A stretch of DNA of 64,000 nucleotides from Candidatus Woesebacteria bacterium. Its GTDB lineage: Bacteria > Patescibacteriota > Microgenomatia > UBA1400 > UBA12028. The position numbers and the translations under genes were made by a program. The notes below the pieces were generated by a model. That model was not told the DNA's origin and ran no database searches. It saw only the letters and a list, made by a program, of their open reading frames with translations. This document shows positions 1 to 64,000 of this stretch, piece after piece; within the stretch, counting starts at the first letter, position 1, and each line of letters starts with the position of its first letter. The stretch lies in the NCBI GenBank assembly GCA_040006915.1, contig JBDTWD010000003.1, forward strand, positions 38,023 to 102,022. The letters run 5' to 3'.

Positions 1-305
1 CACCGTGTCTCAGTTACCTTGTGGCCGATCACGCTCTCACGTCGGCTACCCGTCGTCGCCTTGGTGGGCTTTTACCCCGCCAACTAGCTGATAGGGCGCA
101 GGCTCCTCTCATAGCGTCTTACGACTTTGATCTTGCGATCACATGCGGTATTAATTGGCCTTTCGGCCAGCTATTCCCCACTACGAGGTAGATTCCTACG
201 CGTTACTCACCCGTCTGCCGCTAAACTTATATTGCTATAAATTTCGCTCGACTTGCATGCTTAAGGCACACCGCCAGCGTTCATCCTGAACCAGGATCAA
301 ATTCT
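1..305 (-). rRNA. rrs: 16S rRNA, 5' ~305 nt (gene continues beyond window start)
   Basis: Reverse complement of 220-305 reads AGAATTTGATCCTGGTTCAGGATGAACGCTGGCGGTGTGCCTAAGCATGCAAGTCGAGCG, the canonical 16S 5' end. Window position 1 is the reverse complement of GGTAACTGAGACACGGTG (~E. coli position 320). Confidence 0.9.
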
Positions 306-607
306 TAGGAAAATTTTCAAAAAATTAACAAAATTAAAAGAATTGAACGGATTTTAACTTGTACACACGAAAAATTTTATTCTCTCGTGGTCAAGCAAAA
401 TCCGTCAAAAAAGACTGTTTTGGCTTACCACGATGAAAACGGTTGGTTTCGTGTTCATTCAAATATAAAGCATTCTTCAATTGTAAAAGAGCAAAAAGAA
501 TATGTTCTAAAGACGAAAAAACCCCAGGTTGCTGGAGTTTTAATTCATGCAAACCTTGAAGGTGATGTCTAGAACATATGGGTATAATACCAACTCCCCA
601 GAGAAAA

Positions 608-982
608 TCAAGCACCAGATGTGGAATAGACAATATAACTCACGACTGCACACAGCAGTGTTCCCCACGCCCAATCGATCAACGTCATTTGAAGTGAATA
701 CTTTGTAAGTACCGCATAGTTGGTAAGGTCGTAGACTCCATAGGTAATCGCTCCCAAAATTCCCCCAAGCAGCGCGGCATGAGTAGCACTTCCCTTAGCC
801 TGAGGTAACACAAAGATTGTTATCCCCACTGCAAGTAAGAGGTAGGTTCCGAGTGCGGGAGCTAGACGGATGGTCCGTGCAAATGGAGACAACCACGTAT
901 CATAGAAGCGTTTCCCGATAAATCCAATCCAAGGAAGATCAATGATAAGAAAGGAAATGAAAGCGACGAGGAAAGTTCTCAT
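608..982 (-). CDS. hypothetical small integral membrane protein (4 predicted TM)
   Basis: 124-aa ORF, hydrophobic throughout, no recognisable catalytic motif. Confidence 0.4.
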   Translation of the reverse strand: MRTFLVAFISFLIIDLPWIGFIGKRFYDTWLSPFARTIRLAPALGTYLLLAVGITIFVLPQAKGSATHAALLGGILGAITYGVYDLTNYAVLTKYSLQMTLIDWAWGTLLCAVVSYIVYSTSGA

Positions 983-997
983 ATCCCCATTGTGTCG

Positions 998-1858
998 TTA
1001 CTTTTCAAAAATTTCCAGTGCCTCACGTTCTTCACGGCTAATTTTTTCTGGCATCGAGATGACAAGTCGCACGTATTCGTCCCCTTTTCCTCGTCCTGAG
1101 ACATGTGGAATACCATATTCACGAAGCCTCACCATGGTATTGGGTTGGGTACCCGGACGGACTTTTAGCTTCAAATTATCTTCTAAAGTCGGCACAGTAA
1201 TATCACCACCGAGGATAGCACGATAGAATGGGACTTCGACATCGATATAGACATCATCTCCTTCACGTTTAAAGGTACTGTCTGGTTCTACTGCGATCAC
1301 GATATCAAAGTCTTGGTACCGAATTCGAGTGCCTGTATCCGCACCGGGCGGAATCTTAATCGTTTTTTTCTTGCCATCAATTTGAACTTCTTTGTTCACC
1401 CCTTTGACGGCTTCCATGAATTTGATATCCAACTGATAGACCTGTTTCTTCGGACCTCGACGCATGCCACCGCCAAAGAATGATTCAAAGATATCAAAAG
1501 GATCAGAGAATCCTTGTCCACCAAAATCAAAGCCTTCAAATGGATTTCCTTGTCCTCCACCACGATTTGTATACGTATAGGAGAATGGTCCACCACCGGG
1601 ATTTCCACCTTGGGCGCTGCCCATATTGCCTTGTTGGAAAGCGCTGTGACCATACTGATCGTAGGTCGTCTTCTTTTGGGTATCAGAGAGTACTTCGTAG
1701 GCTTCATTAATTTCTTTAAACTTGGCCTCTGCTCCCGCTTCTTTATTTCGGTCAGGATGATACTGCATCGCTGACTTACGGTACGCAGACTTAATGTCTG
1801 CCGCCGATGCAGATTTTGAGACACCGAGGATATCGTAATAGTCACGTGAGGTTGCCAT
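998..1858 (-). CDS. dnaJ: DnaJ-family co-chaperone (J domain + G/F-rich region + C-terminal domains, no CxxCxGxG zinc finger; CbpA/type II-like)
   Basis: N-terminus DYYDILGV...YHPDRN is an HPD J-domain. Gly/Phe-rich linker follows. Zero cysteines in 286 aa. Confidence 0.8.
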
Positions 1859-1878
1859 AAAGAGAGCCTGTTTAGAAA

Positions 1879-2292
1879 TTAGTTTGCCACTTTCTTACCG
1901 CCCTCATCTTTCACTTGGATAACATCCAAAGCATACGACACGATCTCGGATTTTCCTTCGACGAAGACAAATTTGTACGTACCCACTTCATTAAATGGGA
2001 AACCTTCAAAATTTGAAACAAAATTAAATTTCCCGTTCTCACCAAAATTAAGCTTCACATCGGCCGCAAAATCTTCTTTTCCTGATGGAGCTACAATCTT
2101 TAATTTTACTTCTTCTTCTGTATTTGCGGGTCCGATAAAGGTCACAACAAATGACATACGAGCATGGCTTCCTGGAAGTTGACGCACGAACAGTTTGTCA
2201 AAGATTCCAATGACCGACAATTTCTTGTCTTCCCCTGTCATAGCGTAATCTGCCAAAGCGACGAGCTCTGCAGTGATTGTTGTTTTTGCCAT
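1879..2292 (-). CDS. hypothetical protein (137 aa) located between dnaK and dnaJ
   Basis: Clean ORF, no recognised motif. Position inside the heat-shock operon. Confidence 0.5.
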
Positions 2293-2307
2293 AGTTTCCT
2301 TTCAATA

Positions 2308-2490
2308 TTATTTACGAACTTTCGCTTTCAACAATCGAAAAACAATTGCAGAAATAAAAACGACTGTCACTATTGCTGATGAAAAAATCGCGTTATCTTT
2401 TACCCTTGAAGAAGAATCTGTGATCAAAACAAATACAGAAATTCCCATCAAAACCAGATATAGTACAAAGATCTTTTTCGACTTCGTCAT
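2308..2490 (-). CDS. small 2-TM membrane protein (60 aa), hypothetical
   Basis: Two hydrophobic helices and a basic C-terminus. Tightly packed between dnaK and the 137-aa ORF. Confidence 0.3.
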   Translation of the reverse strand: MTKSKKIFVLYLVLMGISVFVLITDSSSRVKDNAIFSSAIVTVVFISAIVFRLLKAKVRK

Positions 2491-2546
2491 AGTTGAATAT
2501 GGACACAGAGATCCAGTTTCTTAAGACTGAACCCCAATTTATTATC

Positions 2547-4448
2547 TTATTCTTTAACCACTTCACCTTCCTCAGCATCTTTCTTTGCGTCGTCAGTTGT
2601 CGCATCGGCAGCTGCAGGCTCTGCTCCATCAGTTGGAACTTTGGCTGCTTGCGCTTTGGACATGGCTTCCCCAATCTTTTGAGCAGATTGCAATGTTGCT
2701 TCCATCGCGGTTTTGAGTTCCTCTTCAGTCGCATCTTCTTTTTTGGCGAGGACTTCTAACTCATTGACGTTCTTTTCGATGGCTTCTTTGTCCGCAGCTT
2801 CCAAGTGTTCACCATATTCTTTCAGTTGCTTGCGCAGTTCAAAGACTGTGTGCTCCGCTTGGTTGCGAGATTCGATGAGTTTCTTTTTGGCCTCATCTTC
2901 CTCACGATGCTTTTCTGCCTCATTGACCATCTTCTCAACTTCCTCTTTTGAGAGATTGGTGGAATTTTGGATAGTAATCTTTTGCTCTTTGCCACTGGTC
3001 TTGTCCTGGGCTTTGACGTGCAAGATACCATTGGTATCGATATCAAAGGTGACTTCGACTTGTGGGACTCCACGTGGAGCCGGTGGGATACCATCGAGAA
3101 TAAAGCGACCTAAAGACTTGTTGTCAGTTGCCATCTCACGTTCACCTTGCAAGACGTTAATCTCTACTTGTGTCTGACTGTCAGCTGCGGTACTAAAGAC
3201 CTGTGCCTTACTGGTCGGTACGGTAGTGTTGCGTGGAATGAGTGGCGTTCGTACACCTCCAAGAGTTTCAAGACCCAAGGTCAGTGGTGTAACGTCCAGC
3301 AAGACCACATCTTTGACATCTCCAGTAATAACACCGGCTTGTACTGCCGCTCCGACAGCGACTACTTCATCAGGGTTGACACCCAAATGTGGTTCTTTAC
3401 CAAAGAATTTCTTCACTTCTTCTTGTACCTTTGGCATACGAGTCATACCACCGACCATCACCACTTCATTGATTTCAGACTTACTATGTCCAGCATCTTT
3501 GAGGGCTTGTTCGACTGGTTTGAATGATCCGCTGATTAGGTCATCGACGAGCTCTTCCATCTTTGCTCTCGTTAAATTCATGGTCAGATGCAAAGGTCCA
3601 TCTGAACCTTGGGTGATAAATGGCAAGTTGATTTCAGTCGTGGTTGCTGAAGATAATTCAATCTTCGCTTTCTCCGCAGCATCTTTGATACGCTGTAGTG
3701 CCTGTTTGTCTTTTTTCAAATCAACAGAATTTTCTTTTTTGAATTCTCCGATGATCCAGTCGATAATGCGGCCATCAAAGTCATCGCCTCCAAGAAAGGT
3801 GTTTCCGTTGGTTGATTTCACTTCAAAGACACCATCACCAATTTCCAAAATGGAAATATCAAAGGTTCCACCACCAAGGTCATAAACTGCAATCACTTCA
3901 TTTTTCTTTTGATCCAAACCGTAGGCCAATGCTGCGGCAGTTGGCTCATTCAAAATGCGTTCCACAGTCAAACCGGCAATTTCCCCAGCTTGTTTAGTTG
4001 CTTGACGCTGCGCATCATCAAAATATGCGGGAACGGTGATAACTGCTTGAGTGACTTTTTCTCCTAAGAAGGCTTCGGCGTCTGCCTTGGCTTTCGAGAG
4101 AGTCATCGCAGAAATTTCTTGTGGTGTATAGACTTTCCCTTCCACTTCCACACACGCCATACCATCTTTCCCTTTTACGATCTTGTAGGCTACATGCTCC
4201 ATGGTCTTTTTCACTTCAGGGTCGGTAAACTTTCGTCCCATCAAACGTTTTACTGAGTTGATAATCTTGTCAGACTTTAATACCATCTGGCGCTTAGCGG
4301 TTGCACCGACGGTACGGGTGGTTGGATCTACGATACTGGGATAGGTGTTTGTTCCTTCTGCAGTTGGGATCACTTTTGGTTTTCCACCCATCATCACAGC
4401 GATTGCACTGTTGGTCGTACCGAGATCAATTCCAATTACTTTTGCCAT
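2547..4448 (-). CDS. dnaK: chaperone DnaK (Hsp70). Likely start is [14 protein letters not shown] at 4448; the ORF track extends to 4463.
   Basis: [18 protein letters not shown] and full-length Hsp70 architecture. Confidence 0.97.
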
Positions 4449-4475
4449 ATATGTTTCCTCCATTTAAATAACTAT

Positions 4476-4955
4476 TTAATTACTTTTTGTACCAACAATT
4501 ACTTTTGCGGGTTTAATAACAATTCCATTAAGCGCATATCCAACACTCACTACTTCTACTACTTTATCTTCCTCTCCTTCTTTCGTATCAATCGCTTCCA
4601 TCGTTTGTGGGTCAAATGGTAAACCGACTGGATTAATTTCTTGCAATCCTTGTGATTCAAACACGTGTTTAAATTGAGTAATCACCATGTCTAACCCCTT
4701 GTCTTTGACATGTTTAGCGGCTAACAGCAAATGGTCATACGGTTCTACTAGTTGTTCAACAAAATCTTTGGTTGCCAGCTTCGCAAAGCGCATACTGCTT
4801 TCAGCCGTCTGACGTTCAAGATTTTGGTAATCAGCTAAAGCTCTTTTATACTTCCCTTCAGTCTCTGCCAGTTTCATTTCGCACTCTGTATGGTCTGCGA
4901 CCACTTCTTCTACTTCTTCTGCTTGGAGACTATCTGCCATAGGTTTTTTGCTCAT
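4476..4955 (-). CDS. grpE: nucleotide exchange factor GrpE. Likely start is MSKKPMADSL; the track ORF extends to 4988.
   Basis: Coiled-coil N-terminus and GrpE C-terminal beta domain. Position between hrcA and dnaK. Confidence 0.85.
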   Translation of the reverse strand: MSKKPMADSLQAEEVEEVVADHTECEMKLAETEGKYKRALADYQNLERQTAESSMRFAKLATKDFVEQLVEPYDHLLLAAKHVKDKGLDMVITQFKHVFESQGLQEINPVGLPFDPQTMEAIDTKEGEEDKVVEVVSVGYALNGIVIKPAKVIVGTKSN

Positions 4956-4960
4956 AGATT

Positions 4961-5701
4961 TTATTTTCCTACTACATCTACTATACAATTACGAAAGTAT
5001 CGCATCATCGGAATCACGTATGGATAGTCAAAGCGACTACTTCCTACCACACCCAACCAACTTCGATGCCCACCGGCGGTGAATTTGGTAAAGATAAAGC
5101 CGACAGAATCTAAAGACGTATTCCCTAATTCTTCACCAAAAACGATTTGAACTGGTTGTTCTCCTTCAAATTTCTCAAAAATCTCCATCATTAAACTGGT
5201 TTCATCAATCAGGTTTAACACCGCTCGCATTGCATCAATATCAAAGAATTCAGGCATGGAGAGGAGTTGGGCTGACCCTGAGATAAACAACTGTCCATCA
5301 TCGGTCATAGCAAAGCCGACTGAGTGCGCACGTTGTGCCAAGATTTTAGTTGATTCTTGTAACAAAAGGTTTAAATGGGTGCGTCGTTGCCAAATGCGTT
5401 CTTTGAAAGAGACTTCTTCAGCAACTGAGAGATCTTTCTCTCGCATTAAGTCACGAACATACACTTTCATCGCCAAAGACGTGGGACTGCGCCCGGCTGA
5501 GGTGTGTGGCTGCTTTAAGTACCCATGTTTGGTCAAGTAGACCATTTCATTGCGAATAGTTGCCGGAGAAACACCAAGACTATATTTGCGATCAATAGTG
5601 TCAGAACCGACAGCCTCGGCAGTATTAATATACTCCTCGACTACGGCTCGTAAAATTTGGACTTGTCTTGAGGTAAGGTCAATCATAGCTAACTGCGTCA
5701 A
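4961..5701 (-). CDS. hrcA: heat-inducible transcription repressor HrcA
   Basis: N-terminal wHTH (LTSRQVQILRAVVEEY...), HrcA-length protein, first gene of the dnaK operon, CIRCE immediately upstream. Confidence 0.85.
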   Translation of the reverse strand: MTQLAMIDLTSRQVQILRAVVEEYINTAEAVGSDTIDRKYSLGVSPATIRNEMVYLTKHGYLKQPHTSAGRSPTSLAMKVYVRDLMREKDLSVAEEVSFKERIWQRRTHLNLLLQESTKILAQRAHSVGFAMTDDGQLFISGSAQLLSMPEFFDIDAMRAVLNLIDETSLMMEIFEKFEGEQPVQIVFGEELGNTSLDSVGFIFTKFTAGGHRSWLGVVGSSRFDYPYVIPMMRYFRNCIVDVVGK

Positions 5702-5708
5702 AGACGAG

Positions 5709-5735
5709 TTAGCAGTAATAATAAACGAGTGCTAA
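5709..5735 (-). promoter_or_regulatory. CIRCE operator (HrcA binding site)
   Basis: TTAGCAGTA-N9-GAGTGCTAA inverted repeat, one mismatch from the consensus TTAGCACTC-N9-GAGTGCTAA, 8 bp upstream of the hrcA start. Confidence 0.8.
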
Positions 5736-5746
5736 GAGTCTGTCAA
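5718..5746 (-). promoter_or_regulatory. sigma70-type promoter of the hrcA operon (-35 TTGACA, 17-nt spacer, -10 TATTAT inside the CIRCE loop)
   Basis: Minus-strand reading: TTGACA (5741-5746) + 17 nt + TATTAT (5718-5723). Classic CIRCE-overlapping arrangement. Confidence 0.55.
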
Positions 5747-6210
5747 GTGGAGGAAGATTGGCGTCGTTTCACGAGTTCCCTTGGGGAAAGTTTGCGTGTA
5801 GCGAATACTTTTTCATTGATTCCCAACACCGAACCGACGCCGAATAAGGCAATTGCTCCTCCGGCGACGAGCCAGGTTTCAAACCCGGTCTTCGGGGAGT
5901 GCTTTAGCTTCGCAGAAAGTGAAGCAATTGGTGTGGGGCTTGGGCTTACCTTAGGTGAAGGCGAAACTGTGGGTTTTGGCGTAGTCGTTGGACGAATAGT
6001 CGAGGCTGGGGTAGGTGATGTGGTCCCTGCTGCACATGAACAGGTCGAGGATGAGGGACAACTATTTAAACGACAAACACCAACATAACAGCGATATCCA
6101 GAGCTACAATCTCCATCAACCTCACATTTTTGGTTACACATATTAGTCTGTGCGTAGACAGGGGCAACCGAAAACAAAAGGAAAAGTAGTGTTGTTGCAA
6201 TTTTTTTCAT
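5743..6210 (-). CDS. secreted Cys-rich surface protein: signal peptide, one 8-Cys module, Pro/Thr/Ser linker, SPKTG-like sorting motif + TM + basic tail
   Basis: MKKIATTLLFLLFSVAPVYAQ signal peptide. CNQKCEVDGDCSSGYRCYVGVCRLNSCPSSSTCSC has the same 8-Cys spacing as the repeats at 40.2 kb and 51.7 kb. ...HSPKTG-FETWLVAGGAIALFGVGSVLG-INEK...RKLSPRELVKRRQ. Confidence 0.6.
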   Translation of the reverse strand: MKKIATTLLFLLFSVAPVYAQTNMCNQKCEVDGDCSSGYRCYVGVCRLNSCPSSSTCSCAAGTTSPTPASTIRPTTTPKPTVSPSPKVSPSPTPIASLSAKLKHSPKTGFETWLVAGGAIALFGVGSVLGINEKVFATRKLSPRELVKRRQSSST

Positions 6211-6265
6211 ATTCGGGCGTAGTATACCCGAATAGAAGGCGGTTTACAACTGAAAAAGGGAGGGT

Positions 6266-6559
6266 TTAGTCGATACGCCTACGCTTCTTTCTCACCTCCA
6301 GCCTATTGTCTGCAGGTATAAACATCACCGAATACTCTGATGGCAAGAGGATCGGTTCACGCCCCTTAAGCTGATTTCTCTCCACCACCACAAGGGTACC
6401 AGCTATTCGTATAACAAAATATTCCGTTCCCAATTTGTCTTTTCCTTTAACCACAACACATTCAAACATGTGTACATATTCACCCTTACCATTCACATCT
6501 ATCAGTTGAGAAATTGGTTTTAGTTCGATCAGTTGTTTTTCTTTTGTCTTTAATTCCAT
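6266..6559 (-). CDS. hypothetical protein (97 aa), possibly small beta-barrel
   Basis: Clean ORF, basic C-terminus, no recognised motif. Confidence 0.4.
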   Translation of the reverse strand: MELKTKEKQLIELKPISQLIDVNGKGEYVHMFECVVVKGKDKLGTEYFVIRIAGTLVVVERNQLKGREPILLPSEYSVMFIPADNRLEVRKKRRRID

Positions 6560-6577
6560 ATTCTTTCTAGAAGAGAG

Positions 6578-7639
6578 TTAAATAATAATCCCACCACCAT
6601 AACACGTGTCTTGATGATAGAAAACAGCACTTTGGCCAGATGCCACTCCCTGCTGTGCTTCGCACAGATTGATTTTATTTCCCTTCAGCGTACAGGGAAT
6701 CAATTGCCCTGTATGCCGGATTCTGACCATTAACTTTTGGTCGTCTTCGCCTGATGATGAGCGAATCCAGTGAATGTCTTCAATTTCAAACGTATCTTTA
6801 TATGTCTCTGCACCAAAGCCAACAACCAGTTGGTTTTTCTCCCCATCTTTATGGATGACATAAAATGGCGGAATTGCATGCTTATCGATTCCTTCAATGG
6901 TTTTGACCACAAACGCATCATCAAACCCATGTCTCTGCCCGATGGTATAAAACCATAAGCCTTTGTGTCGTCCAATAACTCTTCCTTTGGTATCAACCAC
7001 ATCACCAGGATTCTCACCTAAACGATCTTTTAAGAAGTTGTGGACGTTGATCTCACCAATAAAACAAATCCCCTGACTATCAGGCTTGGTGGCCGTCAGT
7101 AATTCATATTCTTTCGCCAATTTTCTAACTTCTGGTTTGGTCAAATGCCCGATGGGAAAGAGAACATGTGAGAGTTGCTCTTCACGTAACCGATATAAGA
7201 AATAGGTTTGATCTTTGTGTTCATCAACGCTGCGAACCAGCGCATTATCTATAATCTGTGCATAATGACCGGTTGCCACGGCATCAAACCCTTGCTCCAT
7301 CGCCCAGTCATAAAAAAGCCCAAATTTAATTTCTTTGTTACAAAGCACATCTGGATTTGGAGTCTTTCCAGCTTTATACGTCTCAAAGAAATATTCAACT
7401 ACTTTTTGTCGGTACGCTTCTTTGAAATCCAGTACTTGAAATGGAATACCCAATTTTAAAGCTATCGCCAATGCATCTTTCCGATCTTCTTCCGCTCGGC
7501 AGCCTGGAGCTCGCCAGCATTCCAAAAATACTCCGGTCACGTCGTAACCAGCTTTCTGCAGAAGAACCGCTGAGACTGAGGAGTCTACTCCTCCTGACAT
7601 TCCCAGAGCGATTTTTTTTCTTGTATTATCTTGCGCCAT
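6578..7639 (-). CDS. mnmA: tRNA-specific 2-thiouridylase MnmA. Start at MAQDNTRKKIALGMSGGVDSS; the track ORF extends to 7762.
   Basis: PP-loop SGGVDSS and MnmA-length body with conserved Cys residues. Confidence 0.9.
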   Translation of the reverse strand: MAQDNTRKKIALGMSGGVDSSVSAVLLQKAGYDVTGVFLECWRAPGCRAEEDRKDALAIALKLGIPFQVLDFKEAYRQKVVEYFFETYKAGKTPNPDVLCNKEIKFGLFYDWAMEQGFDAVATGHYAQIIDNALVRSVDEHKDQTYFLYRLREEQLSHVLFPIGHLTKPEVRKLAKEYELLTATKPDSQGICFIGEINVHNFLKDRLGENPGDVVDTKGRVIGRHKGLWFYTIGQRHGFDDAFVVKTIEGIDKHAIPPFYVIHKDGEKNQLVVGFGAETYKDTFEIEDIHWIRSSSGEDDQKLMVRIRHTGQLIPCTLKGNKINLCEAQQGVASGQSAVFYHQDTCYGGGIII

Positions 7640-7696
7640 GAGGCAATTATACCAAGAGAGCGTTTTTTCTCTAAAATCGTGTAAAATAGCTAGAGT

Positions 7697-8740
7697 ATGT
7701 TCACTGTAAAACCACTTTTCTTCTCTCGTACTACCCCCACCGGCCCACAGCCATATCAACATTTAGATGCTGCGATGCAGATGGTGATTGATGAGGCGGA
7801 AAAACATGGAATGCACTGGGAATTATTGACAGATAGTGATGTGGTTGCAGTGACGTATAAAGGAAAAACCAATTATTTTCGTAACCGTGCTCCCTCTACA
7901 ACTCACGTTCCCGCCACTAAAATTTGTCAGAATAAAGCCGCAACTAGCGCCTTCTTGCGCAAAGCCGGTGTATGTGTTGTTAAAAGTTTGACTGTGTATT
8001 CTTCCGATTCAAAAGAGTATCTCCAGGCCGTGTGGGATACCCTTGCCAAACCGTTGGTGATTAAACCAGCACAAGGAATGCATGGAGATGCTGTCCATGT
8101 CGGAATTGCTGATCAAGCAGAATATTTTTCACTGATTCAAAGTTATTTTGTTCAACCTCTCTATGGTGGTGGCCTTGTCATCGAAGAAATGTTTTCCGGA
8201 AAAGAATATCGCATTATGGTTACCCAGGAAAAAGTTCTCGCCGTCATTGAGCGAATCCCGGCGTTTGTGACTGGAGACGGAGAACACACTATTCGAGAAT
8301 TAATCAAATTAAAGAATCAATTGCCCATTCGTAATGTCTCCCAAGATATTTATCCTCACATTAAAATTGATGATGACTTACTTGCCACTCTTAAACGACA
8401 AGAAAAAGACATTGAATCTGTTCCTACAAAAGATGAAACAATTCATTTACGTCGGGTTTCAAATGTAATGGCGGGTGGAGAAACGGTGGACCGAACCGAT
8501 GAGATTCATCCTTCGGTTGCTAAAATTGCAATGCAAACCATTCAAGCTATTCCAGGATTAAGTTGGGCGGGGATTGATTTCATGACTACAGATCTTTTCA
8601 GCGAACAAAATGAAAATTCCTACCGAATTATCGAAGTAAACGCAGCTCCAGAGTTTGATATGCATGAGTTGCCAATGCAAGGAAAAGCACGCCCGGTCTC
8701 TTTCGAATTTTTGAAACTTATGTTTCCCGATCTTTCGTAG
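7697..8740 (+). CDS. ATP-grasp domain protein resembling the N-terminal ATP-grasp domain of cyanophycin synthetase (stand-alone, no Mur-ligase domain)
   Basis: KPAQGMHGDAVHV..., EYRIMV..., RIIEVNAAPEFDMHELPMQGKARPV resembles the CphA EVNAAPG..MH motif region as I recall it. Confidence 0.55.
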   Translation: MFTVKPLFFSRTTPTGPQPYQHLDAAMQMVIDEAEKHGMHWELLTDSDVVAVTYKGKTNYFRNRAPSTTHVPATKICQNKAATSAFLRKAGVCVVKSLTVYSSDSKEYLQAVWDTLAKPLVIKPAQGMHGDAVHVGIADQAEYFSLIQSYFVQPLYGGGLVIEEMFSGKEYRIMVTQEKVLAVIERIPAFVTGDGEHTIRELIKLKNQLPIRNVSQDIYPHIKIDDDLLATLKRQEKDIESVPTKDETIHLRRVSNVMAGGETVDRTDEIHPSVAKIAMQTIQAIPGLSWAGIDFMTTDLFSEQNENSYRIIEVNAAPEFDMHELPMQGKARPVSFEFLKLMFPDLS

Positions 8741-9716
8741 CATCTGATATTTTGTCAAAGAAGTTCATTTTCCCAATTTCTAACAAACTCTTTTTGTACC
8801 CTGCCATATTTTCAGTGATAAAAGTGGGAAGGAGTAACGGTTGAACAGTCGACAACGGCTTTAGCATATCAACATCTTCTTGGGCAATTTTACCAATGTA
8901 TAAATCAGTAGGATCAAAATCGCGTTTTCGTAACCACTTCCAAACTTCAATCGCACCGCTAAAATAAATTTGATCTTTCGGAAACGCCCCTGGTTTAGAG
9001 GTATCGACGATTCCACGCTTCACTCGAACGCTAATATCAAAACGTCTCTCCCGATCGGAGATATGATCTTTCAACATCGCATACACTTCACTGAATGAAT
9101 GTGCCTGTGCGTAAAAGACTGCAAGATAGTTAATCGCTTGAAAAACCAATAATTTATTCTCTTTGGGAATTTGAGAATGAAGAACTGCCAATCCTTCTTC
9201 CGTTACAAAATGTGGATGGAGTTTTAATTCCTTGGCTTTTGATCTCCATAACTGTTGACGATCGTTCATCGAACGAATTTGGTGAGTTCCGATTTCGTGA
9301 TACAGCATCCCAAGCAACCCTGACTGGGTATACTCAACGGGCAAACGAATAATTAACGTATTCTTGTACATAGAAGTACGCGCTACAGTGCTGCGAGTAA
9401 ATTGAAGAGTAATGATTCGCGACAAATTTTCATGTTCCAAAAAAGCTACTACAATTTTTTCAACATCTTCTTTCGATAAAAGCGGTTCTTTTTGATCTGT
9501 TTTTTCAAACGCAGGAGACAGTGCATTTTTTTCTGCATAATCTAGAACTTTTTCAGCTAACGATACATATTCAGAGGAAACTCCTCCATATCGTTGCAGC
9601 TCTTCAGGACTCACAGGATCGGTATACGAAAATTGTGGATTGTATAAGGGATCAAAGAAAAACTTTTTCTTCTCCTCTTCCAAATTCGCTGGTAATATCC
9701 GTTGAATAAACGTCAT
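8718..9716 (-). CDS. DUF1704-like protein (QEGLA-motif family) with HExxH, putative Zn-dependent peptidase/amidase
   Basis: HEIGTHQ (HExxH) and FVTEEGLAVLHSQ (QEGLA-like motif). 332 aa. Confidence 0.55.
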   Translation of the reverse strand: MTFIQRILPANLEEEKKKFFFDPLYNPQFSYTDPVSPEELQRYGGVSSEYVSLAEKVLDYAEKNALSPAFEKTDQKEPLLSKEDVEKIVVAFLEHENLSRIITLQFTRSTVARTSMYKNTLIIRLPVEYTQSGLLGMLYHEIGTHQIRSMNDRQQLWRSKAKELKLHPHFVTEEGLAVLHSQIPKENKLLVFQAINYLAVFYAQAHSFSEVYAMLKDHISDRERRFDISVRVKRGIVDTSKPGAFPKDQIYFSGAIEVWKWLRKRDFDPTDLYIGKIAQEDVDMLKPLSTVQPLLLPTFITENMAGYKKSLLEIGKMNFFDKISDATKDRET

Positions 9717-9717
9717 A

Positions 9718-11040
9718 TCATTCTCCGATCAAAAAGCCGCCCATATCTTTTCGTCCAATTTCTACATTATGTTTTAATGCAGTTAGTTTTTTGGTGATCA
9801 CCATTTGAGTAGTAATTACTCGATGCTTTAATTTAAATTTCACTTCTACCACTGGAACTTTCCCTTCCCCTTCTTCTTCTTGCTTCCATAACAAATCAGA
9901 TTCATCAGTCAAGCCTAGTTCTTTGGCTTTTGAAATAGCAATTGCACTGCGGAATCTTCCAGTATTCATCAGCGCTTCTACTTCGTGTGGTTTGTCATTC
10001 TCATCAAAAATCGTAATTACTTCTTTTGGAGCCACGATCGTTCGCTCTCCCTCCAAATCCACTAAAGTGACTGTCTCCGTAAAAAGTGACTGTGCGATCT
10101 TTACTGCATGGGACACGGATCTAGCTTCAATTTCCTCAATTCGCTCAAGTCTGCGCCGTAAGCCCGAACGATTTGCCAATTGAATCGAAAGACCAGGAGC
10201 GCGATTGAGCTCGGCAATCATCGGTCCTTTTTCAGGATGCACAAAAACATCCGCTCCCATATACACAAAACCTGTCGCATTCGCACTACGAACTGCAGTT
10301 TTTAAAACATCTACCCAATACGGGATTTTGATCCCTGCGGTTTTAATGTTCGTATGAGGAAACAGATCAAAAATCTGATTACCGCCACTTACTCCATGTG
10401 TCGTCTCGCCAGTTCCTAAATCAATCCCAAGTGCCACGGCTCCCTGATGCAAATTGGCTCTACCTCCTGACGCTTTGGTCGGAATACGAATCATCGCCAT
10501 CACCGGAATTTTGTTAAACACAATCACGCGAACATCTGGAGTTCCCATTTCAACATACTGTTCAAGGTCAGGATGCACTGGTACTCGTTCCTCAATCAAA
10601 ATAATGGGAAGACTCCCCCAGGTACTATATTCTCCCTCCAAGATATTTCGACCATGTAAGATTAAATCTTCACGAGTAAACGGTTTCTCTTCTAGGTCAA
10701 TCCAAATTGCTTCCCCTTTTTTCTTGCGCTTGATGACCATCACACCCTTTCCTGCACTGCCATTCGCTGGCTTAATCACAAATGATGGGCCGCAAATATT
10801 CCAATCGAATTCTTGGAGTTCTTCCAATGAAGAAATTTTGGCAAACAATTTGGCAACTGTTATTCCATGTTTAGCCAAAAAGTTCTTTGCTCGCAACTTA
10901 CTGGTACCAAATTTCGTTGCATCATGAGAGTTTAATGGCTCATAAAGCATGTTGCGCGCATTCAAACCCAAGATATCAGAGAGTTTTACCATAGAGTATG
11001 TTATTCCTGCTCTTCGGATAGACGACGGAATCGAATCCAT
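9718..11040 (-). CDS. RimK-like ATP-grasp amidoligase (alpha-L-glutamate-ligase-like) with N-terminal extension
   Basis: ATP-grasp body: FVIKPANGSAGKGV, ...ILIEERV..., ...MIAELNRAPGLSIQ. An additional ~100-aa N-terminal domain is present. Confidence 0.7.
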   Translation of the reverse strand: MDSIPSSIRRAGITYSMVKLSDILGLNARNMLYEPLNSHDATKFGTSKLRAKNFLAKHGITVAKLFAKISSLEELQEFDWNICGPSFVIKPANGSAGKGVMVIKRKKKGEAIWIDLEEKPFTREDLILHGRNILEGEYSTWGSLPIILIEERVPVHPDLEQYVEMGTPDVRVIVFNKIPVMAMIRIPTKASGGRANLHQGAVALGIDLGTGETTHGVSGGNQIFDLFPHTNIKTAGIKIPYWVDVLKTAVRSANATGFVYMGADVFVHPEKGPMIAELNRAPGLSIQLANRSGLRRRLERIEEIEARSVSHAVKIAQSLFTETVTLVDLEGERTIVAPKEVITIFDENDKPHEVEALMNTGRFRSAIAISKAKELGLTDESDLLWKQEEEGEGKVPVVEVKFKLKHRVITTQMVITKKLTALKHNVEIGRKDMGGFLIGE

Positions 11041-11924
11041 TCAGTGAATCGCAGGCCAAGATAGCGACCGATGACAAAGTTTAAAAGTCCGATCAATAAG
11101 AACGTCAGTTCAGGATATAAAAGCACAAATGATTGGATTAACTGTGAACGAAGTACTAAGGTACACAGTACCCCTAAAATAAATGTTTCAAACACACGTT
11201 GAAGCGCGACAGTCGAAGAACTCGCGCTAGAGATCTCCAAGAAGTTCTCAGAAAGTAAAATCAGAATTAACAGTGCAAATACGTTTAACACTGAGAGTGA
11301 AAGTAACTGAACATAGGTAGAAAGAACTAAGAGCCCGAACACTCCAAAAGAAACCAACCACAGAATCATAGCTGTACGTGGAAGATAAGGTAATTTAAAT
11401 CCCTGCAATAAACGTCTTCCTATTGTCGCAAACAGTAGAATGGAAAAAAACAAAAAGCTGCCTCTAAACATTCCCATTGATAACAAGGCAACAGCTAGAG
11501 CCGCTGGCGCATACATGGACAGGCCTGACAATCCAATGATGTGACGCGCAAAGGCAATCAAACTTGCAACCAACGGGAAGATCAAGATAAAGGCAACAGT
11601 CGTCGCGCTCACCCCATTATCCACAGCGCGTCGCACTGCGTATTGGAGAAAGTTTGTTGGACCAAAATTTCCCAGTTTTTCTGTCTGTAAAATACTTTCC
11701 AAGCGATCGGCAGTTTGCCCACTCGCCTGTGTAATATTCCCTTCGTTGACTAACGGTCGTGATTCTTTAAAAATGACACCGCTTTCTGAGGCACTACTAC
11801 TCGCTTCCGATGATTCAGTTGCGACAGCGTCAGTTGGAAAAAATCGAGTATCTTGGGCAAAGACAGTTGATCGTGAAACTGAAAGGAAGAAAACGAATAC
11901 ACTGAGGGCAAAGATTTTTTTCAT
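11001..11924 (-). CDS. signal peptide + ~90-aa periplasmic region + 7-TM membrane protein (7TM-transglutaminase-associated type). Likely start MKKIFALSV at 11924.
   Basis: Seven hydrophobic helices counted in the C-terminal 230 aa. N-terminal cleavable signal (VFAQD). Confidence 0.55.
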   Translation of the reverse strand: MKKIFALSVFVFFLSVSRSTVFAQDTRFFPTDAVATESSEASSSASESGVIFKESRPLVNEGNITQASGQTADRLESILQTEKLGNFGPTNFLQYAVRRAVDNGVSATTVAFILIFPLVASLIAFARHIIGLSGLSMYAPAALAVALLSMGMFRGSFLFFSILLFATIGRRLLQGFKLPYLPRTAMILWLVSFGVFGLLVLSTYVQLLSLSVLNVFALLILILLSENFLEISSASSSTVALQRVFETFILGVLCTLVLRSQLIQSFVLLYPELTFLLIGLLNFVIGRYLGLRFTEWIRFRRLSEEQE

Positions 11925-12006
11925 GTCTATAGTATAGTACATCCGGCAACGAAAAGCCCCCCGATGTATCACCGAGGGGCTTCCATTTTTCAAAAACTAT
12001 TTTCCC

Positions 12007-12756
12007 TTATTTCAAGGCTTCGTCTAAGGCCTTTTGGAATTCACTGTATGGTTGCGCTCCCACGAGGAGTTTTCCATTGATAATGAACGTTGGGGTTCCA
12101 CTAGCGCCTACTTTTGCTGCCAAAGCATTATCATCGTCAATCTTTTGTTTAAACTTGCCATCGGCAATACACTTCTTGAATTGATCGACATTAATACCGA
12201 CATCTTTGGCATAGCCTTCAAACTTGGCTTTAGGATCAGCTTCATTTACCCAAGCATCTTGGTTGCCAAACAACTTGTCATGCATTTCAAAATACTTCTT
12301 TTGGTCTCCTGCACATTCAGCAGCTTCTGCACCAATGTGAGCGTTCGGGTGGAATGGAAGAGGAAGATTTTGTACAGCATAACTAATCTTATTGGTATCA
12401 ATATAATCCTTCTTCAGCTGACCATATGTTTGGGTAAAGTACTGTCCACAGAATGGACATTGAAAGTCAGTAAATTCAACGACTGCAACTTTCGCACTTT
12501 TGTTCCCTTCAATATGGACTGAATTTCCAGTCACTTCTTTCCACTGATCATCAGTTAATTGAGTTACAGGTTCAGCAGGAGCTGCGGCAGGAGCGGCTGC
12601 TGTTGGTGCCGTGGCTGCACTTCCACCTAATGACATTCCTCCAGCTTTCCACATCATGACAAACACCAGTGCGATCGCAGCTAGTGATACCGCAGAGACG
12701 GCACGAGTGACAACTTCAACTACTGTTGCCCACTCTTCAAATAATCGCTTATCCAT
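12007..12756 (-). CDS. membrane-anchored DsbA-like thiol:disulfide oxidoreductase
   Basis: N-terminal TM, Ala/Pro linker, thioredoxin fold with CPFC active site (FTDFQCPFCGQYF). Confidence 0.75.
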   Translation of the reverse strand: MDKRLFEEWATVVEVVTRAVSAVSLAAIALVFVMMWKAGGMSLGGSAATAPTAAAPAAAPAEPVTQLTDDQWKEVTGNSVHIEGNKSAKVAVVEFTDFQCPFCGQYFTQTYGQLKKDYIDTNKISYAVQNLPLPFHPNAHIGAEAAECAGDQKKYFEMHDKLFGNQDAWVNEADPKAKFEGYAKDVGINVDQFKKCIADGKFKQKIDDDNALAAKVGASGTPTFIINGKLLVGAQPYSEFQKALDEALK

Positions 12757-12825
12757 ATGGAAACTCCTACTATATTTATATATACGTACTCAAGATCCTT
12801 ACCGTACCAAAGTAAAAGGGACGCG

Positions 12826-13758
12826 TCAAGACTCAAGCCACCATTGTGCATCAAGCGCTGCCATACATCCAAGTCCCGCCGCTGTTATCGCTTGCTTATA
12901 GCGATAATCTACACAGTCTCCGGCAGCAAACACCCCTTCTACCGAAGTCATGGTTGGATAGTTAGTCAGACCCTGACGCACTGTAATAAATTTTTTCTCA
13001 TCCAGCTGAATTTGAGCTGAGAAAATTTCTGTTGAAGGCTTATGTCCAATCGCAACAAATACTCCATCGGCTGGCAATTCTTTTATTTCGTGCGTGTTCA
13101 CATCTTCAATTACCAGAGTTTCAACTTTCGCTTCGCCTTTAATTTCTTTGGGAACTGCATTCCAAATCACTGAGACTTTCGGATTTGCTAATACTCTATC
13201 CTGCATGATTTTACTGGCTTTAAAGCTATCTCTTCGATGAACAAGCGTGACAGATTTTGCAAATTTGGTTAGTGCTAACGTATCTTCCATTGCTGCATCT
13301 CCTCCACCAATCACGTAGGTATTTTTTTCTTTAAAGAATGCGGCATCACAGACGGCACAACTACTCACTCCCCGCCCAACCAGTTTCATTTCACCAGGGA
13401 TACCAAGCCACACATTTTCAGCTCCGGTTGAGATGAGTATCGCTTTAGCTTGAAACTCTTCTTCTCCACTCCATACTTTAAATGGACGGGCTGAAAAATC
13501 GACTTTAGTGATATTTTTATCAATGATCTGCGTTCCAAAATTCTTAGCTTGATCCCGCATATTCTGCATAAGGAGAGGACCATCCACTCCTTGTGGAAAT
13601 CCTGGATAGTTTTCAATCACTGTGGTAAGCATTAATTGTCCACCAGCTTTTTCTCCAGCAAAAAGCAGAGGAGCTAAATTTGCCCGTGCTAAATATGTAG
13701 CCGCAGTCCAACCACTTGGTCCTGAGCCAATGATAATAACGTTATGGATTTCATTCAT
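12826..13758 (-). CDS. trxB: thioredoxin reductase
   Basis: IIGSGPSGWTAA (FAD), CAVCD redox-active disulfide, GGGDAAME (NADPH), 310 aa. Confidence 0.9.
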   Translation of the reverse strand: MNEIHNVIIIGSGPSGWTAATYLARANLAPLLFAGEKAGGQLMLTTVIENYPGFPQGVDGPLLMQNMRDQAKNFGTQIIDKNITKVDFSARPFKVWSGEEEFQAKAILISTGAENVWLGIPGEMKLVGRGVSSCAVCDAAFFKEKNTYVIGGGDAAMEDTLALTKFAKSVTLVHRRDSFKASKIMQDRVLANPKVSVIWNAVPKEIKGEAKVETLVIEDVNTHEIKELPADGVFVAIGHKPSTEIFSAQIQLDEKKFITVRQGLTNYPTMTSVEGVFAAGDCVDYRYKQAITAAGLGCMAALDAQWWLES

Positions 13759-14327
13759 ATGTTTTTTGTCTCCTCTATCATCTGATCTATTTTCCCGGAT
13801 TCTAAAAGTGTTTGAATCAATGGTAATAATCTGACCGCATTGGGTGGCATTAAGATCGAGCCGTTTTCTACGCTGGTGATCAAATCAACAATATCAAAGA
13901 ATCTCACTTCTTGTGCTTCAACAGTATTGAATCCAGGAAAAGGCCCTTCGTGCAGACCATAGAACATTGCCCAAAACTCGGACTCATGCACTCCTGGTTG
14001 GAATATTTTCATCCAGTGGGTAAGAGGGACATTCACTCCTAATTCTTCACTGAGTTCACGAACCGCAGTTTTCTCATACGAATCGCCGCTGTTAACATGA
14101 CCTCCCACAGAAAATACCCAGTACCCAGGAAACATATCTTTTGTCATGCTCCGCTTTTGCATCAAAAGATGTTTTTTTTTGTTAAAGATATAGACACCGG
14201 CAGCACGATGAATGAGTTTGGGATCGCTATGTACTTGTTTGCGAGTGGCTGTTCCAAGGACTTCGTCCTCCTCGTTCACAACATCATAGACTTCTTCCTG
14301 ATTATCAGTGGTATTGGGATTGTACAT
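13755..14327 (-). CDS. NUDIX hydrolase
   Basis: Nudix box GGHVNSGDSYEKTAVRELSEELGV. Confidence 0.75.
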   Translation of the reverse strand: MYNPNTTDNQEEVYDVVNEEDEVLGTATRKQVHSDPKLIHRAAGVYIFNKKKHLLMQKRSMTKDMFPGYWVFSVGGHVNSGDSYEKTAVRELSEELGVNVPLTHWMKIFQPGVHESEFWAMFYGLHEGPFPGFNTVEAQEVRFFDIVDLITSVENGSILMPPNAVRLLPLIQTLLESGKIDQMIEETKNI

Positions 14328-14334
14328 ACGACAA

Positions 14335-14673
14335 TTATGCCGCCATTACTTTAGTGATCATTTCACGATATTTCTCTTCTCCACCAAATCCAATTTGACG
14401 ATCTGCTTCGACCATTTCACCTTTCTCATTTTTCTTGAAAGCAACCACAGTCGGAATACTCATAATTCCATAGTTACCGGCAATGTTTGTGGCATCCGTA
14501 TCAACTTTAACGATTTTCACCTTCCCAGCAAATTCGTCTGACAATTTATCGATAATTGGAGCAGCCATCTTGCATGGTCCACACCATTCGGCGTAGAAGT
14601 CCACAATCACTGGAGTCTCTGATTTTAAAACCTGATCTGTAAATTGATCATCGGTTAAGTGTGCTGCTGCCAT
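14335..14673 (-). CDS. trxA: thioredoxin
   Basis: WCGPCK active site, 112 aa. Confidence 0.9.
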   Translation of the reverse strand: MAAAHLTDDQFTDQVLKSETPVIVDFYAEWCGPCKMAAPIIDKLSDEFAGKVKIVKVDTDATNIAGNYGIMSIPTVVAFKKNEKGEMVEADRQIGFGGEEKYREMITKVMAA

Positions 14674-14682
14674 ACGGTCCTT

Positions 14683-14934
14683 TCAAGTCATTTCGACTAA
14701 TGTTTTTAATATACGATCAAAATCCTCAGGGGTTCTACATCTCGCACAACGGCTGGCTTCATCGGCGAGTAAATCCTTGGCTACACCAGAGAGTGCGCTA
14801 CGGGATGCCGCCACTTGCTGCACAATATCCAAACAAGAACGCTCTTCTTCATACATAGCAAGGACTCCATTAAGTTGTCCAATAATCTTCTTTAATTTAA
14901 GCGCTACCGCGTCTTTTCCAAGGTCAACAGCCAT
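14683..14934 (-). CDS. CsoR/RcnR/FrmR-family (DUF156) metal/thiol-sensing transcriptional repressor
   Basis: 83-aa all-helical protein with Cys at ~33 (RSCLD) and a C-A-R-C pair at ~63-66 in the W-X-Y-Z sensing positions (Cys where CsoR has His). Confidence 0.6.
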   Translation of the reverse strand: MAVDLGKDAVALKLKKIIGQLNGVLAMYEEERSCLDIVQQVAASRSALSGVAKDLLADEASRCARCRTPEDFDRILKTLVEMT

Positions 14935-14969
14935 ACTCTATGTATACTCCCCCACAGTATCGGTGTCAA

Positions 14970-15446
14970 CTACAGTTGTACCGAATCTCCAATTTTAATT
15001 CCCCTCTTTTGTACTTCCCCAGCATTCATCTCCAGCACATGAGTCACTGGTGTGATTGGTGAATAGAAACGTAAAGCTGAATCTGGCTCTCCTTTCTGGG
15101 CTGAGACTTTTTCGGTCAAATCAACGACCTTGTTTGAATCAATCCAGACGAAATCCAAGTCAAAACGCATATCTTTCATCCAAAATGTAGGAATATCACG
15201 AGCTGGCATCACAAACAGCATGCCATCACTTCCTAGTGTATCTCTTTTTCCTAATCCCAAGGTGATTTCTGGTATGGTTTTGGCACGCTCAATAGCAAGT
15301 TTCTGAGAACCAACAGTAATCGTGTCTTGGCTTTCATTTTGCGTCACTGGCGATTTCTTGAGAATGAAAGAGCCTAAAAGAAAAATCGCCACGATTGTTA
15401 TCAGTAGTAAAATGATTTTCTTCATAAGAAAGTCTTCAACTCCCAT
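14970..15446 (-). CDS. DUF192 family protein with N-terminal TM
   Basis: N-terminal TM then a DUF192-like body (LFVMP...DMRFDLDFVWID...). Confidence 0.55.
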   Translation of the reverse strand: MGVEDFLMKKIILLLITIVAIFLLGSFILKKSPVTQNESQDTITVGSQKLAIERAKTIPEITLGLGKRDTLGSDGMLFVMPARDIPTFWMKDMRFDLDFVWIDSNKVVDLTEKVSAQKGEPDSALRFYSPITPVTHVLEMNAGEVQKRGIKIGDSVQL

Positions 15447-16258
15447 TGTATGCCTCGATCACTATGACGGCGTAACCAAAAAACAATAATTGATGCAAGT
15501 GTAATCCCAATCGCCACCCATTGTGCTATAGAAAAGATCCCTAGTGCTCCACTCCACCTAGCAGTATCAATCCGTAAAAATTCTAACCAAAAACGAATCA
15601 GTCCATAACATGCTAAATAGATACAAGCGTATTGACCTTTCCCGATGTGTAACTTTTTCTTCAATCCCAGCCAATTAATAAAAATGAAGACGCACAGATT
15701 GGCAATCGCTTCATAGGCAAAGAGCGGATGATAGCGCTGTCCGTTAACCAGGATTCCCCACGGTAGATCGGTTGTCACTCCATAAAGCTCTCGGTTGAAA
15801 TAATTACCAAATCTCCCAATTGCTTGCGCAAGTGGCGCCCCTAAAGATAGAAGATCGACCAGCAAAAAGAACTTTTCAGTCGGATTCTTCTTTCCTTTTG
15901 TGTAGGCAAAAGCTATCAATCCAAGCAATCCTCCGATAAGTGCTCCAAAATATCCCAATCCTCCATTCCAGACTTTTAAGGTATCGATCAAAGGTCCATA
16001 CGCATATAATTGCCAATCTGTGATCACATGATACAAACGCGCACCAACAATTGCCGGAATAACAATCCAAAGGAGAGACTCATCAATCAGTTTTGAATTA
16101 ACTTTGAAATGCTTCGCTTGAAGAGTTGCAACAGCAATGCCGGCAACAACCCCAAGGCCAATTAGTAGGCCATACAAATGAAACATACATTTAAACGATT
16201 GCCGAAAGTACAGTAAGGATCCCAAATACTCCGATCGCTCCGTACACAAAATAATCAA
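15422..16258 (-). CDS. lgt: prolipoprotein diacylglyceryl transferase
   Basis: Polytopic membrane protein with the GGLGYFGALIGG Lgt signature region and YHP motif. Confidence 0.85.
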   Translation of the reverse strand: MIILCTERSEYLGSLLYFRQSFKCMFHLYGLLIGLGVVAGIAVATLQAKHFKVNSKLIDESLLWIVIPAIVGARLYHVITDWQLYAYGPLIDTLKVWNGGLGYFGALIGGLLGLIAFAYTKGKKNPTEKFFLLVDLLSLGAPLAQAIGRFGNYFNRELYGVTTDLPWGILVNGQRYHPLFAYEAIANLCVFIFINWLGLKKKLHIGKGQYACIYLACYGLIRFWLEFLRIDTARWSGALGIFSIAQWVAIGITLASIIVFWLRRHSDRGIQWELKTFL

Positions 16259-16739
16259 ATTCTGGCTCAGTCAAATTGGCGTGGAAGACAGAGAACCAAC
16301 GTTCCTTGAGTAATTCAAGAGGGTGTCGGTATAAGAAGAGATCCATCATCAGTGATAAACCAAGTCCCATGACAAACCCTCTGCCAAAAAAGTTGTTAGT
16401 TGAAGTGATTACAAAGAAAGCAGTTAAGAAATATCCTGCGAGTAGCGGATACGAACGCAACGGAGTTTGGGGAGCATTGGTCGGAACTAGATTTCCTTGT
16501 CGTACTTGTGAAGCCCCCTGTTGCAGTACGTCTTTTGCAGTACTGGTATTAATTTTGACATCCCCCGCCATGATTTTCGGCAAAAGGACATCTAAGAACA
16601 CTGGCAGCACAAATCCTACAAAACTCCCTAAGGCTGCGATACCGACAGTCAAAGGAACCCCTAAACGGAAATACCAAATCAGAGAAAGGACGAGAGTGTA
16701 GAGGATCCAACCCAAAAAAAGAACAACATTCTTTTGCAT
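16191..16739 (-). CDS. hypothetical integral membrane protein
   Basis: 182 aa, ~5 TM, no motif. Confidence 0.4.
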   Translation of the reverse strand: MQKNVVLFLGWILYTLVLSLIWYFRLGVPLTVGIAALGSFVGFVLPVFLDVLLPKIMAGDVKINTSTAKDVLQQGASQVRQGNLVPTNAPQTPLRSYPLLAGYFLTAFFVITSTNNFFGRGFVMGLGLSLMMDLFLYRHPLELLKERWFSVFHANLTEPEFDYFVYGAIGVFGILTVLSAIV

Positions 16740-16761
16740 ACATTTATCCTACCATATGATC

Positions 16762-17145
16762 TCATTTCTTTTCTTTTGCGAGTTTTGCTTTCTTAAGTTC
16801 TTTTACTTTCCACATAAATAACCTGCCCTTGGAATTGGCATTGGCATCCAATACAAAGGTTCGTGCGGACTCTAGAATTTTTCGGTCAACCGTTTTGGCC
16901 ATCTTTATGTACAGTGACTTGTGTGCCATGTCATCAAGCTCACTTGCCAATCGATAGCCGTAATCTTGAAATTCTTTGGTTATGTATCCACCGGCATCTT
17001 CCATAGCCCGACTTTTAATCAGATCGGCAATTGACGAAAATGAAGAAGGTTTTTTACGATCGCTCATATCGAGCAGTATATAACAGTGTTGACACCAAAA
17101 TACCACCGGCAGCAAAGATAAAGATCCAATTCCAAATCGCTCCAT
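16762..17145 (-). CDS. hypothetical protein (start uncertain; overlaps next gene)
   Basis: Basic/charged small protein. N-terminus of the track ORF is probably over-extended. Confidence 0.3.
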   Translation of the reverse strand: MERFGIGSLSLLPVVFWCQHCYILLDMSDRKKPSSFSSIADLIKSRAMEDAGGYITKEFQDYGYRLASELDDMAHKSLYIKMAKTVDRKILESARTFVLDANANSKGRLFMWKVKELKKAKLAKEKK

Positions 17146-18277
17146 ACAGAATGAACAATATTCCCAACACCGACCAAAAAATCAGAGAAACTATACAAGT
17201 GAGTACTTCTTTATACACATGGAAAACAAACGTATCTAGACGTTTGGAGATCCGATAAACTAAAGCATCAAATGACGGATAGAAAAAGCTCTCAACCAAT
17301 TTCTGGGCAATCTCAATCGCAATGATCATTGTAATCAGGGTCATATTGATTCGTAAGATCCAAAAGAGCGATAGAAGCAGCCCCCCCACAATAAACAACA
17401 TGTTTCTCTTACTATGGTCAATATACCAACCGGTAAAGTACACCAGAATCAAAGAGATAAAGAAAGAAAGCGACATTAAAAATCCTAAACGTTCAACTTT
17501 ACCAAAAACCAAAATCAAATAAATTGGCCATAATTCAAATCCGACGTCATTCACGTATCGACCGACTAAAGCCGCATGGACGCGAAAGTCAGCACTTCTT
17601 TTACACCAACTTAAGAAATGAGAGAGATTTGGAGAGGTCAACGTTTCCTTCCAATGCATTGGAAATAATGGCACGTTTGACAGCAAGAAGAAGATCATCG
17701 CTCCAAAGAAGGCGGCACCAAATCCAAATGTCACGATCAGGCCTCCTGCCAATGCAGGCAACAAGGAATACGAGAGTTTTAAAATAAACGTAAATGCTCC
17801 AACATCACGACCCACCTTGCTGTTACTCGCGCGCTTGGCAAACATCGTGTCATAAGCTGGACTAAAAACTGAGAGTTCAATACCTTGAATGATAGCTGCA
17901 GTAAAAATAAGCAACGGATATTTGGCCGATAGTGCTAGTAAGCCATAACGTAGTGCCATTAAAAAATTTCCAACGATTGCTGCTTTTGGTAATCCCAACT
18001 TTGAGGCCCACTGAGCCATTGGGAAAATCACTAATAGTTCAATAAACCGCAAGATCAAAACATCGGCGACAACTGTCAGGATTCCCTGCTGAAAATTGGA
18101 GAGTTGAAACCATGAGAAAAAATTGTTGGCAATTCCCAGACGATAAAAATAGACAAAAGTAAAAATGTCGACTAACGAAAAACCACTTTGGCGCAAGAAC
18201 GACGACCAAAATAAATTTCGCAGAGATTTTTGAAAAAAGAATAAAACGTGCTGATGACTATGATGAGAGGTCGACAT
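17054..18277 (-). CDS. MFS-type transporter-like membrane protein (~12 TM)
   Basis: 407 aa, repeated hydrophobic helices, two-halves architecture. Confidence 0.5.
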   Translation of the reverse strand: MSTSHHSHQHVLFFFQKSLRNLFWSSFLRQSGFSLVDIFTFVYFYRLGIANNFFSWFQLSNFQQGILTVVADVLILRFIELLVIFPMAQWASKLGLPKAAIVGNFLMALRYGLLALSAKYPLLIFTAAIIQGIELSVFSPAYDTMFAKRASNSKVGRDVGAFTFILKLSYSLLPALAGGLIVTFGFGAAFFGAMIFFLLSNVPLFPMHWKETLTSPNLSHFLSWCKRSADFRVHAALVGRYVNDVGFELWPIYLILVFGKVERLGFLMSLSFFISLILVYFTGWYIDHSKRNMLFIVGGLLLSLFWILRINMTLITMIIAIEIAQKLVESFFYPSFDALVYRISKRLDTFVFHVYKEVLTCIVSLIFWSVLGILFILYGAIWNWIFIFAAGGILVSTLLYTARYERS

Positions 18278-18828
18278 TACCTTTCATTGTCTATTTTCTG
18301 GGAGAGAAGATCAACAACAGACTCGGTTATTTTTCCTATCAAATACTGTTCATCAGAAGAAAAACCGCCAAGTACATAGTCTTGCGGATCCATAGATCGA
18401 TCCCCTTTTCTGCCATCCACTCCGACACGAACATGCCAGAACTGATCGGTTCCTAAGCTATCTTTAATATGGTTGACACCATTGTGGACTTTTGGTCCTG
18501 AGCCAAAAACTAGCTTATATTTCCCCACCTCAACATCTAAATCATCATAAATCACAAACAGGTTATGGAAATCTTTTTTCCCTAACGAATCGTAGTCGTA
18601 TTTCTTGAGCACGGCTTTCACTGCACTTCCAGAAAGGTTCATGAAGGTTTGCGGTTTTGCCAACACACAGTTTCCTACTCGCAGTGTTTCTGCCTCCAAC
18701 GATTTTTCCACTTTCCAGTCAGAGACCCCAGCTTTTTGAGCAATAGCCTCAACTATTCTCCAGCCAGTGTTATGACGTGAGTGTGTATATTTTTCACCGG
18801 GGTTACCAAGACCAACAATAATAGTCAT
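18277..18828 (-). CDS. pth: peptidyl-tRNA hydrolase
   Basis: IVGLGNPGEKYTHSRHNTGW N-terminal signature. Confidence 0.9.
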   Translation of the reverse strand: MTIIVGLGNPGEKYTHSRHNTGWRIVEAIAQKAGVSDWKVEKSLEAETLRVGNCVLAKPQTFMNLSGSAVKAVLKKYDYDSLGKKDFHNLFVIYDDLDVEVGKYKLVFGSGPKVHNGVNHIKDSLGTDQFWHVRVGVDGRKGDRSMDPQDYVLGGFSSDEQYLIGKITESVVDLLSQKIDNER

Positions 18829-19673
18829 AAATGCCTTTCTTCCTCGTCAGCAACTGAAAGTAGTGTTTGAGCTAACAGCTCTGGATGATTTAAAGGAATC
18901 AAATGATTTGCACCGGGGAAAACGATCATTCGTTTAGCCTGTACTTTCTTTTGAAAACGTGTCATTTCGGTGAGAGAGAAATAAAGATCATTATCACCTG
19001 TAACAATGATCGTATCTATTGGTAAGGAATCTTGAGTTGTTTCCACAGATTGGCCTGACACAAGACTTTGAAGAACCAAATAGCATCGCAGCCCTACAGA
19101 ACGCATATCAGACCATAAACGTTTGGGATAAAAATCCGCACTCCCTCTAAAAACCTCATGGTCTTTACGATTCCGCATGACTGGCATCGTTGTTGGAAAA
19201 TACCGAAGTGTTCTTGTAATCCAAGAAGGCATTTTCCACCCCATTGATTTTGAGGGTGCCGACACCAATACGATTTTTTTCACTTGAGAATGGAGAAACA
19301 AACGGGCATATTGCTGCACCACGAATGAGCCTAAGCTATGGCCAACAACAATGACGTTCTTATAGCTATGCTCTCTGAGCATAGCTTCAATAACAGCAGA
19401 GAGATCTCTTGCTTGAGTTACGAAGATGGACTCTCCCATAGGGATTTTCCGTGTAGATTGTCCATGACCACGTAAATCAAATGTATAAATTGATATCGTT
19501 TTGCTCTGAGGAAGATCAAACAACTTCTCGATAGTGAAATCCCAAGCAATCTGATCACCTCCTAAGCCATGCACAAAGAGTATTGCGGTAGTATCTTCAA
19601 AGTCTCCAGAGATCTTGCGCATGGCAATATTTTCTTTATCGAAACTCTTCACTGTATACTGGTGCGTATGCAT
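18825..19673 (-). CDS. alpha/beta-fold hydrolase
   Basis: HGLGGD oxyanion region and GHSLG nucleophile elbow. Confidence 0.7.
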   Translation of the reverse strand: MHTHQYTVKSFDKENIAMRKISGDFEDTTAILFVHGLGGDQIAWDFTIEKLFDLPQSKTISIYTFDLRGHGQSTRKIPMGESIFVTQARDLSAVIEAMLREHSYKNVIVVGHSLGSFVVQQYARLFLHSQVKKIVLVSAPSKSMGWKMPSWITRTLRYFPTTMPVMRNRKDHEVFRGSADFYPKRLWSDMRSVGLRCYLVLQSLVSGQSVETTQDSLPIDTIIVTGDNDLYFSLTEMTRFQKKVQAKRMIVFPGANHLIPLNHPELLAQTLLSVADEEERHL

Positions 19674-19693
19674 ATCTCATCTATTCTACAACC

Positions 19694-20785
19694 ATGAAGA
19701 AGATTTTGATTATTACTTCCACAAACGGACACAAAAGTATTGCCATCGCTATTCGCGAACAGCTCGAACAAGAATACACAGTAAATATTGAGACCTATAT
19801 AAGTAATGAACTCCAAAAAAGCTATCTTCCTTTTTACTTATTTTTCCCTGGACTATTTCGTGTCTTTTTTTATCTAGGACAAATTCCTTTCTTTTCTCGG
19901 TTTTTTAAATACCGATGGAGAATATTATTTACTCCTCATATAACATCATATATACGAGAGCATGATCCAGATCTTGTGATCAATACATTTGGTTTCTTTT
20001 CAGACTCTTGTGGAATTGTTTGCGAAAAACAAAATATCCCCTACATAAATGTCATTGCTGACCCTTTTACGTTTTATCCTTCGTTTATATCCCAAAAAGC
20101 AGTTTCTAATCTTTTTTTTGATGCCTCAACTTTTGCGACAGCACAGAAAAAAGGAATTCAAGCTTCTCAAATATATGCTTCGGGATGGTTTACGCAAAAA
20201 AAATACTTCTCTAAATTTTCAGTTGACGAAATCCGAGAAAAGCTCCAACTACCCACAAAAACACTTACGCTACTCCTCTGCGGAGGAAGTGAAGGAACAT
20301 TCCATATCTTAAAAGTTCTCTTCGCTTTGCTTGGGGCTAAAGGAACATGCACCATTATTGTGGCATGCGGGAAAAACGCTCTACTATACATGCTCGTCCA
20401 GAAAATTCAGTTAAACTTTTTTTCGTCCAAAATGATTAGACTTTATCCCATTCACTTCACTGCAGAACTTGATCAGTACATAAAAGCATCCGATATTGTT
20501 GTTGGAAAGGCTGGTCCCAACCTGCTCTTTGAAGCTGTTGCCGCAAGAAAACCGTTTTTGGCTGTCACTCATATTAGTGGACAAGAAGATGGAAATCTTT
20601 CGTTTATTCTCGACAAGAAAATTGGTTTTGTTGAAGAAAACCCAATCCGACTGCGAGCTGTTTTACAACGTATCTTTGAAAATCCAGAAATCCTCGAGGA
20701 GTTTCGAACTCCTTTAGAGGATATTGCCTCATACAACTATGATAGTGGACAAAGATTACGAGAGCACTTAAAAAAGATTTTATAA
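19694..20785 (+). CDS. GT28-family glycosyltransferase (MGDG-synthase/MurG-like)
   Basis: N-terminal MGDG_synth-like region. C-terminal GKAGPNLLFEA...ISGQEDGN resembles the GT28 C-terminal domain. Confidence 0.6.
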   Translation: MKKILIITSTNGHKSIAIAIREQLEQEYTVNIETYISNELQKSYLPFYLFFPGLFRVFFYLGQIPFFSRFFKYRWRILFTPHITSYIREHDPDLVINTFGFFSDSCGIVCEKQNIPYINVIADPFTFYPSFISQKAVSNLFFDASTFATAQKKGIQASQIYASGWFTQKKYFSKFSVDEIREKLQLPTKTLTLLLCGGSEGTFHILKVLFALLGAKGTCTIIVACGKNALLYMLVQKIQLNFFSSKMIRLYPIHFTAELDQYIKASDIVVGKAGPNLLFEAVAARKPFLAVTHISGQEDGNLSFILDKKIGFVEENPIRLRAVLQRIFENPEILEEFRTPLEDIASYNYDSGQRLREHLKKIL

Positions 20786-20804
20786 TATCGAGTATAATAG
20801 CAGC

Positions 20805-21638
20805 ATGAGTGACACCTTTTTTTCCATCGTCATCCCAGTTCTAAATGAGAAGTATGTTTTACCGCACCTCTTAAAAAATTTGACTGAACAAAGTTTTACT
20901 GATTTTGAAGTATTCGTTGTGGATAGCAAATCGACAGACGGGACTCAAAAGATAGTTCGAGATATTTCAAAAAAAGATAAGCGTTTTCATCTCCTCACGA
21001 GTTTGAAGAGGAATGTTGGCTCTCAGAGAAATATTGGTGGGAGGAAAAGCTCCGGCGAATTTATTATCTTCTTCGATGCAGATACCGAAATCCCAGATTT
21101 TTTTCTGGCGGGTATTCATTATCAGTGTTCTAAGGATAATTTAGAGTCTTTTACAACCTTTGCAGTCCCTGACAGTGAAAACACAAAAGATCGTTTATTC
21201 ATGCATGCCACAAATATTATTTTCGATACTGCAGCCAAATTAAAAGCTCCACTATGCTTAGGTTCCTGTATAGGAGTTAGTCGAAGAGTTTTTGAGAGCA
21301 CAGATGGTTTCGATGAATCTATCCACTTTATGGAAGATACCGAGTTCGTTAAACGAGTCGTCAAACATGGATTTAAATTTGTAGTATTAAAAGAACCAAC
21401 ATATACATATTCCCTTCGCAGGATGAGGAAAGAAGGAAATTTGATCATGTATCGAAATATTATTCCTACAGCTAAAGCGTTACTGTTAGACCAAAAAATT
21501 ACAAAGCCTCTTCCTGGATACCCAATGCTAGGCGGAACGTATTTTGAGAACATTAGTACGAAGAAGAAAAACACTCAATCATATATTCGTTTAAAGAATA
21601 TTGTCGACTCAGTACGTGATTTGATTTCTGAAGAATAA
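20805..21638 (+). CDS. GT2-family glycosyltransferase
   Basis: FSIVIPVLNE...FEVFVVDSKSTDGT...DADTE (DxD). Confidence 0.8.
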   Translation: MSDTFFSIVIPVLNEKYVLPHLLKNLTEQSFTDFEVFVVDSKSTDGTQKIVRDISKKDKRFHLLTSLKRNVGSQRNIGGRKSSGEFIIFFDADTEIPDFFLAGIHYQCSKDNLESFTTFAVPDSENTKDRLFMHATNIIFDTAAKLKAPLCLGSCIGVSRRVFESTDGFDESIHFMEDTEFVKRVVKHGFKFVVLKEPTYTYSLRRMRKEGNLIMYRNIIPTAKALLLDQKITKPLPGYPMLGGTYFENISTKKKNTQSYIRLKNIVDSVRDLISEE

Positions 21639-21648
21639 AGATCTTGAA

Positions 21649-23349
21649 TTATGCAATCGACGCAAGCTCTTTTACCGTGGTAATTTGTTCTACTTTTTTA
21701 TCGTCCCTGAATCGCTCAAGCCTTGGGAAACGTAAAGCAAGACCCGCGGAATGGTTCGGAGATTTGGTCAGTTCGTCCCCTGCTACTTCTACCACAATCT
21801 GTGGATCCACCCATACATCGGGAATAAGAAGTTTGTCGACTACGTACTGCTTTGGTTTTTCTGCTGTGACGACCGATTCACATCGAGTTTTAAACTCACG
21901 CCATTGATCATCGGATAATCCGGTGCCAACTTTGGAGAGTGTCACAATCTGTTCGCCATTAGCTACTCCGATTAAGAAAGCGCCAACCCCAAACTTATTA
22001 CGTTTGCCTTTGCCATACCAATATCCCATGACTACCGCATCGATCGTATCAGAGAGCTTGGCTGCTGTCCCTTCTGCTTCTTTAAACTTCACCCAACTCC
22101 ATCCACGTCTACCAGGCTGATAGACGCTGTCGTACTGTTTGATGACTGCCCCTTCCAAGCCTTTAGCTAATTGCTCCGTATGAAAAGCTCGTAGTTCATC
22201 AGCAGACTCGGTCACGATGAATGGAGAAACAATAAACATCTCATCGGCTTTTTGTAAAAGCTTGGCTAGTATTTCTTTGCGTTCAAAAAGTGGTAAACGA
22301 AGAAGACTCTCTCCATCTTGGTATAAAACATCAAACACGAAAAACTTAAGAGGAATATTTTTTGCAAACTCAGCGACATCATGTTTGCGTTTACGTTGAA
22401 TGGTTTCCTGAAACGGAAGCAACTTTCCCGTTTTAGGATCAAAGCCAACCGCTTCACAATCTAAAATCAAAGAATGAGAAAATCCTTTGATTGCCGCGAG
22501 GAGTTCCGGAAACTGGGCACTCGATTCTTCCATTGATCGCGTGAAAGTGCGGACCGTCCAGTCTTTTCCTTTTCCATTAATATGAATTTGAACTCGGGTA
22601 CCATCATATTTTGGCTCTGCAAATACCTTGGTCATTTTTTCAATCATTTCGGCGGCAGTTTTAAGTCGTTGACACAGTGCTGGTTGTAAAGGAATACCAA
22701 GTTCAATATCGAAATGTTCTAGTCCTTTTTCTCCATGTAAGAGATATGCTTTTGCCAATTTTCCAATATCGTTTTTGAGTTGATACGTGTCTTCAAGCAA
22801 TTTTCGTTGACTTTTGTCTCCCATCTTTGCCCAGGACAATGCATCAAGGATCGTCATGTCTGAAAACCCAAGTCGCAACTTGGTTAAGATAATGCGAACT
22901 ACATACTTTACTGAAACCGAGTCTAATTCTTTTAACAAATCGACAACTCTAATTACTTTCCGTTCTTGGCTCCCCTCGCCATTTTCATGTGCCAGGGCTG
23001 TCAGTTCACTATAAATTTCTTGAATACTCTTTTTTGATTCGTGCGTTTTCTCACCGGAGGAGTGTTGCACGACAGCTGCCAAGTCTCCGATTTTTTTGTA
23101 TTCAGCCTGCACGCTCTCAAGCTCTTCCTCGTAGGCAAGTGCGGTTGCCCGCATCATCATTTTGTCCGCGAATTGGAACTCTAAACCTTCATATGGAGGA
23201 AGAATGCGACCAAGAAGAAGCCAACAGGTTGCTTCAATTTCATTCGCTTCAAGCTTGTTTAACAGCTCAGCCAAAATCACCGTAATTTCATTACGGGAAC
23301 TGGTTTCTTCAATACGGGAAAGATAGGAAGCAAAAGCATGAAAGGTCAT
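21649..23349 (-). CDS. ATP-dependent DNA ligase
   Basis: Motif I EPKYDGTRVQ (KxDG) and 566-aa adenylation + OB-fold architecture. Confidence 0.85.
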   Translation of the reverse strand: MTFHAFASYLSRIEETSSRNEITVILAELLNKLEANEIEATCWLLLGRILPPYEGLEFQFADKMMMRATALAYEEELESVQAEYKKIGDLAAVVQHSSGEKTHESKKSIQEIYSELTALAHENGEGSQERKVIRVVDLLKELDSVSVKYVVRIILTKLRLGFSDMTILDALSWAKMGDKSQRKLLEDTYQLKNDIGKLAKAYLLHGEKGLEHFDIELGIPLQPALCQRLKTAAEMIEKMTKVFAEPKYDGTRVQIHINGKGKDWTVRTFTRSMEESSAQFPELLAAIKGFSHSLILDCEAVGFDPKTGKLLPFQETIQRKRKHDVAEFAKNIPLKFFVFDVLYQDGESLLRLPLFERKEILAKLLQKADEMFIVSPFIVTESADELRAFHTEQLAKGLEGAVIKQYDSVYQPGRRGWSWVKFKEAEGTAAKLSDTIDAVVMGYWYGKGKRNKFGVGAFLIGVANGEQIVTLSKVGTGLSDDQWREFKTRCESVVTAEKPKQYVVDKLLIPDVWVDPQIVVEVAGDELTKSPNHSAGLALRFPRLERFRDDKKVEQITTVKELASIA

Positions 23350-23363
23350 ATACTCAAAGTATA

Positions 23364-24464
23364 TTAACGTTCTTTGAGGTAATACACCACTCCTTTTGTC
23401 ACGCCCTCTTTTTTAAGCAGCCCTTTATTCATCATGTCTTTTAAATCACGAAGAATTGTGTCTGCGGAGATCAGGGGAAGAATTTTTTGCACATCTCCTG
23501 TCGTCGCACTCTTCTTTTGTTGCAGCATTTCAAGGATAGAAATCTGTCGTTCAGATAAAGCGATCTGGATTCCCCCCAGACGATCTTTCAACTTTGCATC
23601 TTGAGAAAGTTTCTGCACTTGTTGCTTCACTCGATCAAGTTCCACTGCCAAACCAAAACAGAAATATTCCAGCCAATATGTCATATCTTGATTCGTTGAT
23701 TGCTGCACTGATTGGATGGCCCGATAATATCCATCAATATCTTTGTCGAAATACTCTTCAATACTAAATAATTTCTTCACATCATACCCTTCTGCATACA
23801 AGATAAGGAGTGAAAACGCTCGAGCTGTTCGGCCATTGCCTTCGATGAATGGATGAATGCGTACCAATTCGTAATGAGCAATCCCTGCCCGGATGACCGG
23901 ATGAATATCTTTATTGCTTGGACTATTCAGCCAATTCATGACATCTTTGACGAGCTCAGGAATTTGTAAAAACATCGGAGGACGAAACACCACACTGCCA
24001 TCAATTGCGGACCGGATGACCACCTGGGCGGTACGAAATTGCCCAACTTGATCTCCCGGAAGAATATTACGAACTGTCAGAGTATGCAGTGTTTGCAAAA
24101 TGCGTTCCGTGTAATCAATCGTTCGCGTAGTGTAGTTGCCCCAATCGTCGATCCATTTGAGAACTTCTCGGTAATTTAAAACCTCTTGAATATCACGTGG
24201 CCGGGCGATTACCCCCACTTCTTCGGCAACAGACTCAGGAGAACCAGTTCCTTGTGATTGCATCAGTGCTGCTGCCTGCTCTTTCGTGAGTTCATTTCCC
24301 TCTACCCGAGTTCCAAAATGAACGGTGCGAATACGAGCATCATCACGAAACTTTGCTTCCCAAGCAGGAACGAGTGGTGCATTCGTCACTACTTCCTTAC
24401 AAGCTTCAATGCGCCCGATATACTTTAAAAGATTGTTGGAGATTTTATAATTGGGTTGGAACAT
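23364..24464 (-). CDS. Fic/DOC family protein with C-terminal wHTH
   Basis: Fic motif HPFIEGNGRTAR. Confidence 0.85.
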   Translation of the reverse strand: MFQPNYKISNNLLKYIGRIEACKEVVTNAPLVPAWEAKFRDDARIRTVHFGTRVEGNELTKEQAAALMQSQGTGSPESVAEEVGVIARPRDIQEVLNYREVLKWIDDWGNYTTRTIDYTERILQTLHTLTVRNILPGDQVGQFRTAQVVIRSAIDGSVVFRPPMFLQIPELVKDVMNWLNSPSNKDIHPVIRAGIAHYELVRIHPFIEGNGRTARAFSLLILYAEGYDVKKLFSIEEYFDKDIDGYYRAIQSVQQSTNQDMTYWLEYFCFGLAVELDRVKQQVQKLSQDAKLKDRLGGIQIALSERQISILEMLQQKKSATTGDVQKILPLISADTILRDLKDMMNKGLLKKEGVTKGVVYYLKER

Positions 24465-24520
24465 GAGTAGCGATATTCTTGCACGATTTGCGGGAAAATC
24501 AATGGTAGAATAGACACCCT

Positions 24521-24808
24521 ATGGCAAAGTCACCCAAAGAATTACCAATCACAATCTTAAAACAGATGGCAACACTCACAATGAGCGGATTCTCATTGGT
24601 CACAGCACTGGCATGGAACGATTTAATCAAGCAGTTTATCGAAGAATACGTGAAACCCTATACTCGAACTGGATCAGGGATCGTGGCCCAACTCATTTAC
24701 GCCATTGCGATCACAGTATTGGTAGTTCTCATCACCTATCAACTGGCTTGGATTCAAGAGAAATTTGAGAGAAAAGAAGAACGTCAGCAAGAAAAACTCT
24801 CTCACTAA
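24521..24808 (+). CDS. small membrane protein, hypothetical
   Basis: 95 aa, two hydrophobic helices, charged C-terminus. Confidence 0.35.
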   Translation: MAKSPKELPITILKQMATLTMSGFSLVTALAWNDLIKQFIEEYVKPYTRTGSGIVAQLIYAIAITVLVVLITYQLAWIQEKFERKEERQQEKLSH

Positions 24809-25377
24809 ACTGAAAGAGTCATCTGTACTCCGTCGATATACTCACTTTTATACAGTAGTTCACCAGGAATTCGTCCAACCTCCCTAAAGCCGAGTTTTTC
24901 ATATAAAGCAAGGGCGTTTGTATTACTGGCAAAACAATGTAGCCAAATGATTTTCAATCCAGGAATCATTTGCTTCGCTTCTGAAAAGACTGTTTGTGCC
25001 AAGATCTTCCCTACTCCATCTCCCCGAAAGTCCTTGGCTACCGTAATTCCAAAAATGACCACATGTTTTGCTCGTTCTCTTTTGCTCACGTCCCGACGAA
25101 CATCCGATATGCCTACGATCTTGTTCTCTACCTCGCAGAACAGTTTTACAACATCTCCCAGTTCCATAGAGGCAAACATCGAACCCAAATATTCGGCTTC
25201 TTCTTTTAAGCTAAGTTCCTCTCCAGAAAAAGACACAAACGTATTTTCGGTCGATAACGTATTCATGTATGCAGTCATTGCTTCAATATCTTCCCATTTT
25301 GGATATCTGATTATCGCTTGCTTTCCACTTTTGGTGGTAAATTCTTTGACAATTTTTCCGGGAATAAAATGTGACAT
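24805..25377 (-). CDS. GNAT-family N-acetyltransferase
   Basis: GNAT core (…HVVIFGITVAKDFRGDGVGKIL…). Confidence 0.6.
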   Translation of the reverse strand: MSHFIPGKIVKEFTTKSGKQAIIRYPKWEDIEAMTAYMNTLSTENTFVSFSGEELSLKEEAEYLGSMFASMELGDVVKLFCEVENKIVGISDVRRDVSKRERAKHVVIFGITVAKDFRGDGVGKILAQTVFSEAKQMIPGLKIIWLHCFASNTNALALYEKLGFREVGRIPGELLYKSEYIDGVQMTLSV

Positions 25378-25378
25378 A

Positions 25379-26161
25379 TTAATATCCTAATACATCTTTT
25401 AAGGTTTTAGGAATTTGTTCCACTAACTGGTTAGTCGTAAAGAAAGGCCCAACAGATTTGTACAATTCATCTCCCGCTTTCTTATTCACATAACTTCCTA
25501 CAACCGCCGCAACAAATGGATCTTCAGTCAGGGTATAAAGACCCGCAACAAGACCAGCCAAGGCATCACCGGTTCCACCTTTGGTCATCCCTGGGTTACC
25601 TCCAGTAATGACTTCTTTGGAATCTTTAGTAAACACTTGATCTTCTTGCCCTTTTAAAAGAATGGTCACCCCAGTTTCAAGAACATCCTCACCTTTTGCA
25701 TTCCCGATTAGCCGCTCATACTCGCTGGCATGTGGAGTGATGATCATATGCTCATTCAATTTAGCTGGTTCCATCATTTGCAAAGCCCCTGCATCCACTA
25801 CCCATTTTTTGGTTGGGTACGCTGAGAGCAGGTCATCAGTAATTCTTTTCGTATCTTCCTCACGTGTCATTCCGGGACCAATTAAAATTACATTGGCTTC
25901 ATCGATATAGTTTTTGACTTCTCCACGCGGCACAACTACTCCACTCCAAAAATTCTTTTTAGCTTCGGCGATCAGTTTGTTATTTTCAGGAACGGAAGAG
26001 TAGAAAACCATGTCCACCATGGCAGAAACCACTTCTAACGCCCATGCACTAGCAGCATGAAATAGCTCACTTCCGCCAATTACCATGACTTTACCGTTTT
26101 GACCTTTATGGGATCCCTTATCCATTCGATGAATTTTTGCAGTGTAGTGAGAAATATCCAT
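25379..26161 (-). CDS. ADP-dependent NAD(P)H-hydrate dehydratase (YjeF C-terminal/carbohydrate-kinase-like)
   Basis: ILIGPGMTRE and GGTGDALAG motifs. Confidence 0.75.
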   Translation of the reverse strand: MDISHYTAKIHRMDKGSHKGQNGKVMVIGGSELFHAASAWALEVVSAMVDMVFYSSVPENNKLIAEAKKNFWSGVVVPRGEVKNYIDEANVILIGPGMTREEDTKRITDDLLSAYPTKKWVVDAGALQMMEPAKLNEHMIITPHASEYERLIGNAKGEDVLETGVTILLKGQEDQVFTKDSKEVITGGNPGMTKGGTGDALAGLVAGLYTLTEDPFVAAVVGSYVNKKAGDELYKSVGPFFTTNQLVEQIPKTLKDVLGY

Positions 26162-26173
26162 ACAGAGATTTTA

Positions 26174-27241
26174 CTATAGATTAAGAATTTCTCCGTGGGT
26201 ACATTCTTTCGGAAGCATAGAAAGTTCTTCCGCACTGGTCATAATCACTTGTCGGTTTTCAAATAGGCCAAAAACCAACTCACGGTTTCCTTCATCAAGT
26301 TCTGAAAACATATCATCTAAAAGAAGCAGTGGGGTGTTTTTAGTTTCTTTTTCAATAAACTGTAAGGCTGCAACTTTAAGCCACAATACTGCCATGCGTT
26401 GCTGACCTCGCGATCCAAAGCGAGCTACATCGCTCATTTTTCCCTCGGATAGTTCAAGCTGAATAAGAAAGTTATCGCGATGTGGACCTACAAGAGTCTT
26501 TCCTGCTGCCACTTCTTCAAAAGCATACTGATGCAGTCGCTCCTCACTCATGAGTGATTCATCATAGGTCACTTCCCCTTTAATCGGAAATTCTACGTGA
26601 TTCGTAATGAAGAATAAAAACTTTTTCCGTTCACGAGTGATTACATCACCGTGTTTAATAAGGATGGTATCCCAAAAGATAAATTCCTTCCGAGTTACCA
26701 AACCCTCACGAAGCTGCAAAATTAATTTATTGCGATGCTTTAAGGCTTTCTCGTATTCTCGCAAAGATTTGGCATACTCTAGGCTTACCTGAATTAAGAC
26801 ATCATCCAAAAAATTGCGTTTATAACTTGGTCCGTCGGTGATTAGCTCCATGTCTTCTGGACGAAACAACACTGTTTTTACCACTCCGATTACATCGCTG
26901 CGACGTTTTTTCACTCCATTGCGTAAGAAGCGGGTAGAAGCTCGTTTAGAGTATTCACTGCTTTTAGAAACGATACTGGCACTCAACGTTACTTCCTCAT
27001 CATCCACAACTGCTTTGGCTCCCAGATGTGCAACTTCAGCTCCTTCTCGCACACAGTCAGAAAGGAGTTTGGCTCGAAAACTTCGACCAGTGGAGAGAAA
27101 TGCAATTGCCTCCAAAACATTAGTTTTCCCTTGACCATTGTTTCCTAAGATCAATGTTTGATCCGAGTCAAAAACAATTTCTTTGGTGGTAAAATTACGA
27201 AAATCCTGAAGGACTACTGATGAGACGACTGTCTTTTCCAT
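26174..27241 (-). CDS. recF: DNA replication and repair protein RecF
   Basis: Walker A GNNGQGKTN, SMC-like architecture, 355 aa. Confidence 0.9.
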   Translation of the reverse strand: MEKTVVSSVVLQDFRNFTTKEIVFDSDQTLILGNNGQGKTNVLEAIAFLSTGRSFRAKLLSDCVREGAEVAHLGAKAVVDDEEVTLSASIVSKSSEYSKRASTRFLRNGVKKRRSDVIGVVKTVLFRPEDMELITDGPSYKRNFLDDVLIQVSLEYAKSLREYEKALKHRNKLILQLREGLVTRKEFIFWDTILIKHGDVITRERKKFLFFITNHVEFPIKGEVTYDESLMSEERLHQYAFEEVAAGKTLVGPHRDNFLIQLELSEGKMSDVARFGSRGQQRMAVLWLKVAALQFIEKETKNTPLLLLDDMFSELDEGNRELVFGLFENRQVIMTSAEELSMLPKECTHGEILNL

Positions 27242-27261
27242 GCCGGTAGTATCTCACACGT

Positions 27262-27771
27262 TTACAGGAGTTCTGGATAAAAATGCCGTATCACGTAATG
27301 GAAGGCATCGCCAAATTTTTTTGGGGTATCTTTTAATTCTTGTTTGATTTGAGGCAACGTGAATTTCTCCACTCCGACAGACTCATGATTTAACGTCGGT
27401 TGCTCATCTGTATATATCTCATACAAAGAAAACAAATGATTTTCTTTACGTCCAATTACTTCACGATTAAAGACCGCTCGACCGAGTCGTTTAAAATTGA
27501 CCGCGGTAATCCCTAACTCCTCCATTGCTTCACGTTTCAACGCTTCATCGTCAGATTCTCCAGCTCCTACATGCCCTCCAACAGGAGATACAAATTGGCC
27601 TGCATCTTGTCTATCATCTGCCTGCTTGACCAAAATCCAATTTCCCTCTGAATCAATGACATGCGATACCACACAGCGATGTAAAGCTCCCAATCTATGG
27701 GCCTCAGTTTTCATCATCTGGCCAGTGACTTGATTTCGGTCATCAACAATATCAACTAGTTCATCTGCCAT
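27262..27771 (-). CDS. NUDIX hydrolase (second copy). Start MADELVDIV; the track ORF extends to 27858.
   Basis: Nudix box GGHVGAGESDDEALKREAMEELGI. Confidence 0.75.
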   Translation of the reverse strand: MADELVDIVDDRNQVTGQMMKTEAHRLGALHRCVVSHVIDSEGNWILVKQADDRQDAGQFVSPVGGHVGAGESDDEALKREAMEELGITAVNFKRLGRAVFNREVIGRKENHLFSLYEIYTDEQPTLNHESVGVEKFTLPQIKQELKDTPKKFGDAFHYVIRHFYPELL

Positions 27772-27785
27772 ACAGGTATCCTTTC

Positions 27786-28598
27786 TTATTTCTGACACTC
27801 TGGACAAAAGAACGTGCCGCGACCGCCAAGGGTTATTCGTTTGACCAGCGTACCACATCGTCTACATGGTTTCCCCGCTCGCATATACACTTTGAAAAAA
27901 TCTTGATATTTTCCTTTTCCTCCCATCAAGTTCCGATACGTATTGTCACTGGCTCCTCCTCGTTTAATACCTTCTTTGAGCACATCTTCTATCGCTATAA
28001 AGAGTTTTTTTGCTTGCTCTGGACTTAGACTGATTGCTGACACTTGTGGTGGAATTTTTGCCATCCAGAGACTCTCACAAGCATAGATATTTCCAATCCC
28101 TGCGATTTTCCGTTGATCAAGTAAAAGTGTTTTAATCGGACGTCTAGTTTTTTTTAAAAGCACCTTAAAGTCAGCAAGCGTCAAATCTTTTAAAGGCTCT
28201 TTTCCGAGTGTTTGGAGGAAACGAAGACTAGAAACTTGTACGGTCGGAAGAATCTCGACATATCCAAATCGGCGCATATCAGAAAACGTCAATTGTCTGC
28301 CATCTGCAAGTGTAAAAACCACATGTGTATGTGCACCTATTTCTTCAGTTCGTTGAAACAGCATTAATCGTCCAGTCATCTTTAAATGAATTGCGAGAGA
28401 GTAACTGTCTGAAAGATCAATGATCAATAGCTTTCCAAATCGTCGAACACCGGTAATCTTTTGCCCTTCCACTTGTTCCAAATTGCCGTGTAAAACTTTG
28501 GATGAGCGATCCGGGAACTTCACTTCAGTAATTTGCACTCCAAGTAAATGCTTTTCTATTTGCGAGCGGATAGTTTCGACTTCAGGGAGTTCAGGCAT
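27786..28598 (-). CDS. mutM: formamidopyrimidine-DNA glycosylase
   Basis: MPELPEVE N-terminus and C-terminal zinc finger CRRCGTLVKRITLGGRGTFFCPECQ. Confidence 0.9.
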   Translation of the reverse strand: MPELPEVETIRSQIEKHLLGVQITEVKFPDRSSKVLHGNLEQVEGQKITGVRRFGKLLIIDLSDSYSLAIHLKMTGRLMLFQRTEEIGAHTHVVFTLADGRQLTFSDMRRFGYVEILPTVQVSSLRFLQTLGKEPLKDLTLADFKVLLKKTRRPIKTLLLDQRKIAGIGNIYACESLWMAKIPPQVSAISLSPEQAKKLFIAIEDVLKEGIKRGGASDNTYRNLMGGKGKYQDFFKVYMRAGKPCRRCGTLVKRITLGGRGTFFCPECQK

Positions 28599-28602
28599 GC
28601 GG

Positions 28603-29016
28603 TTATTTCCCTAAGTTTTTTGGTCCAAATGCATTTGGAAGTAATTTAGCTACCGTAGTGAGAATGATTGCATCTGGATTATTGCAAGTACATACAACCT
28701 CAGCATCTGGTCCGAATTCATTCATCACTTGCCGACAGACGCCACAGGGAGAAGAAGCCGTTTCGGTCGGAGTGAATACACACATTTTTATAAGACGAAG
28801 ATACCCTTCTGCTACAGCCGAAAAAACAGCGGTTCGTTCTCCACAGTTAGTCGGACCATACGCAGCGTTTTCAATATTACAGCCAGTGAAAATTTTCTGG
28901 TTACCTGCAGGATTCTCAAATAGGCCTGCCGCTCCAACTTTAAAACGGCTATAAGGTGAATACGAAAAACCAGCAGCTACTTCAGAGAGTCTGACTAAAT
29001 CTTCATGCATTCCCAT
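28603..29016 (-). CDS. cdd: cytidine deaminase
   Basis: CGERTAVF (C/H-A-E) and PCGVCRQ zinc-binding motifs. Confidence 0.85.
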   Translation of the reverse strand: MGMHEDLVRLSEVAAGFSYSPYSRFKVGAAGLFENPAGNQKIFTGCNIENAAYGPTNCGERTAVFSAVAEGYLRLIKMCVFTPTETASSPCGVCRQVMNEFGPDAEVVCTCNNPDAIILTTVAKLLPNAFGPKNLGK

Positions 29017-29073
29017 AATAGTCTCCTTTAATTATTGGATGAGTATACACTGGGATTTTCGCTTTGAAATTAC

Positions 29074-30471
29074 TTGTCATCCTCTACCTCTTACAGTAGA
29101 CTCAACCTATTATCAGTAATCATAAAATGTATGCCGGAAAAATCATCAGAAAACAACGGGGGGAAATCCTCGAAAAATTCAAATCTTTTTTCAAGATTCA
29201 TTAGCAACTTCAGAAGAGAAACTGAGGACAACATAGATATTGATGATGACCTCTCTCCTATTCCGGAAACCTCTCGTACTCCAATTTCTATAGCAGATGT
29301 TTTAGAAAAAATATCTGTACATATGGATGAGATAGCAAACACATCAGAGACGCCAACTCGTAATGTGCTGATGTACGTCGTGATTGATTTAGATACAGCT
29401 GATATTGTTGACATACAGTGGAAAAGGTCACATGCTCCTTCAAATAAGTTCGTTCCACTCCCGCTTTTTTTGAAACTAAAAGATGGAAAGCCACAACGAC
29501 TTTTTGCTTCTGATGATATTGAGGCCTATTATCAGCAAAATGAGAGACAGAGTGTTAATTTAGAAAGTGCTACAGATTCTCTGATGCTCACAGTGAATAA
29601 AGAACTAGGCGGCGCAGAAAACTATGAGCCTTTGAGTCATAGAGATCTCGTCAAAGAAATTCACGATCACGTCAAAAAACTGGAAAAGAAAGATCGAGCT
29701 CTTCCCCTGCATGTGAGAATGCGACCAGATACTGGAGAAATTACCCAACTTATATGGAAAAATGAGACCAACACTTTTGACTCAGAAGGTATCTTTATTT
29801 CTTTGCAGATTGAGCTGCGATCCTCCCGAGTCTATGCAGTTACTCTTTCGGGAGAACAAGACCCCTTACTTTTGAACAATCAAGATTTATTAAAGAGCCT
29901 TTCGATCAAGCTGCAACGAATTACCACGGATTTAAGTAGTCCAGATCTTCTTTTTGAGAACAGGTCACCTGCTCCGTTACGCCACATCGACGCTAGGGGA
30001 AATAACCCATATGAAGAAGCTTTTGAAGCGGATCTCAAGGCAGCTTTCAAGGAAGCTGTCCAGAAAAAAAGAATAACTGCAGAAGTAATGCGTATTGTTC
30101 CTAAAGAATCAAAAGGAAACGAACCCTTGACCGATGAAGAAACCATCGAAGCGACATACGCTCTTATACAAGGCAATACAGTCCCCTCGTTTAAAAAAGG
30201 AATTTCCTCGTTTTATTTTATCTGGTCAGTGGATCCAGAGAATGGTCGAATAGTGGCTGTGGATTATCAAAGCGGGAGTGCAAGCTCTGATACTATTCCT
30301 ATCCAGATAAAGTGCCTTATGGACGTGGATGTATTCAGAAAACCTGCATTTAAAGTTCAAGTTTTTCAAATTGAGAATACTTCAAATGCAGAACGATTAG
30401 AACCTCGAGCACTTGTGGAATTCAGGAAACATTTTGAAGATATAAATGGGATTGCACGATCATCGTTCTAG
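29074..30471 (+). CDS. hypothetical protein (465 aa, acidic, no TM, no recognisable domain)
   Basis: Long clean ORF with no motif I can assign. The N-terminus may start at a later Met. Confidence 0.5.
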   Translation: MSSSTSYSRLNLLSVIIKCMPEKSSENNGGKSSKNSNLFSRFISNFRRETEDNIDIDDDLSPIPETSRTPISIADVLEKISVHMDEIANTSETPTRNVLMYVVIDLDTADIVDIQWKRSHAPSNKFVPLPLFLKLKDGKPQRLFASDDIEAYYQQNERQSVNLESATDSLMLTVNKELGGAENYEPLSHRDLVKEIHDHVKKLEKKDRALPLHVRMRPDTGEITQLIWKNETNTFDSEGIFISLQIELRSSRVYAVTLSGEQDPLLLNNQDLLKSLSIKLQRITTDLSSPDLLFENRSPAPLRHIDARGNNPYEEAFEADLKAAFKEAVQKKRITAEVMRIVPKESKGNEPLTDEETIEATYALIQGNTVPSFKKGISSFYFIWSVDPENGRIVAVDYQSGSASSDTIPIQIKCLMDVDVFRKPAFKVQVFQIENTSNAERLEPRALVEFRKHFEDINGIARSSF

Positions 30472-32229
30472 TACAGCCAGAAACGCTTCTTGAGGTAAAC
30501 TGACTTTTCCAAATTCCCTCATGCGCTTCTTGCCTTTTACTTGTTTCTTTAAGAGTTTTTGACGACGAGTAATATCTCCACCATACATTCCTTCTGTCAC
30601 GTCTTTTCGATATCCACTAATATCTTCACGAGCGACGACTTTACCACCAATGCTCGCTTGAATCGAAATTTGAAAGTTTTGCTTAGGAATGACTTCTTTG
30701 AGTTTTTTGACAATCTTTCGGCCAATATATTCAGCTTTAGCCCGAATAACAATTTGACTCAATGCATCAATTTTTTCAAAGTGCACCACGATATCTAACT
30801 TCACAGCATCTACTGGTTGGTAATCAAAAATTTCGTATTCAAGACTGGCAAATCCGGACGATACAGATTTGAGTTCATCATGGAAATTCACAATTAACTC
30901 CGAGAGAGGAAGTAAATACGTTACCTTCACTCGGTTTCCATGCTCCTCGAGTCCTTCTAAAGTTGCGCGGTGATCTTCACACAACCGCATCACTGCTCCT
31001 AAATATTCTTTGGGAGTAAAAATGGTTGACATGGTGACTGGCTCAGCAATCGAGGCTATGATGGCCGGATCTGGGTATTCAGTGGGAGTATGCATTTCAA
31101 ATGTCTCACCAGTACGGGTAGTAATTTTATAGAGGACTGAAGGCGAGGTGGCGATCAAATCCATGTTGTATTCATTTTCAAGTCGCTCTTGAACAATTGT
31201 GGCATGCAAGATTCCTAAGAATCCCACTCGTAAACCATTTCCTAAAGCTGGAGAATGGGTGGATTGATACTGCAAAGCAGCATCATGAAGAGCAAGTTTC
31301 CCCATCGCGTCCAAAAGCAGCGCATAGTCATCCCCTTCTGTTGGGTAAAACTCCATGTACACCATTGGTTGCGGTTCTTTGTATCCAGGTAGCGCTTGTG
31401 TCGCTCGCAGGGTCATAGAGGTCACCGTATCGCCAACCCGTAACAACCGTACGTCTTTTAGTCCCGAGGCAATATAGCCGACTTCTCCCGCGTGCAAGAC
31501 ATCTGTCTGTTTCATTTCCGGACCAAAGTATCCCAGTTCTACTGGAACAAATTCTTCACCAGTTCCCATGGCGAGCAATTTTTCTTTTCTGAGAGTGCCG
31601 TTTACCACCCGTACATAGGCAATCACTCCTTTATGAGGGTGATATAAAGAGGTAAAGACTAGAACCCGTAAATCTTGATCATCAGTCCCTTGTGGGGGCG
31701 GAACAAATTCAACTATTGCTTCGAGCAATCCTTCGATATTAATTCCAGTTTTGGCACTGACTTTGATAATTCGGTTTTCATCAATTCCAAAAGTCTCAAT
31801 TAAGTCCAGTGCTACCTGATCTGGATCAGCTGCTGGTAAATCAATTTTATTAATCACTGGAATAATTGTTAAGCCAATAGCCTTGGCCTTTTCATAGTTA
31901 GAAAGAGTTTGCGCTTGAATTCCTTGTGTCGCATCCACAACTAACAGTGCTCCTTCGCAAGCAGCCAGTGAACGGCTAACTTCGTAGCCAAAGTCCACGT
32001 GTCCGGGAGTATCGATCAAATTCAGTTCGTAATCTTTATAGGTCAAACGTACTGGAGCTAACTTAATGGTAATACCCCGCTCTTTTTCAATCGGATTACT
32101 ATCCATCATCCGCTCTTCCATCAAACGCTCAGAAACCGTATTAGTTTTGCGTAAGAGTTGATCGGTTAAAGTCGTCTTCCCATGATCAATATGGGCGATA
32201 ATAGAAAAATTACGAATATGGTTTGCCAT
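30460..32229 (-). CDS. lepA: elongation factor 4 (LepA)
   Basis: NFSIIAHIDHGKTTL, DTPGHVDF, 589 aa. Confidence 0.95.
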   Translation of the reverse strand: MANHIRNFSIIAHIDHGKTTLTDQLLRKTNTVSERLMEERMMDSNPIEKERGITIKLAPVRLTYKDYELNLIDTPGHVDFGYEVSRSLAACEGALLVVDATQGIQAQTLSNYEKAKAIGLTIIPVINKIDLPAADPDQVALDLIETFGIDENRIIKVSAKTGINIEGLLEAIVEFVPPPQGTDDQDLRVLVFTSLYHPHKGVIAYVRVVNGTLRKEKLLAMGTGEEFVPVELGYFGPEMKQTDVLHAGEVGYIASGLKDVRLLRVGDTVTSMTLRATQALPGYKEPQPMVYMEFYPTEGDDYALLLDAMGKLALHDAALQYQSTHSPALGNGLRVGFLGILHATIVQERLENEYNMDLIATSPSVLYKITTRTGETFEMHTPTEYPDPAIIASIAEPVTMSTIFTPKEYLGAVMRLCEDHRATLEGLEEHGNRVKVTYLLPLSELIVNFHDELKSVSSGFASLEYEIFDYQPVDAVKLDIVVHFEKIDALSQIVIRAKAEYIGRKIVKKLKEVIPKQNFQISIQASIGGKVVAREDISGYRKDVTEGMYGGDITRRQKLLKKQVKGKKRMREFGKVSLPQEAFLAVLER

Positions 32230-32263
32230 GAAGCGTTATTCTACCAGAGGTGAAGTAGAGAAG

Positions 32264-32545
32264 CTATGGTAGTTTCACCGTATCGACAAACAAGGTTGTT
32301 CCACTGAATTGACCGGTAACCGTCACATTTTTTCCCACATAGTCATCGAGTTTTACCGTGTAGGAATCTAAATCTCTGGTGACACTACCTGGACTTGCGA
32401 TATAGAATTTCCCTGCGGTTTTAGCGATGGTTCCAGAAACCGTGGTAGTCACCGCTGCCTGGCTGGTCGGCGTCGGTGCTACTGGCTGTTTGCTACAGCC
32501 CACACACAGGCCTGCAATTAAACAGAATAGGAATAGTTTTTTCAT
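32264..32545 (-). CDS. small lipoprotein, hypothetical
   Basis: Lipobox LCVGCS after signal peptide. Consistent with lgt in the window. Confidence 0.45.
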   Translation of the reverse strand: MKKLFLFCLIAGLCVGCSKQPVAPTPTSQAAVTTTVSGTIAKTAGKFYIASPGSVTRDLDSYTVKLDDYVGKNVTVTGQFSGTTLFVDTVKLP

Positions 32546-34203
32546 AGTTGTACCTCCTCTTGTGGTCCAATAACTTCTTCACTGCGAGCCAGTTTGTTTC
32601 TCCAATCTTTCACTCTCCCTTGAATTGAAACCAAAATCGAAAGCTGTTCAACGGAGAACATTGCACACAAGAAAGTATAGACGATTGCTCCTGCCAGCGC
32701 TGCAGCTCCAGTCAGCGCAAATAATCCTAAAACTCGAGTTGTATCAAATACCAGTTGATCGAGGAGTTTCATGACCACGTATAGCGTACCTCCCATCAAA
32801 ATTGCAGAAAGAGCCAGTTTCCCTTGTGGGATAAAGAACTCTTTCCAATAGAAGGTTCGTAACCGATGAAAAAGCGTCACCAGTAACAGTAATACTTCAG
32901 TAAAAGCTGCAATCGTAAATCCAAGTGGAATCGCATGAACTCCCCATCCCAAAACTGCAGTCCCAAGCCACATGACAAAAATATTTATTCCCATGGCGAC
33001 AAGCGCAATAAAGAAAGGAACCTTGGTTTCTTTGAGTGCATAAAATGCTCGTAAAAGAACATGGATCATTGCTACCGCTCCGACTGCAATCGCATAAATC
33101 GCAACCAACTGACCAAGCAATACTGTATCTGTCCAAGGAAACTCTTTGGCGCCATATGCAAGTCGAACAATGGGAATACGTAAAACCAGTAAAAGGGCTC
33201 CGGCAGGATACATGAAAAATGCGATTTGATGTAAGGTTTTAATTAGAAGTTTCACAAAACCAACGATGTCGTGATCTTTGGCTTCGGAAGAGAGAAAAGG
33301 TAAAGCGGCTTGAGCAATTGAAACACCAAAAAAGCGAATCGGAGCTGCGATCAAACTTTGGGCAAAAGTCACGCTGGTAAGCAGTGTGCTTCCAAGTGAA
33401 GTTGCGATATACACCCCCACAAAATCTTCTACCGCATTGGTGGTTTGCGTTGCTCCTCTTGGGAGCATGAGTTTAAATACTTCACGGACGTTACTGTTCT
33501 GAAAATTCCAGCGCAAACGGAATACAAACCCGTACCGAATGGCGAGTGGCAACTGGATAGCGAAATGAACTACAGCTCCGAGGAGTACGCCAATCGTCGG
33601 TCCATAAATTCCCACGATAGGAGAGAAGATCAAGGTGCCGACGATAATTCCCAGGTTGTACAGGATTGGAGAAAGTGCGGGTAAGAGAAAACTTCTATTC
33701 GATTGTAAAATCCCTGACAAAAAATTACTCAGGAGGAAGAAAAACTGGGCTCCCAACATTACCCGCATCAGTTGAGCAGCCAACATCACTTGCTCCACAC
33801 TAAATTCTTTTCCGGTAAAGCTGCGAATTAACGGGACGGCAAATATCCCAGCTATAGTCGCAACAATGATGTAGGCAATTCCTAAAATGGTCATCAAGGT
33901 TTGAACAAATTGATGTTTCTCTTCATCTTGATGCAGAAGACGACTGTAGACAGGGATAAAGGTTGCAGATAAGACGCCTACAACCAGTAATTGAAACAAA
34001 AAGTCAGGAATCCGAAACGCAGCAAAGAATGCGTCCAGTAATGGACGACTTTCTCCGACAAAAACCGAGACCAACAAGCGTTTATAGAGTATCCCCAAAA
34101 CCGCCGAGCACACCGAGAGTGAGCCAATCAACGTCGCTGCCGATAGAATAGAGGTCTGCTCTGAAAACAGAAATGACGCGCTTTTTTTAAGGAGAGAAAC
34201 CAT
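32542..34203 (-). CDS. murJ: lipid II flippase MurJ. Likely start MVSLLKK at 34203; the track ORF extends to 34272.
   Basis: ~14 TM. N-terminal ...SRPLLDAFFAAFRIPDF...SATFIPVYS matches the MurJ/MviN conserved region. Confidence 0.85.
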   Translation of the reverse strand: MVSLLKKSASFLFSEQTSILSAATLIGSLSVCSAVLGILYKRLLVSVFVGESRPLLDAFFAAFRIPDFLFQLLVVGVLSATFIPVYSRLLHQDEEKHQFVQTLMTILGIAYIIVATIAGIFAVPLIRSFTGKEFSVEQVMLAAQLMRVMLGAQFFFLLSNFLSGILQSNRSFLLPALSPILYNLGIIVGTLIFSPIVGIYGPTIGVLLGAVVHFAIQLPLAIRYGFVFRLRWNFQNSNVREVFKLMLPRGATQTTNAVEDFVGVYIATSLGSTLLTSVTFAQSLIAAPIRFFGVSIAQAALPFLSSEAKDHDIVGFVKLLIKTLHQIAFFMYPAGALLLVLRIPIVRLAYGAKEFPWTDTVLLGQLVAIYAIAVGAVAMIHVLLRAFYALKETKVPFFIALVAMGINIFVMWLGTAVLGWGVHAIPLGFTIAAFTEVLLLLVTLFHRLRTFYWKEFFIPQGKLALSAILMGGTLYVVMKLLDQLVFDTTRVLGLFALTGAAALAGAIVYTFLCAMFSVEQLSILVSIQGRVKDWRNKLARSEEVIGPQEEVQL

Positions 34204-34342
34204 GATCAGTATAGGATACTCAATAAACTCCAAATACCAAATACCAAATTTAAAGAGCCTTCTCCTCCTCAAGTGCTTTCCAAAACTCAGGGGGAATGCT
34301 ATACTACTTGTTCAGTAAAACCTAGAAATACACGAAATCCGT

Positions 34343-34579
34343 ATGCCTATCACCAAATCAGCACTCAAAGCTTTACGTCAAGACCGTCGTCGCGCAGAGA
34401 CGAACAGACCTATTCGCTCTCGAGTAAAGACTACTTTAGATGAATTAAAAACTGCTCAGTCACAAACTGCTCTTTCCAGTGCTTTTTCTGCTATTGATCG
34501 AGCTTTAAAAAAGAATCTGATTCATCGAAATAAGGCTGCTCGTCTCAAGAGCAAGGCCTCTAAACTGATCTCAAAGTAA
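34343..34579 (+). CDS. rpsT: 30S ribosomal protein S20
   Basis: MPITKSALKALRQDRRRAETNRP... Confidence 0.9.
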   Translation: MPITKSALKALRQDRRRAETNRPIRSRVKTTLDELKTAQSQTALSSAFSAIDRALKKNLIHRNKAARLKSKASKLISK

Positions 34580-34582
34580 GTT

Positions 34583-34612
34583 CCTCACTTGTGCCAGTGC
34601 CCCTTTTTTTGC
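34583..34612 (+). terminator. possible weak intrinsic terminator after rpsT
   Basis: Short hairpin (CACT-TGTGCC-AGTG) followed by CCCC + a 7-T run. The stem is only 4 bp. Confidence 0.3.
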
Positions 34613-35260
34613 TACGCTGTTACCATGGCGTACAAACCGCAAACTCTTGTTATTCCAAAAATTAACCTTATTCCCCGGGATCCGTTCTATGAAACGACGA
34701 TTGGGAAGATTATGGTCTGGGCGATCCAAGTGGGTCGATACATCATCATTTTTACCGAAATTATTGTTATCATGAGCTTTGCTTCCCGCTTTAAGCTCGA
34801 TCGCGATCTGACAGATCTTACGGCCAAAGTCACACAGAAAAAAGCGATTGTCGAGTCATTTGGTGATATTGAAGCTCGTACTCGTACCATCCAAGATAAA
34901 ATTGCGACAACTCAAAAACTCCTTGCCGACGGAACAGCTATGTTTTATCTGGACAAAGTCACAGCCAGAATCCCGTCTGGAATCGAATTAACTCAACTTA
35001 CTCTTGATCCTGGTACCCTTACTTTTTCAGGAAAAGCTGTAAATTCGAACGTTCTGGCTGCCATGATCGTGGCGTTGCAGCAAGAGCCAGCCTTCACCAG
35101 TGTCTCTGTCGACAAGATCTCTTCAGGACAAGCAAATGATCCAAACGTTTCATTCGCAATTAAACTCACTATTCCACAGAAAGCAGTGGAAGCGAAAGTT
35201 GAAGATGGCAGTACACCAACAACTCCGCCCACATCACCTGATACACCAGTAACACCATAG
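34589..35260 (+). CDS. pilN: type IV pilus assembly protein PilN
   Basis: N-terminal INLIPRD (the PilM-binding INLLP motif), single TM, coiled-coil plus ferredoxin-like periplasmic domain, Pro/Thr C-terminal tail. Confidence 0.7.
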   Translation: MCQCPFFCYAVTMAYKPQTLVIPKINLIPRDPFYETTIGKIMVWAIQVGRYIIIFTEIIVIMSFASRFKLDRDLTDLTAKVTQKKAIVESFGDIEARTRTIQDKIATTQKLLADGTAMFYLDKVTARIPSGIELTQLTLDPGTLTFSGKAVNSNVLAAMIVALQQEPAFTSVSVDKISSGQANDPNVSFAIKLTIPQKAVEAKVEDGSTPTTPPTSPDTPVTP

Positions 35261-35264
35261 ATCT

Positions 35265-35924
35265 ATGCCAATCCAAAGACCATCACTACAACGAACTATT
35301 ATCCAGATGGATTTAAACCGCTTTTATGACAAGCCAGTCACCCGAGTATCTGTGGCATTAGTGCTTTCTCTACTCGCTATTGCTTTTTTCGCACTGGCTG
35401 CGATACGCCCGACTCTACAAACTATGGCAGAGTTATTAAAAGAAATTGATCAGAAAAAAACCTTAGATGAGAAATTGACGCAAAAAATTACGGCACTTAC
35501 TAGTGCTCAACGTCAACTCTCAGAAAAGGAAGCACTATTCCCTGTACTCTCGATCGCAATCCCCTCTAATCCAAACTTTGCTCAGCTCATGACAGTGATC
35601 GAAAAATTAGCAACGGAACGCCAAGTTGAATTTTCTTCGGCACAAATCCAAAAAGTTCCGCTTGAAGGCAAACCACCAAGCGCAACGGCAAAGTATCAAC
35701 TAGTTAGTTATCCTATGACACTTGCCTTCTCGGGATCATATGAGAATTTGATTCTACTCATGCGTGATCTTCAGTCCATTAAACGAATCATTGCAATTGA
35801 TCGATTTGATATTTCTCCTGCGGTACAAAGTGCCCCTACGGAGTTAACCCTTACCCTCGCAATTCGCGCATTCTCGTTTAATCAATTACAAGGAGCTGCT
35901 CCGGCACCGGTGCCTGTTCCGTAA
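35265..35924 (+). CDS. pilO: type IV pilus assembly protein PilO-like
   Basis: Single TM, coiled-coil (KKTLDEKLTQKITALTSAQRQLSEKE), periplasmic domain, Ala/Pro C-terminus, immediately after pilN. Confidence 0.6.
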   Translation: MPIQRPSLQRTIIQMDLNRFYDKPVTRVSVALVLSLLAIAFFALAAIRPTLQTMAELLKEIDQKKTLDEKLTQKITALTSAQRQLSEKEALFPVLSIAIPSNPNFAQLMTVIEKLATERQVEFSSAQIQKVPLEGKPPSATAKYQLVSYPMTLAFSGSYENLILLMRDLQSIKRIIAIDRFDISPAVQSAPTELTLTLAIRAFSFNQLQGAAPAPVPVP

Positions 35925-35931
35925 AATCAGT

Positions 35932-36318
35932 ATGAAAAAAAGATTAACATTTAAACAACTCCTCTTTGAACAACAGATACTGGGAATTTTGCTCTTTTCT
36001 GTATTAGTTGTGTTTTTGTGGGTAGTATCGACTATTTATTTTTCCTACACCAAATCTACACTTACCAGTGAAGATGAAACGGTTGTTATCCCTCTGAGTC
36101 CTATTATTGATGATCGCCCACTACAAGTTTTAAGTAGCCGACGCTGGTGGAGTGACAGTGATCTACAAAGCTTTGCAGTCAGTGTCGTGATACGTGACAG
36201 TAACGGAAAAACGACGACTTCTCAAACCCAAACAGGAGCAGCTTCACCATCTGCTACCCTTGCGCCCACTCCTGTCCCCACACCACTTCCAGCCTCTGGT
36301 TCTGCCCAAACGCAGTAA
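35932..36318 (+). CDS. membrane-anchored protein with Thr/Pro-rich C-terminus (PilP-position, hypothetical)
   Basis: N-terminal TM, small domain, PT-rich tail. 8-nt gap after pilO. Confidence 0.4.
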   Translation: MKKRLTFKQLLFEQQILGILLFSVLVVFLWVVSTIYFSYTKSTLTSEDETVVIPLSPIIDDRPLQVLSSRRWWSDSDLQSFAVSVVIRDSNGKTTTSQTQTGAASPSATLAPTPVPTPLPASGSAQTQ

Positions 36319-36365
36319 GTGTATGGTACTTGTAGTGCAATTAGTGAGCATGATAGCGTAGTACT

Positions 36366-37682
36366 ATGGCCCAATCGTTTCTTTCGACCAAAAGAATTCC
36401 CACCATTGTTGGTATTGTGATTTTGAGTGCTGGCTTGATCGGAGGAATCTTCTTAGCTAACTCTGTTACTACGGGCTTTCTTCCGAGAGCTTCCCCCGAG
36501 TCAACTCCAAAGAACTTAAAAATCACCAATGTCACCGATACCAGTTTTACTGTTTCTTGGGTAACCGATAGCAAGACAACCGGCTACGTAAAGTATGGCC
36601 CCAGCAGTAGTTCAATTAGCAGTGTTACTACTGATGATCGAGATCAAATTGGTGGTAGTGTTGGCCAATTTAAAACACATCATGTTACCCTTCGGGGATT
36701 AACTGCATCCACAACCTATTTCTATAAAATCGGTACTGGTACCAGCGAACTATACGACGATAGTGGCAAACCTTATCAAACAAAAACCACCGTTCCAATC
36801 ACCTCACCTGCAAAAACCTTGTACGGAGAAGTTCTTTCCAGTGATACAACCGGAGCCACTGGCGCCTTAATTTATATTAGTGGAGATTCAATTGCCCCAC
36901 TCTCTACCATTACGCAAAGTGGTGGAAGTTTTGCCTTATCACTAGCGATCGCCCGAGCGAAAGACGGTGTTAGCAGTGCCACTTTTACGGATGACACCAA
37001 GATTTCATTGCTCGTCATTAGTCCGATAGATGATACGACTAGTGTAATCGATGCAACGATTTCTCAAGGTCAGCCCTTCCCTGATATTGTATTAGGTAAG
37101 AATCAAAATCTCACAAGTCCCACACAAACACCCCAACCAGAAGCAGAAAATACTTCCGCTCCAACGCAAAGCAAGTTTACCAGTCAATTACTCTCAGCTC
37201 CGGTCGAGATTCCCGCGTCAGTCAGTGCCAACTTTCTTTCAATAAGTGCACCAACTGATCAATTTGTTTCAACTGTTGCTCGTCCAGTCTTAAGTGGTAC
37301 AGCTTCAAAAAGCGCAACCGTTTCGTTAGCTCTTAAAGGACCATCTACGTTAACAACGAGCACGAAAGCGACTGCAACGGGTGCATGGACATACACACCA
37401 GTAACGAGCTTGAAAAATGGCGCCTATACTCTTACAGCTAGTACCACAATCAGTGGAAAGAAAGAAACACAAAACGTTTCTTTCTCCATTTTGGTCCCCA
37501 CGCCTACGCCCAAAACCAGCACTGCTTCTGCAGTTTTAGGACTGCCATCCACTGAATCAGCAGATTTGGTATCCGGATCCACTGAAATCACCATTTCTTT
37601 TGCTCTCGCTGGTTTGTTATTTATCGGTTCTGGAGCTTTTTTCGCCACAATTCAGTCAAGTGATCACAAAAAAAGAAAATAG
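36366..37682 (+). CDS. surface protein with fibronectin type III-like domain, Ser/Thr-rich regions and C-terminal TM + basic tail
   Basis: NLKITNVTDTSFTVSWVTDS...YVKYG...TTYFYKIG is an FN3/PAP-N-like motif pattern. C-terminal ...TEITISFALAGLLFIGSGAFFATIQSSDHKKRK. Confidence 0.55.
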   Translation: MAQSFLSTKRIPTIVGIVILSAGLIGGIFLANSVTTGFLPRASPESTPKNLKITNVTDTSFTVSWVTDSKTTGYVKYGPSSSSISSVTTDDRDQIGGSVGQFKTHHVTLRGLTASTTYFYKIGTGTSELYDDSGKPYQTKTTVPITSPAKTLYGEVLSSDTTGATGALIYISGDSIAPLSTITQSGGSFALSLAIARAKDGVSSATFTDDTKISLLVISPIDDTTSVIDATISQGQPFPDIVLGKNQNLTSPTQTPQPEAENTSAPTQSKFTSQLLSAPVEIPASVSANFLSISAPTDQFVSTVARPVLSGTASKSATVSLALKGPSTLTTSTKATATGAWTYTPVTSLKNGAYTLTASTTISGKKETQNVSFSILVPTPTPKTSTASAVLGLPSTESADLVSGSTEITISFALAGLLFIGSGAFFATIQSSDHKKRK

Positions 37683-37727
37683 CATCTTGAGATTAGTTGA
37701 AAAGTTAGTTACTGTAGATATTGCATC

Positions 37728-39923
37728 ATGTCAGACGATCAAAAAACACCACCACCATCGCCACTCTCATCCACACAAGGAACTGCAAATTTGGATGATG
37801 TGCTGTCATCGTTGGAAAAACAGTTACCACAAGATTCAGCTACACCAGCGCCTGTTGACCCAGTCTCACCACCTAGTCCAACCCCACCTGTTACCCCTCC
37901 CGAGCCAATGCCTCCACTTACACCTGTAGAAGAAAAACCTGTTGAGCCAGTACCTCCGGTAATTCCACCTGCTCCAGAGCCAATGGCTTCAGCAGCCTCT
38001 ACCCCGACTCCACCGCCAGTTCCAACTTCTTCATCATTTGGTATTGAAGAAAACCACATTGAACCAGTAGCCACACCGGTTCCGGTAGCTACTCCTGAAC
38101 AAAGTCCCGTACTAACTGAAACGCTCAGAGAGCACCCTATGGTTGCGACGCAAACAACAACGACAACTGCTCCTCCTCCAAGAAAAAAAGGATTATTTGG
38201 AATTGATCCTAAGCTTATTGTGGGTGCTGCCGTTGTTTTCATTTTGGCAATTGGATCTGTTGCTGCATATTTGACAATTGGAGCACCAGCAGGTTCTTTG
38301 GATACGAGAAATCAAGCTTCCGGATGTAGTATTGTCTACAATCAAAACACTTTTACACTTACAAATTGTGTGGGATCTGGAACTATCACAAGGTTTAATG
38401 GACCGTCATGTCCAACAACACAGAATAAAGTAAGTGAGGTTCCTGCAACCGATGGTACTATTTCGCCTCAGCCGCCAGCAGGTCAATGTCAACAGGTCGA
38501 TCATAATTTTGGCGGAAATGGACCAGACGGGCTTCCAATTGGGGCTGGTGGAGTCTGTTCCTGTAATAGCGCTCCTTCCCCTACTCCTCAACCACGTGCT
38601 TGTGGTGAAGCATGTACCACAACAGCAAACTGCCGTAACCCAAGTACTGGAGGCTTTCCAGTTGAATGTCGCAACGGCAAATGTCAACTTCCCTTGACTG
38701 GTCCATACGCTTGTCCGGAAGGACAGTCTTCAGGTTCAATTTGTACCTGTGCAGCCAAAGTTCAATGTGGACAGCAATGTGGCCCTGCAGCTGGAGGGAA
38801 GTTGTGTAACCCTGGCAGTGTCTGCGGATTCTTGACTCCTTCAAACGCGTGCAAAGTGAACGGCGTTGATCAAAGTACAAAACAATACTGTATCCCTGTC
38901 AATCCAAATGGTGGATATAGCTCCAAGCGCTGTGACACCACTCCGGCAATCAACTATATTGCTGCTGACTCTTTGGTAAAACCAGACGGAACACAAACAA
39001 ACTTAACCGCTGCGGATGCAGTAGTTGCATGTACCCCAGTCTGTGGAGATAAGATTGTAGCTGGAAATGAAGAGTGTGATGCTGGAAGTGAAAATGGAAA
39101 GCCAGGATCAACTTGTGATGCAACGTGCAAAATGCGCAACGTCTGTGGCGACACTTGCTCTGCCGCTAGTGAATGCAATAAGCATTACGTTACCTTGCGA
39201 TGTAGTGTAGGCGCAACTGGAACAACCGAACGATACTGTGGATTAGATGCAATCGTTGAAAACGGAGTCACCATTGAAGAGAATAGTACCCGCTTCATCA
39301 AACCAGGAATGTGGAGAATCTCAAGTACTGCAGCTTTGAGTGGTGGATCTGAAATATACGACCACGAACAAGGTGCCACAATCTCCTTCTGGACCTCAGC
39401 AACAAATGTAACTCTCGTCTATACCAAAGCTTCAAATCGTGGAACCTTTAATATCCTTGTCGACGGAAAGCAGCAATCGGCAACTATCAATCAAAATGGG
39501 ACAACCACACAATACAAGCAAAATGCACTTATTACGGTTCGAGATGCCAGTATTCCTGAATATGTCTGCACCTCAAATACTTGCCGCCTGTCAACCAGCC
39601 CTGAGAGTCCGACCTGTGATGGGAATATTCCTTCTCCATCACCAACTCCATCGGCTCCACCACTCGCCTGTCTCCGTATTTCCTCTGATAATCCAACTCC
39701 AGTATTGGGAAGCCAAGTGCGATTCACTTGTGGCCTCGTCACTGGTGTTGATCGCTATGAATTCCGCTACAAGATGACATTCAATGGAGTTGATGGAGCT
39801 GGTGGAACACTCGCTGCAACTAATAATTTGTCTGCTCCTCTTACTGTTGATCAACCTGGAGATTATAAAGCACAGTGTCGGCCATGTGTTGGTCAGGCAT
39901 GTGCACCTTGGCAGAATTGGTAA
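37728..39923 (+). CDS. large bitopic Cys-rich protein: Pro-rich N-terminal ~165 aa, one TM, ~540-aa Cys-rich ectodomain including a myxo-type CGD..EECD repeat
   Basis: PPPSP/PVTPPEPMPPLTP N-terminus. TM LIVGAAVVFILAIGSVAAYLTIG. More than 50 Cys. CGDKIVAGNEECDAGSENG matches the myxococcal cysteine-rich repeat pattern. ACGEACTTTANC...C resembles the 8-Cys module. Confidence 0.55.
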   Translation: MSDDQKTPPPSPLSSTQGTANLDDVLSSLEKQLPQDSATPAPVDPVSPPSPTPPVTPPEPMPPLTPVEEKPVEPVPPVIPPAPEPMASAASTPTPPPVPTSSSFGIEENHIEPVATPVPVATPEQSPVLTETLREHPMVATQTTTTTAPPPRKKGLFGIDPKLIVGAAVVFILAIGSVAAYLTIGAPAGSLDTRNQASGCSIVYNQNTFTLTNCVGSGTITRFNGPSCPTTQNKVSEVPATDGTISPQPPAGQCQQVDHNFGGNGPDGLPIGAGGVCSCNSAPSPTPQPRACGEACTTTANCRNPSTGGFPVECRNGKCQLPLTGPYACPEGQSSGSICTCAAKVQCGQQCGPAAGGKLCNPGSVCGFLTPSNACKVNGVDQSTKQYCIPVNPNGGYSSKRCDTTPAINYIAADSLVKPDGTQTNLTAADAVVACTPVCGDKIVAGNEECDAGSENGKPGSTCDATCKMRNVCGDTCSAASECNKHYVTLRCSVGATGTTERYCGLDAIVENGVTIEENSTRFIKPGMWRISSTAALSGGSEIYDHEQGATISFWTSATNVTLVYTKASNRGTFNILVDGKQQSATINQNGTTTQYKQNALITVRDASIPEYVCTSNTCRLSTSPESPTCDGNIPSPSPTPSAPPLACLRISSDNPTPVLGSQVRFTCGLVTGVDRYEFRYKMTFNGVDGAGGTLAATNNLSAPLTVDQPGDYKAQCRPCVGQACAPWQNW

Positions 39924-39925
39924 CT

Positions 39926-40735
39926 ATGAAAAATCGAAAGTCTATCATCGCTGGTTTCATACTTTTTGTCCTAGTAGTGGCTGCTATTGGAGTGGTGATT
40001 ATCACTCGCCGAACTTCAGGAACACAATCTGTTGCTCCAACAGCTCCACAATCACAGCCAGCAGCAACATCTTGTACCCTTTCCTTTACGGTCGAAGGGA
40101 CACCTGGCCCTTCTGAAAGTCCAACCCCAACCCCTTCTGCATCACCGACAGCAAGCCCAAGTCCAACTCCAACCGCTACTCCTGTTGCTCAATGTAACAG
40201 TACTTGTGCGTCCGATAGTGACTGTCCTGCATCTATGACTTGTTCTAGTGGAACGTGTCGTAATCCAGCGTGTACAGACTCAGACAGCTGTGTATGTGCG
40301 ACTGCAACACCTGCTCCTACACCAACACCGACCCCAGGACCATCGTGTAACAGTGAATGCACCACCAATGATCAATGTCCGTCAAACTTAATCTGTGCTT
40401 CAGGTCGCTGCAGAATGCCAGGCTGCACTGCTCTGGATAGCTGTACTTGTGGACCAACCTGTAACTCAACCTGTACAACCAACTCTGACTGTCCAAGTGA
40501 TCTGATCTGTGCCTCGAATCAATGTCGCCGACCTGGATGTACAGCTCTGGATACGTGTTCATGTGGTACACCTGGACCAACAGCTACCCCTACAACTCCA
40601 CCAGTTGTGGTCCAAAGCACGCCTGTACCACAGGAAGTCCTTCCAGTCGCAGGTTCTTCCCTCCCAACAGCAGGGTTAGTAGGAACTGGGATCATCACTA
40701 TCATCATCGGAATCCTAGGGCTACTAGCACTCTAA
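39926..40735 (+). CDS. Cys-rich repeat surface protein with C-terminal LPTAG + TM sorting signal (start MKNRKS at 39926, 2 nt after the upstream gene)
   Basis: N-terminal TM/signal, PT-rich linker, three tandem 8-Cys modules, ...EVLPVAGSSLPTAG-LVGTGIITIIIGILGLLAL. Confidence 0.6.
   Translation: MKNRKSIIAGFILFVLVVAAIGVVIITRRTSGTQSVAPTAPQSQPAATSCTLSFTVEGTPGPSESPTPTPSASPTASPSPTPTATPVAQCNSTCASDSDCPASMTCSSGTCRNPACTDSDSCVCATATPAPTPTPTPGPSCNSECTTNDQCPSNLICASGRCRMPGCTALDSCTCGPTCNSTCTTNSDCPSDLICASNQCRRPGCTALDTCSCGTPGPTATPTTPPVVVQSTPVPQEVLPVAGSSLPTAGLVGTGIITIIIGILGLLAL
40193..40564 (+). repeat. three tandem copies of a ~35-aa 8-Cys module (CNSxCxxxxDCPSxLICASxxCRxPxCTALDSCxCG) encoded in-frame
   Basis: R1 AQCNSTCASDSDCPASMTCSSGTCRNPACTDSDSCVC. 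R2 PSCNSECTTNDQCPSNLICASGRCRMPGCTALDSCTCG. R3 PTCNSTCTTNSDCPSDLICASNQCRRPGCTALDTCSCG. Confidence 0.7.
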
Positions 40736-40832
40736 CTTCTCTTCGAAAAAGAACGCCATTTCATTGCTGACGTCCCTAAAAGAATGAGCATCACAAATAC
40801 ATGCTAGAAGAAAGTGCTTTCAGAGAGTTTCT

Positions 40833-41036
40833 TTAAGAAGCTTTTGATGGGACAGTTTTTTTGAAGCGGATAAAGGGAATGTTTACCTGCTTATCGCCTG
40901 AGTTTAAGGTGATCGCAAATCCCCCTTCGTTTAATTCGTTATGCTCTGCTAAAGAATCGAGTTGATCAATACGATCCCAAAACTCGTCATCAGTCAGCTG
41001 AATCAATTCCAATGGAAGTTGAAAAAAAGTTTGCAT
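40833..41036 (-). CDS. small hypothetical protein (67 aa)
   Basis: ORF only. Confidence 0.25.
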   Translation of the reverse strand: MQTFFQLPLELIQLTDDEFWDRIDQLDSLAEHNELNEGGFAITLNSGDKQVNIPFIRFKKTVPSKAS

Positions 41037-41115
41037 GAGACCTCTATCCTACCACTCTGTTCCATTTTTTCAAGAAAAGACACTTTGGATGTTATAATTT
41101 CCAGAGAGAAATAAG

Positions 41116-41189
41116 GGGCGTGTGGCGCAATCGGTTAGCGCAGGAAGCTTATACCTTCAAGGTTCCTGGTTCGAGTCCAGGCACGCCCA
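41116..41189 (+). tRNA. tRNA, anticodon loop CUUAUAC -> anticodon UAU (Ile, AUA-reading) by hand folding
   Basis: Acceptor GGGCGTG/CACGCCC, D-arm GCGC-AATCGGTTA-GCGC, anticodon arm GGAAG-CTTATAC-CTTCA (27-43 mismatch), variable AGGTT, T-arm CCTGG-TTCGAGT-CCAGG, discriminator A. CCA not encoded. Confidence 0.75.
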
Positions 41190-41395
41190 CAATCGTTGAA
41201 TAGGTTCATAAATTATGTGTGCTATGCCAGTTCTATCGAATGCGTGATACCATTTATGTAGTAGAAAAATGCATATATATGATTTCTTCTGTTCTCTGCC
41301 TACTTCTCATCAAACTTTAAGGCTTTTATGATATATATGTCTCGCGGTGATTCGACGTATAAACTGGGTGTACAATACACAAGTGAAAAGCAAAT

Positions 41396-41644
41396 ATGAT
41401 AAATATAAAGTTCGGCTCCAATAAAGAATCCAAATCATTCGTACTAAGCCTCTTCGACAAGACCATTGATAATGAAGGATATATCATTGAACAAAAATCA
41501 AAGAAGAGAGTGCTTAGTGCTGACGGACAGGAGATTACCCTCGAAGAATTTGGCGTGATTAAAAACGGTTCTGAAATCTTTGCAAAAGATGATATCGCCG
41601 CACTTGTTCGCTTTTACGAAAGGTACCTTAGCGATGCTAAGTAG
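41396..41644 (+). CDS. hypothetical protein (82 aa)
   Basis: ORF downstream of the tRNA, no motif. Confidence 0.35.
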   Translation: MINIKFGSNKESKSFVLSLFDKTIDNEGYIIEQKSKKRVLSADGQEITLEEFGVIKNGSEIFAKDDIAALVRFYERYLSDAK

Positions 41645-41653
41645 GTCTACTTT

Positions 41654-42466
41654 ATGTTGGATCTACTCCCTGGCTTAAAGACTATAATTGAGAAAGTTGG
41701 ACTGTCTGATTCGCTCAACCTCTTCTCCAACAACACGCAGAAAAACAACATCCTTAACGTAAATATAAACATCCAACCTGGAACTGATCCAAAAGCGCTC
41801 GCAGAAGTCGCTGTGGAGATGAAGAAACTCATACGAGGCAGTGAAGATGGTTTTTTGGGTGTAACGGACAAATCAGAAACAACGCTAGAGTTGATTGATG
41901 GATATGAAAAGAGTGATGTGGATGTGGAGCAAAGGAAGTTCGTGATGAGCTGTATTCCACAAAGAGATCGATCACTTTGGATGTCTGCACTAATACTTCG
42001 GAGACAATTCAAACTCATGGGCAATAAAGAAGAAGTTTGGCGAATTAAGGGGGATATGTCCAGATCGAGTTCTAGAGGGAAAAATATTGCCAATCTCTGT
42101 ACTGCAGGCTACTTGGAATCACATATAATTCCGCTGTATGAACACGTGGTTAATGAAAAACATGACGAGCAACAATTCATTGATATTTACTCAATGATCG
42201 TATCGGACTTCCCTTTTGCTGTTTTTGTGTCTCAGCTTCGATCAGATACGGAAATAAATGCAGAGATCGTTGAAAAAATCGAGACAGTTGGACAGTACGG
42301 ATGGAAGATGGTCAAGGTTCACGGGATCGGAGAGGAAAATGTAAAAAAAATTCAACGTGTAGTGCTGCAAGTACAAGATGAGAAAAAAGCTGAAATAATC
42401 AGCACTGATGTAGATTCCCACCGATCAGGCGGACAAATAATCGCTGTTACTTTCAATCTTAAATAG
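41654..42466 (+). CDS. hypothetical protein (270 aa)
   Basis: Clean ORF. Weak resemblance of C-terminal VKVHGIGEENVKKIQRVV to an Smr-type HGxG motif only. Confidence 0.45.
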   Translation: MLDLLPGLKTIIEKVGLSDSLNLFSNNTQKNNILNVNINIQPGTDPKALAEVAVEMKKLIRGSEDGFLGVTDKSETTLELIDGYEKSDVDVEQRKFVMSCIPQRDRSLWMSALILRRQFKLMGNKEEVWRIKGDMSRSSSRGKNIANLCTAGYLESHIIPLYEHVVNEKHDEQQFIDIYSMIVSDFPFAVFVSQLRSDTEINAEIVEKIETVGQYGWKMVKVHGIGEENVKKIQRVVLQVQDEKKAEIISTDVDSHRSGGQIIAVTFNLK

Positions 42467-43233
42467 AACAAAATTTTTCTACACTTTCATTAACACTCGT
42501 TTCCATTGAACTGCTAGAAAGTTCCACATACACTGAATGTGATACAATTCCGTTCTTAATAAATTGTTCTTGAGGTAGTCTCGACTAATTTAAATAAACA
42601 TTACCGAATACCTTTACCTTGTTTTGTGTTTCGTCTCATCGACAAGGTAATACGTCATATTGGGTCGGGGTGTGGGTGGCGTTGGCTCGCCTCTCACACC
42701 CGTAACCTCTCGATCGTATACTCCACCTCGAGGACCTCGAAGTCCCAACTGTCCGGAATCTTCCAATATCTCACCTGGTTTGTAAGTTCTTTTTGTGTTT
42801 GCCATAGCGATCACACTTTCTGCGAGGTACCTCAAGAACAATTCATCAAGCATAAAAAAAGCCACCCTCGGTTTGGTGGCGTGTCTCCTATTCTCCTGTT
42901 ACAGCACAAATTTAGTCACGGCACATATCGATGTTTGGGGTCTTATATTATTAAATCGTTAAAGAACGAAAAACCCCTTAGTACGTTGGCAAGGCTCCAG
43001 GTTATGGAACTTTGGCAAGTATTACCTTGCCGCCGTACTAAAGGGTCTTTCCTGGTTTATACTCCGCTTGCCATCAGAGTTTTTCTCGTAGTACTACTTT
43101 TACCAAAAGAGATAAATGAAATCAAGATTCAAATTCAACACAAGAAGTAATCTAATTGGTGGAAACCGTGTACGCAGTGGTGTTTATAGATAAATAGGTT
43201 CGCACATCGTCCACGAGTGCCCACTAACAGATT

Positions 43234-43824
43234 CTAGTCTCTTTTGTAGTGTGGTTGTCCATCTACATAGACTAACGATGATCCAGGAGGAATTGCGTAA
43301 ATATCTGGTAACTCTCTGCCTTTGCCTCCAGCATCTAATCCCCATCCGACCAGCCAATCAGATTGATCGTACTCTATAGCCATCCGTAGCTTAGGTAATC
43401 GCTCCTTTGTGCTTGTTCGAGCTATTAGAGTTACCATTGCTACCGAAGCACATTTATACGCCTTATAAACTCTTTCAAGAAAATGGGTAGTGGTCCCCGT
43501 ATCCACAATTTCATCGACCAAAAGAACATGATCTCCCGTGGGAATTTCCGTTGGGCCACTCACGAGCCTGGGAAATTGGACTTTCTGTTGATCTTGATAC
43601 GTACTGACATGCACAAAATCAAACTCTGTTGATAATCCTAACCTTGAGAGTTCCTGCATCAGCGTTATGGCGACGGGAGCACCACCCTTCATGACCGCAG
43701 TCACAACAAGACTTGTGTCACTTTTTTCATAATCAGGGGCAATGAGGTAAGCAAGCGAAGATAAACGTTCCCGTATTTCTGACTCTGGGTAAAGTAATCG
43801 CGCTGGTAAGATTTTTTCCGCCAT
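43234..43824 (-). CDS. hpt: hypoxanthine-guanine phosphoribosyltransferase
   Basis: PRPP-binding VLLVDEIVDTGTT, 196 aa. Confidence 0.8.
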   Translation of the reverse strand: MAEKILPARLLYPESEIRERLSSLAYLIAPDYEKSDTSLVVTAVMKGGAPVAITLMQELSRLGLSTEFDFVHVSTYQDQQKVQFPRLVSGPTEIPTGDHVLLVDEIVDTGTTTHFLERVYKAYKCASVAMVTLIARTSTKERLPKLRMAIEYDQSDWLVGWGLDAGGKGRELPDIYAIPPGSSLVYVDGQPHYKRD

Positions 43825-43829
43825 GTTTT

Positions 43830-46163
43830 TTAAAGCTTCGCTCGAACGGCTGTTTCTTGTTCCACAATATCTCGTGGACGACCGTATTTAATCCTTGAGA
43901 GCTCACGAATGAGTTCAGCGCGTTTGGGATCCATCAGTTTCTTCTCCCCTTCAATATCGCGCGTTAAGTCCATGCTAAATGGAGGAACAGGCTCGTTGTT
44001 CACAATGGTTTTGATGTAGACGTGATATTTTTCAATATTGGTTAAATCTGTTTCAGAAAATGTTGGCGCAAATTCATGTTGCAGAAAATTTGCATCCGGA
44101 ACACCAACACGGAAAGTTACCATCGAGCCAACGTTGCCAAAGACCGCGTTCTTTACGTCTTCTTCGATCTGAGCCACAAACTGGTTGGCAACAATCAAAT
44201 TTAGTCGGTACTTACGAGCTTCAGAAAGAATGGTAGCGAAATCTTCAGTTGCATAGTTTTGGAACTCATCGACGTAGAGATAGAAATCTCGACGCTGCTC
44301 CATCGGCATATCTTGACGACTCATGGCAGCCGTTAAAATCTTTGGCACCAAAATCAAACCTAAGAACTTGGCATCCTCTTCTCCCAATTTTCCTTTGGAT
44401 AAATTGACCAAGAGAATCTTTCCTTCATCCATAACCTGGCGGAAATTAAAAGCGCTTTGACTTTGGCCAATAATGTTTCGCATTACCTTATTGGTAATGA
44501 ATTTGCCAAATTTCGAAACGATGTAGTCTAGAACTTCAGACTTATGGAAATCACTCGTCTGGGCAATCTGGTCCGTCCAGTAGCGACGCACAACCGGATC
44601 TTTCACTTTCGGAAGCAGTTCCTGCACATACTTTTGATCAGTCAAACAGCGCACGAGTTCAATAAAAGTAGCCCCTGGTTCAGCCATAATAGTTAACATG
44701 GCGTTACGAATGGCATGCTCAAATCGTGGACCGATGATACCGGTTTTGTGTGGATCGTAGAGCTTGTACATTAACGCGATAATTGATCCCACCACAAAAT
44801 GCATCTGTTCTTCGGTCTGCGCTTCCATAATATTTAAACCCATCGGTCGTTCAGTATCAGATGGATTAAAGTAAATAACTTCTTCAGCTCGTTCTGGAGG
44901 GATAAGCTGCATGATATCTTCGACCAACTCTCCATGTGGATCCAAAACTGCCATCCCTTTTCCAGCTCTGATATCCTGCAAAATCATATCTTTTAAGAAT
45001 TCTGATTTTCCGGTACCAGTCTTTCCGACAATATACATGTGACGTTGACGATCTTTTTCCTCAATAAAGATCTCTTTCTTTGTCCCTCGATAATTACTTG
45101 AACCTAAGCGCATTCCAGAAGTTGCGATACTGGCCGGAGCCGGAGCCGACTTAGCTTTAAGCCAATTAATGTGGTGGGTTTCAACCGTTTTATTAGGGAA
45201 ATGCAGAATTGTAGACATCTCTTCAGAATTTAAAACAAATGCCCCGCGATCAAATAACGGCATGTAGCGATAAATGAAATCGACCATGAATAATTGCTTG
45301 AACAAAATTCTCGATCGCTTAAAGCTATTCGTTGGACTACTAAACTGAGCAAAAGCACCAAGAATGTTAGTTAAGTGAGAATTAGCCCTCCTGGCATCAA
45401 TTGATGAGACCACAACACGCAGAGCTACTTTAAATCCTGGTTTGGAAGCTTTGGTCTCAATGGCATCCAGTTTTTTAGGGTCATGATTATAGGAAGCTTT
45501 TTGTGGATCAGATTCTTTTTTCTTCGTATCGGCAACATACTTGCTTCCAGCTCGCTGCCATCCGGGACCAGCGGGCTCTAACACAAATTGCACAATTGCC
45601 CCCTCACCTTCATCCATTTTCGAAAGCGCTGAACTTAAGAGTGATAGTCCATCAGTGGGAAGATCTTTATATACTTTAATTGGTAGATACGTTTGACTGG
45701 CTAGAGTCAAAGCTGCAAACGCAACTTTGCCACCTTCTGAGAAAATATTGTATTCTTCCGCCTCTTCAATCTCTGCAGATGGATAGGCTCCATAAATTTG
45801 TTTTTCAATCAAATCAGTTAACTCCGCTGGAACCGTAACGTAAAAGGCAATGCTTTCGTGTAACGCCACAATTTCAAACGTAAAGTGATCTTCAGGTTTA
45901 AGAATTGATCCCACTCCTTCATTTTTTAAACTGTATAAACCGGCAAACATCTGTTCAGCTGCATCAATTTTTATTTCGTTCTCTTTAGGTAACAATACTT
46001 TGAGAACCTTAAAGCCAAGTGAGTATTTTTCTCTCCCACGGAATCGAAACCATTGGACAACCATATAGACGAGCCCTGCTCCGAAGATCAACGGGATCGC
46101 AAACAAGGCCAGGCTTGTGAGAATTTGGGTAACGACAATTGCAATATCAGTGGTTGGATCCAT
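43830..46163 (-). CDS. VirD4/TraG/TraD-family type IV coupling protein-like membrane ATPase
   Basis: Two N-terminal TM helices, Walker A YIVGKTGTGKSEF, Walker B FYLYVDEFQNY, C-terminal ...SEARKYRLNLIVANQFVAQIEE (TraG-D_C-like). Confidence 0.65.
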   Translation of the reverse strand: MDPTTDIAIVVTQILTSLALFAIPLIFGAGLVYMVVQWFRFRGREKYSLGFKVLKVLLPKENEIKIDAAEQMFAGLYSLKNEGVGSILKPEDHFTFEIVALHESIAFYVTVPAELTDLIEKQIYGAYPSAEIEEAEEYNIFSEGGKVAFAALTLASQTYLPIKVYKDLPTDGLSLLSSALSKMDEGEGAIVQFVLEPAGPGWQRAGSKYVADTKKKESDPQKASYNHDPKKLDAIETKASKPGFKVALRVVVSSIDARRANSHLTNILGAFAQFSSPTNSFKRSRILFKQLFMVDFIYRYMPLFDRGAFVLNSEEMSTILHFPNKTVETHHINWLKAKSAPAPASIATSGMRLGSSNYRGTKKEIFIEEKDRQRHMYIVGKTGTGKSEFLKDMILQDIRAGKGMAVLDPHGELVEDIMQLIPPERAEEVIYFNPSDTERPMGLNIMEAQTEEQMHFVVGSIIALMYKLYDPHKTGIIGPRFEHAIRNAMLTIMAEPGATFIELVRCLTDQKYVQELLPKVKDPVVRRYWTDQIAQTSDFHKSEVLDYIVSKFGKFITNKVMRNIIGQSQSAFNFRQVMDEGKILLVNLSKGKLGEEDAKFLGLILVPKILTAAMSRQDMPMEQRRDFYLYVDEFQNYATEDFATILSEARKYRLNLIVANQFVAQIEEDVKNAVFGNVGSMVTFRVGVPDANFLQHEFAPTFSETDLTNIEKYHVYIKTIVNNEPVPPFSMDLTRDIEGEKKLMDPKRAELIRELSRIKYGRPRDIVEQETAVRAKL

Positions 46164-46644
46164 ATGTTACTTCTGAACCTAATTTTTTTACCAGGCGCTG
46201 ACACCACTGTGCTAACCACCTGACACTCTCGTTAACGTTTGTATGTAGTCCTTGTTTATACTCAACTTCCCCTAGAGGAAGAACAAAAACGGGCTGAGCA
46301 CTATAATGATTGGTTGCCGATTGAGCCGTCTTGTCTGCAACCACAATTTCTGGTGGTTTTTCTCCACTATTATCTCGATTCACTTTTTCCATCCAGCTGG
46401 AAACTTCAGGAGGTAATGGTTCTTTTTCAATTGCGTCGGTACCAACGACTTCAATAGTCGGGGTGGTTTCAGCCGAAATCGGACCTGCCTCTTTGGCTTT
46501 TCCACTCACTTGTGTATCAACCACAGGCTGGGCGCTACTCACTGCATTTACGACTGGTTGCACCATGGCTGGTGCCTGCATAACTGGCTGATCAGTTGGT
46601 GGAACTACTGGTGTTGGTACTTGAGGAATAGCATTCGAATCCAT
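46147..46644 (-). CDS. hypothetical Pro/Val/Gln-rich protein co-transcribed with the coupling-protein-like ATPase
   Basis: 165 aa, 17-nt overlap with the downstream ATPase gene. Confidence 0.45.
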   Translation of the reverse strand: MDSNAIPQVPTPVVPPTDQPVMQAPAMVQPVVNAVSSAQPVVDTQVSGKAKEAGPISAETTPTIEVVGTDAIEKEPLPPEVSSWMEKVNRDNSGEKPPEIVVADKTAQSATNHYSAQPVFVLPLGEVEYKQGLHTNVNESVRWLAQWCQRLVKKLGSEVTYGSNH

Positions 46645-46696
46645 ACCTATTCATCATAGCATGGGAACCAAGGTACAGAGAACTACCGATGCAAAT

Positions 46697-47323
46697 TTAT
46701 TGGTGGGTAAAGTGTTCCTCTACAATAGCTTTCACATCAACATCAACTGGAATATTAAATTGTTCTAAAAGACCGGCCGCTTCCTCTATTGGTAATCCTA
46801 CTACATTGGACAAACTTCCCTCCAGTAACTTCACCAATCCTTTCGCTCCTAACTGAATTGCGTAGGCACCTGCTTTTCCTAATGATTCACTGGTATCTAT
46901 ATAGTTTTCTAGTTGTTCATCCGAAAATGGCAGAAACGTTACGAAGCTACTCACCGTTTGAATTTCTTGTTGTCTGGTTAATGTATCAATAAAAACCATC
47001 GCGGTTGTAACCTGATGTCGCTTCCCTCGAAGCATTTGCAGAATACGCCGAGCCTCATCTAAATCACTTGGCTTGTTGTATACATTCCCTTCCAAAAAAA
47101 CCGAAGTGTCAGCCGCAATAATCAATGCATCTTCAAAACGGGGTGCAATTGTGAGGGCTTTTCCCATGGCAATGGTACTGACGTAATCTGCTGGTTCATC
47201 AAAATCTTCCCACCTCACATTTTCTTCCGGGAAATCTGAGACCACGATCTCGAAAGGAACGCCTAAAAATTCCATGATATCTTTTCGTCGAGGTGAGCCT
47301 GAGGCTAAAATAATTTTTCGCAT
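46697..47323 (-). CDS. maf: Maf-family nucleoside triphosphate pyrophosphatase
   Basis: IILASGSPRRKDI N-terminus and Maf fold length. Confidence 0.85.
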   Translation of the reverse strand: MRKIILASGSPRRKDIMEFLGVPFEIVVSDFPEENVRWEDFDEPADYVSTIAMGKALTIAPRFEDALIIAADTSVFLEGNVYNKPSDLDEARRILQMLRGKRHQVTTAMVFIDTLTRQQEIQTVSSFVTFLPFSDEQLENYIDTSESLGKAGAYAIQLGAKGLVKLLEGSLSNVVGLPIEEAAGLLEQFNIPVDVDVKAIVEEHFTHQ

Positions 47324-47370
47324 ATGAATCTTGACTACTTTTCTTACTCCTCTTTTGTTACTATGGAAAG

Positions 47371-48768
47371 ATGAATTATAGCTTGAGTCGTCGACATATT
47401 ATATTCCAATTGCTTCCTCTGCTTTTTATCATGATCGCGATAGTCTTGGGTAGTTTAAATTTTAATAAAATTCGAGAATTCTTAATTGGAGCGTTAGGGC
47501 AAGAAGCGAACATCATTATTAATACTCAAGTTTCCCAAGGACCAATGGTCTATCCCTGGCACAATCTTGCCCAAGGTGGAGAAAATAAAGATTGGAGATT
47601 AGCTCCCCTCACCAACCAAGTCAAAGCGTTGCAACCACAATATATCCGTCTGGATCACCTCTATGACTTCTACGATATCGTTCATGGGTCTCCAGGACAA
47701 CTGACGATGGATTTCTCCAAACTCGATGTCATCATCCAAGACATTAGAGCTACGGGTGCCACTCCGTTTCTGTCTCTTTCCTATACACCTCCTGCTATTG
47801 CAGTCGGTGGCGACATCACCGCTCCACCCGCAAGGTGGACTGATTGGCAGTTCGTCGTCCAACGAACAATTGAACATGTAAGTGGAACACTTAATATTCC
47901 CAATGTGTATTACGAAGTATGGAATGAACCTGATTTGTTTGGTGGATACAAAACCTATGGAGACAAAAATTACCTGACGATGTACCAGTATGCCGCGCAA
48001 GGAGCCAAAAATGCCAGGGTCAGGCAACCATATAAAATTGGCGGTCCAGCAATTACAGCGTTGTATAAAAACTGGGTCGATAGCATGATTCAGATGTGCC
48101 TTGATCAAAATCTGCCATTAGACTTTTTCTCCTGGCATCGCTACAGCCGTGATGTTGATGTATTTCGTCAGGACATTTCCCAAGTCCGGCAATGGCTAGC
48201 AGCGTATCCACAAAAATCTAATATTGAGCTTGATATCACCGAATGGGGACATGATCCCCAAAACGATAGCGGCTATGATGGACAATTTGGGGCAATACAT
48301 ACAATTGCAGTCAGCACTGAACTGATTGGAAACATCGATAAAGCCTTTGTGTTTGAAATCCAAGATGGTAAGGATCCGGCCGGACAAACCCGCTGGGGCC
48401 GTTGGGGATTATTTGATAGTCAAAACCAAGCCAAACCTCGCTATTCTGCACTTCGTTTCTTGGACCGATTGACGGGTGAGAGAGTACAACTTCTCGGTCG
48501 AGGAACTTGGGTGAAAGGTGTATCAAGCAAGGCTGGACAGGATATTTTAACGATTCTGGCCAACTTTGATCCCGCAGGTCGACACATTGAAACAGTTCCT
48601 ATTACCTGGAAAGGAATAACTCCTGGAAACTTTGAGATTGAAACTCAGTTTTTTGCCGGAAGTTCGAACAAACAACGCGTGGCGACTACTGGAGCAGAAC
48701 TGCATATTGATGTTCCAATGCCAATCAACAGTGCGGTGTTTGTAAAACTCCACCCGGTTGGACCGTAA
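47371..48768 (+). CDS. membrane-anchored clan GH-A glycoside hydrolase (GH39/GH5-like TIM barrel)
   Basis: N-terminal TM. YYEVWNEPD (acid/base NEP) and ITEWG (nucleophile) motifs. Confidence 0.6.
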   Translation: MNYSLSRRHIIFQLLPLLFIMIAIVLGSLNFNKIREFLIGALGQEANIIINTQVSQGPMVYPWHNLAQGGENKDWRLAPLTNQVKALQPQYIRLDHLYDFYDIVHGSPGQLTMDFSKLDVIIQDIRATGATPFLSLSYTPPAIAVGGDITAPPARWTDWQFVVQRTIEHVSGTLNIPNVYYEVWNEPDLFGGYKTYGDKNYLTMYQYAAQGAKNARVRQPYKIGGPAITALYKNWVDSMIQMCLDQNLPLDFFSWHRYSRDVDVFRQDISQVRQWLAAYPQKSNIELDITEWGHDPQNDSGYDGQFGAIHTIAVSTELIGNIDKAFVFEIQDGKDPAGQTRWGRWGLFDSQNQAKPRYSALRFLDRLTGERVQLLGRGTWVKGVSSKAGQDILTILANFDPAGRHIETVPITWKGITPGNFEIETQFFAGSSNKQRVATTGAELHIDVPMPINSAVFVKLHPVGP

Positions 48769-48836
48769 GTTTCCTTGAAAAAGTAAAACAACCCGCCAAA
48801 ACAGCAGAACTTCCGATTCTATTTACAGAAGCATCT

Positions 48837-49346
48837 TCACAGATCAATAAACTTTGCCGAATTGGTAGCAGTGTCGTAAATTGCAAAACTGGCTCCCTTT
48901 GTTTCTTCATCAGTCATTGGCATCAGCGTTCCTGGATTAAGGGAAAGAGTTTTTCCTACCAGCTCATTTATCCGTTTGTGGGTATGACCGTGAAACACGG
49001 CATCATACTTACCACAGGTGACTAATGCATCGGTCACTTCCCCATAATCACCGTGATAGACAAATATCTTTCTATCTTCAATAACGAGGGATAACACTCG
49101 TTCCTCATATTCAACGTTTATTCCAAATGCCTGGGCACGGATGGGATGCAAAAACCGATCACCGTCATTATTTCCAAATACTCCTTTGATCGGAGCTTTC
49201 AAATTTTTGTAAAATGCCAAAGTAAACGGTGAGACCCAATCACCACAGTGAATCACCAGCCCCACTCCTTCTTGGTTTAAGAGTTCAACAGACTTGAGAA
49301 TGTTATCTACTTGATCATGAGTATCCGACAGTATGCCAATTTTCAT
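48837..49346 (-). CDS. metallophosphoesterase (YfcE/MJ0936-like)
   Basis: MKIGILSDTHD...GDW...GNND...GHTH motif series. Confidence 0.8.
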   Translation of the reverse strand: MKIGILSDTHDQVDNILKSVELLNQEGVGLVIHCGDWVSPFTLAFYKNLKAPIKGVFGNNDGDRFLHPIRAQAFGINVEYEERVLSLVIEDRKIFVYHGDYGEVTDALVTCGKYDAVFHGHTHKRINELVGKTLSLNPGTLMPMTDEETKGASFAIYDTATNSAKFIDL

Positions 49347-49347
49347 A

Positions 49348-49938
49348 TTATTGTTTTAAGCCTTTGTTGTGAATCATTGTATTACCGATGAATTCTCGAA
49401 CCAATGATTGATCTGCTTTGGCCAGCTGTTTTTCAATGTCCCTTTCCAATTGTTCTGGATCAATACGCTTTAACATCCACTCGAGTTCCGGATCAGGGTC
49501 CGGGCCGCTAATGCCTCGCTCTTTCTTTAGTTCCACTAAAATCTCTAAACATTTTGTAATTTCTTGCTCGGCAATTTGATTGATCTGCAAATGCAATTCT
49601 TCTCGCAAAGTTGCAATTTGCGCAGCGCGGTTTTGAGAGATCAACACAAATACAGAGAGAATAATAGCCTCAAGCGATACCACCATTGTTAAAAACCCAA
49701 AAGGATATGGATCAAAGGGAGCAAAACCAGGAACTAGCCCCAGATTTAACGTGATCCAAACGATAAAGATTCCGACATTAACGAACAGAAACAGCGGAGT
49801 ACTTGAATACGAGGTCAAGTGATCAGCAAACTTGGTTGACGATGACCGCTGACGAAGGGATGTTGCTTCAAGAACTTTGTAGATTTGTCTTCTAGTGTGA
49901 TAACTTCTGGCCATATCTTGTAGTGTATTCTTTTTCAA
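49348..49938 (-). CDS. DUF1003 family membrane protein
   Basis: Two TM followed by a coiled region. Architecture typical of DUF1003. Confidence 0.55.
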   Translation of the reverse strand: MKKNTLQDMARSYHTRRQIYKVLEATSLRQRSSSTKFADHLTSYSSTPLFLFVNVGIFIVWITLNLGLVPGFAPFDPYPFGFLTMVVSLEAIILSVFVLISQNRAAQIATLREELHLQINQIAEQEITKCLEILVELKKERGISGPDPDPELEWMLKRIDPEQLERDIEKQLAKADQSLVREFIGNTMIHNKGLKQ

Positions 49939-51067
49939 TCAATTTCTCTATCTCCTCTTGGAACCTGGCTTTTGAGAATTTTTGAGCATGGGTCTTTATT
50001 TTTTCAGGATCGAATTTCTGTGACTCAAATTGCTTGACTGCATCACATAAACCTTCAACACTTAATGAATTAAACAAAATTCCTGTTTTCCCGTCTATAA
50101 CAGTCTCCATCGGCCCTCCTGATTTGTGGGCGATGACTGGAACTCCATGCATCATAGCCTCGACTGGCACAATTCCAAAATCTTCATCTTCAACTGGATA
50201 CAGAAGAGCTTTCGCGTTTTGATACAGTTTGGCCAAAGATATATCATCGATAGCTCCCATAAGTTCGACAGTCTTGCCTGCTATTTTTTCTAACTCCTCG
50301 GCCATAGCTCCTTTGCCTACTACTTTGAGTGCAATTCCTAATTGGGTTGCAGCTCTCACTGCAATCTCGGGGTGCTTGGCAAATGCTAATCGATTTACAT
50401 ACAAATAATATTCTCCGTTCCCTTTTGTTTTGTCATCTTTAACTTCGACGGGAGGATAAATGACCACAGAATCTCTTCCGTAAAATTTCTGGATTCGTGC
50501 TTTCACCTCCTTCGAGTTTGCTACCAATACGTCGGGCCGTTGTGCGGTTACATAATCAATTTGACGCAGACGAAAGTTAATCAACTCACCGACGATACGA
50601 GTAATCGGATTTTTTTTCCAGTTACTGGCTGTGGTGTACCCATATAGTGACCTTGGAGGTGTATGAATATAACTGATGTGAAGCGTATGCGGATTGGTAA
50701 GAACGGCCTTAGCCATATACATATTCGTACTAGAAATGACCACATCGTAGTCGGAAAAATCAAATCCCTCAAAAAAATAAGCTGCAAGAAGTCGTAATGG
50801 AGAATAGAGTTTTTTTATTCCTGGGATTCGAGCGGCACTGCTCTCTTTAATATTCCAATTCTTAAATCGTTGCCAATGAATTCCTAAAGCTTCTGGGTCA
50901 ACAAAAGATGTATACAGTGGCGCATCAGGGAACATTTCATGTAATGCCTCAACCACGCGCTCTGCTCCTCCATATTCACGTAAATAATCATGGACTAATG
51001 CAATTTTCAGTGACTTCATGAGGTAAGTATAGCATTTGAAACTGTTACATTTGCGCAACACAATCAA
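49892..51067 (-). CDS. GT4-family glycosyltransferase
   Basis: C-terminal E...FGIVPVEAMMHGVPVIAHKSGGPMETV motif (EX7E-like). Confidence 0.8.
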   Translation of the reverse strand: MIVLRKCNSFKCYTYLMKSLKIALVHDYLREYGGAERVVEALHEMFPDAPLYTSFVDPEALGIHWQRFKNWNIKESSAARIPGIKKLYSPLRLLAAYFFEGFDFSDYDVVISSTNMYMAKAVLTNPHTLHISYIHTPPRSLYGYTTASNWKKNPITRIVGELINFRLRQIDYVTAQRPDVLVANSKEVKARIQKFYGRDSVVIYPPVEVKDDKTKGNGEYYLYVNRLAFAKHPEIAVRAATQLGIALKVVGKGAMAEELEKIAGKTVELMGAIDDISLAKLYQNAKALLYPVEDEDFGIVPVEAMMHGVPVIAHKSGGPMETVIDGKTGILFNSLSVEGLCDAVKQFESQKFDPEKIKTHAQKFSKARFQEEIEKLIEKEYTTRYGQKLSH

Positions 51068-51090
51068 TCCAAGTACAGTTATAGAGCCCT

Positions 51091-51903
51091 ATGAATAAAA
51101 GAGTTCTCATCGGTTTGATTCTCATCATCACAGTTATAGTGGGAATTGGACTCGCTGTCAGTTTATACCTCTCAAGTCAGACGCAAGAGAATCGAAATCA
51201 AGCCTGGACCACAACGCAATCAGCCAACAGTACCTGTGGCGTTGATGGAAAAGCGGTCATCGTCGTCACGTTTTCAAATACAGAACCTGCGAATACTCCT
51301 GCAGACGACATGACTGTCTCTGCTACAGATACCCAGAGCAATCAAAGTGTCAGTATTGGATTAGTCAAAGGTGGGGAAACACTTTCAGCCTCAATTTTGA
51401 CAGGATTTGCTTCGCTAGCGGCTGGAAACGTCCAGCTCCGTCTGACTTGGGCAAATGGAAGAGCAGGAACGGATACTCGAACTGCAAGTTACGGTGCGGT
51501 CTCAACTTGTCTAGTTGCTACCCCCTCCCCAACCCCTGAGATAACCCCTGTTCCCTCACCCACTCCCGAGGTAACACCTAGTCCTACACCAATAACGACA
51601 TCAACTCCTCAGCCAACCAGTACACCGACTAATACTCCTCCCCCCACCTCAGGACCAAGTTGTAACTCACAATGCACCGTCAACACCGATTGTCCCTCAG
51701 ACTTAATCTGTGCATCAAACCAATGTCGCAGACCTGGATGTACTGCCCTTGACTCCTGCAACTGTGGAACACCGGCACCGGCGACACCCACCTCAACTCC
51801 ACAGATATTACCAGTCGCAGGTGGAAGTGGACCGACACTATTTATTCTCACAGCTGGGATGTTTATTCTCATTCTTGGAGTCCTGGGTTTTACGAGACTG
51901 TGA
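51091..51903 (+). CDS. Cys-rich module surface protein with PT-rich linker and C-terminal LPVAGG + TM sorting signal
   Basis: N-terminal TM. TPSPTPEITPVPSPTPEVTPSPTP linker. One 8-Cys module PSCNSQCTVNTDCPSDLICASNQCRRPGCTALDSCNCG (module at 51661-51765). ...QILPVAGGSGPTLFILTAGMFILILGVLGFTRL. Confidence 0.6.
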   Translation: MNKRVLIGLILIITVIVGIGLAVSLYLSSQTQENRNQAWTTTQSANSTCGVDGKAVIVVTFSNTEPANTPADDMTVSATDTQSNQSVSIGLVKGGETLSASILTGFASLAAGNVQLRLTWANGRAGTDTRTASYGAVSTCLVATPSPTPEITPVPSPTPEVTPSPTPITTSTPQPTSTPTNTPPPTSGPSCNSQCTVNTDCPSDLICASNQCRRPGCTALDSCNCGTPAPATPTSTPQILPVAGGSGPTLFILTAGMFILILGVLGFTRL

Positions 51904-53017
51904 GGATGAGGTCTTCCCATTTCTTACACATCTGGGATGCCAGAAACTTACTTTGTACCATCTTCTTTCCCCGTGCACCCATTACGCCACGCTGCGAAGA
52001 ACGAAGCGCTTTTCCCATGACTACTGCTAAATCATCGTCATCATGAGCCGTAAAATACCATCCAGTTTTCCCGTTCTCAACAATCTCGATTTGGGGACCA
52101 AAGCCCGTGGTAATAACTGGTATTCCTGCAGCCATCGCCTCAATCGCAGTCATTCCAAAACCTTCAAGTTTCCACGCTGAAGGAAAGATAAAGAGATCTG
52201 ATTCAGATAGAAGTCGTTTTTTTTTGCCATCTGAAACAAACCCTAAGAATTTGACTGAATCTGAAATTTTCAAATCTTTGCTTAATTCTTCTAAATATTT
52301 TCTCTCTGGACCGTCACCAATAATTTGAAGTTTTTTGTTCGTCCGATCCATTTTTGCCCACGCTTTCAACAGAACATCTATTTCTTTCTCAGTAGCCAAC
52401 CGTGCAACAGTTGAGATAATCACCTGTTTTTTTCTCTGGTTTTTGGGTTTTAGGAAAGGGATCTCAACACCTGGGTAAATGATTTCAATTTCACTCTCTG
52501 GAATCTTCCCCATTTGCACTAAAGATCTCTTTGTCCATTCCGAAATAGTAACGATCTTATCTGGAAACGGACGTCCAAATGCATACAGAAGTTTGGGAAA
52601 ACCATGATTGCGGGCAAAAGTCGGCTCCAAAGGACCGTACTCAAGCCAAATAAGCGTCCCCCCCCACCGTTTTACGAATGGAGAAAAGGAAAGCCTATCC
52701 GAAAATCCCGGAAACAAACACACCACTTTCGCGTTAGTAGCTCGAAGTTTTTGTAGTGTTATTCGTAGCCAAAACAATGCACCAGGAAGAGCGAGAAAAT
52801 ATTTAAGAAGTCCCTTCCAATTTCCAATCGCATCTAGTCTGTATGGAAGATCAATAACTTCTATCTTCCCGATACAAGCCTTTTTGACTGAGGCGTTATT
52901 CGTTGCCAAAACGACGTGATATTTTTTTGTTGCCAAATGAAACAAAACGGAGCATAGATATTCTTCTGCTCCCCCATATGCTGGGGTATCAAGCAGCGAA
53001 AAAATCGTGGGAGGCAT
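51890..53017 (-). CDS. GT4-family glycosyltransferase
   Basis: EGFGMTAIEAMAAGIPVITTGFGPQIEIVENGKTG. Confidence 0.8.
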   Translation of the reverse strand: MPPTIFSLLDTPAYGGAEEYLCSVLFHLATKKYHVVLATNNASVKKACIGKIEVIDLPYRLDAIGNWKGLLKYFLALPGALFWLRITLQKLRATNAKVVCLFPGFSDRLSFSPFVKRWGGTLIWLEYGPLEPTFARNHGFPKLLYAFGRPFPDKIVTISEWTKRSLVQMGKIPESEIEIIYPGVEIPFLKPKNQRKKQVIISTVARLATEKEIDVLLKAWAKMDRTNKKLQIIGDGPERKYLEELSKDLKISDSVKFLGFVSDGKKKRLLSESDLFIFPSAWKLEGFGMTAIEAMAAGIPVITTGFGPQIEIVENGKTGWYFTAHDDDDLAVVMGKALRSSQRGVMGARGKKMVQSKFLASQMCKKWEDLILTVS

Positions 53018-53027
53018 ACGAAACTGT

Positions 53028-53660
53028 CTATTTTGCTAATAGCGCATCTACAGTGGATTTCAAATCATTTACGTCGGTTGCGACGTTATTTACGTAAAAG
53101 GTTGGAGTCGCATTGACTCCAAGAGTATTGGCATCGGTTTGATCAGCTGTGATCCTCGCTTCTACTTCTGGACTCACGCGATCTTTCTTAAATTTCTCTA
53201 CATCAAGTTTTAAATCTTTTGCGTACCCATCAAACTTAGAAGTTGGGTCAGCATCCTCTTCCCACTCTGATTGGGTTTCAAACAATTTGTCATGCATCTC
53301 CCAAAATTTTCCTTGATTAGCAGCTGCTTCAGCAACTTTGGACGCCGCATACGCATTTTTATGAACAGTAGTGAGTGGATAGTGACGATACACCAATCGC
53401 ACGCTCTCTGTAGCTGTCTGAGTAATCAAATCAACTAACGGTTGTGCAGCTTTACAGGCCGGACACTGGAGATCGGAAAATTCAACGATCGTGACTTTGG
53501 CATCCTCTTTCCCTTTGCTGTTTTTGGTTTGTCCTAACACTACTTTCGAATCAACTGGAGCAACCGGAGCATTCGCTTTTTTGGTAAACAAAAATGCAAC
53601 CGCAACTACGGCAATACATGTAACAGCGAGTGAACCTAAAAGGAGCCAAAGATTTTTCAT
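53028..53660 (-). CDS. DsbA-like thiol:disulfide oxidoreductase (second paralog)
   Basis: N-terminal TM/signal. CPAC active site (FSDLQCPACKAAQPL). Confidence 0.75.
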   Translation of the reverse strand: MKNLWLLLGSLAVTCIAVVAVAFLFTKKANAPVAPVDSKVVLGQTKNSKGKEDAKVTIVEFSDLQCPACKAAQPLVDLITQTATESVRLVYRHYPLTTVHKNAYAASKVAEAAANQGKFWEMHDKLFETQSEWEEDADPTSKFDGYAKDLKLDVEKFKKDRVSPEVEARITADQTDANTLGVNATPTFYVNNVATDVNDLKSTVDALLAK

Positions 53661-53705
53661 ATAGATGTAGTATACAAGACAAAAACTGATTTGAAACTGA
53701 AATCA

Positions 53706-55010
53706 TTAATACCGATAATGATCCGGCTTGTATGGCCCTTTGTCCTCAACGCCTAAATACTTCGCCTGGTCTTTGGAGAGTTTGGTTAAATGAACGCCAA
53801 CGTGTTCCAAATGCAGCGCCGCAACTTTTTCATCTAATTCCTTGGGCAATCGATACACTCCCACCTCATATTTCTTCGTCCACAATTCAATTTGCGCCAA
53901 CACTTGATTACTAAAGGAATTACTCATCACAAACGATGGATGTCCCATTGCACACCCTAGGTTTACCAATCTTCCTTCAGCCAATATGATGATACGGTGC
54001 CCGTCTGGAAAAGTGTGAATATCAACTTGTGGTTTTAATGTCGATTTCTTGACTCCCTTCGCTTTATTGAGTCTCGCCATTTGAATCTCAACGTCAAAGT
54101 GTCCGATATTACAGACAATCGCAGTATCTTTCATTTTTTCCATGTGCTCTAGAGTAATGACATCACTACATCCAGTAGCAGTCACAAAGATATCGCATTC
54201 CTTAATCACTTCTTCAACGCGTTTTACTTCATACCCTTCCATTGCCGCTTGCAGCGCACAAATGGGATCAACTTCAGAAACGATCACTCGACAACCATTA
54301 TTACGTAAGCTTTGCGCACATCCCTTACCGACGTCACCATACCCAGCTACAAATGCCACTTTCCCTGCCATCATAATGTCAGTAGCTCTTCGAATCGCAT
54401 CGACGAGCGATTCTCGACACCCATAAATGTTATCAAATTTTGACTTGGTCACCGAATCATTGACATTAATTGCGGGAATTTTTAATTTCCCATCCGCCAT
54501 TAACTTGTAGAGATGATGAACCCCAGTTGTTGTTTCTTCCGAAACCCCTTTTACCTGCGGCAAGAATTCACTGCGTTTGTTATGCAGCCACCCAGTTGCA
54601 TCTCCTCCATCATCCAAAACCATATTTGGTCCAATGATTTTTCCTTTTGCGTCTTTAAAATTAAAGATCTGATCAGTTGACCACCAGTATTCCTCTTCTG
54701 TTTCCCCTTTCCAAGCGAACACAGGAACACCCGATTTTGCAATTGCTGCCGCTGCATGATCTTGAGTAGAGAAAATATTACATGATGCCCATCTAACCTC
54801 TGCACCTAATTCCACCAAAGTTTCAATCAGCACGGCAGTTTGAATTGTCATGTGAAGCGATCCAGCAATTCGCGCTCCTTTGAGTGGTTTTTTCTTGGCA
54901 AACTCTTTACGAATACTCATAAGGCCTGGCATCTCATTCTCTGCCAAGTCCATCTCTTTTCTGCCCCAATCTGCTAAAGAAATGTCCTTTACTTTATAGT
55001 CTTGTTTCAT
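53706..55010 (-). CDS. ahcY: adenosylhomocysteinase
   Basis: Full-length SAHH with NAD-binding [10 protein letters not shown] and conserved catalytic regions. Confidence 0.95.
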
Positions 55011-55016
55011 ATGTTC

Positions 55017-55955
55017 CTATTCTAGGATCGAAAGTGATCCAAATTGTTTTTGGTATCGGGTACGAAATTGTGTCTTGGTAAAATGGTGTGCTTGTGTTCC
55101 TTGCACTTCGACTGCAAAAGCTGCTGCTGTTGCTCCCAGCTTAGCACAGATAACAGGATCAACATCTTGAATATATCCATACAGGAATCCTGATCGAAAG
55201 GCATCCCCTGCACCTGTGGGATCAACAACTTTTTTCACTTTAAGAGCCGAAACTGAGTGCCGTCTCCCTTCACTCCAAACGAGTGAGCCTTTTTCACCCA
55301 AAGTCACTACCACGGTTTTCACCATTGCGACAATTTTCTCTTGGCTCCAGCCAGTTTTTTCGGTTAAGACTCCCATTTCATAATCATTGACAATCAAGAG
55401 CTCACAAGCTTCAATTCCTGCTTGAATATCTTTCCCCGAAACATTGGAAGCTTGTTGTCCAATGTCATAGCACATGCGTTTTTTCAGTTTTTTGCATTCT
55501 TTTACTTGGAAAGCCATTTGCGCTGGATCATGAGGGGAGATGACCACAAACACAGTATCATTTTTAAATGGTTCGATCCGTAAGCTTTTAGCATCACTCA
55601 TCGCTCCGGGATAGAAACCTCCGACCTGACAATTCGCTTTATCAGTAATCACGTTAAAAGCGGCGGTAGGAAGGATGGAAAAATGAACCTTTGATGTATC
55701 AATCCCCATATCCTTGAGAGAGTCCATGTACTCAAGCCCATTTTGGCCTACAGATCCATACAAAAGAGGTTTCTCTCCTAACAAAGCGAGGGTATACGCG
55801 ATATTTGCAGCCACTCCCCCTCTGGTCTCGCGCATCTGAGAAAGTAGAACGGACAGGGACAAAACATGTAATTTATCTGGCTGAATTACATCTGCATACC
55901 GCCCATCATATGACATGATGCGATCGATCGCGATGGAACCCGTGAGAATGAGTTT
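55017..55955 (-). CDS. PfkB-family carbohydrate/nucleoside kinase (probable adenosine kinase)
   Basis: DPTGAGDAF motif and ribokinase fold. Directly downstream of ahcY. Confidence 0.65.
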   Translation of the reverse strand, partial: KLILTGSIAIDRIMSYDGRYADVIQPDKLHVLSLSVLLSQMRETRGGVAANIAYTLALLGEKPLLYGSVGQNGLEYMDSLKDMGIDTSKVHFSILPTAAFNVITDKANCQVGGFYPGAMSDAKSLRIEPFKNDTVFVVISPHDPAQMAFQVKECKKLKKRMCYDIGQQASNVSGKDIQAGIEACELLIVNDYEMGVLTEKTGWSQEKIVAMVKTVVVTLGEKGSLVWSEGRRHSVSALKVKKVVDPTGAGDAFRSGFLYGYIQDVDPVICAKLGATAAAFAVEVQGTQAHHFTKTQFRTRYQKQFGSLSILE

Positions 55956-56251
55956 CATACAGGCCACACCTGTTTACCAGTGGCAATCTCTTCTACCACA
56001 ATTGCTGCAGTAGGACAACTTTGCGCTGCTAGTAACTTGATATCATCAAGCTCATCTTCCGAAATAACGTGAGCCAAATTTTTATCATCTAACGCAAACA
56101 CTTTTGGAGCAATGGCAACACAAGAAGCAGCTCCAATACATTTGGATCTGACTACTTTAACGCGATATTTCCCTGGGCTTGTCGCTTTGTCTGCGGGAGC
56201 GACAGAGATATCTCCTGTAACTGGGGGTACTGGCTGTGCGGTATCAGACAT
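55955..56251 (-). CDS. small ferredoxin (3-Cys, [3Fe-4S]/[4Fe-4S] single-cluster type)
   Basis: CIGAASCVAIAP...SCPTAAI. Confidence 0.65.
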   Translation of the reverse strand: MSDTAQPVPPVTGDISVAPADKATSPGKYRVKVVRSKCIGAASCVAIAPKVFALDDKNLAHVISEDELDDIKLLAAQSCPTAAIVVEEIATGKQVWPV

Positions 56252-56280
56252 ATATCTTGCCTTCCTACTGTATCGATTAA

Positions 56281-57030
56281 TTACGAAAATTTCTCATGAT
56301 GCACCTTGTTTGGATCTATTCCCCGGACGGCAAGTGTTTTCATGACATCTTCAATCATGTGTGGATTTCCACAAATGTAGTAATGTGCATTCTCCGGCAT
56401 GGTATGAACGGAAAGACAATCAGTTACTCGTCCACGACACATAGTCCATTCATCGGGAGCCTGTGACAGGACTAAGTGATACATAAAATTTGGGAAATTG
56501 TCATGTAATTCCTCTAGTTCTTGTAGCCAAAATAATTCATCCGCATGCCGCATTCCCCAGTAAAGCCAAATGGGCCGCTTGGTTTCTTTAGTACGTAATT
56601 GATCAAGCGCCATACTGCGTAGGGGAGCAACTCCTGATCCGGTTCCAATTAAAACCAGAGGATCCTGACTACTTTCGACTTCTGGTTTGATGGTAAATTC
56701 CCCTGCTGGTGCGTAAAAATCCACTTCGGTTCCGGGATTAATACTATTTAAATATCCAGAAGCCACTCCATTGGGAATTATTTCAACCAATAATTCTATA
56801 GCGTGATCTAGTCTCGGAGCTGAGACAATAGAATACTGACGTTTTTGTGGGGTACTTGGAGTGTTTAAAAGGATGTATTGCCCTGCTTCAAAGACTATTT
56901 TGTTTGGTTCAAACAACTCAAGTTTTATGAACATGAATTTTCCACCAACGATTGTTTTTTCTGAGAGTTTGGCTTTATGAAGTTGGACAGGCATGAGCCA
57001 TAGTATACGGCAGAGATATTGAGTTGTCAC
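56281..57030 (-). CDS. ferredoxin-NADP+ reductase-like FAD/NAD(P) oxidoreductase
   Basis: RQYSIVS (RxYS FAD motif) and GTGSGVAP (NAD(P) motif). Confidence 0.7.
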   Translation of the reverse strand: MTTQYLCRILWLMPVQLHKAKLSEKTIVGGKFMFIKLELFEPNKIVFEAGQYILLNTPSTPQKRQYSIVSAPRLDHAIELLVEIIPNGVASGYLNSINPGTEVDFYAPAGEFTIKPEVESSQDPLVLIGTGSGVAPLRSMALDQLRTKETKRPIWLYWGMRHADELFWLQELEELHDNFPNFMYHLVLSQAPDEWTMCRGRVTDCLSVHTMPENAHYYICGNPHMIEDVMKTLAVRGIDPNKVHHEKFS

Positions 57031-57096
57031 TGAAAAAACTGATATATACTACAAAAGAGCAAATTGCAGAAGGAGAAAAAGACAAAGTGAGATTTT

Positions 57097-57645
57097 TTAT
57101 AAATTGTCTCGCCAGTTCCGGCCAAACCACAGGCCGATCGTCAGTCTAGCAATCGAAGCATATTCTTCAGTGCGATTAAAAAAATTCTCTGTCACAATCC
57201 CGATCATTCCACCTTTCTTTTTCGTATCAGTTTCATTCACTAAACTATCCATCACTGGACCCATTTCTTCACCCGCTAGAATACGAGAGGCAATCTCATC
57301 ATCAAGAATGAAACGAGCTCCAGAGGAAGAATAAAAAACTCCATTTTTGTCGACCACGCTACACCAGACTACGTTCATCAATCCATCTTCTGTTTCATCA
57401 ACTCCACCTTCAAGTCCAACTCCTAAAATTTCCGCATCATTGCCGATTTTTTCCTGCATCGCCAGTAGTGCTGAGTAAGCTCTATTGCGGGAACCCACGT
57501 ACGTCTCGTGGTCACTACGAGGCTGTACTCCAACCCCACTATCAGTCTCAAAACCCTCAACGACTGCATCTGGCCAAGTTTCTTCGACTCCAGATTGCAC
57601 AGCATTTACTTTGACGACATTGGTGGAACCGACAGCAAGATACAT
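57097..57645 (-). CDS. non-canonical purine NTP phosphatase (YjjX family ITPase/XTPase). Start MYLAVGSTNVVK; the track ORF extends to 57741.
   Basis: VGSTNVVKVNAV, ...SGVGVQP...ETYVGSRNRA..., ...GEEMGPVMD...GGMIGIVT... align with YjjX as recalled. Confidence 0.6.
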   Translation of the reverse strand: MYLAVGSTNVVKVNAVQSGVEETWPDAVVEGFETDSGVGVQPRSDHETYVGSRNRAYSALLAMQEKIGNDAEILGVGLEGGVDETEDGLMNVVWCSVVDKNGVFYSSSGARFILDDEIASRILAGEEMGPVMDSLVNETDTKKKGGMIGIVTENFFNRTEEYASIARLTIGLWFGRNWRDNL

Positions 57646-57858
57646 AAGACAGGTAGTATATCGCAAAGCAAGGGTTGACGCACCTCCCATCCAGAGGGAA
57701 AATAGAGATAGGCAATTTCGCTCCGGCGAAGCTACCGCCACCGTCCAATTCCTATTTATTGGATAGTCGTATTTATTTTATTTGGAGCGTTTTCTTTACA
57801 TCAAAGCCTCTTCACCTTTATACAGTGGGGTGTTTTTTGTGTGGGGAAATGAAAGAAC

Positions 57859-58074
57859 ATGACTGAATCTTGCAGATATTTCATTGATTTATCAAAACTA
57901 AATGGGGAAAAAGAAAAAGTACAAGACTGTGTGATTGCTGCTGTTTCTCAACCAAATCAAGAGGTCAGAGATAACAAAATCTTTTTTTCCTGTAAAGAAG
58001 GATCACTTGCCTACTTACAGTTTATGCTTTCAGAGATATGGGCAAATATAGACATTTCTCCCGTGCAGGAGTAA
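57859..58074 (+). CDS. small hypothetical protein (71 aa)
   Basis: ORF only. Overlaps the sufU 3' end in antisense. Confidence 0.2.
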   Translation: MTESCRYFIDLSKLNGEKEKVQDCVIAAVSQPNQEVRDNKIFFSCKEGSLAYLQFMLSEIWANIDISPVQE

Positions 58075-58387
58075 TTGACTCTATCCCAGTTAATTCCTGA
58101 ATTTGCTTTTGATCAAATCCATGGAGCTGTTCTGTTGTCTTTCCAATCGCCCATTCACAAAACAGGTCGGTGGATGCTGTACTAATTGCACACCCTTCCC
58201 CTCTCCATTTAGCGTCAACAACAATGTTGTCTTTGCGAAGCAACGTCACTTCAAACTTATCACCACAACTGACATTGTGTGCTTGTTTGATATCAAGGCT
58301 ATAGTTTTCAGGCACCACTTCAATCCATCCCGAAAAAAGTGGGTGTTTGTAACGATCCAGAATTGAGTCCAAATAGAGATCATCCAT
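58022..58387 (-). CDS. sufU: SufU/IscU-like Fe-S cluster scaffold
   Basis: HNVSCGDKF...GEGCAISTAS...C three-Cys NifU-N pattern. Confidence 0.8.
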   Translation of the reverse strand: MDDLYLDSILDRYKHPLFSGWIEVVPENYSLDIKQAHNVSCGDKFEVTLLRKDNIVVDAKWRGEGCAISTASTDLFCEWAIGKTTEQLHGFDQKQIQELTGIESITPAREKCLYLPISLKA

Positions 58388-59606
58388 GGAAGACCTTTTT
58401 TACTTTTTCTAGAGCCACTACCAACGTATCAATATCTGCTTTAGTGGTATAAACATTAAAACTCACTCTCGTCGTGGCGACCCAATGCATTGCGTGATGC
58501 AATGGCATTGTGCAGTGATGACCTGACCTGACCGCAATTCCTTCACTATCTAGAATTTGAGCCACATCATGAGAATGAATACCTTTGTACAGGAAACTCA
58601 CAGAGCCGGAACGGTTTTTCATTGGCCCGACAACCGTAATTTCTGGAATCGCCGTTAATTTATCAAGCGTATAGCGTATGAGTTCCTCATCATGAGTAAA
58701 GACATCATTCATATGGAGTGCTGAAAGGTACTGACAGGCAGCTGCCCATCCAACCGCTCCCGCAACATCTGGAGTTCCTGCCGTAAACTTATCTTCCAAA
58801 TCTTCTGAAAATGTTGCACTTCCTTCTTCAACTTCATCAATCATTCCCCCACCAAATAACCACGGTTTCATGGTTTTTAAAATTTCTTTCTTTACAAATA
58901 AACCACCGACTCCCATGGGACCAAGCATTTTATGGGCAGAGACCGCGTAAAAATCAACTCCAAGAGCATGGAAATTGACAGACATATGTGGAGCAGCTTG
59001 CGCTCCGTCAACAACAATAAACGGAAGCTTTTTAAAGAGATTTTTTATCTTTGAAATTGGATTTACAGTACCCAAGGTATTTGAGACATGGGCCAGGGCC
59101 AAAATTTTTATGTTGTCCCCTTCCCTTCTTATCTTTTCTTCGAGCCAATCAAGATCCAACATTCCTTCTTCGGTCACCGGTATCAACCCTAACGTCGCTT
59201 TTGTCCGCTTAGCTAACTCCTGCCAAGGAACCAAATTGCTATGATGCTCCATCTGGGTCGCCAAAATCAGATCCCCCTGCCCTATTTTCTCTTCGAGATT
59301 GTAGGCTACAAGATTTAACGCTTCAGTGGTATTTCTCACCATGATCAGTTCTTCAGGCTCAGCACCAAAGAAAGTGGCAATCGTGCTTCTTGAGTCATGC
59401 CAAGCTCGAGTGGATTTATCTCCCAAGTAATGAATGCCGCGATGGACATTGGCATTACTGGTCTTGTAGTAATTGGAAATGGCGTCGATGACAACTTCAG
59501 GCTTTTGACTAGTCGCGGCACTATCCAAATACACCAAAGGTTTCCCTGACGAATGGGAGATAGAAAGAATTGGAAAGCCCTTACGGACTTCTTGAGGGTC
59601 AAACAT
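58380..59606 (-). CDS. sufS: cysteine desulfurase SufS (class V aminotransferase)
   Basis: PLP region SAHKMLGPMGVGGLFV and catalytic Cys loop (…GHHCTMP…). Confidence 0.9.
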   Translation of the reverse strand: MFDPQEVRKGFPILSISHSSGKPLVYLDSAATSQKPEVVIDAISNYYKTSNANVHRGIHYLGDKSTRAWHDSRSTIATFFGAEPEELIMVRNTTEALNLVAYNLEEKIGQGDLILATQMEHHSNLVPWQELAKRTKATLGLIPVTEEGMLDLDWLEEKIRREGDNIKILALAHVSNTLGTVNPISKIKNLFKKLPFIVVDGAQAAPHMSVNFHALGVDFYAVSAHKMLGPMGVGGLFVKKEILKTMKPWLFGGGMIDEVEEGSATFSEDLEDKFTAGTPDVAGAVGWAAACQYLSALHMNDVFTHDEELIRYTLDKLTAIPEITVVGPMKNRSGSVSFLYKGIHSHDVAQILDSEGIAVRSGHHCTMPLHHAMHWVATTRVSFNVYTTKADIDTLVVALEKVKKVFHG

Positions 59607-59707
59607 TATGTATATTGTACCAGGACTAGAAACTACAATAGTTATGGGATATAATATCCTCTTCGTTCGAGGCCATATGACAATGCGTCAGACTGGCTAC
59701 GAAAGGA

Positions 59708-60016
59708 TTGGTAATGAACGATCAGAAAATGCTCCAACTCGTTCAGCAGGCCCGTCCCGGTATCTACGGAAAAATTTTTGCTTTACAGCAGAAATTCCCG
59801 CAGATTAATCCCGATCTAAAAGCAGTCGCCGTGAAAGCAATCCAACTGGACTATCTTTTCGCGGTTGCGGAAGAAATCGGGTTAGATGGACTTGTAATCG
59901 AGAATCTCTTGATAGATGGTTCAAAGACTCGCTGGAAATACGATGTTGAGCAGAATGTTTTCTTACGTCAAGGAAGAGCATGCGATCCAGTATGCTTTGT
60001 CCCTAAGAACCAATAA
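59708..60016 (+). CDS. hypothetical protein (102 aa)
   Basis: ORF followed by a strong intrinsic terminator. Confidence 0.35.
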   Translation: MVMNDQKMLQLVQQARPGIYGKIFALQQKFPQINPDLKAVAVKAIQLDYLFAVAEEIGLDGLVIENLLIDGSKTRWKYDVEQNVFLRQGRACDPVCFVPKNQ

Positions 60017-60021
60017 ACAAT

Positions 60022-60054
60022 GGGGAGTGCCGTGCAGCACTCCCCTTTTTCTTT
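60022..60054 (+). terminator. Rho-independent terminator
   Basis: Perfect 9-bp stem GGGGAGTGC-CGTGCA-GCACTCCCC followed by TTTTTCTTTT. Confidence 0.75.
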
Positions 60055-60116
60055 TATAAGAATAATTCCTCATTTCCTAGCACTGCTCAAGAAATGACTT
60101 ATAATACAAAAACTCT

Positions 60117-60626
60117 ATGGAGCACATTAGATTTAAAACCGAGGCAGCTAAAATTTTCGCGCAGGCTGGTGGTAAATATGCCACATCTGTTACTGCACAA
60201 GCAGCATTCATTGCACTAAGTTTCGAATCTAATAAAAGAAAAATCCAAAAGGCCAAGAAAGAGATTCTGTCATGTACAGAAGACATTGAATCAGTTCTTG
60301 TACTCGCTAATCTTAGACATCAATCTCTACCTCCTGAGAGAAGACCAACAATCAGTACAAAAAGAGTAAGAGATGTTGCCGCAGACACTTTTTCTTTTGC
60401 TAAACAAGTCGCTATTCTTTTAGAGTCTGATCTTAAAAATATTCTCCAGGAAGGATTCCCTGCACAGATAGAAAAGAATAGATTTAATTCTTCTTTTCTG
60501 AGTTTGGGAGAAATAGACTTTCGTCACAAAGTTACTCGTATGATTCATCGACGACAAACAGAGTTATTTTTGTGGGGAGTACCATGGCAGATACATCTTC
60601 TTCTTGAGAAAAAGAATCGCGAATAG
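60117..60626 (+). CDS. hypothetical protein (169 aa)
   Basis: ORF only. Lies between suf genes on the opposite strand. Confidence 0.4.
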   Translation: MEHIRFKTEAAKIFAQAGGKYATSVTAQAAFIALSFESNKRKIQKAKKEILSCTEDIESVLVLANLRHQSLPPERRPTISTKRVRDVAADTFSFAKQVAILLESDLKNILQEGFPAQIEKNRFNSSFLSLGEIDFRHKVTRMIHRRQTELFLWGVPWQIHLLLEKKNRE

Positions 60627-60630
60627 CATT

Positions 60631-61116
60631 CTATTCTAGAAACCCTTCCACAATCATATCTTCAGCAAGTTTCTGTGGGATTCCCCGGCTTTCTAGATAA
60701 AACAAATGTTCTTCAGGAATCCTTGAGATACTCGCAGCGTGAGAACATTTCACATCATCAGTCTTGATTTCGAGTTCGGGAATGGCTTCAGCTTTGGCCT
60801 TGTCAGACAGTAATAAAATTCGTTCCTCTAAAAATGACTGGGTGTCTCCACAGTCTTCCTCGATAATGATCCGACCAAAAAACCGAATATGGCTCTTGTC
60901 TTCTGCTACTCCCTTGAGTATCGTTTTGGCTCGCGTGTGAGGAGCTTTATGCACAATCGTTAAGTTAATGTTTATGTCATCATCATTTTTTCCGTGAAAC
61001 ATTCCTACGATTGATATTTCATCTCCAGGATTAAGAATTTCGACTCGATAGTCACCTGATTTGGTCAAGGTAATGTTTTTCATATTAGCCAACTGACCCT
61101 TCCATCTCATGATCAA
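60631..61116 (-). CDS. sufD: SufD-like protein, short form (161 aa, C-terminal SufBD domain only). TTG/alternative start likely.
   Basis: ...ILLLSDKAKAEAIPELEIKTDDVKCSHAASISRIPEEHLFYLESRGIP matches the SufB/SufD C-terminal signature (LEI..DDVKCSHGAT). Confidence 0.7.
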   Translation of the reverse strand: MIMRWKGQLANMKNITLTKSGDYRVEILNPGDEISIVGMFHGKNDDDININLTIVHKAPHTRAKTILKGVAEDKSHIRFFGRIIIEEDCGDTQSFLEERILLLSDKAKAEAIPELEIKTDDVKCSHAASISRIPEEHLFYLESRGIPQKLAEDMIVEGFLE

Positions 61117-63697
61117 TCAATCGATTCATTTCAATTGCATACTCAAGTGGGAGCTTTTTCACAAGATCATTGACGAATCCATTCACAATCATTTTACGAC
61201 TATCTTCTTCCGTTACACCACGACTCATCAAATAAAATAGTTGCTCATCACCAATGCGACTCACTGTAGCTTCATGTTGGATCTCGACCTGATCATTCAT
61301 AATCCGATCAGTGGGATACGTGTCGGAACGTGATTTTCCATCCAAAAGCATGGCATCACACACCACCGTATTTTTACTATGATGCGCCTGGGGTGACACC
61401 ATCACCATTCCCCGGTAACTAGTACGTCCGCCATCTTTACTAATGGATTTAGAAATAATAGTTGAGCTCGTATATGGAGCTAAATGCATTGCTTTGCTTC
61501 CAGTATCTTGATGTTGCCCGGCTCCTGCTAAGGCCATTGATAATGTTTCTCCCTTGGCACCCTTTCCTACTAACAAGAAAGATGGATATTTCATGGTGAG
61601 TTTGGAACCCATGTTAAAGTCTGTCCATACCATTGTTGCTTCTTCCTCAACACGAGCACGTTTAGTGACCAAGTTATAGACATTTTTGTACCAATTCTGG
61701 ATAGTTGTGTACTGACATCTAGCTCCTTTTTTCACGAAAATCTCAACCACTGCAGAATGCAGTGATCCGGAGGAAAATGCCGGAGCGGTACAATTATGAA
61801 CGGCAACTCCCCCTGCTACATAGCTTTCGTCATCTCGAACACTAAAGTTATAGACTGGCAAATTTTTTACAGTTTTTCTTTCAATTGAACGAATAGGAAC
61901 GTACATATACTTTTCATCGATATGATAAAAAGTAGCTCGTTTTTTATTATGTAATCGGTCTTCTACTTTCTCTTCTGCAATTTTTGCAAAATCTGATAGG
62001 TACTGTCCGCCGATCACACACACATACATTGTCTTTCTCCCTTCATACGATCTGCTTTGCCAATTTAAGCTCGATGCGATGTTGAGACGCAAAAGTATTT
62101 GTCGTGCTTGTGAAGCAAGTGTTTTTGAGGTCGTACACAGACGAAATACTTCTTTTAATCCATGTTTATGAGTTTTTTTGTAATAGTTCCCATCACCTCT
62201 ATACCACCCTAACAGCAACTGCTTCTGTTTTTCTAAAGACTCTTTCATCATCCAAAGTGGAATTTTTTTTTCGTCACACTTTGTTCCGAACTGTTTAAAT
62301 AATCGACACAATCTTGTAGAAGAAACTACGACAGAAGTTCCGTGGTTCGTTTTATGTGTTTGCTCACTAATTCTGTTCTCGTCAAAAACAATCCTAATAA
62401 GCTTTTTTACATCATCAATATATTCTCTCTCATTACTGTTAAATGAAAAATTCAGATAATGTCCACTACTAATACTCCCCTCTGCCAGATAATATCCAAC
62501 TAACCGAAAGAAATCCTCTGTAGAAGGGATTGACACTTCTTCAAGAAAGGGGCCATGTCTTCCGGCACCACGTAATACTGGAAAACGAACAGTTTTGTTT
62601 TTGAAAATCTCTCTATCTATAGGAATACAAGCATAGTCGTATTTGGAAATATTTTTTGTTTCTGTCCATGAAGGAATCCATTTACTGTTTCTTTCATTTT
62701 TTCTCTGTCTCTTCACTATAAGAAAAGGATGCTCTTGTGTTGTCTCTATTTTCTCTTTTGGAGAACCAACAAGTTCTATCGTATAGAGGTCTCCAGAATA
62801 CGGCCGTACCTGCGTGTAATACACCTCTTTGTAACGTCCTTCATGTGTTAGAACTAAATCTCCCTTCTCAATTGACTCAATTGCCGCTTCACCCATATCG
62901 GTTTGAATGCGTGTCCCCGCAGTGAAACAGCCCTCCACGTAGTGAACACTCGCTCCTTCATCCACTATGATCAACGTGCGTTCAAATTGACCTGCATTTG
63001 GAGAATTAATACGAAAATACGCTTGGAGAGGCATCTTCACATCCAACCCCTTGGGTACATACACAAACGATCCCCCCGACCAAACAGCAGTATTGAGGGC
63101 CGCAAATTTATTATCTCCGGACGGAATATTTTTGCCAAAGTATTCTTTGATGAGATCAGGATATTGTTTTAGGCCCTCATCCATTGACAAAAAGATTACT
63201 CCTTGTTCCTCCCAGATGTTTTGCAGAGATCCATAGACCACTTCACTATCGTATTGGGCTTTCACACCAGCCAGAACATCTCGTTCTGCCTGAGGAATTC
63301 CCAACTTATCAAAAGTTGCTTTCACGTCAGCCGGAACATCATTCCAAGACTCAACAGACTTATCTGTCGGTTTTAAGTAGTAATGAATTTTATCGTAATC
63401 GATTTCCGACAATACTCCTCCCCAGGTTGGGGTTTGCATGCCTTCAAATATCTCCAAGGCTTTGAGACGGATCTCTAGCATCCACTCTGGTTCCTCTTTA
63501 ATGTGTGAGAGTTCTTCTACTACTCGTTTGGACAATCCAGGTTTAGAAATAAAACTATATTTGTCAGTTGGATACGAAAACCCTGCCGTATATGTCGAGT
63601 CGACTACGGAGTCATCAAACTGCGTCGTATGTTTGTTTGCAAATCTGGACATAATTATAAAACTGAAAGCAGTGTTTTCACTCTCGTTTCTTAGCAC
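61085..63697 (-). CDS. sufB: Fe-S cluster assembly protein SufB interrupted by an in-frame intein (870-aa precursor; ~491-aa mature SufB)
   Basis: N-extein ...LIIVDEGASVHYVEG | C-extein CTAPAFSSGSLHSAVVEI...VVCDAMLLDG...FYLMSRG. Host sequence is SufB-like at both ends. Confidence 0.9.
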   Translation of the reverse strand: MLRNESENTAFSFIIMSRFANKHTTQFDDSVVDSTYTAGFSYPTDKYSFISKPGLSKRVVEELSHIKEEPEWMLEIRLKALEIFEGMQTPTWGGVLSEIDYDKIHYYLKPTDKSVESWNDVPADVKATFDKLGIPQAERDVLAGVKAQYDSEVVYGSLQNIWEEQGVIFLSMDEGLKQYPDLIKEYFGKNIPSGDNKFAALNTAVWSGGSFVYVPKGLDVKMPLQAYFRINSPNAGQFERTLIIVDEGASVHYVEGCFTAGTRIQTDMGEAAIESIEKGDLVLTHEGRYKEVYYTQVRPYSGDLYTIELVGSPKEKIETTQEHPFLIVKRQRKNERNSKWIPSWTETKNISKYDYACIPIDREIFKNKTVRFPVLRGAGRHGPFLEEVSIPSTEDFFRLVGYYLAEGSISSGHYLNFSFNSNEREYIDDVKKLIRIVFDENRISEQTHKTNHGTSVVVSSTRLCRLFKQFGTKCDEKKIPLWMMKESLEKQKQLLLGWYRGDGNYYKKTHKHGLKEVFRLCTTSKTLASQARQILLRLNIASSLNWQSRSYEGRKTMYVCVIGGQYLSDFAKIAEEKVEDRLHNKKRATFYHIDEKYMYVPIRSIERKTVKNLPVYNFSVRDDESYVAGGVAVHNCTAPAFSSGSLHSAVVEIFVKKGARCQYTTIQNWYKNVYNLVTKRARVEEEATMVWTDFNMGSKLTMKYPSFLLVGKGAKGETLSMALAGAGQHQDTGSKAMHLAPYTSSTIISKSISKDGGRTSYRGMVMVSPQAHHSKNTVVCDAMLLDGKSRSDTYPTDRIMNDQVEIQHEATVSRIGDEQLFYLMSRGVTEEDSRKMIVNGFVNDLVKKLPLEYAIEMNRLIDHEMEGSVG
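61793..62929 (-). mobile_element. intein (~379 aa) with LAGLIDADG-type homing endonuclease domain inside sufB
   Basis: Begins CFTAGTRI (Cys1) after host ...YVEG. Ends ...GGVAVHN followed by +1 Cys of host CTAP. Internal LVGYYLAEGS and LLGWYRGDGN are LAGLIDADG-like blocks. Confidence 0.8.
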
Positions 63698-64000
63698 TTC
63701 TTAAGTCTGCAATAAGTTTATTCACTGATTGCTCATCTACTGCGTGCTGGCGGATCTTCTCTTCACTAATTCCTTCAAGTTCATTTATCCAACCTCTTAG
63801 TTCTTTTTCAAATAGATCAATTTGATTGGATGTAACACGTAAATTTCCAGCAGATAATAAACTACGAACCCATCCAATGTGATTCACAATCTGTTGCAAA
63901 GCGGCAAAACTCTTTGTTTCTCCTCGTTTATGAAGTTCCTTATGCCCTTCATTGAGTACTCTATTTTTGAGACTATCCGTAATCTCTAAAAATCTCTCCT
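63678..64000 (-). CDS. hypothetical protein, 3' part (ORF runs off the right window edge; upstream of sufB)
   Basis: Minus-strand frame stays open from 64000 to the stop at 63678: ...HKELHKRGETKSFAALQQIVNHIGWV.... No confident family. Confidence 0.3.
   Translation of the reverse strand, partial: ERFLEITDSLKNRVLNEGHKELHKRGETKSFAALQQIVNHIGWVRSLLSAGNLRVTSNQIDLFEKELRGWINELEGISEEKIRQHAVDEQSVNKLIADLRSAKKRE

What the first reader, a model, noticed from the sequence alone, without database searches (positions are those of the whole stretch)
43830..46644. Orphan VirD4/TraG-like coupling ATPase with an upstream Pro-rich partner, without other T4SS genes nearby
A 777-aa protein has two N-terminal TM helices, Walker A/B and a TraG-D_C-like C-terminus. 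It overlaps by 17 nt with an upstream 165-aa Pro/Val/Gln-rich protein.
No relaxase, VirB4 or other T4SS components are in the window. Neighbours are housekeeping genes (maf, hpt).
In CPR genomes such coupling-protein homologues may serve DNA uptake or effector/protein export rather than conjugation. The small partner could be a substrate or adaptor.
Basis: partly seen in the sequence, partly recalled or inferred. Interest (0 to 1): 0.5.

Follow-up and report, generated by a model that had tools for sequence, protein, structure and literature searches.

The report
CPR coupling ATPase with VirB4-like domain
This is a real, highly conserved two-gene unit of Patescibacteria (CPR): a membrane-anchored type IV coupling-protein ATPase that carries a VirB4-like front domain plus a small partner protein, a chromosomal relative of the coupling protein of Bacillus and haloarchaeal plasmids, whose separation from other secretion genes is already published.

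Summary
ORF 43830-46163(-) encodes 777 aa, ORF 46147-46644(-) encodes 165 aa, they overlap by 17 nt, and no T4SS gene lies in the 64-kb housekeeping window.

- **One correction:** the N-terminus has one hydrophobic helix, not two.
- **ATPase type:** by sequence it is T4CP-type (TrwB_AAD_bind; profile hits to TrwB and DotL), not FtsK, HerA or VirB4.
- **Distribution:** thousands of Patescibacteria clusters, ~70% identical across Microgenomatia, always in chromosomal housekeeping context.
- **Partner:** a small ORF sits directly upstream in most of 165 related loci. The partners of the two subfamilies are not detectably homologous.
- **Relatives elsewhere:** collinear full-length homologues (26% identity, E 4e-61) head Tcp-type conjugation operons next to a relaxase on Bacillus plasmids. 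The N-domain also occurs on haloarchaeal plasmids and in large Bacillus phages.

T4CP homologues lying apart from virB4 in Patescibacteria were reported in 2025 (PMC12102498). I found no paper on the VirB4-like domain, the partner or the plasmid link. Most likely it is a domesticated Gram-positive/archaeal-type coupling ATPase serving the chromosomal T4SS in trans; a T4SS-independent role is a serious rival.

The parts
46147..46644 (-). Partner gene, 165 aa, with no TM segment and no Pfam or NCBIfam match. Its 3' end overlaps the ATPase start by 17 nt.
   Evidence: A homologue lies directly upstream on the same strand in 66/83 loci by BLAST and 74/83 by iterated HMM. The gap to the ATPase is below 0 or at most 30 nt in 49/63 loci.
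46420..46644 (-). Partner N-terminal half (aa 1-75): low-complexity, Pro/Val/Gln/Ala/Thr/Ser-rich (68%), fast-evolving, presumed disordered.
   Evidence: There is no conservation across loci, whereas the C-terminal half is conserved.
46150..46419 (-). Partner conserved C-terminal region (aa 76-165), with motifs LPPEVxxWMxKV ... PVxxLP ... SxRWLxxWxxxxxKK (an amphipathic Trp-containing helix).
43830..46163 (-). 777-aa ATPase of the DUF8128 + T4CP family.
   Evidence: The identical protein P0001 carries precomputed PF26449, PF10412 and PF01935, and NCBI names it 'type IV secretion system DNA-binding domain-containing protein'.
46047..46151 (-). N-terminal membrane anchor (aa 5-39): one hydrophobic helix followed by RFRGREK, so the rest of the protein is inferred to be cytoplasmic by the positive-inside rule.
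   Evidence: An N-terminal hydrophobic segment is present in 44/49 full-length representatives.
45129..46019 (-). DUF8128 domain (aa 49-345) with the VirB4 N-terminal-domain fold.
43959..45113 (-). T4CP-type nucleotide-binding domain with an inserted all-alpha domain (aa 351-735).
   Evidence: TrwB_AAD_bind covers 367-686. Profile against PDB: TrwB 1.3e-7, DotL 1.9e-6. Foldseek to Cagbeta, DotL and TrwB gives target-normalised TM-score (TMt) 0.49-0.58.
45003..45026 (-). Walker A, GKTGTGKS (aa 380-387).
44265..44282 (-). Walker B, YLYVDE (aa 628-633).
44418..44825 (-). All-alpha insertion (aa ~447-582), in the position of the T4CP all-alpha domain.
   Evidence: Helices 451-580 in the model (this region has only moderate confidence). 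TrwB_AAD_bind alignment.
43833..43955 (-). C-terminal helical tail (aa 737-777), conserved (LSRxKYG motif).
42861..42880 (-). Terminator-like hairpin downstream of the phosphoribosyltransferase gene. It could end a maf-partner-ATPase-PRT transcript (gaps of 52 nt, -17 nt and 5 nt).
   Evidence: This is a consensus match only. The flanking maf and PRT genes are not conserved neighbours in other lineages.

Best explanation
The locus encodes the Patescibacteria chromosomal version of a Gram-positive/archaeal-type type IV coupling protein (T4CP), together with a lineage-specific small partner.

Shown:
- The 777-aa protein has four parts in order: a single-pass membrane anchor; a ~300-residue domain (Pfam DUF8128) with the fold of the VirB4 N-terminal domain; a T4CP-type P-loop domain with an all-alpha insertion and intact Walker A/B motifs; and a short helical tail.
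- It is a collinear full-length homologue of the ATPase that sits next to the relaxase at the head of Tcp-type conjugation operons on Bacillus plasmids.
- In Patescibacteria it is vertically conserved, sits in housekeeping context, and is almost always preceded by a tightly coupled small ORF.

Inferred:
- It forms a membrane-associated ATPase oligomer, as other T4CPs do.
- Its VirB4-like N-domain docks it onto membrane T4SS subunits, the surface that VirB3 and VirB8 tails bind in R388.
- Its nucleotide-binding and all-alpha domains select and energise a substrate.
- It therefore acts in trans as the substrate receptor or motor of the relaxase-less chromosomal Patescibacteria T4SS, which is encoded elsewhere near dnaA.
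- The small partner (disordered N-half, conserved helical C-half) would be an adaptor or regulator of the ATPase, by analogy with CagZ-Cagbeta or the DotL adaptors.
For: - **T4CP identity:** Pfam TrwB_AAD_bind scores 39.6 bits. A ~850-aa sister subfamily also passes T4SS-DNA_transf (41.7 bits) and TraG-D_C (26.1 bits). The family profile hits TrwB (1.3e-7) and DotL (1.9e-6) in the PDB and hits neither VirB4 nor FtsK. Foldseek matches the ATPase half to Cagbeta, DotL and TrwB.
- **VirB4-like N-domain:**
- **Conjugative homologue:** BLASTP to the NZ_CP154917.1 885-aa protein gives 26% identity over 728 columns, E 4e-61. The N-domain profile aligns to its residues 3-312 with probability 98.7%. 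Its operon contains Replic_Relax, TcpC, TcpE and an AAA_10 VirB4-type ATPase. The N-domain is also found on 40 Bacillaceae and haloarchaeal plasmids.
- **Conservation and context:** more than 6,000 clusters; at least 593 species genomes matched two strict peptide patterns; only the partner is universally linked, in 83 + 82 loci.
- **Literature:** the Patescibacteria T4SS is chromosomal, of the MPF-FATA T4SS class and relaxase-less, with T4CP homologues far from virB4 (PMC12102498). VirB3 and VirB8 bind the VirB4 N-domain (PMC9259494).
Against: - No T4SS gene lies within 10 kb in any of 165 loci.
- T4CP homologues occur in more Patescibacteria genomes (2,918 of 3,035) than VirB4 does (2,417), and at least one Woesebacteria genome scored VirB4-negative still has the T4CP hit.
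- The T4CP homologue of Ca. S. epibionticum was not essential although the T4SS genes were. Whether that protein is a DUF8128 member was not tested.
- About 70% identity across orders is unusually high for a T4SS component.
- Partner binding, oligomeric state and docking are not shown.
- The ATPase half of the full-length model has only moderate confidence (pLDDT 69 overall).
- The link between the paper's 't4cp1' hits and this family rests on pattern, not on matched accessions.
Confidence: 0.55

Rival explanations
1. Exapted, T4SS-independent housekeeping translocase. The domesticated coupling ATPase and its partner would work on their own at the membrane, for example moving DNA or protein during division, DNA uptake or envelope biogenesis, and would no longer serve a type IV channel.
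For: - It is more widespread than VirB4 and is present in VirB4-negative assemblies.
- It is never linked to T4SS genes.
- It shows very high conservation and constant length.
- Its context is housekeeping operons: maf/PRT here, dnaX/cysS/corA in the sister subfamily.
- The authors of PMC12102498 themselves raise exaptation.
Against: - VirB4-negative calls may reflect incomplete MAGs.
- Retention of a VirB4-type docking domain and of all T4CP motifs argues for continued work with T4SS-like partners.
- No alternative channel is encoded nearby.
- No functional data exist.
Confidence: 0.28
2. A second VirB4-like assembly ATPase. Because it has a VirB4-type N-domain, it could act like VirB4, energising machine or pilus assembly, rather than as a substrate receptor.
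For: - Over the full length the best structural matches are TrwK/VirB4 (E 4e-17, ~850 columns).
- VirB2 pilin arrays are abundant in Microgenomatia.
Against: - VirB4 signatures fail: AAA_10 scores 13.6 bits against a cut-off of 27.5, and TIGR00929 scores 12 bits against 643.
- The family profile finds no VirB4 in the PDB.
- Microgenomatia genomes list a separate canonical VirB4.
- On the Bacillus plasmid the homologue coexists with an AAA_10 VirB4 and sits next to the relaxase, which is the T4CP position.
Confidence: 0.1
3. Remnant of an integrated conjugative or mobile element: a leftover coupling-protein gene from a decayed ICE or plasmid.
For: The closest non-CPR relatives are plasmid-borne. 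No intact T4SS lies nearby.
Against: - All catalytic motifs are invariant.
- There are thousands of orthologues of constant length with lineage-congruent identity and synteny.
- There is no integrase, relaxase or repeat context, and the GC equals that of the flanks.
- The neighbours are housekeeping genes.
Confidence: 0.03
4. HerA/FtsK-like or anti-phage defence ATPase.
For: - DUF87 ('HerA central domain') scores 31.8 bits.
- PADLOC mad8 scores 61 bits and HerA models ~29 bits.
- Foldseek also matches HerA.
Against: - The DUF87 and HerA matches cover mainly the Walker A region.
- FtsK_SpoIIIE is below its cut-off (18.7 bits against 24).
- There is no HAS-barrel (the HerA-specific N-terminal beta-barrel); the N-domain is VirB4-like.
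- There is no NurA, Sir2 or methylase partner.
- It behaves as a near-universal core gene rather than a patchy island gene.
Confidence: 0.03

Closest known systems
'DUF87 domain-containing protein' at the head of Tcp-type conjugation operons on Bacillaceae plasmids (e.g. NZ_CP154917.1, 885 aa), with related proteins on haloarchaeal plasmids
   Same: - Collinear full-length homology: 26% identity over 728 columns, E 4e-61.
- The same DUF8128-like N-domain (hhalign probability 98.7%), followed by the P-loop and all-alpha domains.
   Different: - The plasmid protein lies next to a Replic_Relax relaxase, TcpC, TcpE and an AAA_10 VirB4.
- It has no N-terminal membrane helix and no adjacent small upstream ORF.
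- It carries an acidic C-terminal tail.
- The CPR protein is chromosomal, apart from any T4SS gene, membrane-anchored and partnered.
Canonical VirD4/TrwB/TraG coupling proteins (TrwB of R388, Cagbeta, DotL)
   Same: - P-loop nucleotide-binding domain with an all-alpha insertion.
- Walker A/B motifs and T4CP Pfam signatures.
- An N-terminal membrane anchor.
- For Cagbeta-CagZ and DotL, small partner or adaptor proteins (the CagZ and DotL roles are from my own knowledge and the title of PDB entry 8dol).
   Different: - Canonical T4CPs have about 60-100 residues between the TM helices and Walker A. Here a ~300-residue VirB4-type domain intervenes.
- There is one hydrophobic helix rather than two.
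- There is no linked relaxase or T4SS.
- NCBIfam T4CP equivalog models score far below their cut-offs.
VirB4 (TrwK of R388)
   Same: - The same two-domain layout.
- In R388 this domain is the binding surface for VirB3 and the VirB8 tails.
   Different: - Only 7-9% identity in the N-domain.
- The ATPase sequence signatures are T4CP-type, not VirB4-type.
- A separate VirB4 exists in related genomes.
T4CP homologues of Patescibacteria reported by Quinonero-Coronel et al. 2025 (PMC12102498)
   Same: Most likely the same proteins. The paper reports one 't4cp1' hit per Microgenomatia genome, not near virB4, and raises exaptation as a possibility.
   Different: - The paper does not describe the N-terminal domain, the conserved upstream partner or the plasmid and phage homologues.
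- The identity of their hits with this family is inferred here, not shown by accession.

Membership tests
Type IV coupling protein (VirD4/TraG/TrwB) | P-loop NTPase domain with Walker A GxxGxGK[ST] and Walker B hhhhDE | tested here: met
   GKTGTGKS at 380-387 and YLYVDE at 628-633, invariant in alignments A1 and A2.
Type IV coupling protein (VirD4/TraG/TrwB) | Passes T4CP-specific sequence models | tested here: met
   Pfam TrwB_AAD_bind scores 39.6 bits against a cut-off of 20.5; TraG-D_C scores 21.5 against 22, just under. Sister subfamily member P0312 passes TrwB_AAD_bind, T4SS-DNA_transf and TraG-D_C. Profile against PDB: TrwB and DotL are best. Caveat: the NCBIfam TraD, CD1115 and TrbC equivalog models score far below their cut-offs.
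Type IV coupling protein (VirD4/TraG/TrwB) | All-alpha domain inserted in the nucleotide-binding domain | tested here: inconclusive
   An all-helical stretch at ~451-580 lies between core strands in the AF2 model, and the TrwB_AAD_bind alignment spans it. Model confidence there is moderate, and VirB4 also has a helical insertion at that place.
Type IV coupling protein (VirD4/TraG/TrwB) | N-terminal transmembrane anchor | tested here: met
   One hydrophobic helix at aa 5-39, not the two helices typical of VirD4.
Type IV coupling protein (VirD4/TraG/TrwB) | Genetic linkage to a relaxase and/or VirB4-based T4SS | tested here: not met
   No linkage in the window or in 165 related loci. The feature is met by the Bacillus plasmid homologue.
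Type IV coupling protein (VirD4/TraG/TrwB) | Recruits substrates to a type IV channel | not testable with these tools
   This needs genetics or biochemistry.
VirB4 | VirB4-type N-terminal domain | tested here: met
   [not shown]
VirB4 | VirB4-type ATPase sequence signature (AAA_10, TIGR00929) | tested here: not met
   AAA_10 scores 13.6 bits against 27.5. TIGR00929 scores 12 bits against 643. The family profile finds no VirB4 chain in the PDB.
VirB4 | Encoded with VirB3, VirB6 or VirB8 homologues | tested here: not met
   and the window annotation.
Pfam DUF8128 (PF26449) | Match to the family model | tested here: met
   PF26449 is precomputed on the identical protein P0001 and on all listed relatives. 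The model is absent from the local Pfam copy, so it was not rescored.
FtsK/SpoIIIE | FtsK_SpoIIIE motor domain above threshold | tested here: not met
   18.7 bits against a cut-off of 24, and only residues 365-395. There is no FtsK chain in the profile-against-PDB search.
HerA | HAS-barrel plus HerA ATPase, with a NurA-type or defence partner | tested here: not met
   DUF87 covers only residues 371-456. The N-domain is VirB4-like, not a HAS-barrel. No such partner lies in the flanks.

The most novel reading that the evidence does not exclude
DUF8128 proteins would be a distinct, ancient branch of the VirB4/VirD4 superfamily that kept the two-domain VirB4 layout while having a T4CP-type motor. 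That would imply that coupling proteins descend from a VirB4-like two-domain ancestor. In Patescibacteria this motor, fitted with its own membrane anchor and a dedicated disordered partner, would have become a near-universal core machine that no longer depends on conjugation and possibly not on the T4SS. It could, for example, drive macromolecule exchange at the epibiont-host interface.
Probability: 0.25. Interest if true: 0.75.

Novelty: new variant of a known kind. Interest (0 to 1): 0.5.

Why it matters
The Patescibacteria T4SS is essential for epibiotic growth in the one cultivated model, yet it has no relaxase, no recognised coupling protein in its cluster and no known substrate (PMC10633639, PMC12102498).

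This locus defines the best candidate for the missing substrate-side ATPase:
- it is a near-universal gene;
- its homologue on Bacillus plasmids sits in the coupling-protein position;
- it has a domain suited to dock on VirB3- or VirB8-type subunits;
- it has a dedicated small partner that could be an adaptor, regulator or substrate.

This makes the question 'what does the CPR T4SS move, and is its T4CP exapted?' testable through complex prediction, pull-downs and mutants.

The VirB4-like N-domain in a T4CP clade that spans Patescibacteria, Bacillaceae plasmids, haloarchaeal plasmids and large Bacillus phages also bears on how VirB4 and VirD4 diverged.

Tried and rejected
- **Accession link to the paper:** I tried to tie the paper's 't4cp1' entries to this family through matching accessions (KKU01594, KKT31014, KKT98537, KKU23125). 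The stored copy of Table S3 is cut before those genomes.
- **Source record:** an exact look-up of the window protein's contig found nothing on record, so the rest of the 142-kb contig and genome could not be searched for VirB4.
- **afdb50 fold search:** the library was not available.
- **Partner annotation:** no Pfam or NCBIfam match, even at E 5.
- **Partner homology:** the partner families of the two ATPase subfamilies are not detectably homologous (hhalign probability 0.4%), so 'one conserved partner family' is rejected in favour of 'a positionally conserved partner of similar design'.
- **Fusion evidence:** only 1 of 150 representatives (P0165) carries a partner-like segment fused to the ATPase (E 2e-4). 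That is too thin to count as proof of interaction.
- **Defence reading:** considered because of the PADLOC mad8 and HerA hits, and rejected on context and distribution.
- **Family outside Patescibacteria:** the 'TM6' record CP011212.1 shares Pacebacteria-type synteny, so its title looks like a labelling issue.
- **Literature on DUF8128:** no paper mentions it.
Full report
**1. Observation**

ORF 43830..46163(-) encodes 777 aa, ORF 46147..46644(-) encodes 165 aa, and they overlap by 17 nt. Walker A (GKTGTGKS, aa 380-387) and Walker B (YLYVDE, aa 628-633) are present and invariant among relatives.

Pfam gives TrwB_AAD_bind at 39.6 bits (cut-off 20.5) over residues 367-686, DUF87 at 31.8 bits and TraG-D_C at 21.5 bits, just below its cut-off of 22. 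FtsK_SpoIIIE is below threshold. NCBIfam gives only weak TraD, CD1115 and TrbC hits, far below the curated cut-offs.

The upstream protein is Val/Pro/Gln-rich, has no hydrophobic segment and matches no family.

One detail is wrong. The N-terminus has a single continuous hydrophobic stretch (aa ~5-39), which AlphaFold models as one helix, not two TM helices.

**2. Context in the window**

The window is chromosomal housekeeping DNA of a Woesebacteria-type Patescibacterium. It contains:
- the 5' end of a 16S rRNA gene (read on the minus strand) and one tRNA;
- HrcA, GrpE, DnaK and DnaJ, LepA, MurJ, an ATP-dependent DNA ligase, RecF, Fpg, the SufBD/SufS/NifU genes and AdoHcy hydrolase;
- glycosyltransferases, PilN/PilO, Maf and a phosphoribosyltransferase.

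No ORF of 120 aa or more matches a T4SS, relaxase or VirB4 family. GC of the two genes (0.427) equals that of the window (0.423). The local 'orphan' description is therefore correct. Pilin-sized ORFs and the rest of the genome were not examined.

**3. Family and conservation**

The protein has more than 6,000 homologous 90%-identity clusters. Nearly all are ~777 aa, and they remain ~70% identical across Woesebacteria, Pacebacteria, Levybacteria, Gottesmanbacteria and other Microgenomatia. All carry a precomputed N-terminal Pfam domain, PF26449 = DUF8128.

Two strict peptide patterns alone found the gene in at least 593 species-level genomes. The N-terminal 350 residues have 2,027 representative clusters at E <= 0.001. 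The domain always lies at the N-terminus, mostly in proteins of 790-870 aa, and a few members have very long disordered C-terminal tails.

A sister subfamily of ~850 aa (N-domain 31-39% identical, ATPase ~50%) additionally passes the canonical T4CP models T4SS-DNA_transf and TraG-D_C.

**4. The partner**

- A homologue of the small ORF lies directly upstream on the same strand in 66 loci by BLAST and 74 by iterated HMM.
- Most of the remaining loci have a divergent small ORF in the same place.
- The genes overlap or are within 30 nt in 49 of 63 clustered cases.
- Only this gene is universally linked. The other neighbours are lineage-specific housekeeping genes, and no T4SS gene appears.

The N-half is unconserved and low-complexity. 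The C-terminal ~90 residues carry conserved motifs ending in an amphipathic SxRWLxxW helix.

The ~850-aa subfamily shows the same arrangement. A ~170-aa unannotated ORF lies directly upstream in about 60 of 74 informative metagenome loci, next to dnaX, cysS and corA. However, the two partner families are not detectably homologous (hhalign probability 0.4%). What is conserved is the position and the design: a disordered N-half and a helical, Trp-containing C-half.

One representative, P0165, has a partner-like segment fused in place of the membrane helix. This is suggestive but is a single case.

**5. What the N-terminal domain is**

A full-length AF2 model (pLDDT 69) matched TrwK/VirB4 of R388 best over ~850 columns (E 4e-17). 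The ATPase half alone matched Cagbeta, DotL, TrwB and HerA.

I then modelled residues 42-352 alone, using a 30-sequence alignment spanning 31-92% identity. The model has pLDDT 88.3 and pTM 0.87.
- Foldseek agreed independently: its top 13 hits are all TrwK chains at E ~1e-7, and everything else is above 1e-3.

DUF8128 is therefore a VirB4 N-terminal-domain fold. In R388 that domain (residues 15-400) is what VirB3 wraps around and what the VirB8 tails bind (PMC9259494).

**6. What the ATPase is**

By sequence it is a T4CP, not a VirB4, FtsK or HerA.
- It passes T4CP Pfam models.
- The family profile hits TrwB (1.3e-7) and DotL (1.9e-6) in the PDB. HerA is marginal, and no VirB4 or FtsK chain is hit.
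- AAA_10 and TIGR00929, the VirB4 models, are far below threshold.
- PADLOC's mad8 (61 bits) and HerA models hit the ATPase core, but context and distribution do not fit a defence island.

**7. Relatives outside Patescibacteria**

This was the unexpected result. tblastn against plasmids found 51 records that cover at least 80% of the protein. On B. subtilis plasmid NZ_CP154917.1 the homologue is an 885-aa 'DUF87 domain-containing protein'.
- It is 26% identical over 728 collinear columns, E 4e-61.
- The DUF8128 profile aligns to its residues 3-312 with probability 98.7%, E 1.6e-16.
- It is the first gene of a conjugation operon. A Replic_Relax relaxase-family gene follows directly, then TcpC, TcpE and an 847-aa AAA_10 (VirB4-type) ATPase. 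That is the coupling-protein position.
- It lacks the membrane helix and has no adjacent small upstream ORF.

The N-domain alone is found on 40 plasmids of Bacillaceae and haloarchaea. Full-length relatives occur in large Bacillus phages: phage G gp156, next to a 'VirB-like' gp155, and SPO1/CP-51-type phages.

This Firmicutes-plus-Archaea distribution fits the published conclusion that the Patescibacteria T4SS derives from the monoderm/archaeal MPF-FATA lineage.

**8. What was already known**

Quinonero-Coronel et al. 2025 report the following:
- 5,713 T4CP homologues in 2,918 of 3,035 Patescibacteria genomes, only 148 of them near virB4.
- VirB4 in 2,417 genomes, usually near dnaA with TrsD, VirB3, VirB6 and VirB2 arrays.
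- Almost no relaxases.
- A non-essential T4CP homologue in Ca. S. epibionticum, so that exaptation 'cannot be ruled out'.

Their Table S3 lists exactly one 't4cp1' hit, always at 75.45% profile coverage, in each Woesebacteria or Levybacteria genome I could read. The hit lies far from the virB4 cluster, and it is also present in a genome scored VirB4-negative. I infer that these hits are this family, but I could not match accessions.

Wang et al. 2023 state that the Saccharibacteria T4SS cluster lacks recognisable coupling and relaxase proteins. No paper in the library mentions DUF8128.

**9. Mechanism**

Shown:
- The domain order: TM helix, VirB4-type N-domain, T4CP motor, helical tail.
- Intact catalytic motifs.
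- Homology to a plasmid protein in the coupling-protein position.
- Vertical conservation, and tight coupling to a small partner gene.

Inferred:
- The protein is a membrane-bound T4CP that docks through its VirB4-like domain onto VirB3/VirB8-type subunits of the chromosomal T4SS encoded elsewhere.
- It uses its motor and all-alpha domain to select and drive a substrate. With relaxases absent, that substrate is probably protein rather than relaxase-piloted DNA.
- The small partner acts as adaptor or regulator. I know of precedents in CagZ-Cagbeta and the DotL adaptors.

I put about 0.9 on the identity statements and about 0.45-0.55 on the in-trans T4SS mechanism.

The main rival (~0.28) is a T4SS-independent, exapted role. 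It is favoured by the wider distribution than VirB4, the unusually high conservation and the housekeeping context. A VirB4-like assembly role (~0.1), an ICE remnant and a defence or HerA role (~0.03 each) are less likely, for the reasons given under the rival explanations.

**10. Verdict**

The finding is real. The analysis adds three things that I could not find described:
- the VirB4-fold N-domain that defines this T4CP clade;
- a positionally conserved small partner in Patescibacteria;
- the direct homology to the coupling-position ATPase of Bacillus and haloarchaeal plasmids and large Bacillus phages.

I rate it a new variant of a known kind, of moderate interest.

Noticed in passing
window 61085-63697 (-), with 60631-61116 (-): The SufB/SufD-type gene is interrupted by an intein with a LAGLIDADG homing-endonuclease domain (SUFBD_core, Hint_2, Intein_splicing, LAGLIDADG_3). 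A second SufBD-core ORF lies next to it.
   Followed up: no
window 41116-41190 (+): tRNA-Ile with a TAT anticodon. From my own knowledge, most bacteria instead read AUA with a lysidine-modified CAU tRNA, so this is worth a look in a CPR genome.
   Followed up: no
window 34589-40735 (+): PilN and PilO genes are followed by a run of large predicted surface proteins: Pur_ac_phosph_N/fn3/Big_13, a 731-aa DUF4215-like protein and a Dumpy-DPY-module protein. A second DPY-module protein lies at 51091-51903.
   Followed up: no
window 7697-11993: A cluster of two ATP-grasp proteins (ATPgrasp_ST type), a MATCAP-like peptidase and a 7TM_transglut membrane protein. It resembles a peptide-ligase or modification module.
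   Followed up: no
window 21649-24464 (-): An archaeal/eukaryotic-type ATP-dependent DNA ligase lies next to a Fic-domain protein. The same ligase is a syntenic neighbour of the DUF8128 gene in Pacebacteria-type genomes.
   Followed up: partly
L168 (Bacillus phage G, JN638751.1) 3240-7382; L167 (phage SPO1L1) 5806-8529: Large Bacillus phages encode full-length relatives of the DUF8128-T4CP ATPase, 20-24% identical over ~85-89% of the query. In phage G the gene lies directly after a gene annotated 'type IV secretory pathway protein; VirB-like'. Their function in phages is unknown.
   Followed up: partly
P0165, P0223, P0266, P0192 (representative proteins): P0165 has a partner-like Pro-rich segment with an 'RTLRWLLVWLERQ' motif fused where other members have the membrane helix. 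P0223 (1,422 aa), P0266 (1,706 aa) and P0192 (1,024 aa) carry very long Pro/Ser/Gln-rich disordered C-terminal tails; those of P0223 and P0266 end in a shared 'GEV(Y/F)(I/V)D..GNV' motif.
   Followed up: partly
L084 12582-13745 and equivalents in L085-L165: In the ~850-aa subfamily two further small ORFs recur just downstream on the same strand. One is a ~180-aa protein with an N-terminal TM helix and a methyltransferase-like GxGxG motif (13 loci). The other is a ~210-aa soluble protein with the conserved motif 'ANYASKSKLVEGD' (40 loci).
   Followed up: no
L004-L083 record titles; L057 (CP011212.1): Many MAG records that carry this Patescibacteria gene are titled 'uncultured Pseudomonadales' or 'Gammaproteobacteria', and one complete genome is titled 'candidate division TM6'. 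L057 shares Pacebacteria-type synteny around the gene, so these titles look like labelling problems, not signs of the family in other phyla.
   Followed up: partly
[not shown]
   Followed up: no

Follow-up and report, generated by a model that had tools for sequence, protein, structure and literature searches.

Does a gene for a cysteine-rich surface protein that lies between two family 4 glycosyltransferase (GT4) genes, with a DsbA-like oxidoreductase gene close by, belong to a coordinated unit for glycosylation and oxidative folding? We considered this question for a 64,000-nucleotide stretch of DNA (the window), the source of which is a Candidatus Woesebacteria (CPR/Patescibacteria) genome; the central 270-aa protein is 100% identical to a protein from a Candidatus Woesebacteria MAG. 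A sequence-only reading had proposed such a unit from four open reading frames, and the coordinates and strands of all four were confirmed. Our comparisons suggest, however, that the neighborhood is mostly a matter of gene order and not a dedicated glycosylation-and-folding system. We favor, with a probability of roughly 0.6, a model in which a fast-evolving surface-protein gene occupies a variable slot in a conserved glycan-synthesis cassette and the DsbA-like protein acts on its product in trans.

The central gene (51091–51903, plus strand) encodes a protein that AF2 models, from N to C terminus, as a helix, an Ig-like domain, a disordered linker, a small module and a second helix. The signal or anchor segment (residues 1–35; 51091–51195) contains the hydrophobic stretch VLIGLILIITVIVGIGLAVSLYL, and the predicted helix spans residues 3–35. 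Residues 38–140 (51202–51510) form a predicted seven-strand Ig-like beta-sandwich (pLDDT ~90–95), for which a Foldseek search of the PDB returned only generic Ig-like matches, none with E<1e-3. The next 50 residues (141–190; 51511–51660) are a Pro/Thr/Ser-rich linker, predicted to be disordered (pLDDT ~40–60 as means of 10-residue blocks), which leads into a single 35-aa copy of an 8-Cys module (51661–51765) with the spacing C-x3-C-x5-C-x5-C-x4-C-x4-C-x5-C-x-C, recognized by regex scan, paralogue alignment and profile search. Eight of the protein's ten cysteines lie in this module; the other two, C49 and C140, are in the N-domain and are both among the conserved columns in an alignment of seven homologues. 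The C-terminal sorting-type signal (51808–51900) consists of LPVAG (51808–51822) and a 26-residue hydrophobic tail with a terminal TRL.

These features resemble those of Gram-positive sortase-anchored proteins, which likewise combine an N-terminal signal, a disulfide-closed Ig-like domain and a C-terminal pentapeptide with a hydrophobic signal. The pentapeptide, LPVAG here and [LIV]Px[AST]G across the family, differs from the Gram-positive LPXTG, and the basic tail of the Gram-positive signal is cut to one Arg; a canonical LPGTG with RKLARKIA as its basic tail occurs in one homologue (P0007). The protein would use its hydrophobic N terminus for Sec export and be oxidized outside the membrane, where one disulfide would close the Ig-like domain and four would knot the 8-Cys module. 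LPVAG and the hydrophobic signal would then retain it at the surface, either by sortase transfer to the wall or as a plain membrane anchor, and the protein is probably cell-wall-anchored. Classical pilins have neither the 8-Cys knot nor a long Pro/Thr linker, both of which the window protein adds.

The module occurs in five copies across three window proteins. A profile built from these copies and searched against 1.84 billion protein-cluster representatives matched 645 clusters at E<=1e-3, 89 of them also at E<=1e-10; judged by these matches, the module is a genuine family and more than chance. The sorting-type signal is a trait of this family as well: 55 of 79 strict-module proteins (~70%) end in [LIV]Px[AST]G and a hydrophobic tail. 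The proposal that the product of the central gene is exported, rich in disulfides and provided with a sortase-type C-terminal signal is supported. One of the other two window proteins, Cys3x (39875–40735, plus strand), has three modules and an LPVAG tail and is encoded by the final gene of a PilN/PilO/FN3 cluster, which is usually the context of the module family. The third (155 aa; 5743–6210, minus strand) carries an SPKTG signal, and its gene is flanked by hrcA and mnmA-like genes and has neither a GT nor a Dsb neighbor. Dumpy DPY (Pfam PF21164), a small disulfide module found in extracellular matrix proteins of animals, has a cysteine spacing similar to that of the 8-Cys module over ~24 residues. 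Cys3x scores 37.8 bits against this model, over the cut-off of 27, whereas the central protein scores 21.2 bits, under it; the match leaves about a third of the 35-aa bacterial module uncovered, and neither the organisms nor the domain contexts are related. Short cysteine patterns are as likely to have converged as to be homologous. The literature on CPR genomes (Peregrinibacteria) already records extracellular Cys-rich proteins together with a sortase and a single disulfide-bond protein (PMC4736985). Those proteins share with ours a CPR lineage, a signal peptide, very high cysteine content, a proposed role in attachment and strain-level variability, but they are ~1,650 aa long and resemble Myxococcus Cys-rich repeats (PMC4736985), whereas the window protein has 270 aa and only one 35-aa module, whose pattern is different.

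Both flanking genes encode GT4 glycosyltransferases, as had been proposed. GT4_1 (minus strand) matches Pfam Glycos_transf_1 at 93 bits and Glyco_transf_4 at 33 bits, and GT4_2 (51890–53017, minus strand; 375 aa) matches Glycos_transf_1 at 140 bits; both keep the EX7E motif (EDFGIVPVE at residue 279 and EGFGMTAIE at residue 285, respectively). The mechanical reading frame of GT4_1 (49892–51067) extends to a TTG at 51067, but the true start is almost certainly the ATG at 51019 (MKSLKIALVHDY...), in agreement with a 375-aa public gene call and with the orthologue starts; the gene then spans 49892–51019 and encodes a cytoplasmic GT-B enzyme. The best solved relative of GT4_1 is the C-domain of the mannosyltransferase WbaZ-1 (E 4e-20), and its orthologues in L002, L004, L005, L009 and L084 are 63–74% identical. 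GT4_2, also cytoplasmic, has about 100 orthologues in Patescibacteria (40–68% identity). Its NCBIfam scores of 62 bits for SdgA, 41 bits for SdgB and 52 bits for GtfA fall far short of the model cut-offs of 575–800 bits and lie below its scores for the stp2, BshA and EpsE models; overall, a dozen GT4 models of the polysaccharide, thiol or glycolipid type fit the GT4s at least as well as SdgA, SdgB and GtfA do. GT4_2 also weakly matches Gtf1 structures, over the shared nucleotide-binding half only.

In ten more distant Patescibacteria, GT4_2 orthologues have none of the window-locus neighbors and adjoin DegT aminotransferase, GT2 and PMT_2 genes. DegT is the gene immediately upstream in L010, L013 and L015, and in L014 it is fused to GT4_2; the L007 orthologue has GT2, PMT_2 and additional GT4 genes around it. 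In another distant genome (L012), GT4_2 overlaps a methyltransferase-like gene on the same strand. The presence of two cytoplasmic GT4s and, across relatives, of methyltransferase-like, DegT, GT2, CDP-alcohol phosphotransferase and membrane-anchored GH39-like genes is like that of polysaccharide or glycolipid clusters, although no flippase, polymerase or priming phosphotransferase was seen in the window. Pfam bears out the GH39-like membrane-anchored protein (47371–48768) and DUF1003 (49348–49938) nearby. The nearest solved relatives of the former are beta-xylosidases rather than an exopolysaccharide hydrolase of the PslG kind.

Conservation in relatives of the arrangement of a substrate gene between two GT4s had been suggested as a check, and comparison of seven syntenic loci (the window, L002, L004, L005, L009, L084 and the closest relative, whose GT4_2 is 68% identical) does not support a coordinated unit. 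The GT4_1–GT4_2 pair is constant (7/7), with or without the Cys-rich gene, whereas the latter lies between the GT4s at only three loci (window, L002 and L084) and is missing from the other four. Most often (6/7) the slot contains a gene for a cytoplasmic methyltransferase-like protein. The Cys-rich gene stands by itself in the window; it accompanies the methyltransferase-like gene in L002 (47% identity, two modules) and L084 (44% identity, two modules). The methyltransferase-like gene is the sole occupant in L004 and L005, is joined in L009 by a CDP-OH_P_transf gene and an unknown gene, and in the closest relative stands with a 111-aa and a 418-aa gene, which are known by gene call only; the homologue search turned up no Cys-rich protein from that relative's 834-kb contig. 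The syntenic genomes all lie at a similar distance from the window (TraG-like 85–87%, SAHH 88–91% identity), so the presence or absence of the Cys-rich gene reflects recent gain or loss. Furthermore, no GT4 or DsbA neighbor was found for any of the other 8-Cys proteins checked (the two in the window and those at L093, L095, L097, L098, L100 and L102), which also argues against a coordinated unit, nor for the module-less N-domain homologues L003, L085 and L089.

The GT4s and the Cys-rich gene do co-occur at three orthologous loci, two of them outside the window. All three known module-bearing orthologues lie between the same two GT4s, so the association is conserved in the sub-lineage and could reflect selection. 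The Cys-rich gene and GT4_2 converge, with a 14-bp overlap of their 3′ ends, and the Cys-rich gene and GT4_1 diverge from a common 71-bp intergenic region, which would allow their co-regulation. A weak sigma-70-like promoter match (51036–51064, plus strand; 9/12 consensus) is a pointer only, because the number of such sites in this region is not above shuffled expectation. Some GT4 enzymes (SdgA/B, GtfA) do O-glycosylate repeat-rich surface proteins, and typical O-glycosylation targets include Pro/Thr linkers; the linker of the Cys-rich protein may be a candidate target.

One way to accommodate these points is indirect glycosylation, which we consider unlikely, albeit the best of the alternatives. 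The two GT4s, joined in relatives by the methyltransferase-like enzyme, would build a lipid- or polyprenyl-phosphate-linked glycan in the cytoplasm; after flipping, a GT-C enzyme of the PMT/PMT_2 type or an O-oligosaccharyltransferase would transfer it to Pro/Thr linkers of surface proteins, that of the central protein among them, and the neighborhood would reflect a loose link between glycan supply and client. Consistent with this possibility are the arrangement's retention at three orthologous loci, the PMT_2 GT-C, GT2 and further GT4 genes beside GT4_2 in L007, and a PMT-family gene that directly follows one family of 8-Cys, Pro/Thr-linker paralogues in 5/5 distant relatives, though not in the window. 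PMT enzymes of the Pmt/Ppm1 pathway, however, normally need only a GT2 polyprenyl-phosphate-mannose synthase and no GT4s; no PMT, PMT_2, Wzy_C-type or flippase gene was detected in the window or in the L002, L004, L005 and L009 flanks, and four of the seven loci have the GT4 pair without a Cys-rich client. Glycosylation in CPR bacteria has been described as unexplored (PMC11623550).

The DsbA-like gene (53028–53660, minus strand) shares its strand with GT4_2, stops 10 bp upstream of that gene and lies 1.1 kb from the Cys-rich gene. Its identity was borne out by Pfam (Thioredoxin_4 91 bits, DSBA 55 bits), by CPAC at residues 66–69 (53454–53465) and by solved relatives (3gyk, BdbD 3eu3 at E 2e-13 and the DsbA structures 4pwp/4pwo at E 1e-11); its N terminus carries a hydrophobic membrane anchor. 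The second DsbA-like protein (CPFC; 12007–12756, minus strand; Thioredoxin_4 118 bits) was likewise upheld, and no DsbB or VKOR was found among the window membrane proteins scanned, as the sequence-only reading had noted. The two paralogues, with their different active-site dipeptides, and the distance of 1.1 kb could be read as a division of labor in which the CPAC protein is specialized for the adjacent 8-Cys protein and the CPFC protein is general. We regard this as improbable: the SAHH–DsbA–GT4_2 order is retained in L002, L004, L005 and the P0010 contig, the last three without a Cys-rich gene, and the other two 8-Cys proteins of the window, like all those examined elsewhere, lack a Dsb neighbor. 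DsbA precedes GT4_2 at five of the seven syntenic loci; it is absent from this position in L009, and the L084 contig stops short of it.

Least probable of all is direct cytoplasmic O-glycosylation, in which one or both GT4s would modify linker Ser/Thr ahead of export, in the manner of SdgA/SdgB on staphylococcal SD-repeat adhesins or GtfA/GtfB on serine-rich-repeat adhesins. GT4_2 does adjoin the gene for a low-complexity, putatively wall-anchored substrate and weakly matches these enzymes, but with the low scores and partial coverage given above. The linker is Pro/Thr-rich without SD or SRR repeats, neither a GtfB-like partner nor accessory Sec genes occur in the window, orthologues of GT4_2 are near-universal at Patescibacteria loci that have no such substrate, and the fusion to DegT points to a sugar-pathway enzyme.

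Our preferred model is that of a variable slot in a conserved cassette. GT4_1 and GT4_2 are nucleotide-sugar-dependent transferases of a conserved Patescibacterial glycoconjugate-synthesis cassette, made up of GT4_2 and the methyltransferase-like gene, with GT4_1 joining in the window's clade and with links or fusions of GT4_2 to a DegT sugar aminotransferase, GT2, CDP-alcohol phosphotransferase and PMT_2 elsewhere; the cassette most likely makes a polysaccharide or glycolipid of the cell envelope. A gene that joined an Ig-like N-domain family to a Cys3x-type module and tail would have settled between the GT4s in one sub-lineage and, in the window, replaced the methyltransferase-like gene. MdbA in Actinomyces and Corynebacterium and BdbD in Bacillus are the oxidases for disulfide-containing surface proteins of Gram-positive bacteria, and this genome similarly encodes a membrane-anchored thioredoxin-fold CxxC oxidase, although the window contains no sortase, VKOR or DsbB partner. 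Independently of adjacency, and as a member of its own conserved gene order, the DsbA-like protein would most likely play a general, BdbD/MdbA-like role and oxidize all exported Cys-rich proteins outside the cytoplasm, including the central one.

The best-supported reading of the Cys-rich gene at 51091-51903 (plus strand) is that it is a lineage-specific, fast-evolving surface-protein gene. In it an N-domain of an Ig-like family would be combined with a module and tail like those of Cys3x, its three-module paralogue at 39875-40735 (plus strand), and the gene would fill a variable slot inside a conserved cassette for cytoplasmic glycan synthesis, between two of the cassette's genes. The sequence-only reading had proposed more, namely that the two flanking family 4 glycosyltransferases (GT4_1 and GT4_2) and a DsbA paralogue act together to glycosylate and oxidise the Cys-rich protein. 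All four open reading frames are present with the identities assigned there (ORF survey and Pfam), and the reading as a disulfide-stabilised surface protein with a sorting-type signal survives scrutiny. The coordinated GT4/DsbA system does not, as the Cys-rich gene occupies only three of seven slots while the GT4 pair is constant.

The loci behind this result were collected in part by a genome scan in which GT4_2 (51890-53017, minus strand) alone gave no match and an alignment of 36 sequences was used instead. Seven loci proved syntenic across ~15-20 kb, in the order Suf genes, SAHH, DsbA, GT4_2, GT4_1 (49892-51067, minus strand), GH39, Maf and a TraG-like gene. Between GT4_2 and GT4_1 the window holds only the Cys-rich gene, whose product is 100% identical to a protein annotated as hypothetical in a Candidatus Woesebacteria MAG. 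The slot of one relative's locus, L002, holds a Cys-rich gene (47% identity, two modules), a 243-aa methyltransferase-like (MT-like) gene and a 124-aa gene, and that of a second, L084, a Cys-rich gene (44% identity, two modules) and an MT-like gene. A conserved GT4-substrate-GT4 order is not seen beyond these three, the Cys-rich gene being absent from the other four loci: L004 and L005 have the MT-like gene only, L009 has the MT-like gene, a CDP-alcohol phosphotransferase-like gene and one unknown gene, and the closest relative (GT4_2 68% identical) has a 111-aa gene, the MT-like gene and a 418-aa gene. The homologue search returned no Cys-rich homologue from the 834-kb contig of this closest relative. 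The relatives are about equally distant from the window (85-87% identity for the TraG-like protein, 88-91% for SAHH), which implies that gain or loss of the Cys-rich gene is recent, whereas the GT4 pair stayed in place. Five of the seven loci (the window, L002, L004, L005 and that of the closest relative) have DsbA upstream of GT4_2; in L009 it is absent from that position, and the L084 contig stops short of it.

The regular partner of GT4_2 is the conserved MT-like protein (240-258 aa), whose sole family match is a weak one to Methyltransf_23 (20.5 bits), with no NCBIfam match. Its gene lies at 10953-11684 in L002, 9139-9864 in L004, 9088-9831 in L005, 9076-9852 in L009 and 1748-2470 in L084, and there is no copy in the window. 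Two other genes of the region deserve mention. The TraG/VirD4-like coupling-protein homologue at 43830-46163 (TrwB_AAD_bind; annotated as DUF8128 in the relatives) shows 85-87% identity between Woesebacteria relatives and is, after SAHH, among the most conserved of the region, and the 870-aa SufB-like ORF at 61085-63697 carries an apparent intein-like insertion (…VEGCFTAG…VHNCTAP…) inside the SufB core.

Orthologues of GT4_2 are widespread in Patescibacteria (~100, 40-68% identity), and none of its window neighbours is kept in ten more distant genomes. Its neighbours there are of another kind. A DegT/DnrJ/EryC1 aminotransferase gene lies directly upstream in L010, L013 and L015 (identified by Pfam in the first two and by reading of the N-terminal sequence in the third), and in L014 an 801-aa ORF (6789-9194) fuses such an aminotransferase (residues 1 to ~395) to GT4_2 (401-801). 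The L007 orthologue is surrounded by GT2, PMT_2 and more GT4 genes, and in L012 an MT-like gene (9154-9906) lies downstream on the same strand. Taken together, these contexts are typical of an enzyme of a sugar pathway or of glycan assembly.

The 270-aa Cys-rich protein begins with a hydrophobic N-terminal export signal, modelled by AF2 as a helix at residues 3-35. A seven-strand Ig-like sandwich follows at residues 38-140 (pLDDT ~90-95), framed by conserved C49 and C140, and then a Pro/Thr/Ser linker at residues 141-190 (linker peptide TPSPTPEITPVPSPTPEVTPSPTP) that is disordered in the model. Residues 191-225 form a single 35-aa 8-Cys module, C-x3-C-x5-C-x5-C-x4-C-x4-C-x5-C-x-C. Foldseek with the AF2 model returned generic Ig-like folds only, with no match at E<1e-3. 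One match was an archaeal type IV pilin of similar helix-plus-sandwich layout, and we set a pilin reading aside because the protein has no prepilin-peptidase-type leader and carries a C-terminal sorting-type signal. This signal, LPVAG at residues 240-244, has Ala in place of the Thr of LPXTG and is followed by a 26-residue hydrophobic segment at residues 245-270 with only one Arg near its end (…GFTRL, ending in TRL). No NCBIfam LPXTG-anchor model matched the protein at E<=0.01, and no TLxTC-containing ORF of sortase size was found in the 64-kb window. Across the family, the C-terminus consists of [LIV]Px[AST]G and a hydrophobic tail in 55 of 79 strict-module proteins, most commonly with LPVAG, IPVSG or LPEAG. 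Basic tails (RRRSL, RKMRG, RKLARKIA) occur in relatives, some of which pair them with a canonical signal (LPGTG…RKLARKIA, LPKTG…RKMRG). The family pattern makes it reasonable to regard the LPVAG tail as an LPXTG variant, in keeping with the sortase signal originally proposed, and the [LIV]Px[AS]G sorting-type tail of the 8-Cys family is a useful by-product of the analysis.

A second by-product is the delimitation of the 35-aa module family itself. The window holds four further copies, three in Cys3x and one in the protein at 5743-6210 (minus strand), and a profile of the five copies matched 645 representative clusters with E<=1e-3, 89 of these with E<=1e-10, so that the family numbers ~650 clusters. 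The proteins inspected all start with an anchor and carry Pro/Thr linkers and between one and four modules in tandem. The Pfam and NCBIfam libraries searched contain no bacterial family model of its own for the module. The Pfam model Dumpy_DPY (PF21164; gathering cut-off 27 bits), whose module is known from extracellular matrix proteins of animals, is passed in two stretches by the bacterial paralogue Cys3x (37.8 bits), and the Cys-rich protein does not reach it (21.2 bits). Recent gene conversion between the modules of the two genes is ruled against by a DNA identity of just 78% across the aligned C-terminal segment, which marks them as paralogues of no recent origin. In many 8-Cys proteins (35 of 79 by a crude regular expression) we also observed a conserved stretch past the signal anchor, …VAPxAPxSxPxA…C-x-L-x-F-[TS]-[VLI], with one extra Cys and a Pro/Thr linker directly after it; it lies at residues ~40-65 of Cys3x and in the 8-Cys proteins P0111, P0117-P0119, P0125, P0260 and P0264-P0277. 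The odd Cys, on a lone beta-strand, might serve an intermolecular disulfide or strand donation.

The gene at 53028-53660 (minus strand) was correctly identified as encoding a thioredoxin-fold DsbA-like protein (Thioredoxin_4, 91 bits; DSBA, 55 bits), with CPAC at residue 66 and an N-terminal hydrophobic anchor; BdbD and DsbA chains are among its closest relatives of known structure. BdbD and MdbA oxidise exported proteins and sortase substrates, and by analogy this enzyme very probably oxidises the Cys-rich protein. Its role would be that of a general oxidase acting in trans, and its position follows conserved gene order. As noted previously, no re-oxidising partner (DsbB/BdbC or VKOR) is present among the window membrane proteins scanned. 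Pfam also bears out the nearby GH39 and DUF1003 genes and the second DsbA (CPFC; 12007-12756, minus strand). Three genes lie directly downstream of the latter at 8718-11993 and encode a membrane protein of the 7TM_transglut family (PF14402; the one of the three that was compared with Pfam), an ATP-grasp-like protein of 440 aa and a protein of 332 aa, in what appears to be a conserved neighbourhood of peptide-modification type.

Could glycosylation nonetheless be tied to the module in other places? For co-occurrence statistics a three-copy alignment gave five loci, four of them ~1 kb long, and with so few module loci we considered individual contexts. The gene at 5743-6210 lies between hrcA and mnmA-like genes, module-less homologues of the N-domain (P0004-P0006) have unrelated neighbour genes, and no GT4 or DsbA gene lies within 8 kb of a four-module protein (L093). 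Cys3x ends a PilN/PilO/FN3 cluster, and its orthologues in five other, distant Patescibacteria genomes (L095, L097, L098, L100, L102) likewise close a conserved MurJ-S20-PilN-PilO-…-FN3/Big_13 cluster. In 5/5 of these loci a convergent PMT-family gene of ~800 aa (PF02366, PMT_2, PMT_4TMC) follows within 1.5 kb, and then LytR_cpsA_psr; a GT4 or DsbA neighbour occurs in 0/5. The order of the cluster at 32542-40735 in the window is MurJ, (S20), PilN, PilO, a small gene, FN3/Big_13, a 400-730-aa protein (Cys-rich in the window) and the 8-Cys-module protein. The penultimate gene (37728-39923), whose 3' end runs past the mechanical start of Cys3x, encodes a 731-aa protein with a Pro-rich N-terminus, many Cys, some of them in partly module-like patterns, and a weak DUF4215 (Cys-rich repeat) match. 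After the 8-Cys gene of this cluster PMT is absent in both the window and L002, and tblastn with three PMT and two PMT_2 proteins of relatives gave no match in the window at E<=0.01; it contains no PMT, PMT_2, LytR or DegT homologues. Downstream of Cys3x are instead a tRNA-Ile gene and unrelated genes. The interval 40736-43830, with tRNA-Ile(TAT) at 41116-41190, a 270-aa ORF without family match (41654-42466) and an HPRT-like gene before the TraG-like gene, looks like a synteny breakpoint, at the place where the relatives have PMT and LytR.

These contexts permit a bolder reading, in which proteins with a Pro/Thr linker, 8-Cys modules and a [LIV]Px[AS]G tail would make up a class found across Patescibacteria, that of surface "stalks" which are O-glycosylated and disulfide-knotted and whose glycosylation is hard-wired in gene order. 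The main paralogue would adjoin a PMT-family transferase in most lineages, and a Woesebacteria sub-lineage would keep a satellite copy inside a GT4/methyltransferase cassette making the glycan donor, so that the locus would be a genuine, loosely organised glycoprotein unit. We consider this improbable.

The Pro/Thr linker of the Cys-rich protein may be glycosylated, but the flanking GT4s are not the enzymes that the evidence suggests for this. Both are indeed GT4 enzymes, as first proposed: Glycos_transf_1 scores 93 bits in GT4_1 and 140 in GT4_2 (Pfam cut-off 26.4), the Glyco_transf_4 N-domain 33 bits in both (cut-off 28.5), and the EX7E motif is intact (EDFGIVPVE at residue 279 of GT4_1, EGFGMTAIE at residue 285 of GT4_2). 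GT4_1 probably begins at the ATG at 51019 and not at the TTG at 51067, in agreement with the public gene call and with orthologue starts. All NCBIfam equivalog models fall far under their cut-offs, including the protein O-glycosyltransferase models SdgA, SdgB and GtfA (NF047880, NF047881, TIGR02918), which score 62, 41 and 52 bits on GT4_2 (cut-offs 800, 800 and 575), while GT4_1 scores 21 and 22 bits on models of this set; polysaccharide and thiol GT4 models outscore them. The substrates of SdgA/SdgB and GtfA are SD/SRR repeats, whereas the linker here is Pro/Thr-rich, and no GtfB, SecA2/SecY2 or SD/SRR-repeat substrate is found among the window ORFs surveyed. The best solved relatives (BshA, MshA, WbaZ, PimB, TarM, Gtf1) match in the nucleotide-binding half only, and sequence comparison points to no particular acceptor. 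A Psl-like exopolysaccharide cluster, suggested by the anchored GH39 and the GT4s, is no more than an analogy, the solved relatives of the GH39 being beta-xylosidases with PslG absent from the matches. A defence or conflict role was dropped because PADLOC matched none of seven locus proteins. PF20706 ("GT4-conflict") scores 27 and 43 bits, nominally over its cut-off of 26, in matches that cover the shared Rossmann half only and are far weaker than those of Glycos_transf_1.

CPR bacteria (Patescibacteria) live attached to other cells, and surface proteins are central to this lifestyle; to our knowledge, the folding, anchoring and possible glycosylation of these proteins are almost unstudied. 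Work on CPR genomes (PMC4736985) has already remarked on Cys-rich extracellular proteins that occur along with a sortase and a disulfide-bond protein, and another paper (PMC11623550) still calls protein glycosylation in this group unexplored. The CPR literature consulted on the topic held no experimental evidence for protein glycosylation, and a search for Patescibacteria with protein O-mannosyltransferase gave no match. Were the stalk class real, the locus would offer the first way into protein glycosylation in these bacteria, and the coupling first proposed would have made it a compact model for that process. The evidence points instead to an ordinary variable surface-protein gene in a conserved sugar-pathway neighbourhood, and the recurrent PMT-family neighbour of the main paralogue in other lineages is the better starting point for tests of O-glycosylation.

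Follow-up and report, generated by a model that had tools for sequence, protein, structure and literature searches.

The SufB protein of Mycobacterium tuberculosis (Mtu; Pps1, Rv1461) carries an intein whose junctions read VHYVEG/CLPAGE… and …FAVHN/CTAPIY (PMC8891592, supplement), and this intein splices in vitro (PMC8891592). PI-SceI, the yeast VMA1 intein, and the archaeal inteins TliVMA and PhoVMA have a Hint splicing domain into which a monomeric endonuclease with two LAGLIDADG motifs is inserted, and their host is subunit A of the V/A-ATPase. As a rule, selfish inteins insert at conserved functional residues. Splicing of the Mtu SufB intein is reportedly sensitive to stress, a result attributed to Topilina and colleagues in 2015 and cited in PMC4760082. 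In Novikova et al. 2016, SufB is named in the reference list only. Our literature search for inteins of CPR bacteria or DPANN archaea, or for a metagenomic survey of SufB inteins, found nothing specific.

An intein at 61793..62929 of the window (the whole 64,000-nucleotide stretch of DNA analyzed) was compared with these systems. It lies on the minus strand, as do all the genes and their parts described below, and its host is a CPR bacterium (Patescibacteria, Microgenomates-like). The first-pass annotation had proposed an intein at this position in an 870-aa sufB frame, with a Cys1 to His-Asn/Cys+1 architecture and a LAGLIDADG endonuclease. Its coordinates were exact to the base, both junctions (YVEG/CFTAGTRI and GGVAVHN/CTAP) are present, and the endonuclease was borne out by two motifs, a match to Pfam LAGLIDADG_3 and a confident model that resembles endonuclease-bearing inteins. 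We are highly confident that the element is a class-1 intein with a two-motif LAGLIDADG endonuclease and an allele of the Mtu SufB (Pps1) intein in family and site.

The host protein and the insertion point (…VHYVEG/C … HN/CTAP…) are as in Mtu. Both inteins follow the Gly of YVEG and precede the Cys of CTAP, an identical point in the two SufB proteins, which answers the question of a common site raised by the first-pass annotation. Both C-exteins have 235 aa, and His-5, Gly-1 and Cys+1-Thr-Ala-Pro are held in common, whereas His-38 of the Mtu N-extein is replaced by Asp in the window (counted by hand). The two inteins are homologous: a BLASTP alignment spanning the full length (residues 1-379) gives 28% identity (E 5e-28). 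Each belongs to class 1 and carries a LAGLIDADG domain, each has an Asn where block F reads VYN, and they share the blocks IESIxxGD, TxEHP, RLxGYYLAEG, GDGN, TTSxxxAxQ, PVYNxxV and AVHN. They differ in length (379 aa in the window and 359 aa in Mtu) and in host, a CPR bacterium as opposed to an actinobacterium. Splicing is experimental for the Mtu intein, whereas for the window intein it is predicted from sequence.

The longest open reading frame of sufB spans 61085..63697 and encodes 870 aa from a GTG start; its 2.6 kb contain no stops or frameshifts. The intein-less SufB relatives are 476 aa long and all open with MSRFA, as does this frame from residue 16 onward, which places the true start at the ATG at 63652. 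Read from this start, the precursor gene (61085..63652, ATG to stop) encodes 855 aa, and the mature SufB is predicted to be 476 aa after splicing, which corrects the ~491 aa given originally. The host was identified as SufB by the NCBIfam equivalog TIGR01980 (688 bits, cut-off 346, over two stretches) and by Pfam SUFBD_core (2.2e-80, also split into two stretches) and SufBD_N. The N-extein coding region (62930..63652, 241 aa, ending …EGASVHYVEG) aligns with residues 36-253 of E. coli SufB. The C-extein coding region (61085..61792, 235 aa and the stop) begins with Cys+1 (61790..61792) followed by TAP. E. coli SufB (5awf) aligns contiguously over the extein junction with no residue lost on either side, and in this alignment Cys+1 takes the position of C254, which accepts the persulfide in the E. 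coli protein (PMC13228346).

An intein-less allele gave the same boundaries. This allele, L081, is 95% identical in amino acids and 80% in nucleotides, and its DNA is colinear with the window save for an exact insertion of 1137 nt. It aligns to 63656-62927 and 61792-60842, and the two alignments overlap in the Cys codon only. The contiguity of the host halves, a failure of which would have spoken against an intein according to the first-pass annotation, was thus seen in both protein and DNA. All of the 120 closest SufB relatives are intein-less (473-479 aa, 76-95% identity), and SufB proteins of 476 aa match the spliced window sequence along 100% of its length at 95% identity. A second sufB was not found within the window, where a short sufD paralogue was the only match.

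This paralogue is a SufD-like gene of 161 aa at 60631..61116 (Pfam SUFBD_core 1.8e-43; TIGR01981 sufD 1.9e-46), which overlaps the end of sufB in a same-strand suf cluster. Genes for the cysteine desulfurase SufS (58380..59606; Pfam Aminotran_5 2.3e-125) and a SufU/NifU_N-type sulfur-transfer protein (58022..58387; Pfam NifU_N 1.3e-14) lie further downstream, and this setting agrees with the equivalog match of the host. In relatives, sufC is adjacent to sufB. The window cluster differs, since a tblastn search of the window with the SufC of a relative detected no such gene; this difference has no bearing on the intein itself. Between sufD and sufS lies 1 kb of DNA that has no open reading frame on the minus strand, and its plus-strand frames, of 102 and 169 aa, had no hit to any protein family. 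The idea that this DNA is a remnant of a longer, decayed sufD was rejected, because the 161-aa SufD has a normal C-terminus and the SufD proteins of relatives are equally short (150-152 aa).

Within the sufB frame, YVEG is followed by CFTAGTRI at residue 257, and GGVAVHN ends at residue 635, before CTAP. Removal of the 379-aa in-frame insertion restores a contiguous host protein. The N-terminal splicing (Hint) lobe covers approximately intein residues 1-135 (62525..62929), is all-beta in the model and matches Pfam Hint_2 (6.4e-9, frame residues 257-300). Pfam Intein_splicing was also matched. This lobe contains Cys1 (62927..62929) and the block B motif TQEH (residues 64-67, 62729..62740), which has the TxxH pattern of a class-1 intein. 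The C-terminal splicing region (residues 326-379, 61793..61954) holds blocks F and G (…PVYNFSVRDDESYVAGGVAVHN) and ends in His-Asn (61793..61798; …VAVHN, then C). It was recognized by NCBIfam intein_Cterm TIGR01443 with 21.3 bits against a cut-off of 15.6. An alignment of 13 members of the family, one of them the Mtu SufB intein, has 31 invariant columns, among them C1, T64, H67, E150, D246, H378 and N379; V359, N361 and V364 of the C-terminal splicing region are invariant as well. A profile of the intein family detected no second intein in the window.

The homing-endonuclease domain occupies intein residues ~136-325 (61955..62524, boundaries approximate) and matches Pfam LAGLIDADG_3 in two stretches (6.8e-13). 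It has the two motifs of a monomeric LAGLIDADG enzyme, each with a catalytic acidic residue followed by Gly. The first, LVGYYLAEGS (62474..62503), contains Glu150, and G145, A149, E150 and G151 are invariant across the 13 members; the second, LLGWYRGDGN (62186..62215), contains Asp246, and G245, D246 and G247 are invariant. A search of PDB chains with the intein sequence returned only a weak, bacterial-intein-like match (2lwy, E 0.003), and a comparison of folds was therefore needed. The AlphaFold model of the intein (pLDDT 94, pTM 0.91) predicts two alpha-beta-beta-alpha-beta-beta-alpha repeats from H138 to H318, which would form the pseudo-dimeric fold. The best Foldseek match of this model was the TliVMA intein (E 4.8e-19, TM 0.70-0.72), and further matches were PI-SceI, PhoVMA, PI-TkoII and PI-PfuI. 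The endonuclease domain by itself matched I-DmoI and I-Tsp061I (TM 0.6-0.73, normalized to the target). Structurally, PI-SceI, TliVMA and PhoVMA come closest (E 5e-19 to 1e-17, TM 0.6-0.72) and have the same architecture as the window intein, although they are only 13-17% identical to it in sequence and have another target site.

At least 300 related loci were found in species-representative genomes, and intein homologues reached an E value of 2.7e-144. In about 51 of the best 80 of these loci, the intein occupies the same SufB site, with hosts in the Patescibacteria, DPANN and Chloroflexota. These SufB inteins of uncultured organisms (e.g. L001-L051 and P0001-P0017) are 368-394 aa long with the same motifs and 39-61% identical to the window intein. 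None of them exceeds 61%, the value of the nearest relative among the matches listed, while the closest SufB relatives of the window, at up to 95% identity, have no intein. The same site also holds mini-inteins that lack the endonuclease (P0034-P0036). That one SufB position can be empty or hold either a mini-intein or a full intein is consistent with a homing cycle. The G+C content of the inteins follows that of their hosts with a constant negative offset, host by host. At protein identities of 57-61%, synonymous sites are saturated. Other members of the clade are inserted at the CGD Cys of an IscU-like scaffold and at cluster-ligand cysteines of NuoI-like 4Fe-4S ferredoxin proteins, some of which have two inteins six residues apart. 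In SufB, IscU-like and NuoI-like hosts alike, the +1 nucleophile is a functional cysteine.

The splicing residues are consistent with the following pathway. Translation of sufB would yield the 855-aa precursor, in which Cys1 would undergo an N-S acyl shift helped by Thr64 and His67 of block B. Cys+1 would then attack the thioester to give a branched intermediate, Asn379 would cyclize with the assistance of His378 to release the intein, and an S-N shift would join the exteins into the 476-aa SufB. Splicing would restore the strand …YVEG-CTAP… with a Cys equivalent to E. coli SufB C254. Since this Cys is at the persulfide-acceptor position, the function of SufB would require splicing, and it is reasonable to infer, as was suggested at the outset, that Fe-S cluster assembly would depend on it. 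The freed intein or the precursor may in turn act as a site-specific endonuclease on intein-less sufB at the conserved region …CAYTAYGTNGARGG/TGYACNGCNCC…, and cleavage there would drive copying of the intein, or homing. The DNA at the intein-less site is conserved, and the candidate target is known from L081 and L082; in L081 it reads …GTGCATTATGTCGAGGGC/TGTACCGCTCCTGCATTTTC….

Intact catalytic acidic residues do not prove that the endonuclease is still active. A tentative alternative, which we consider possible and clearly less probable than the main reading, is that splicing is intact while the homing endonuclease is inactive, and that the intein is a resident, vertically inherited, decaying selfish element late in the homing cycle or is kept only because its precise deletion is difficult. 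The gap between the nearest listed intein (61%) and the exteins of intein-less relatives (up to 95%) fits this idea, since no recent transfer is visible, and the constant G+C offset suggests long residence. The mini-inteins indicate that endonuclease decay does occur in the family. Conversely, both LAGLIDADG motifs are intact, Glu150 and Asp246 are invariant across the family, the domain is confidently modeled as a complete double repeat, and there are no frameshifts or stops, all of which speak against this alternative. With the nearest intein only 61% identical and no recent donor visible, ongoing homing is not demonstrable.

Another explanation, which we regard as unlikely, is that the intein has been co-opted as a conditional, redox- or metal-responsive switch on SufB maturation, as has been proposed for Mtu, and that the switch would tune Fe-S assembly post-translationally in a bacterium with a small genome. 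The site and the Cys1/Cys+1 pair are those of the Mtu intein, for which stress-sensitive splicing is reported. In addition, Cys+1 is at the persulfide-acceptor position, and related inteins are found at Fe-S ligand cysteines of ferredoxin-type and IscU-like proteins. The closest relatives do without the intein, which is hence dispensable for the lineage, and insertion at conserved functional residues is typical of selfish inteins, so that an adaptive explanation is unneeded. A broader version, in which the clade is not merely selfish and is specialized on Fe-S biogenesis and cluster proteins, with redox-, metal- or thiol-gated SufB maturation controlling what is possibly the sole Fe-S pathway, seems slightly less probable again. 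It is very improbable that the element no longer splices and that sufB is a disrupted pseudogene or an artefact of assembly: nothing specific speaks for it save the non-adjacent sufC, unlike in relatives, while the frame is uninterrupted, no catalytic residue is missing, intact relatives share 95% identity with the extein, dozens of independent assemblies have the same architecture, and this is the sole sufB in the window.

The reading we prefer is thus a class-1, endonuclease-bearing allele of the Mtu SufB intein. For annotation, this means that sufB is intact, neither fused nor disrupted, with a mature protein predicted at 476 aa. The mycobacterial SufB (Pps1) intein allele is extended to CPR bacteria, and inteins occupy one SufB site in CPR bacteria, DPANN archaea and Chloroflexota alike. 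The full, mini and empty SufB sites form a natural data set for the homing cycle and for cross-domain intein transfer in ultra-small organisms. Together with its conserved target, the intein might also be of use as a new reagent for protein splicing and as an endonuclease. Should splicing prove conditional, an organism that has very few regulators would control its Fe-S assembly post-translationally.

The longest minus-strand open reading frame (ORF) at sufB spans 61085..63697 (-) and encodes 870 aa from a GTG start, the length claimed by the first-pass annotation. Within it, …EGASVHYVEG gives way to CFTAGTRI… at residue 257, where the intein begins, and …SYVAGGVAVHN runs to residue 635, followed by CTAPAFSS…. 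These junctions therefore delimit an insert of 379 aa at 61793..62929, and both the coordinates and the splice junctions proposed earlier (YVEG/CFTAGTRI and GGVAVHN/CTAP) were recovered from the translation. We are highly confident that the insert is a genuine class-1 intein equipped with a LAGLIDADG homing endonuclease, and that it adds a new, divergent allele to the known SufB (Pps1) intein. Spliced SufB, taken from the Met at ORF residue 16, was searched against a large protein collection. The best 120 matches (76-95% identity, 100% coverage) were all 473-479 aa long and without an intein, with uninterrupted …VHYVEGCTAPAFSS… across the site; the closest SufB relatives thus have an empty site. 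Because these relatives begin MSRFA… as the window protein does, the sufB start is, judging from its homologs, the ATG at 63652, and the TGA of the upstream gene lies 25 nt ahead of it. The precursor would then be 855 aa and mature SufB 476 aa, which corrects the earlier estimate of ~491 aa.

The host halves align contiguously, as the first-pass annotation presumed: residues 36-255 and 254-495 of E. coli SufB (PDB 5awf) match ORF residues 53-258 and 636-870, and the two halves meet at one Cys, E. coli C254. The DNA of the intein-less allele L081 (95% protein and 80% nucleotide identity) aligns to window positions 63656-62927 and 61792-60842. These blocks overlap by the TGY Cys codon only and, therefore, the window insertion is clean and 1137 nt long. 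The target flanks are conserved (GTTCACTACGTGGAGGGC/TGTACCGCTCCGGCATTTTC in the window vs GTGCATTATGTCGAGGGC/TGTACCGCTCCTGCATTTTC in L081). Pfam reported SufBD_N, SUFBD_core in two separate stretches (2.2e-80), LAGLIDADG_3 in two stretches (6.8e-13) and Hint_2 (6.4e-9), along with an Intein_splicing match under that family's own cut-off. In NCBIfam, the sufB equivalog TIGR01980 scored 688 bits in two stretches (cut-off 346), and the intein C-terminal model TIGR01443 exceeded its cut-off. The insertion in sufB is genuine, far beyond chance.

The window intein was aligned with 12 relatives, the M. tuberculosis (Mtu) SufB intein among them. Of the columns, 31 were invariant, and the window sequence has all the named residues: the splicing residues Cys1, Thr64 and His67 (block B), Val359, Asn361 and Val364 (block F) and His378-Asn379 (block G), and the catalytic acidic residues Glu150 and Asp246 of LAGLIDADG motifs 1 (LVGYYLAEGS, 62474..62503 (-)) and 2 (LLGWYRGDGN, 62186..62215 (-)). 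The AlphaFold2 model (24 input sequences; mean pLDDT 94, pTM 0.91) predicts a beta-rich splicing domain (residues ~1-135 and ~326-379) surrounding two alpha-beta-beta-alpha-beta-beta-alpha repeats (H138-H318). A PDB search by sequence alone returned nothing informative. With Foldseek, the predicted model best matched the homing-endonuclease-associated TliVMA intein (E 4.8e-19, TM 0.70-0.72), followed by PI-SceI, PhoVMA, PI-TkoII and PI-PfuI, and the central domain by itself matched the monomeric LAGLIDADG enzymes I-DmoI and I-Tsp061I. The two motifs, the paired Pfam match and the predicted fold all agree with the endonuclease called in the first pass. It is possible, if doubtful, that the intein splices while its endonuclease is dead, as might be suspected when no recent donor is visible, but the catalytic residues are intact.

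In Mtu SufB, the N-extein …GSYVHYVEG (252 aa) precedes the intein CLPAGELITT…YGFAVHN and the C-extein CTAPIYKSDSLH… (235 aa), and the precursor splices in vitro via the canonical pathway (PMC8891592 and its supplement). Comparison with this site, also proposed earlier, revealed insertion between the same Gly and Cys, a C-extein of 235 aa in both proteins, and shared Gly-1 and His-5. Homology between the two inteins spans their full length (28% identity, E 5e-28), with RLxGYYLAEG, GDGN, TTSxxxAxQ, PVYNxxV and AVHN blocks in common. Their catalytic set is the same, including Asn instead of Asp in the VYN block, which supports, by homology, splicing competence of the window intein. A domesticated, stress-responsive role has been proposed for Mtu SufB; such a role is unlikely here, given that inteins are absent from the closest relatives. 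It is highly improbable that the locus is a pseudogene or an assembly artefact.

Knowledge of SufB inteins at the Pps1 site goes back to the mycobacterial pps1 work and, therefore, a class-1 intein here is no surprise to a specialist. Those of CPR and DPANN are already annotated piecemeal in database records, and our literature search found no paper describing them. Only the CPR host and the divergence (at most 61% identity to anything in the searched collections) appear to be new. The exact sequence was absent from ~5.8 billion proteins (nearest intein, 58% identity) and from GTDB species representatives (nearest, 61% among at least 300 matches listed). A genome scan of the latter confirmed at least 300 relatives; about 51 of the best 80 are in SufB at the identical site (…Y[VIL]EG/C…HN/C[TS][AS]P). 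Among these best 80, the SufB-site hosts are Patescibacteria (Paceibacterota/Pacebacteria, Saccharibacteria and others), DPANN archaea (Woese-, Nano-, Micr- and Aenigmatarchaeota, Nanohalobium) and Chloroflexota. Seven of the closest intein-bearing SufB genes (L001, L002, L006, L007, L012, L020, L041) come from MAG/TPA records titled 'Pseudomonadales', 'Methylococcaceae' or 'Deltaproteobacteria'; these labels are probably wrong because SufB and intein group with Paceibacterota/Patescibacteria.

Mini-inteins of 151-161 aa without an endonuclease (P0034-P0036) occupy the same SufB site, and the coexistence of full inteins, mini-inteins and empty sites is what one would expect of a homing cycle in which invasion is followed by endonuclease decay and then loss. 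Intein identity to the window drops along with C-extein identity, from 57-61% (C-extein 80-85%) in the nearest intein-bearing CPR group to 47-51% (63-68%) in other CPR and 45-49% (51-55%) in DPANN archaea. DPANN inteins are as close as other-CPR inteins though their hosts are more divergent, which hints at cross-domain transfer. At nearly all loci, intein G+C is lower than extein G+C and follows host G+C (window intein 0.372 vs extein 0.425; window mean 0.423), which makes the element look like a long-term resident and not a recent arrival.

The closest named SufB relatives belong to Candidatus Cerribacteria (placed in the Microgenomates group of Patescibacteria), Woesebacteria, Pacebacteria and 'Patescibacteria group'; the window also holds the 5' end of a bacterial 16S rRNA gene (model positions 1-331; 1..312 (-), cut by the window edge). 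Relatives have the order sufC-sufB-short sufD-sufS-sufU. Here, sufB is followed by a short sufD (60631..61116 (-), 161 aa, 32-nt overlap with the sufB 3' end), a 1-kb stretch, sufS and sufU. This SufD comprises the C-terminal half of the SufBD core only, which by comparison is a lineage trait and not a truncation because relatives carry 150-152-aa versions. The stretch before sufS (59607..60630) has no minus-strand ORF and two plus-strand ORFs without family assignment (59708..60016, 102 aa; 60117..60626, 169 aa); one relative has a 153-aa opposite-strand ORF there. The ORF directly upstream of sufB (63663..64000 (-), running off the window end) matches no family except, weakly, DUF7570 and is not sufC, which holds that position in L081, L082 (also intein-less) and the contig carrying P0047. 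No sufC was detectable in the 64-kb window and it may lie beyond position 64000. The window contains no second sufB and no second intein of this family. A tRNA-Ile with anticodon TAT (UAU) is located at 41116..41190 (+); such tRNAs are uncommon in bacteria, in which AUA is usually read by a lysidine-modified CAU tRNA.

Same-family inteins (30-38% identity to the window intein) were also seen in 4Fe-4S ferredoxin-type, NuoI-like proteins of Bathyarchaeia, Thermoplasmata, 'Methanobacteriota' and Nitrososphaerota (L052-L078, e.g. L052 4001-5119, L053 4001-5116 and L066 4001-5101; proteins P0019-P0032). They occupy at least four distinct sites, and the +1 Cys is always a ligand of the CxxCxxCxxxCP motif. 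In L075 (about 2100-3250) and L073 (about 4001-5120), a single CxxCxxC motif of a Nitrososphaerota ferredoxin-type protein appears to carry two inteins separated by only six residues (…VVHN/CVFCGL/CVSPETPV…), which would make them a tandem pair inserted at cluster cysteines one and three; some inteins of this kind end in Ser-Asn instead of His-Asn. In P0037 (504 aa, ENA metagenome), a scaffold protein of the IscU/NifU_N type, the junctions of a related intein (30% identity) read GNPR/C…LALHN/CGDVM, and the conserved CGD cluster cysteine is at +1.

The +1 Cys of the window SufB is at the position of E. coli C254, the initial persulfide acceptor from SufE, which is needed for cluster assembly (PMC13228346). 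In the precursor, 379 residues break the beta-strand that bears this Cys and, therefore, we infer that SufB function requires splicing. There is a slim chance that this clade of inteins specialises in Fe-S-related cysteines (SufB, an IscU-like protein and NuoI-like ferredoxins); if it does, the clade could gate Fe-S protein maturation.
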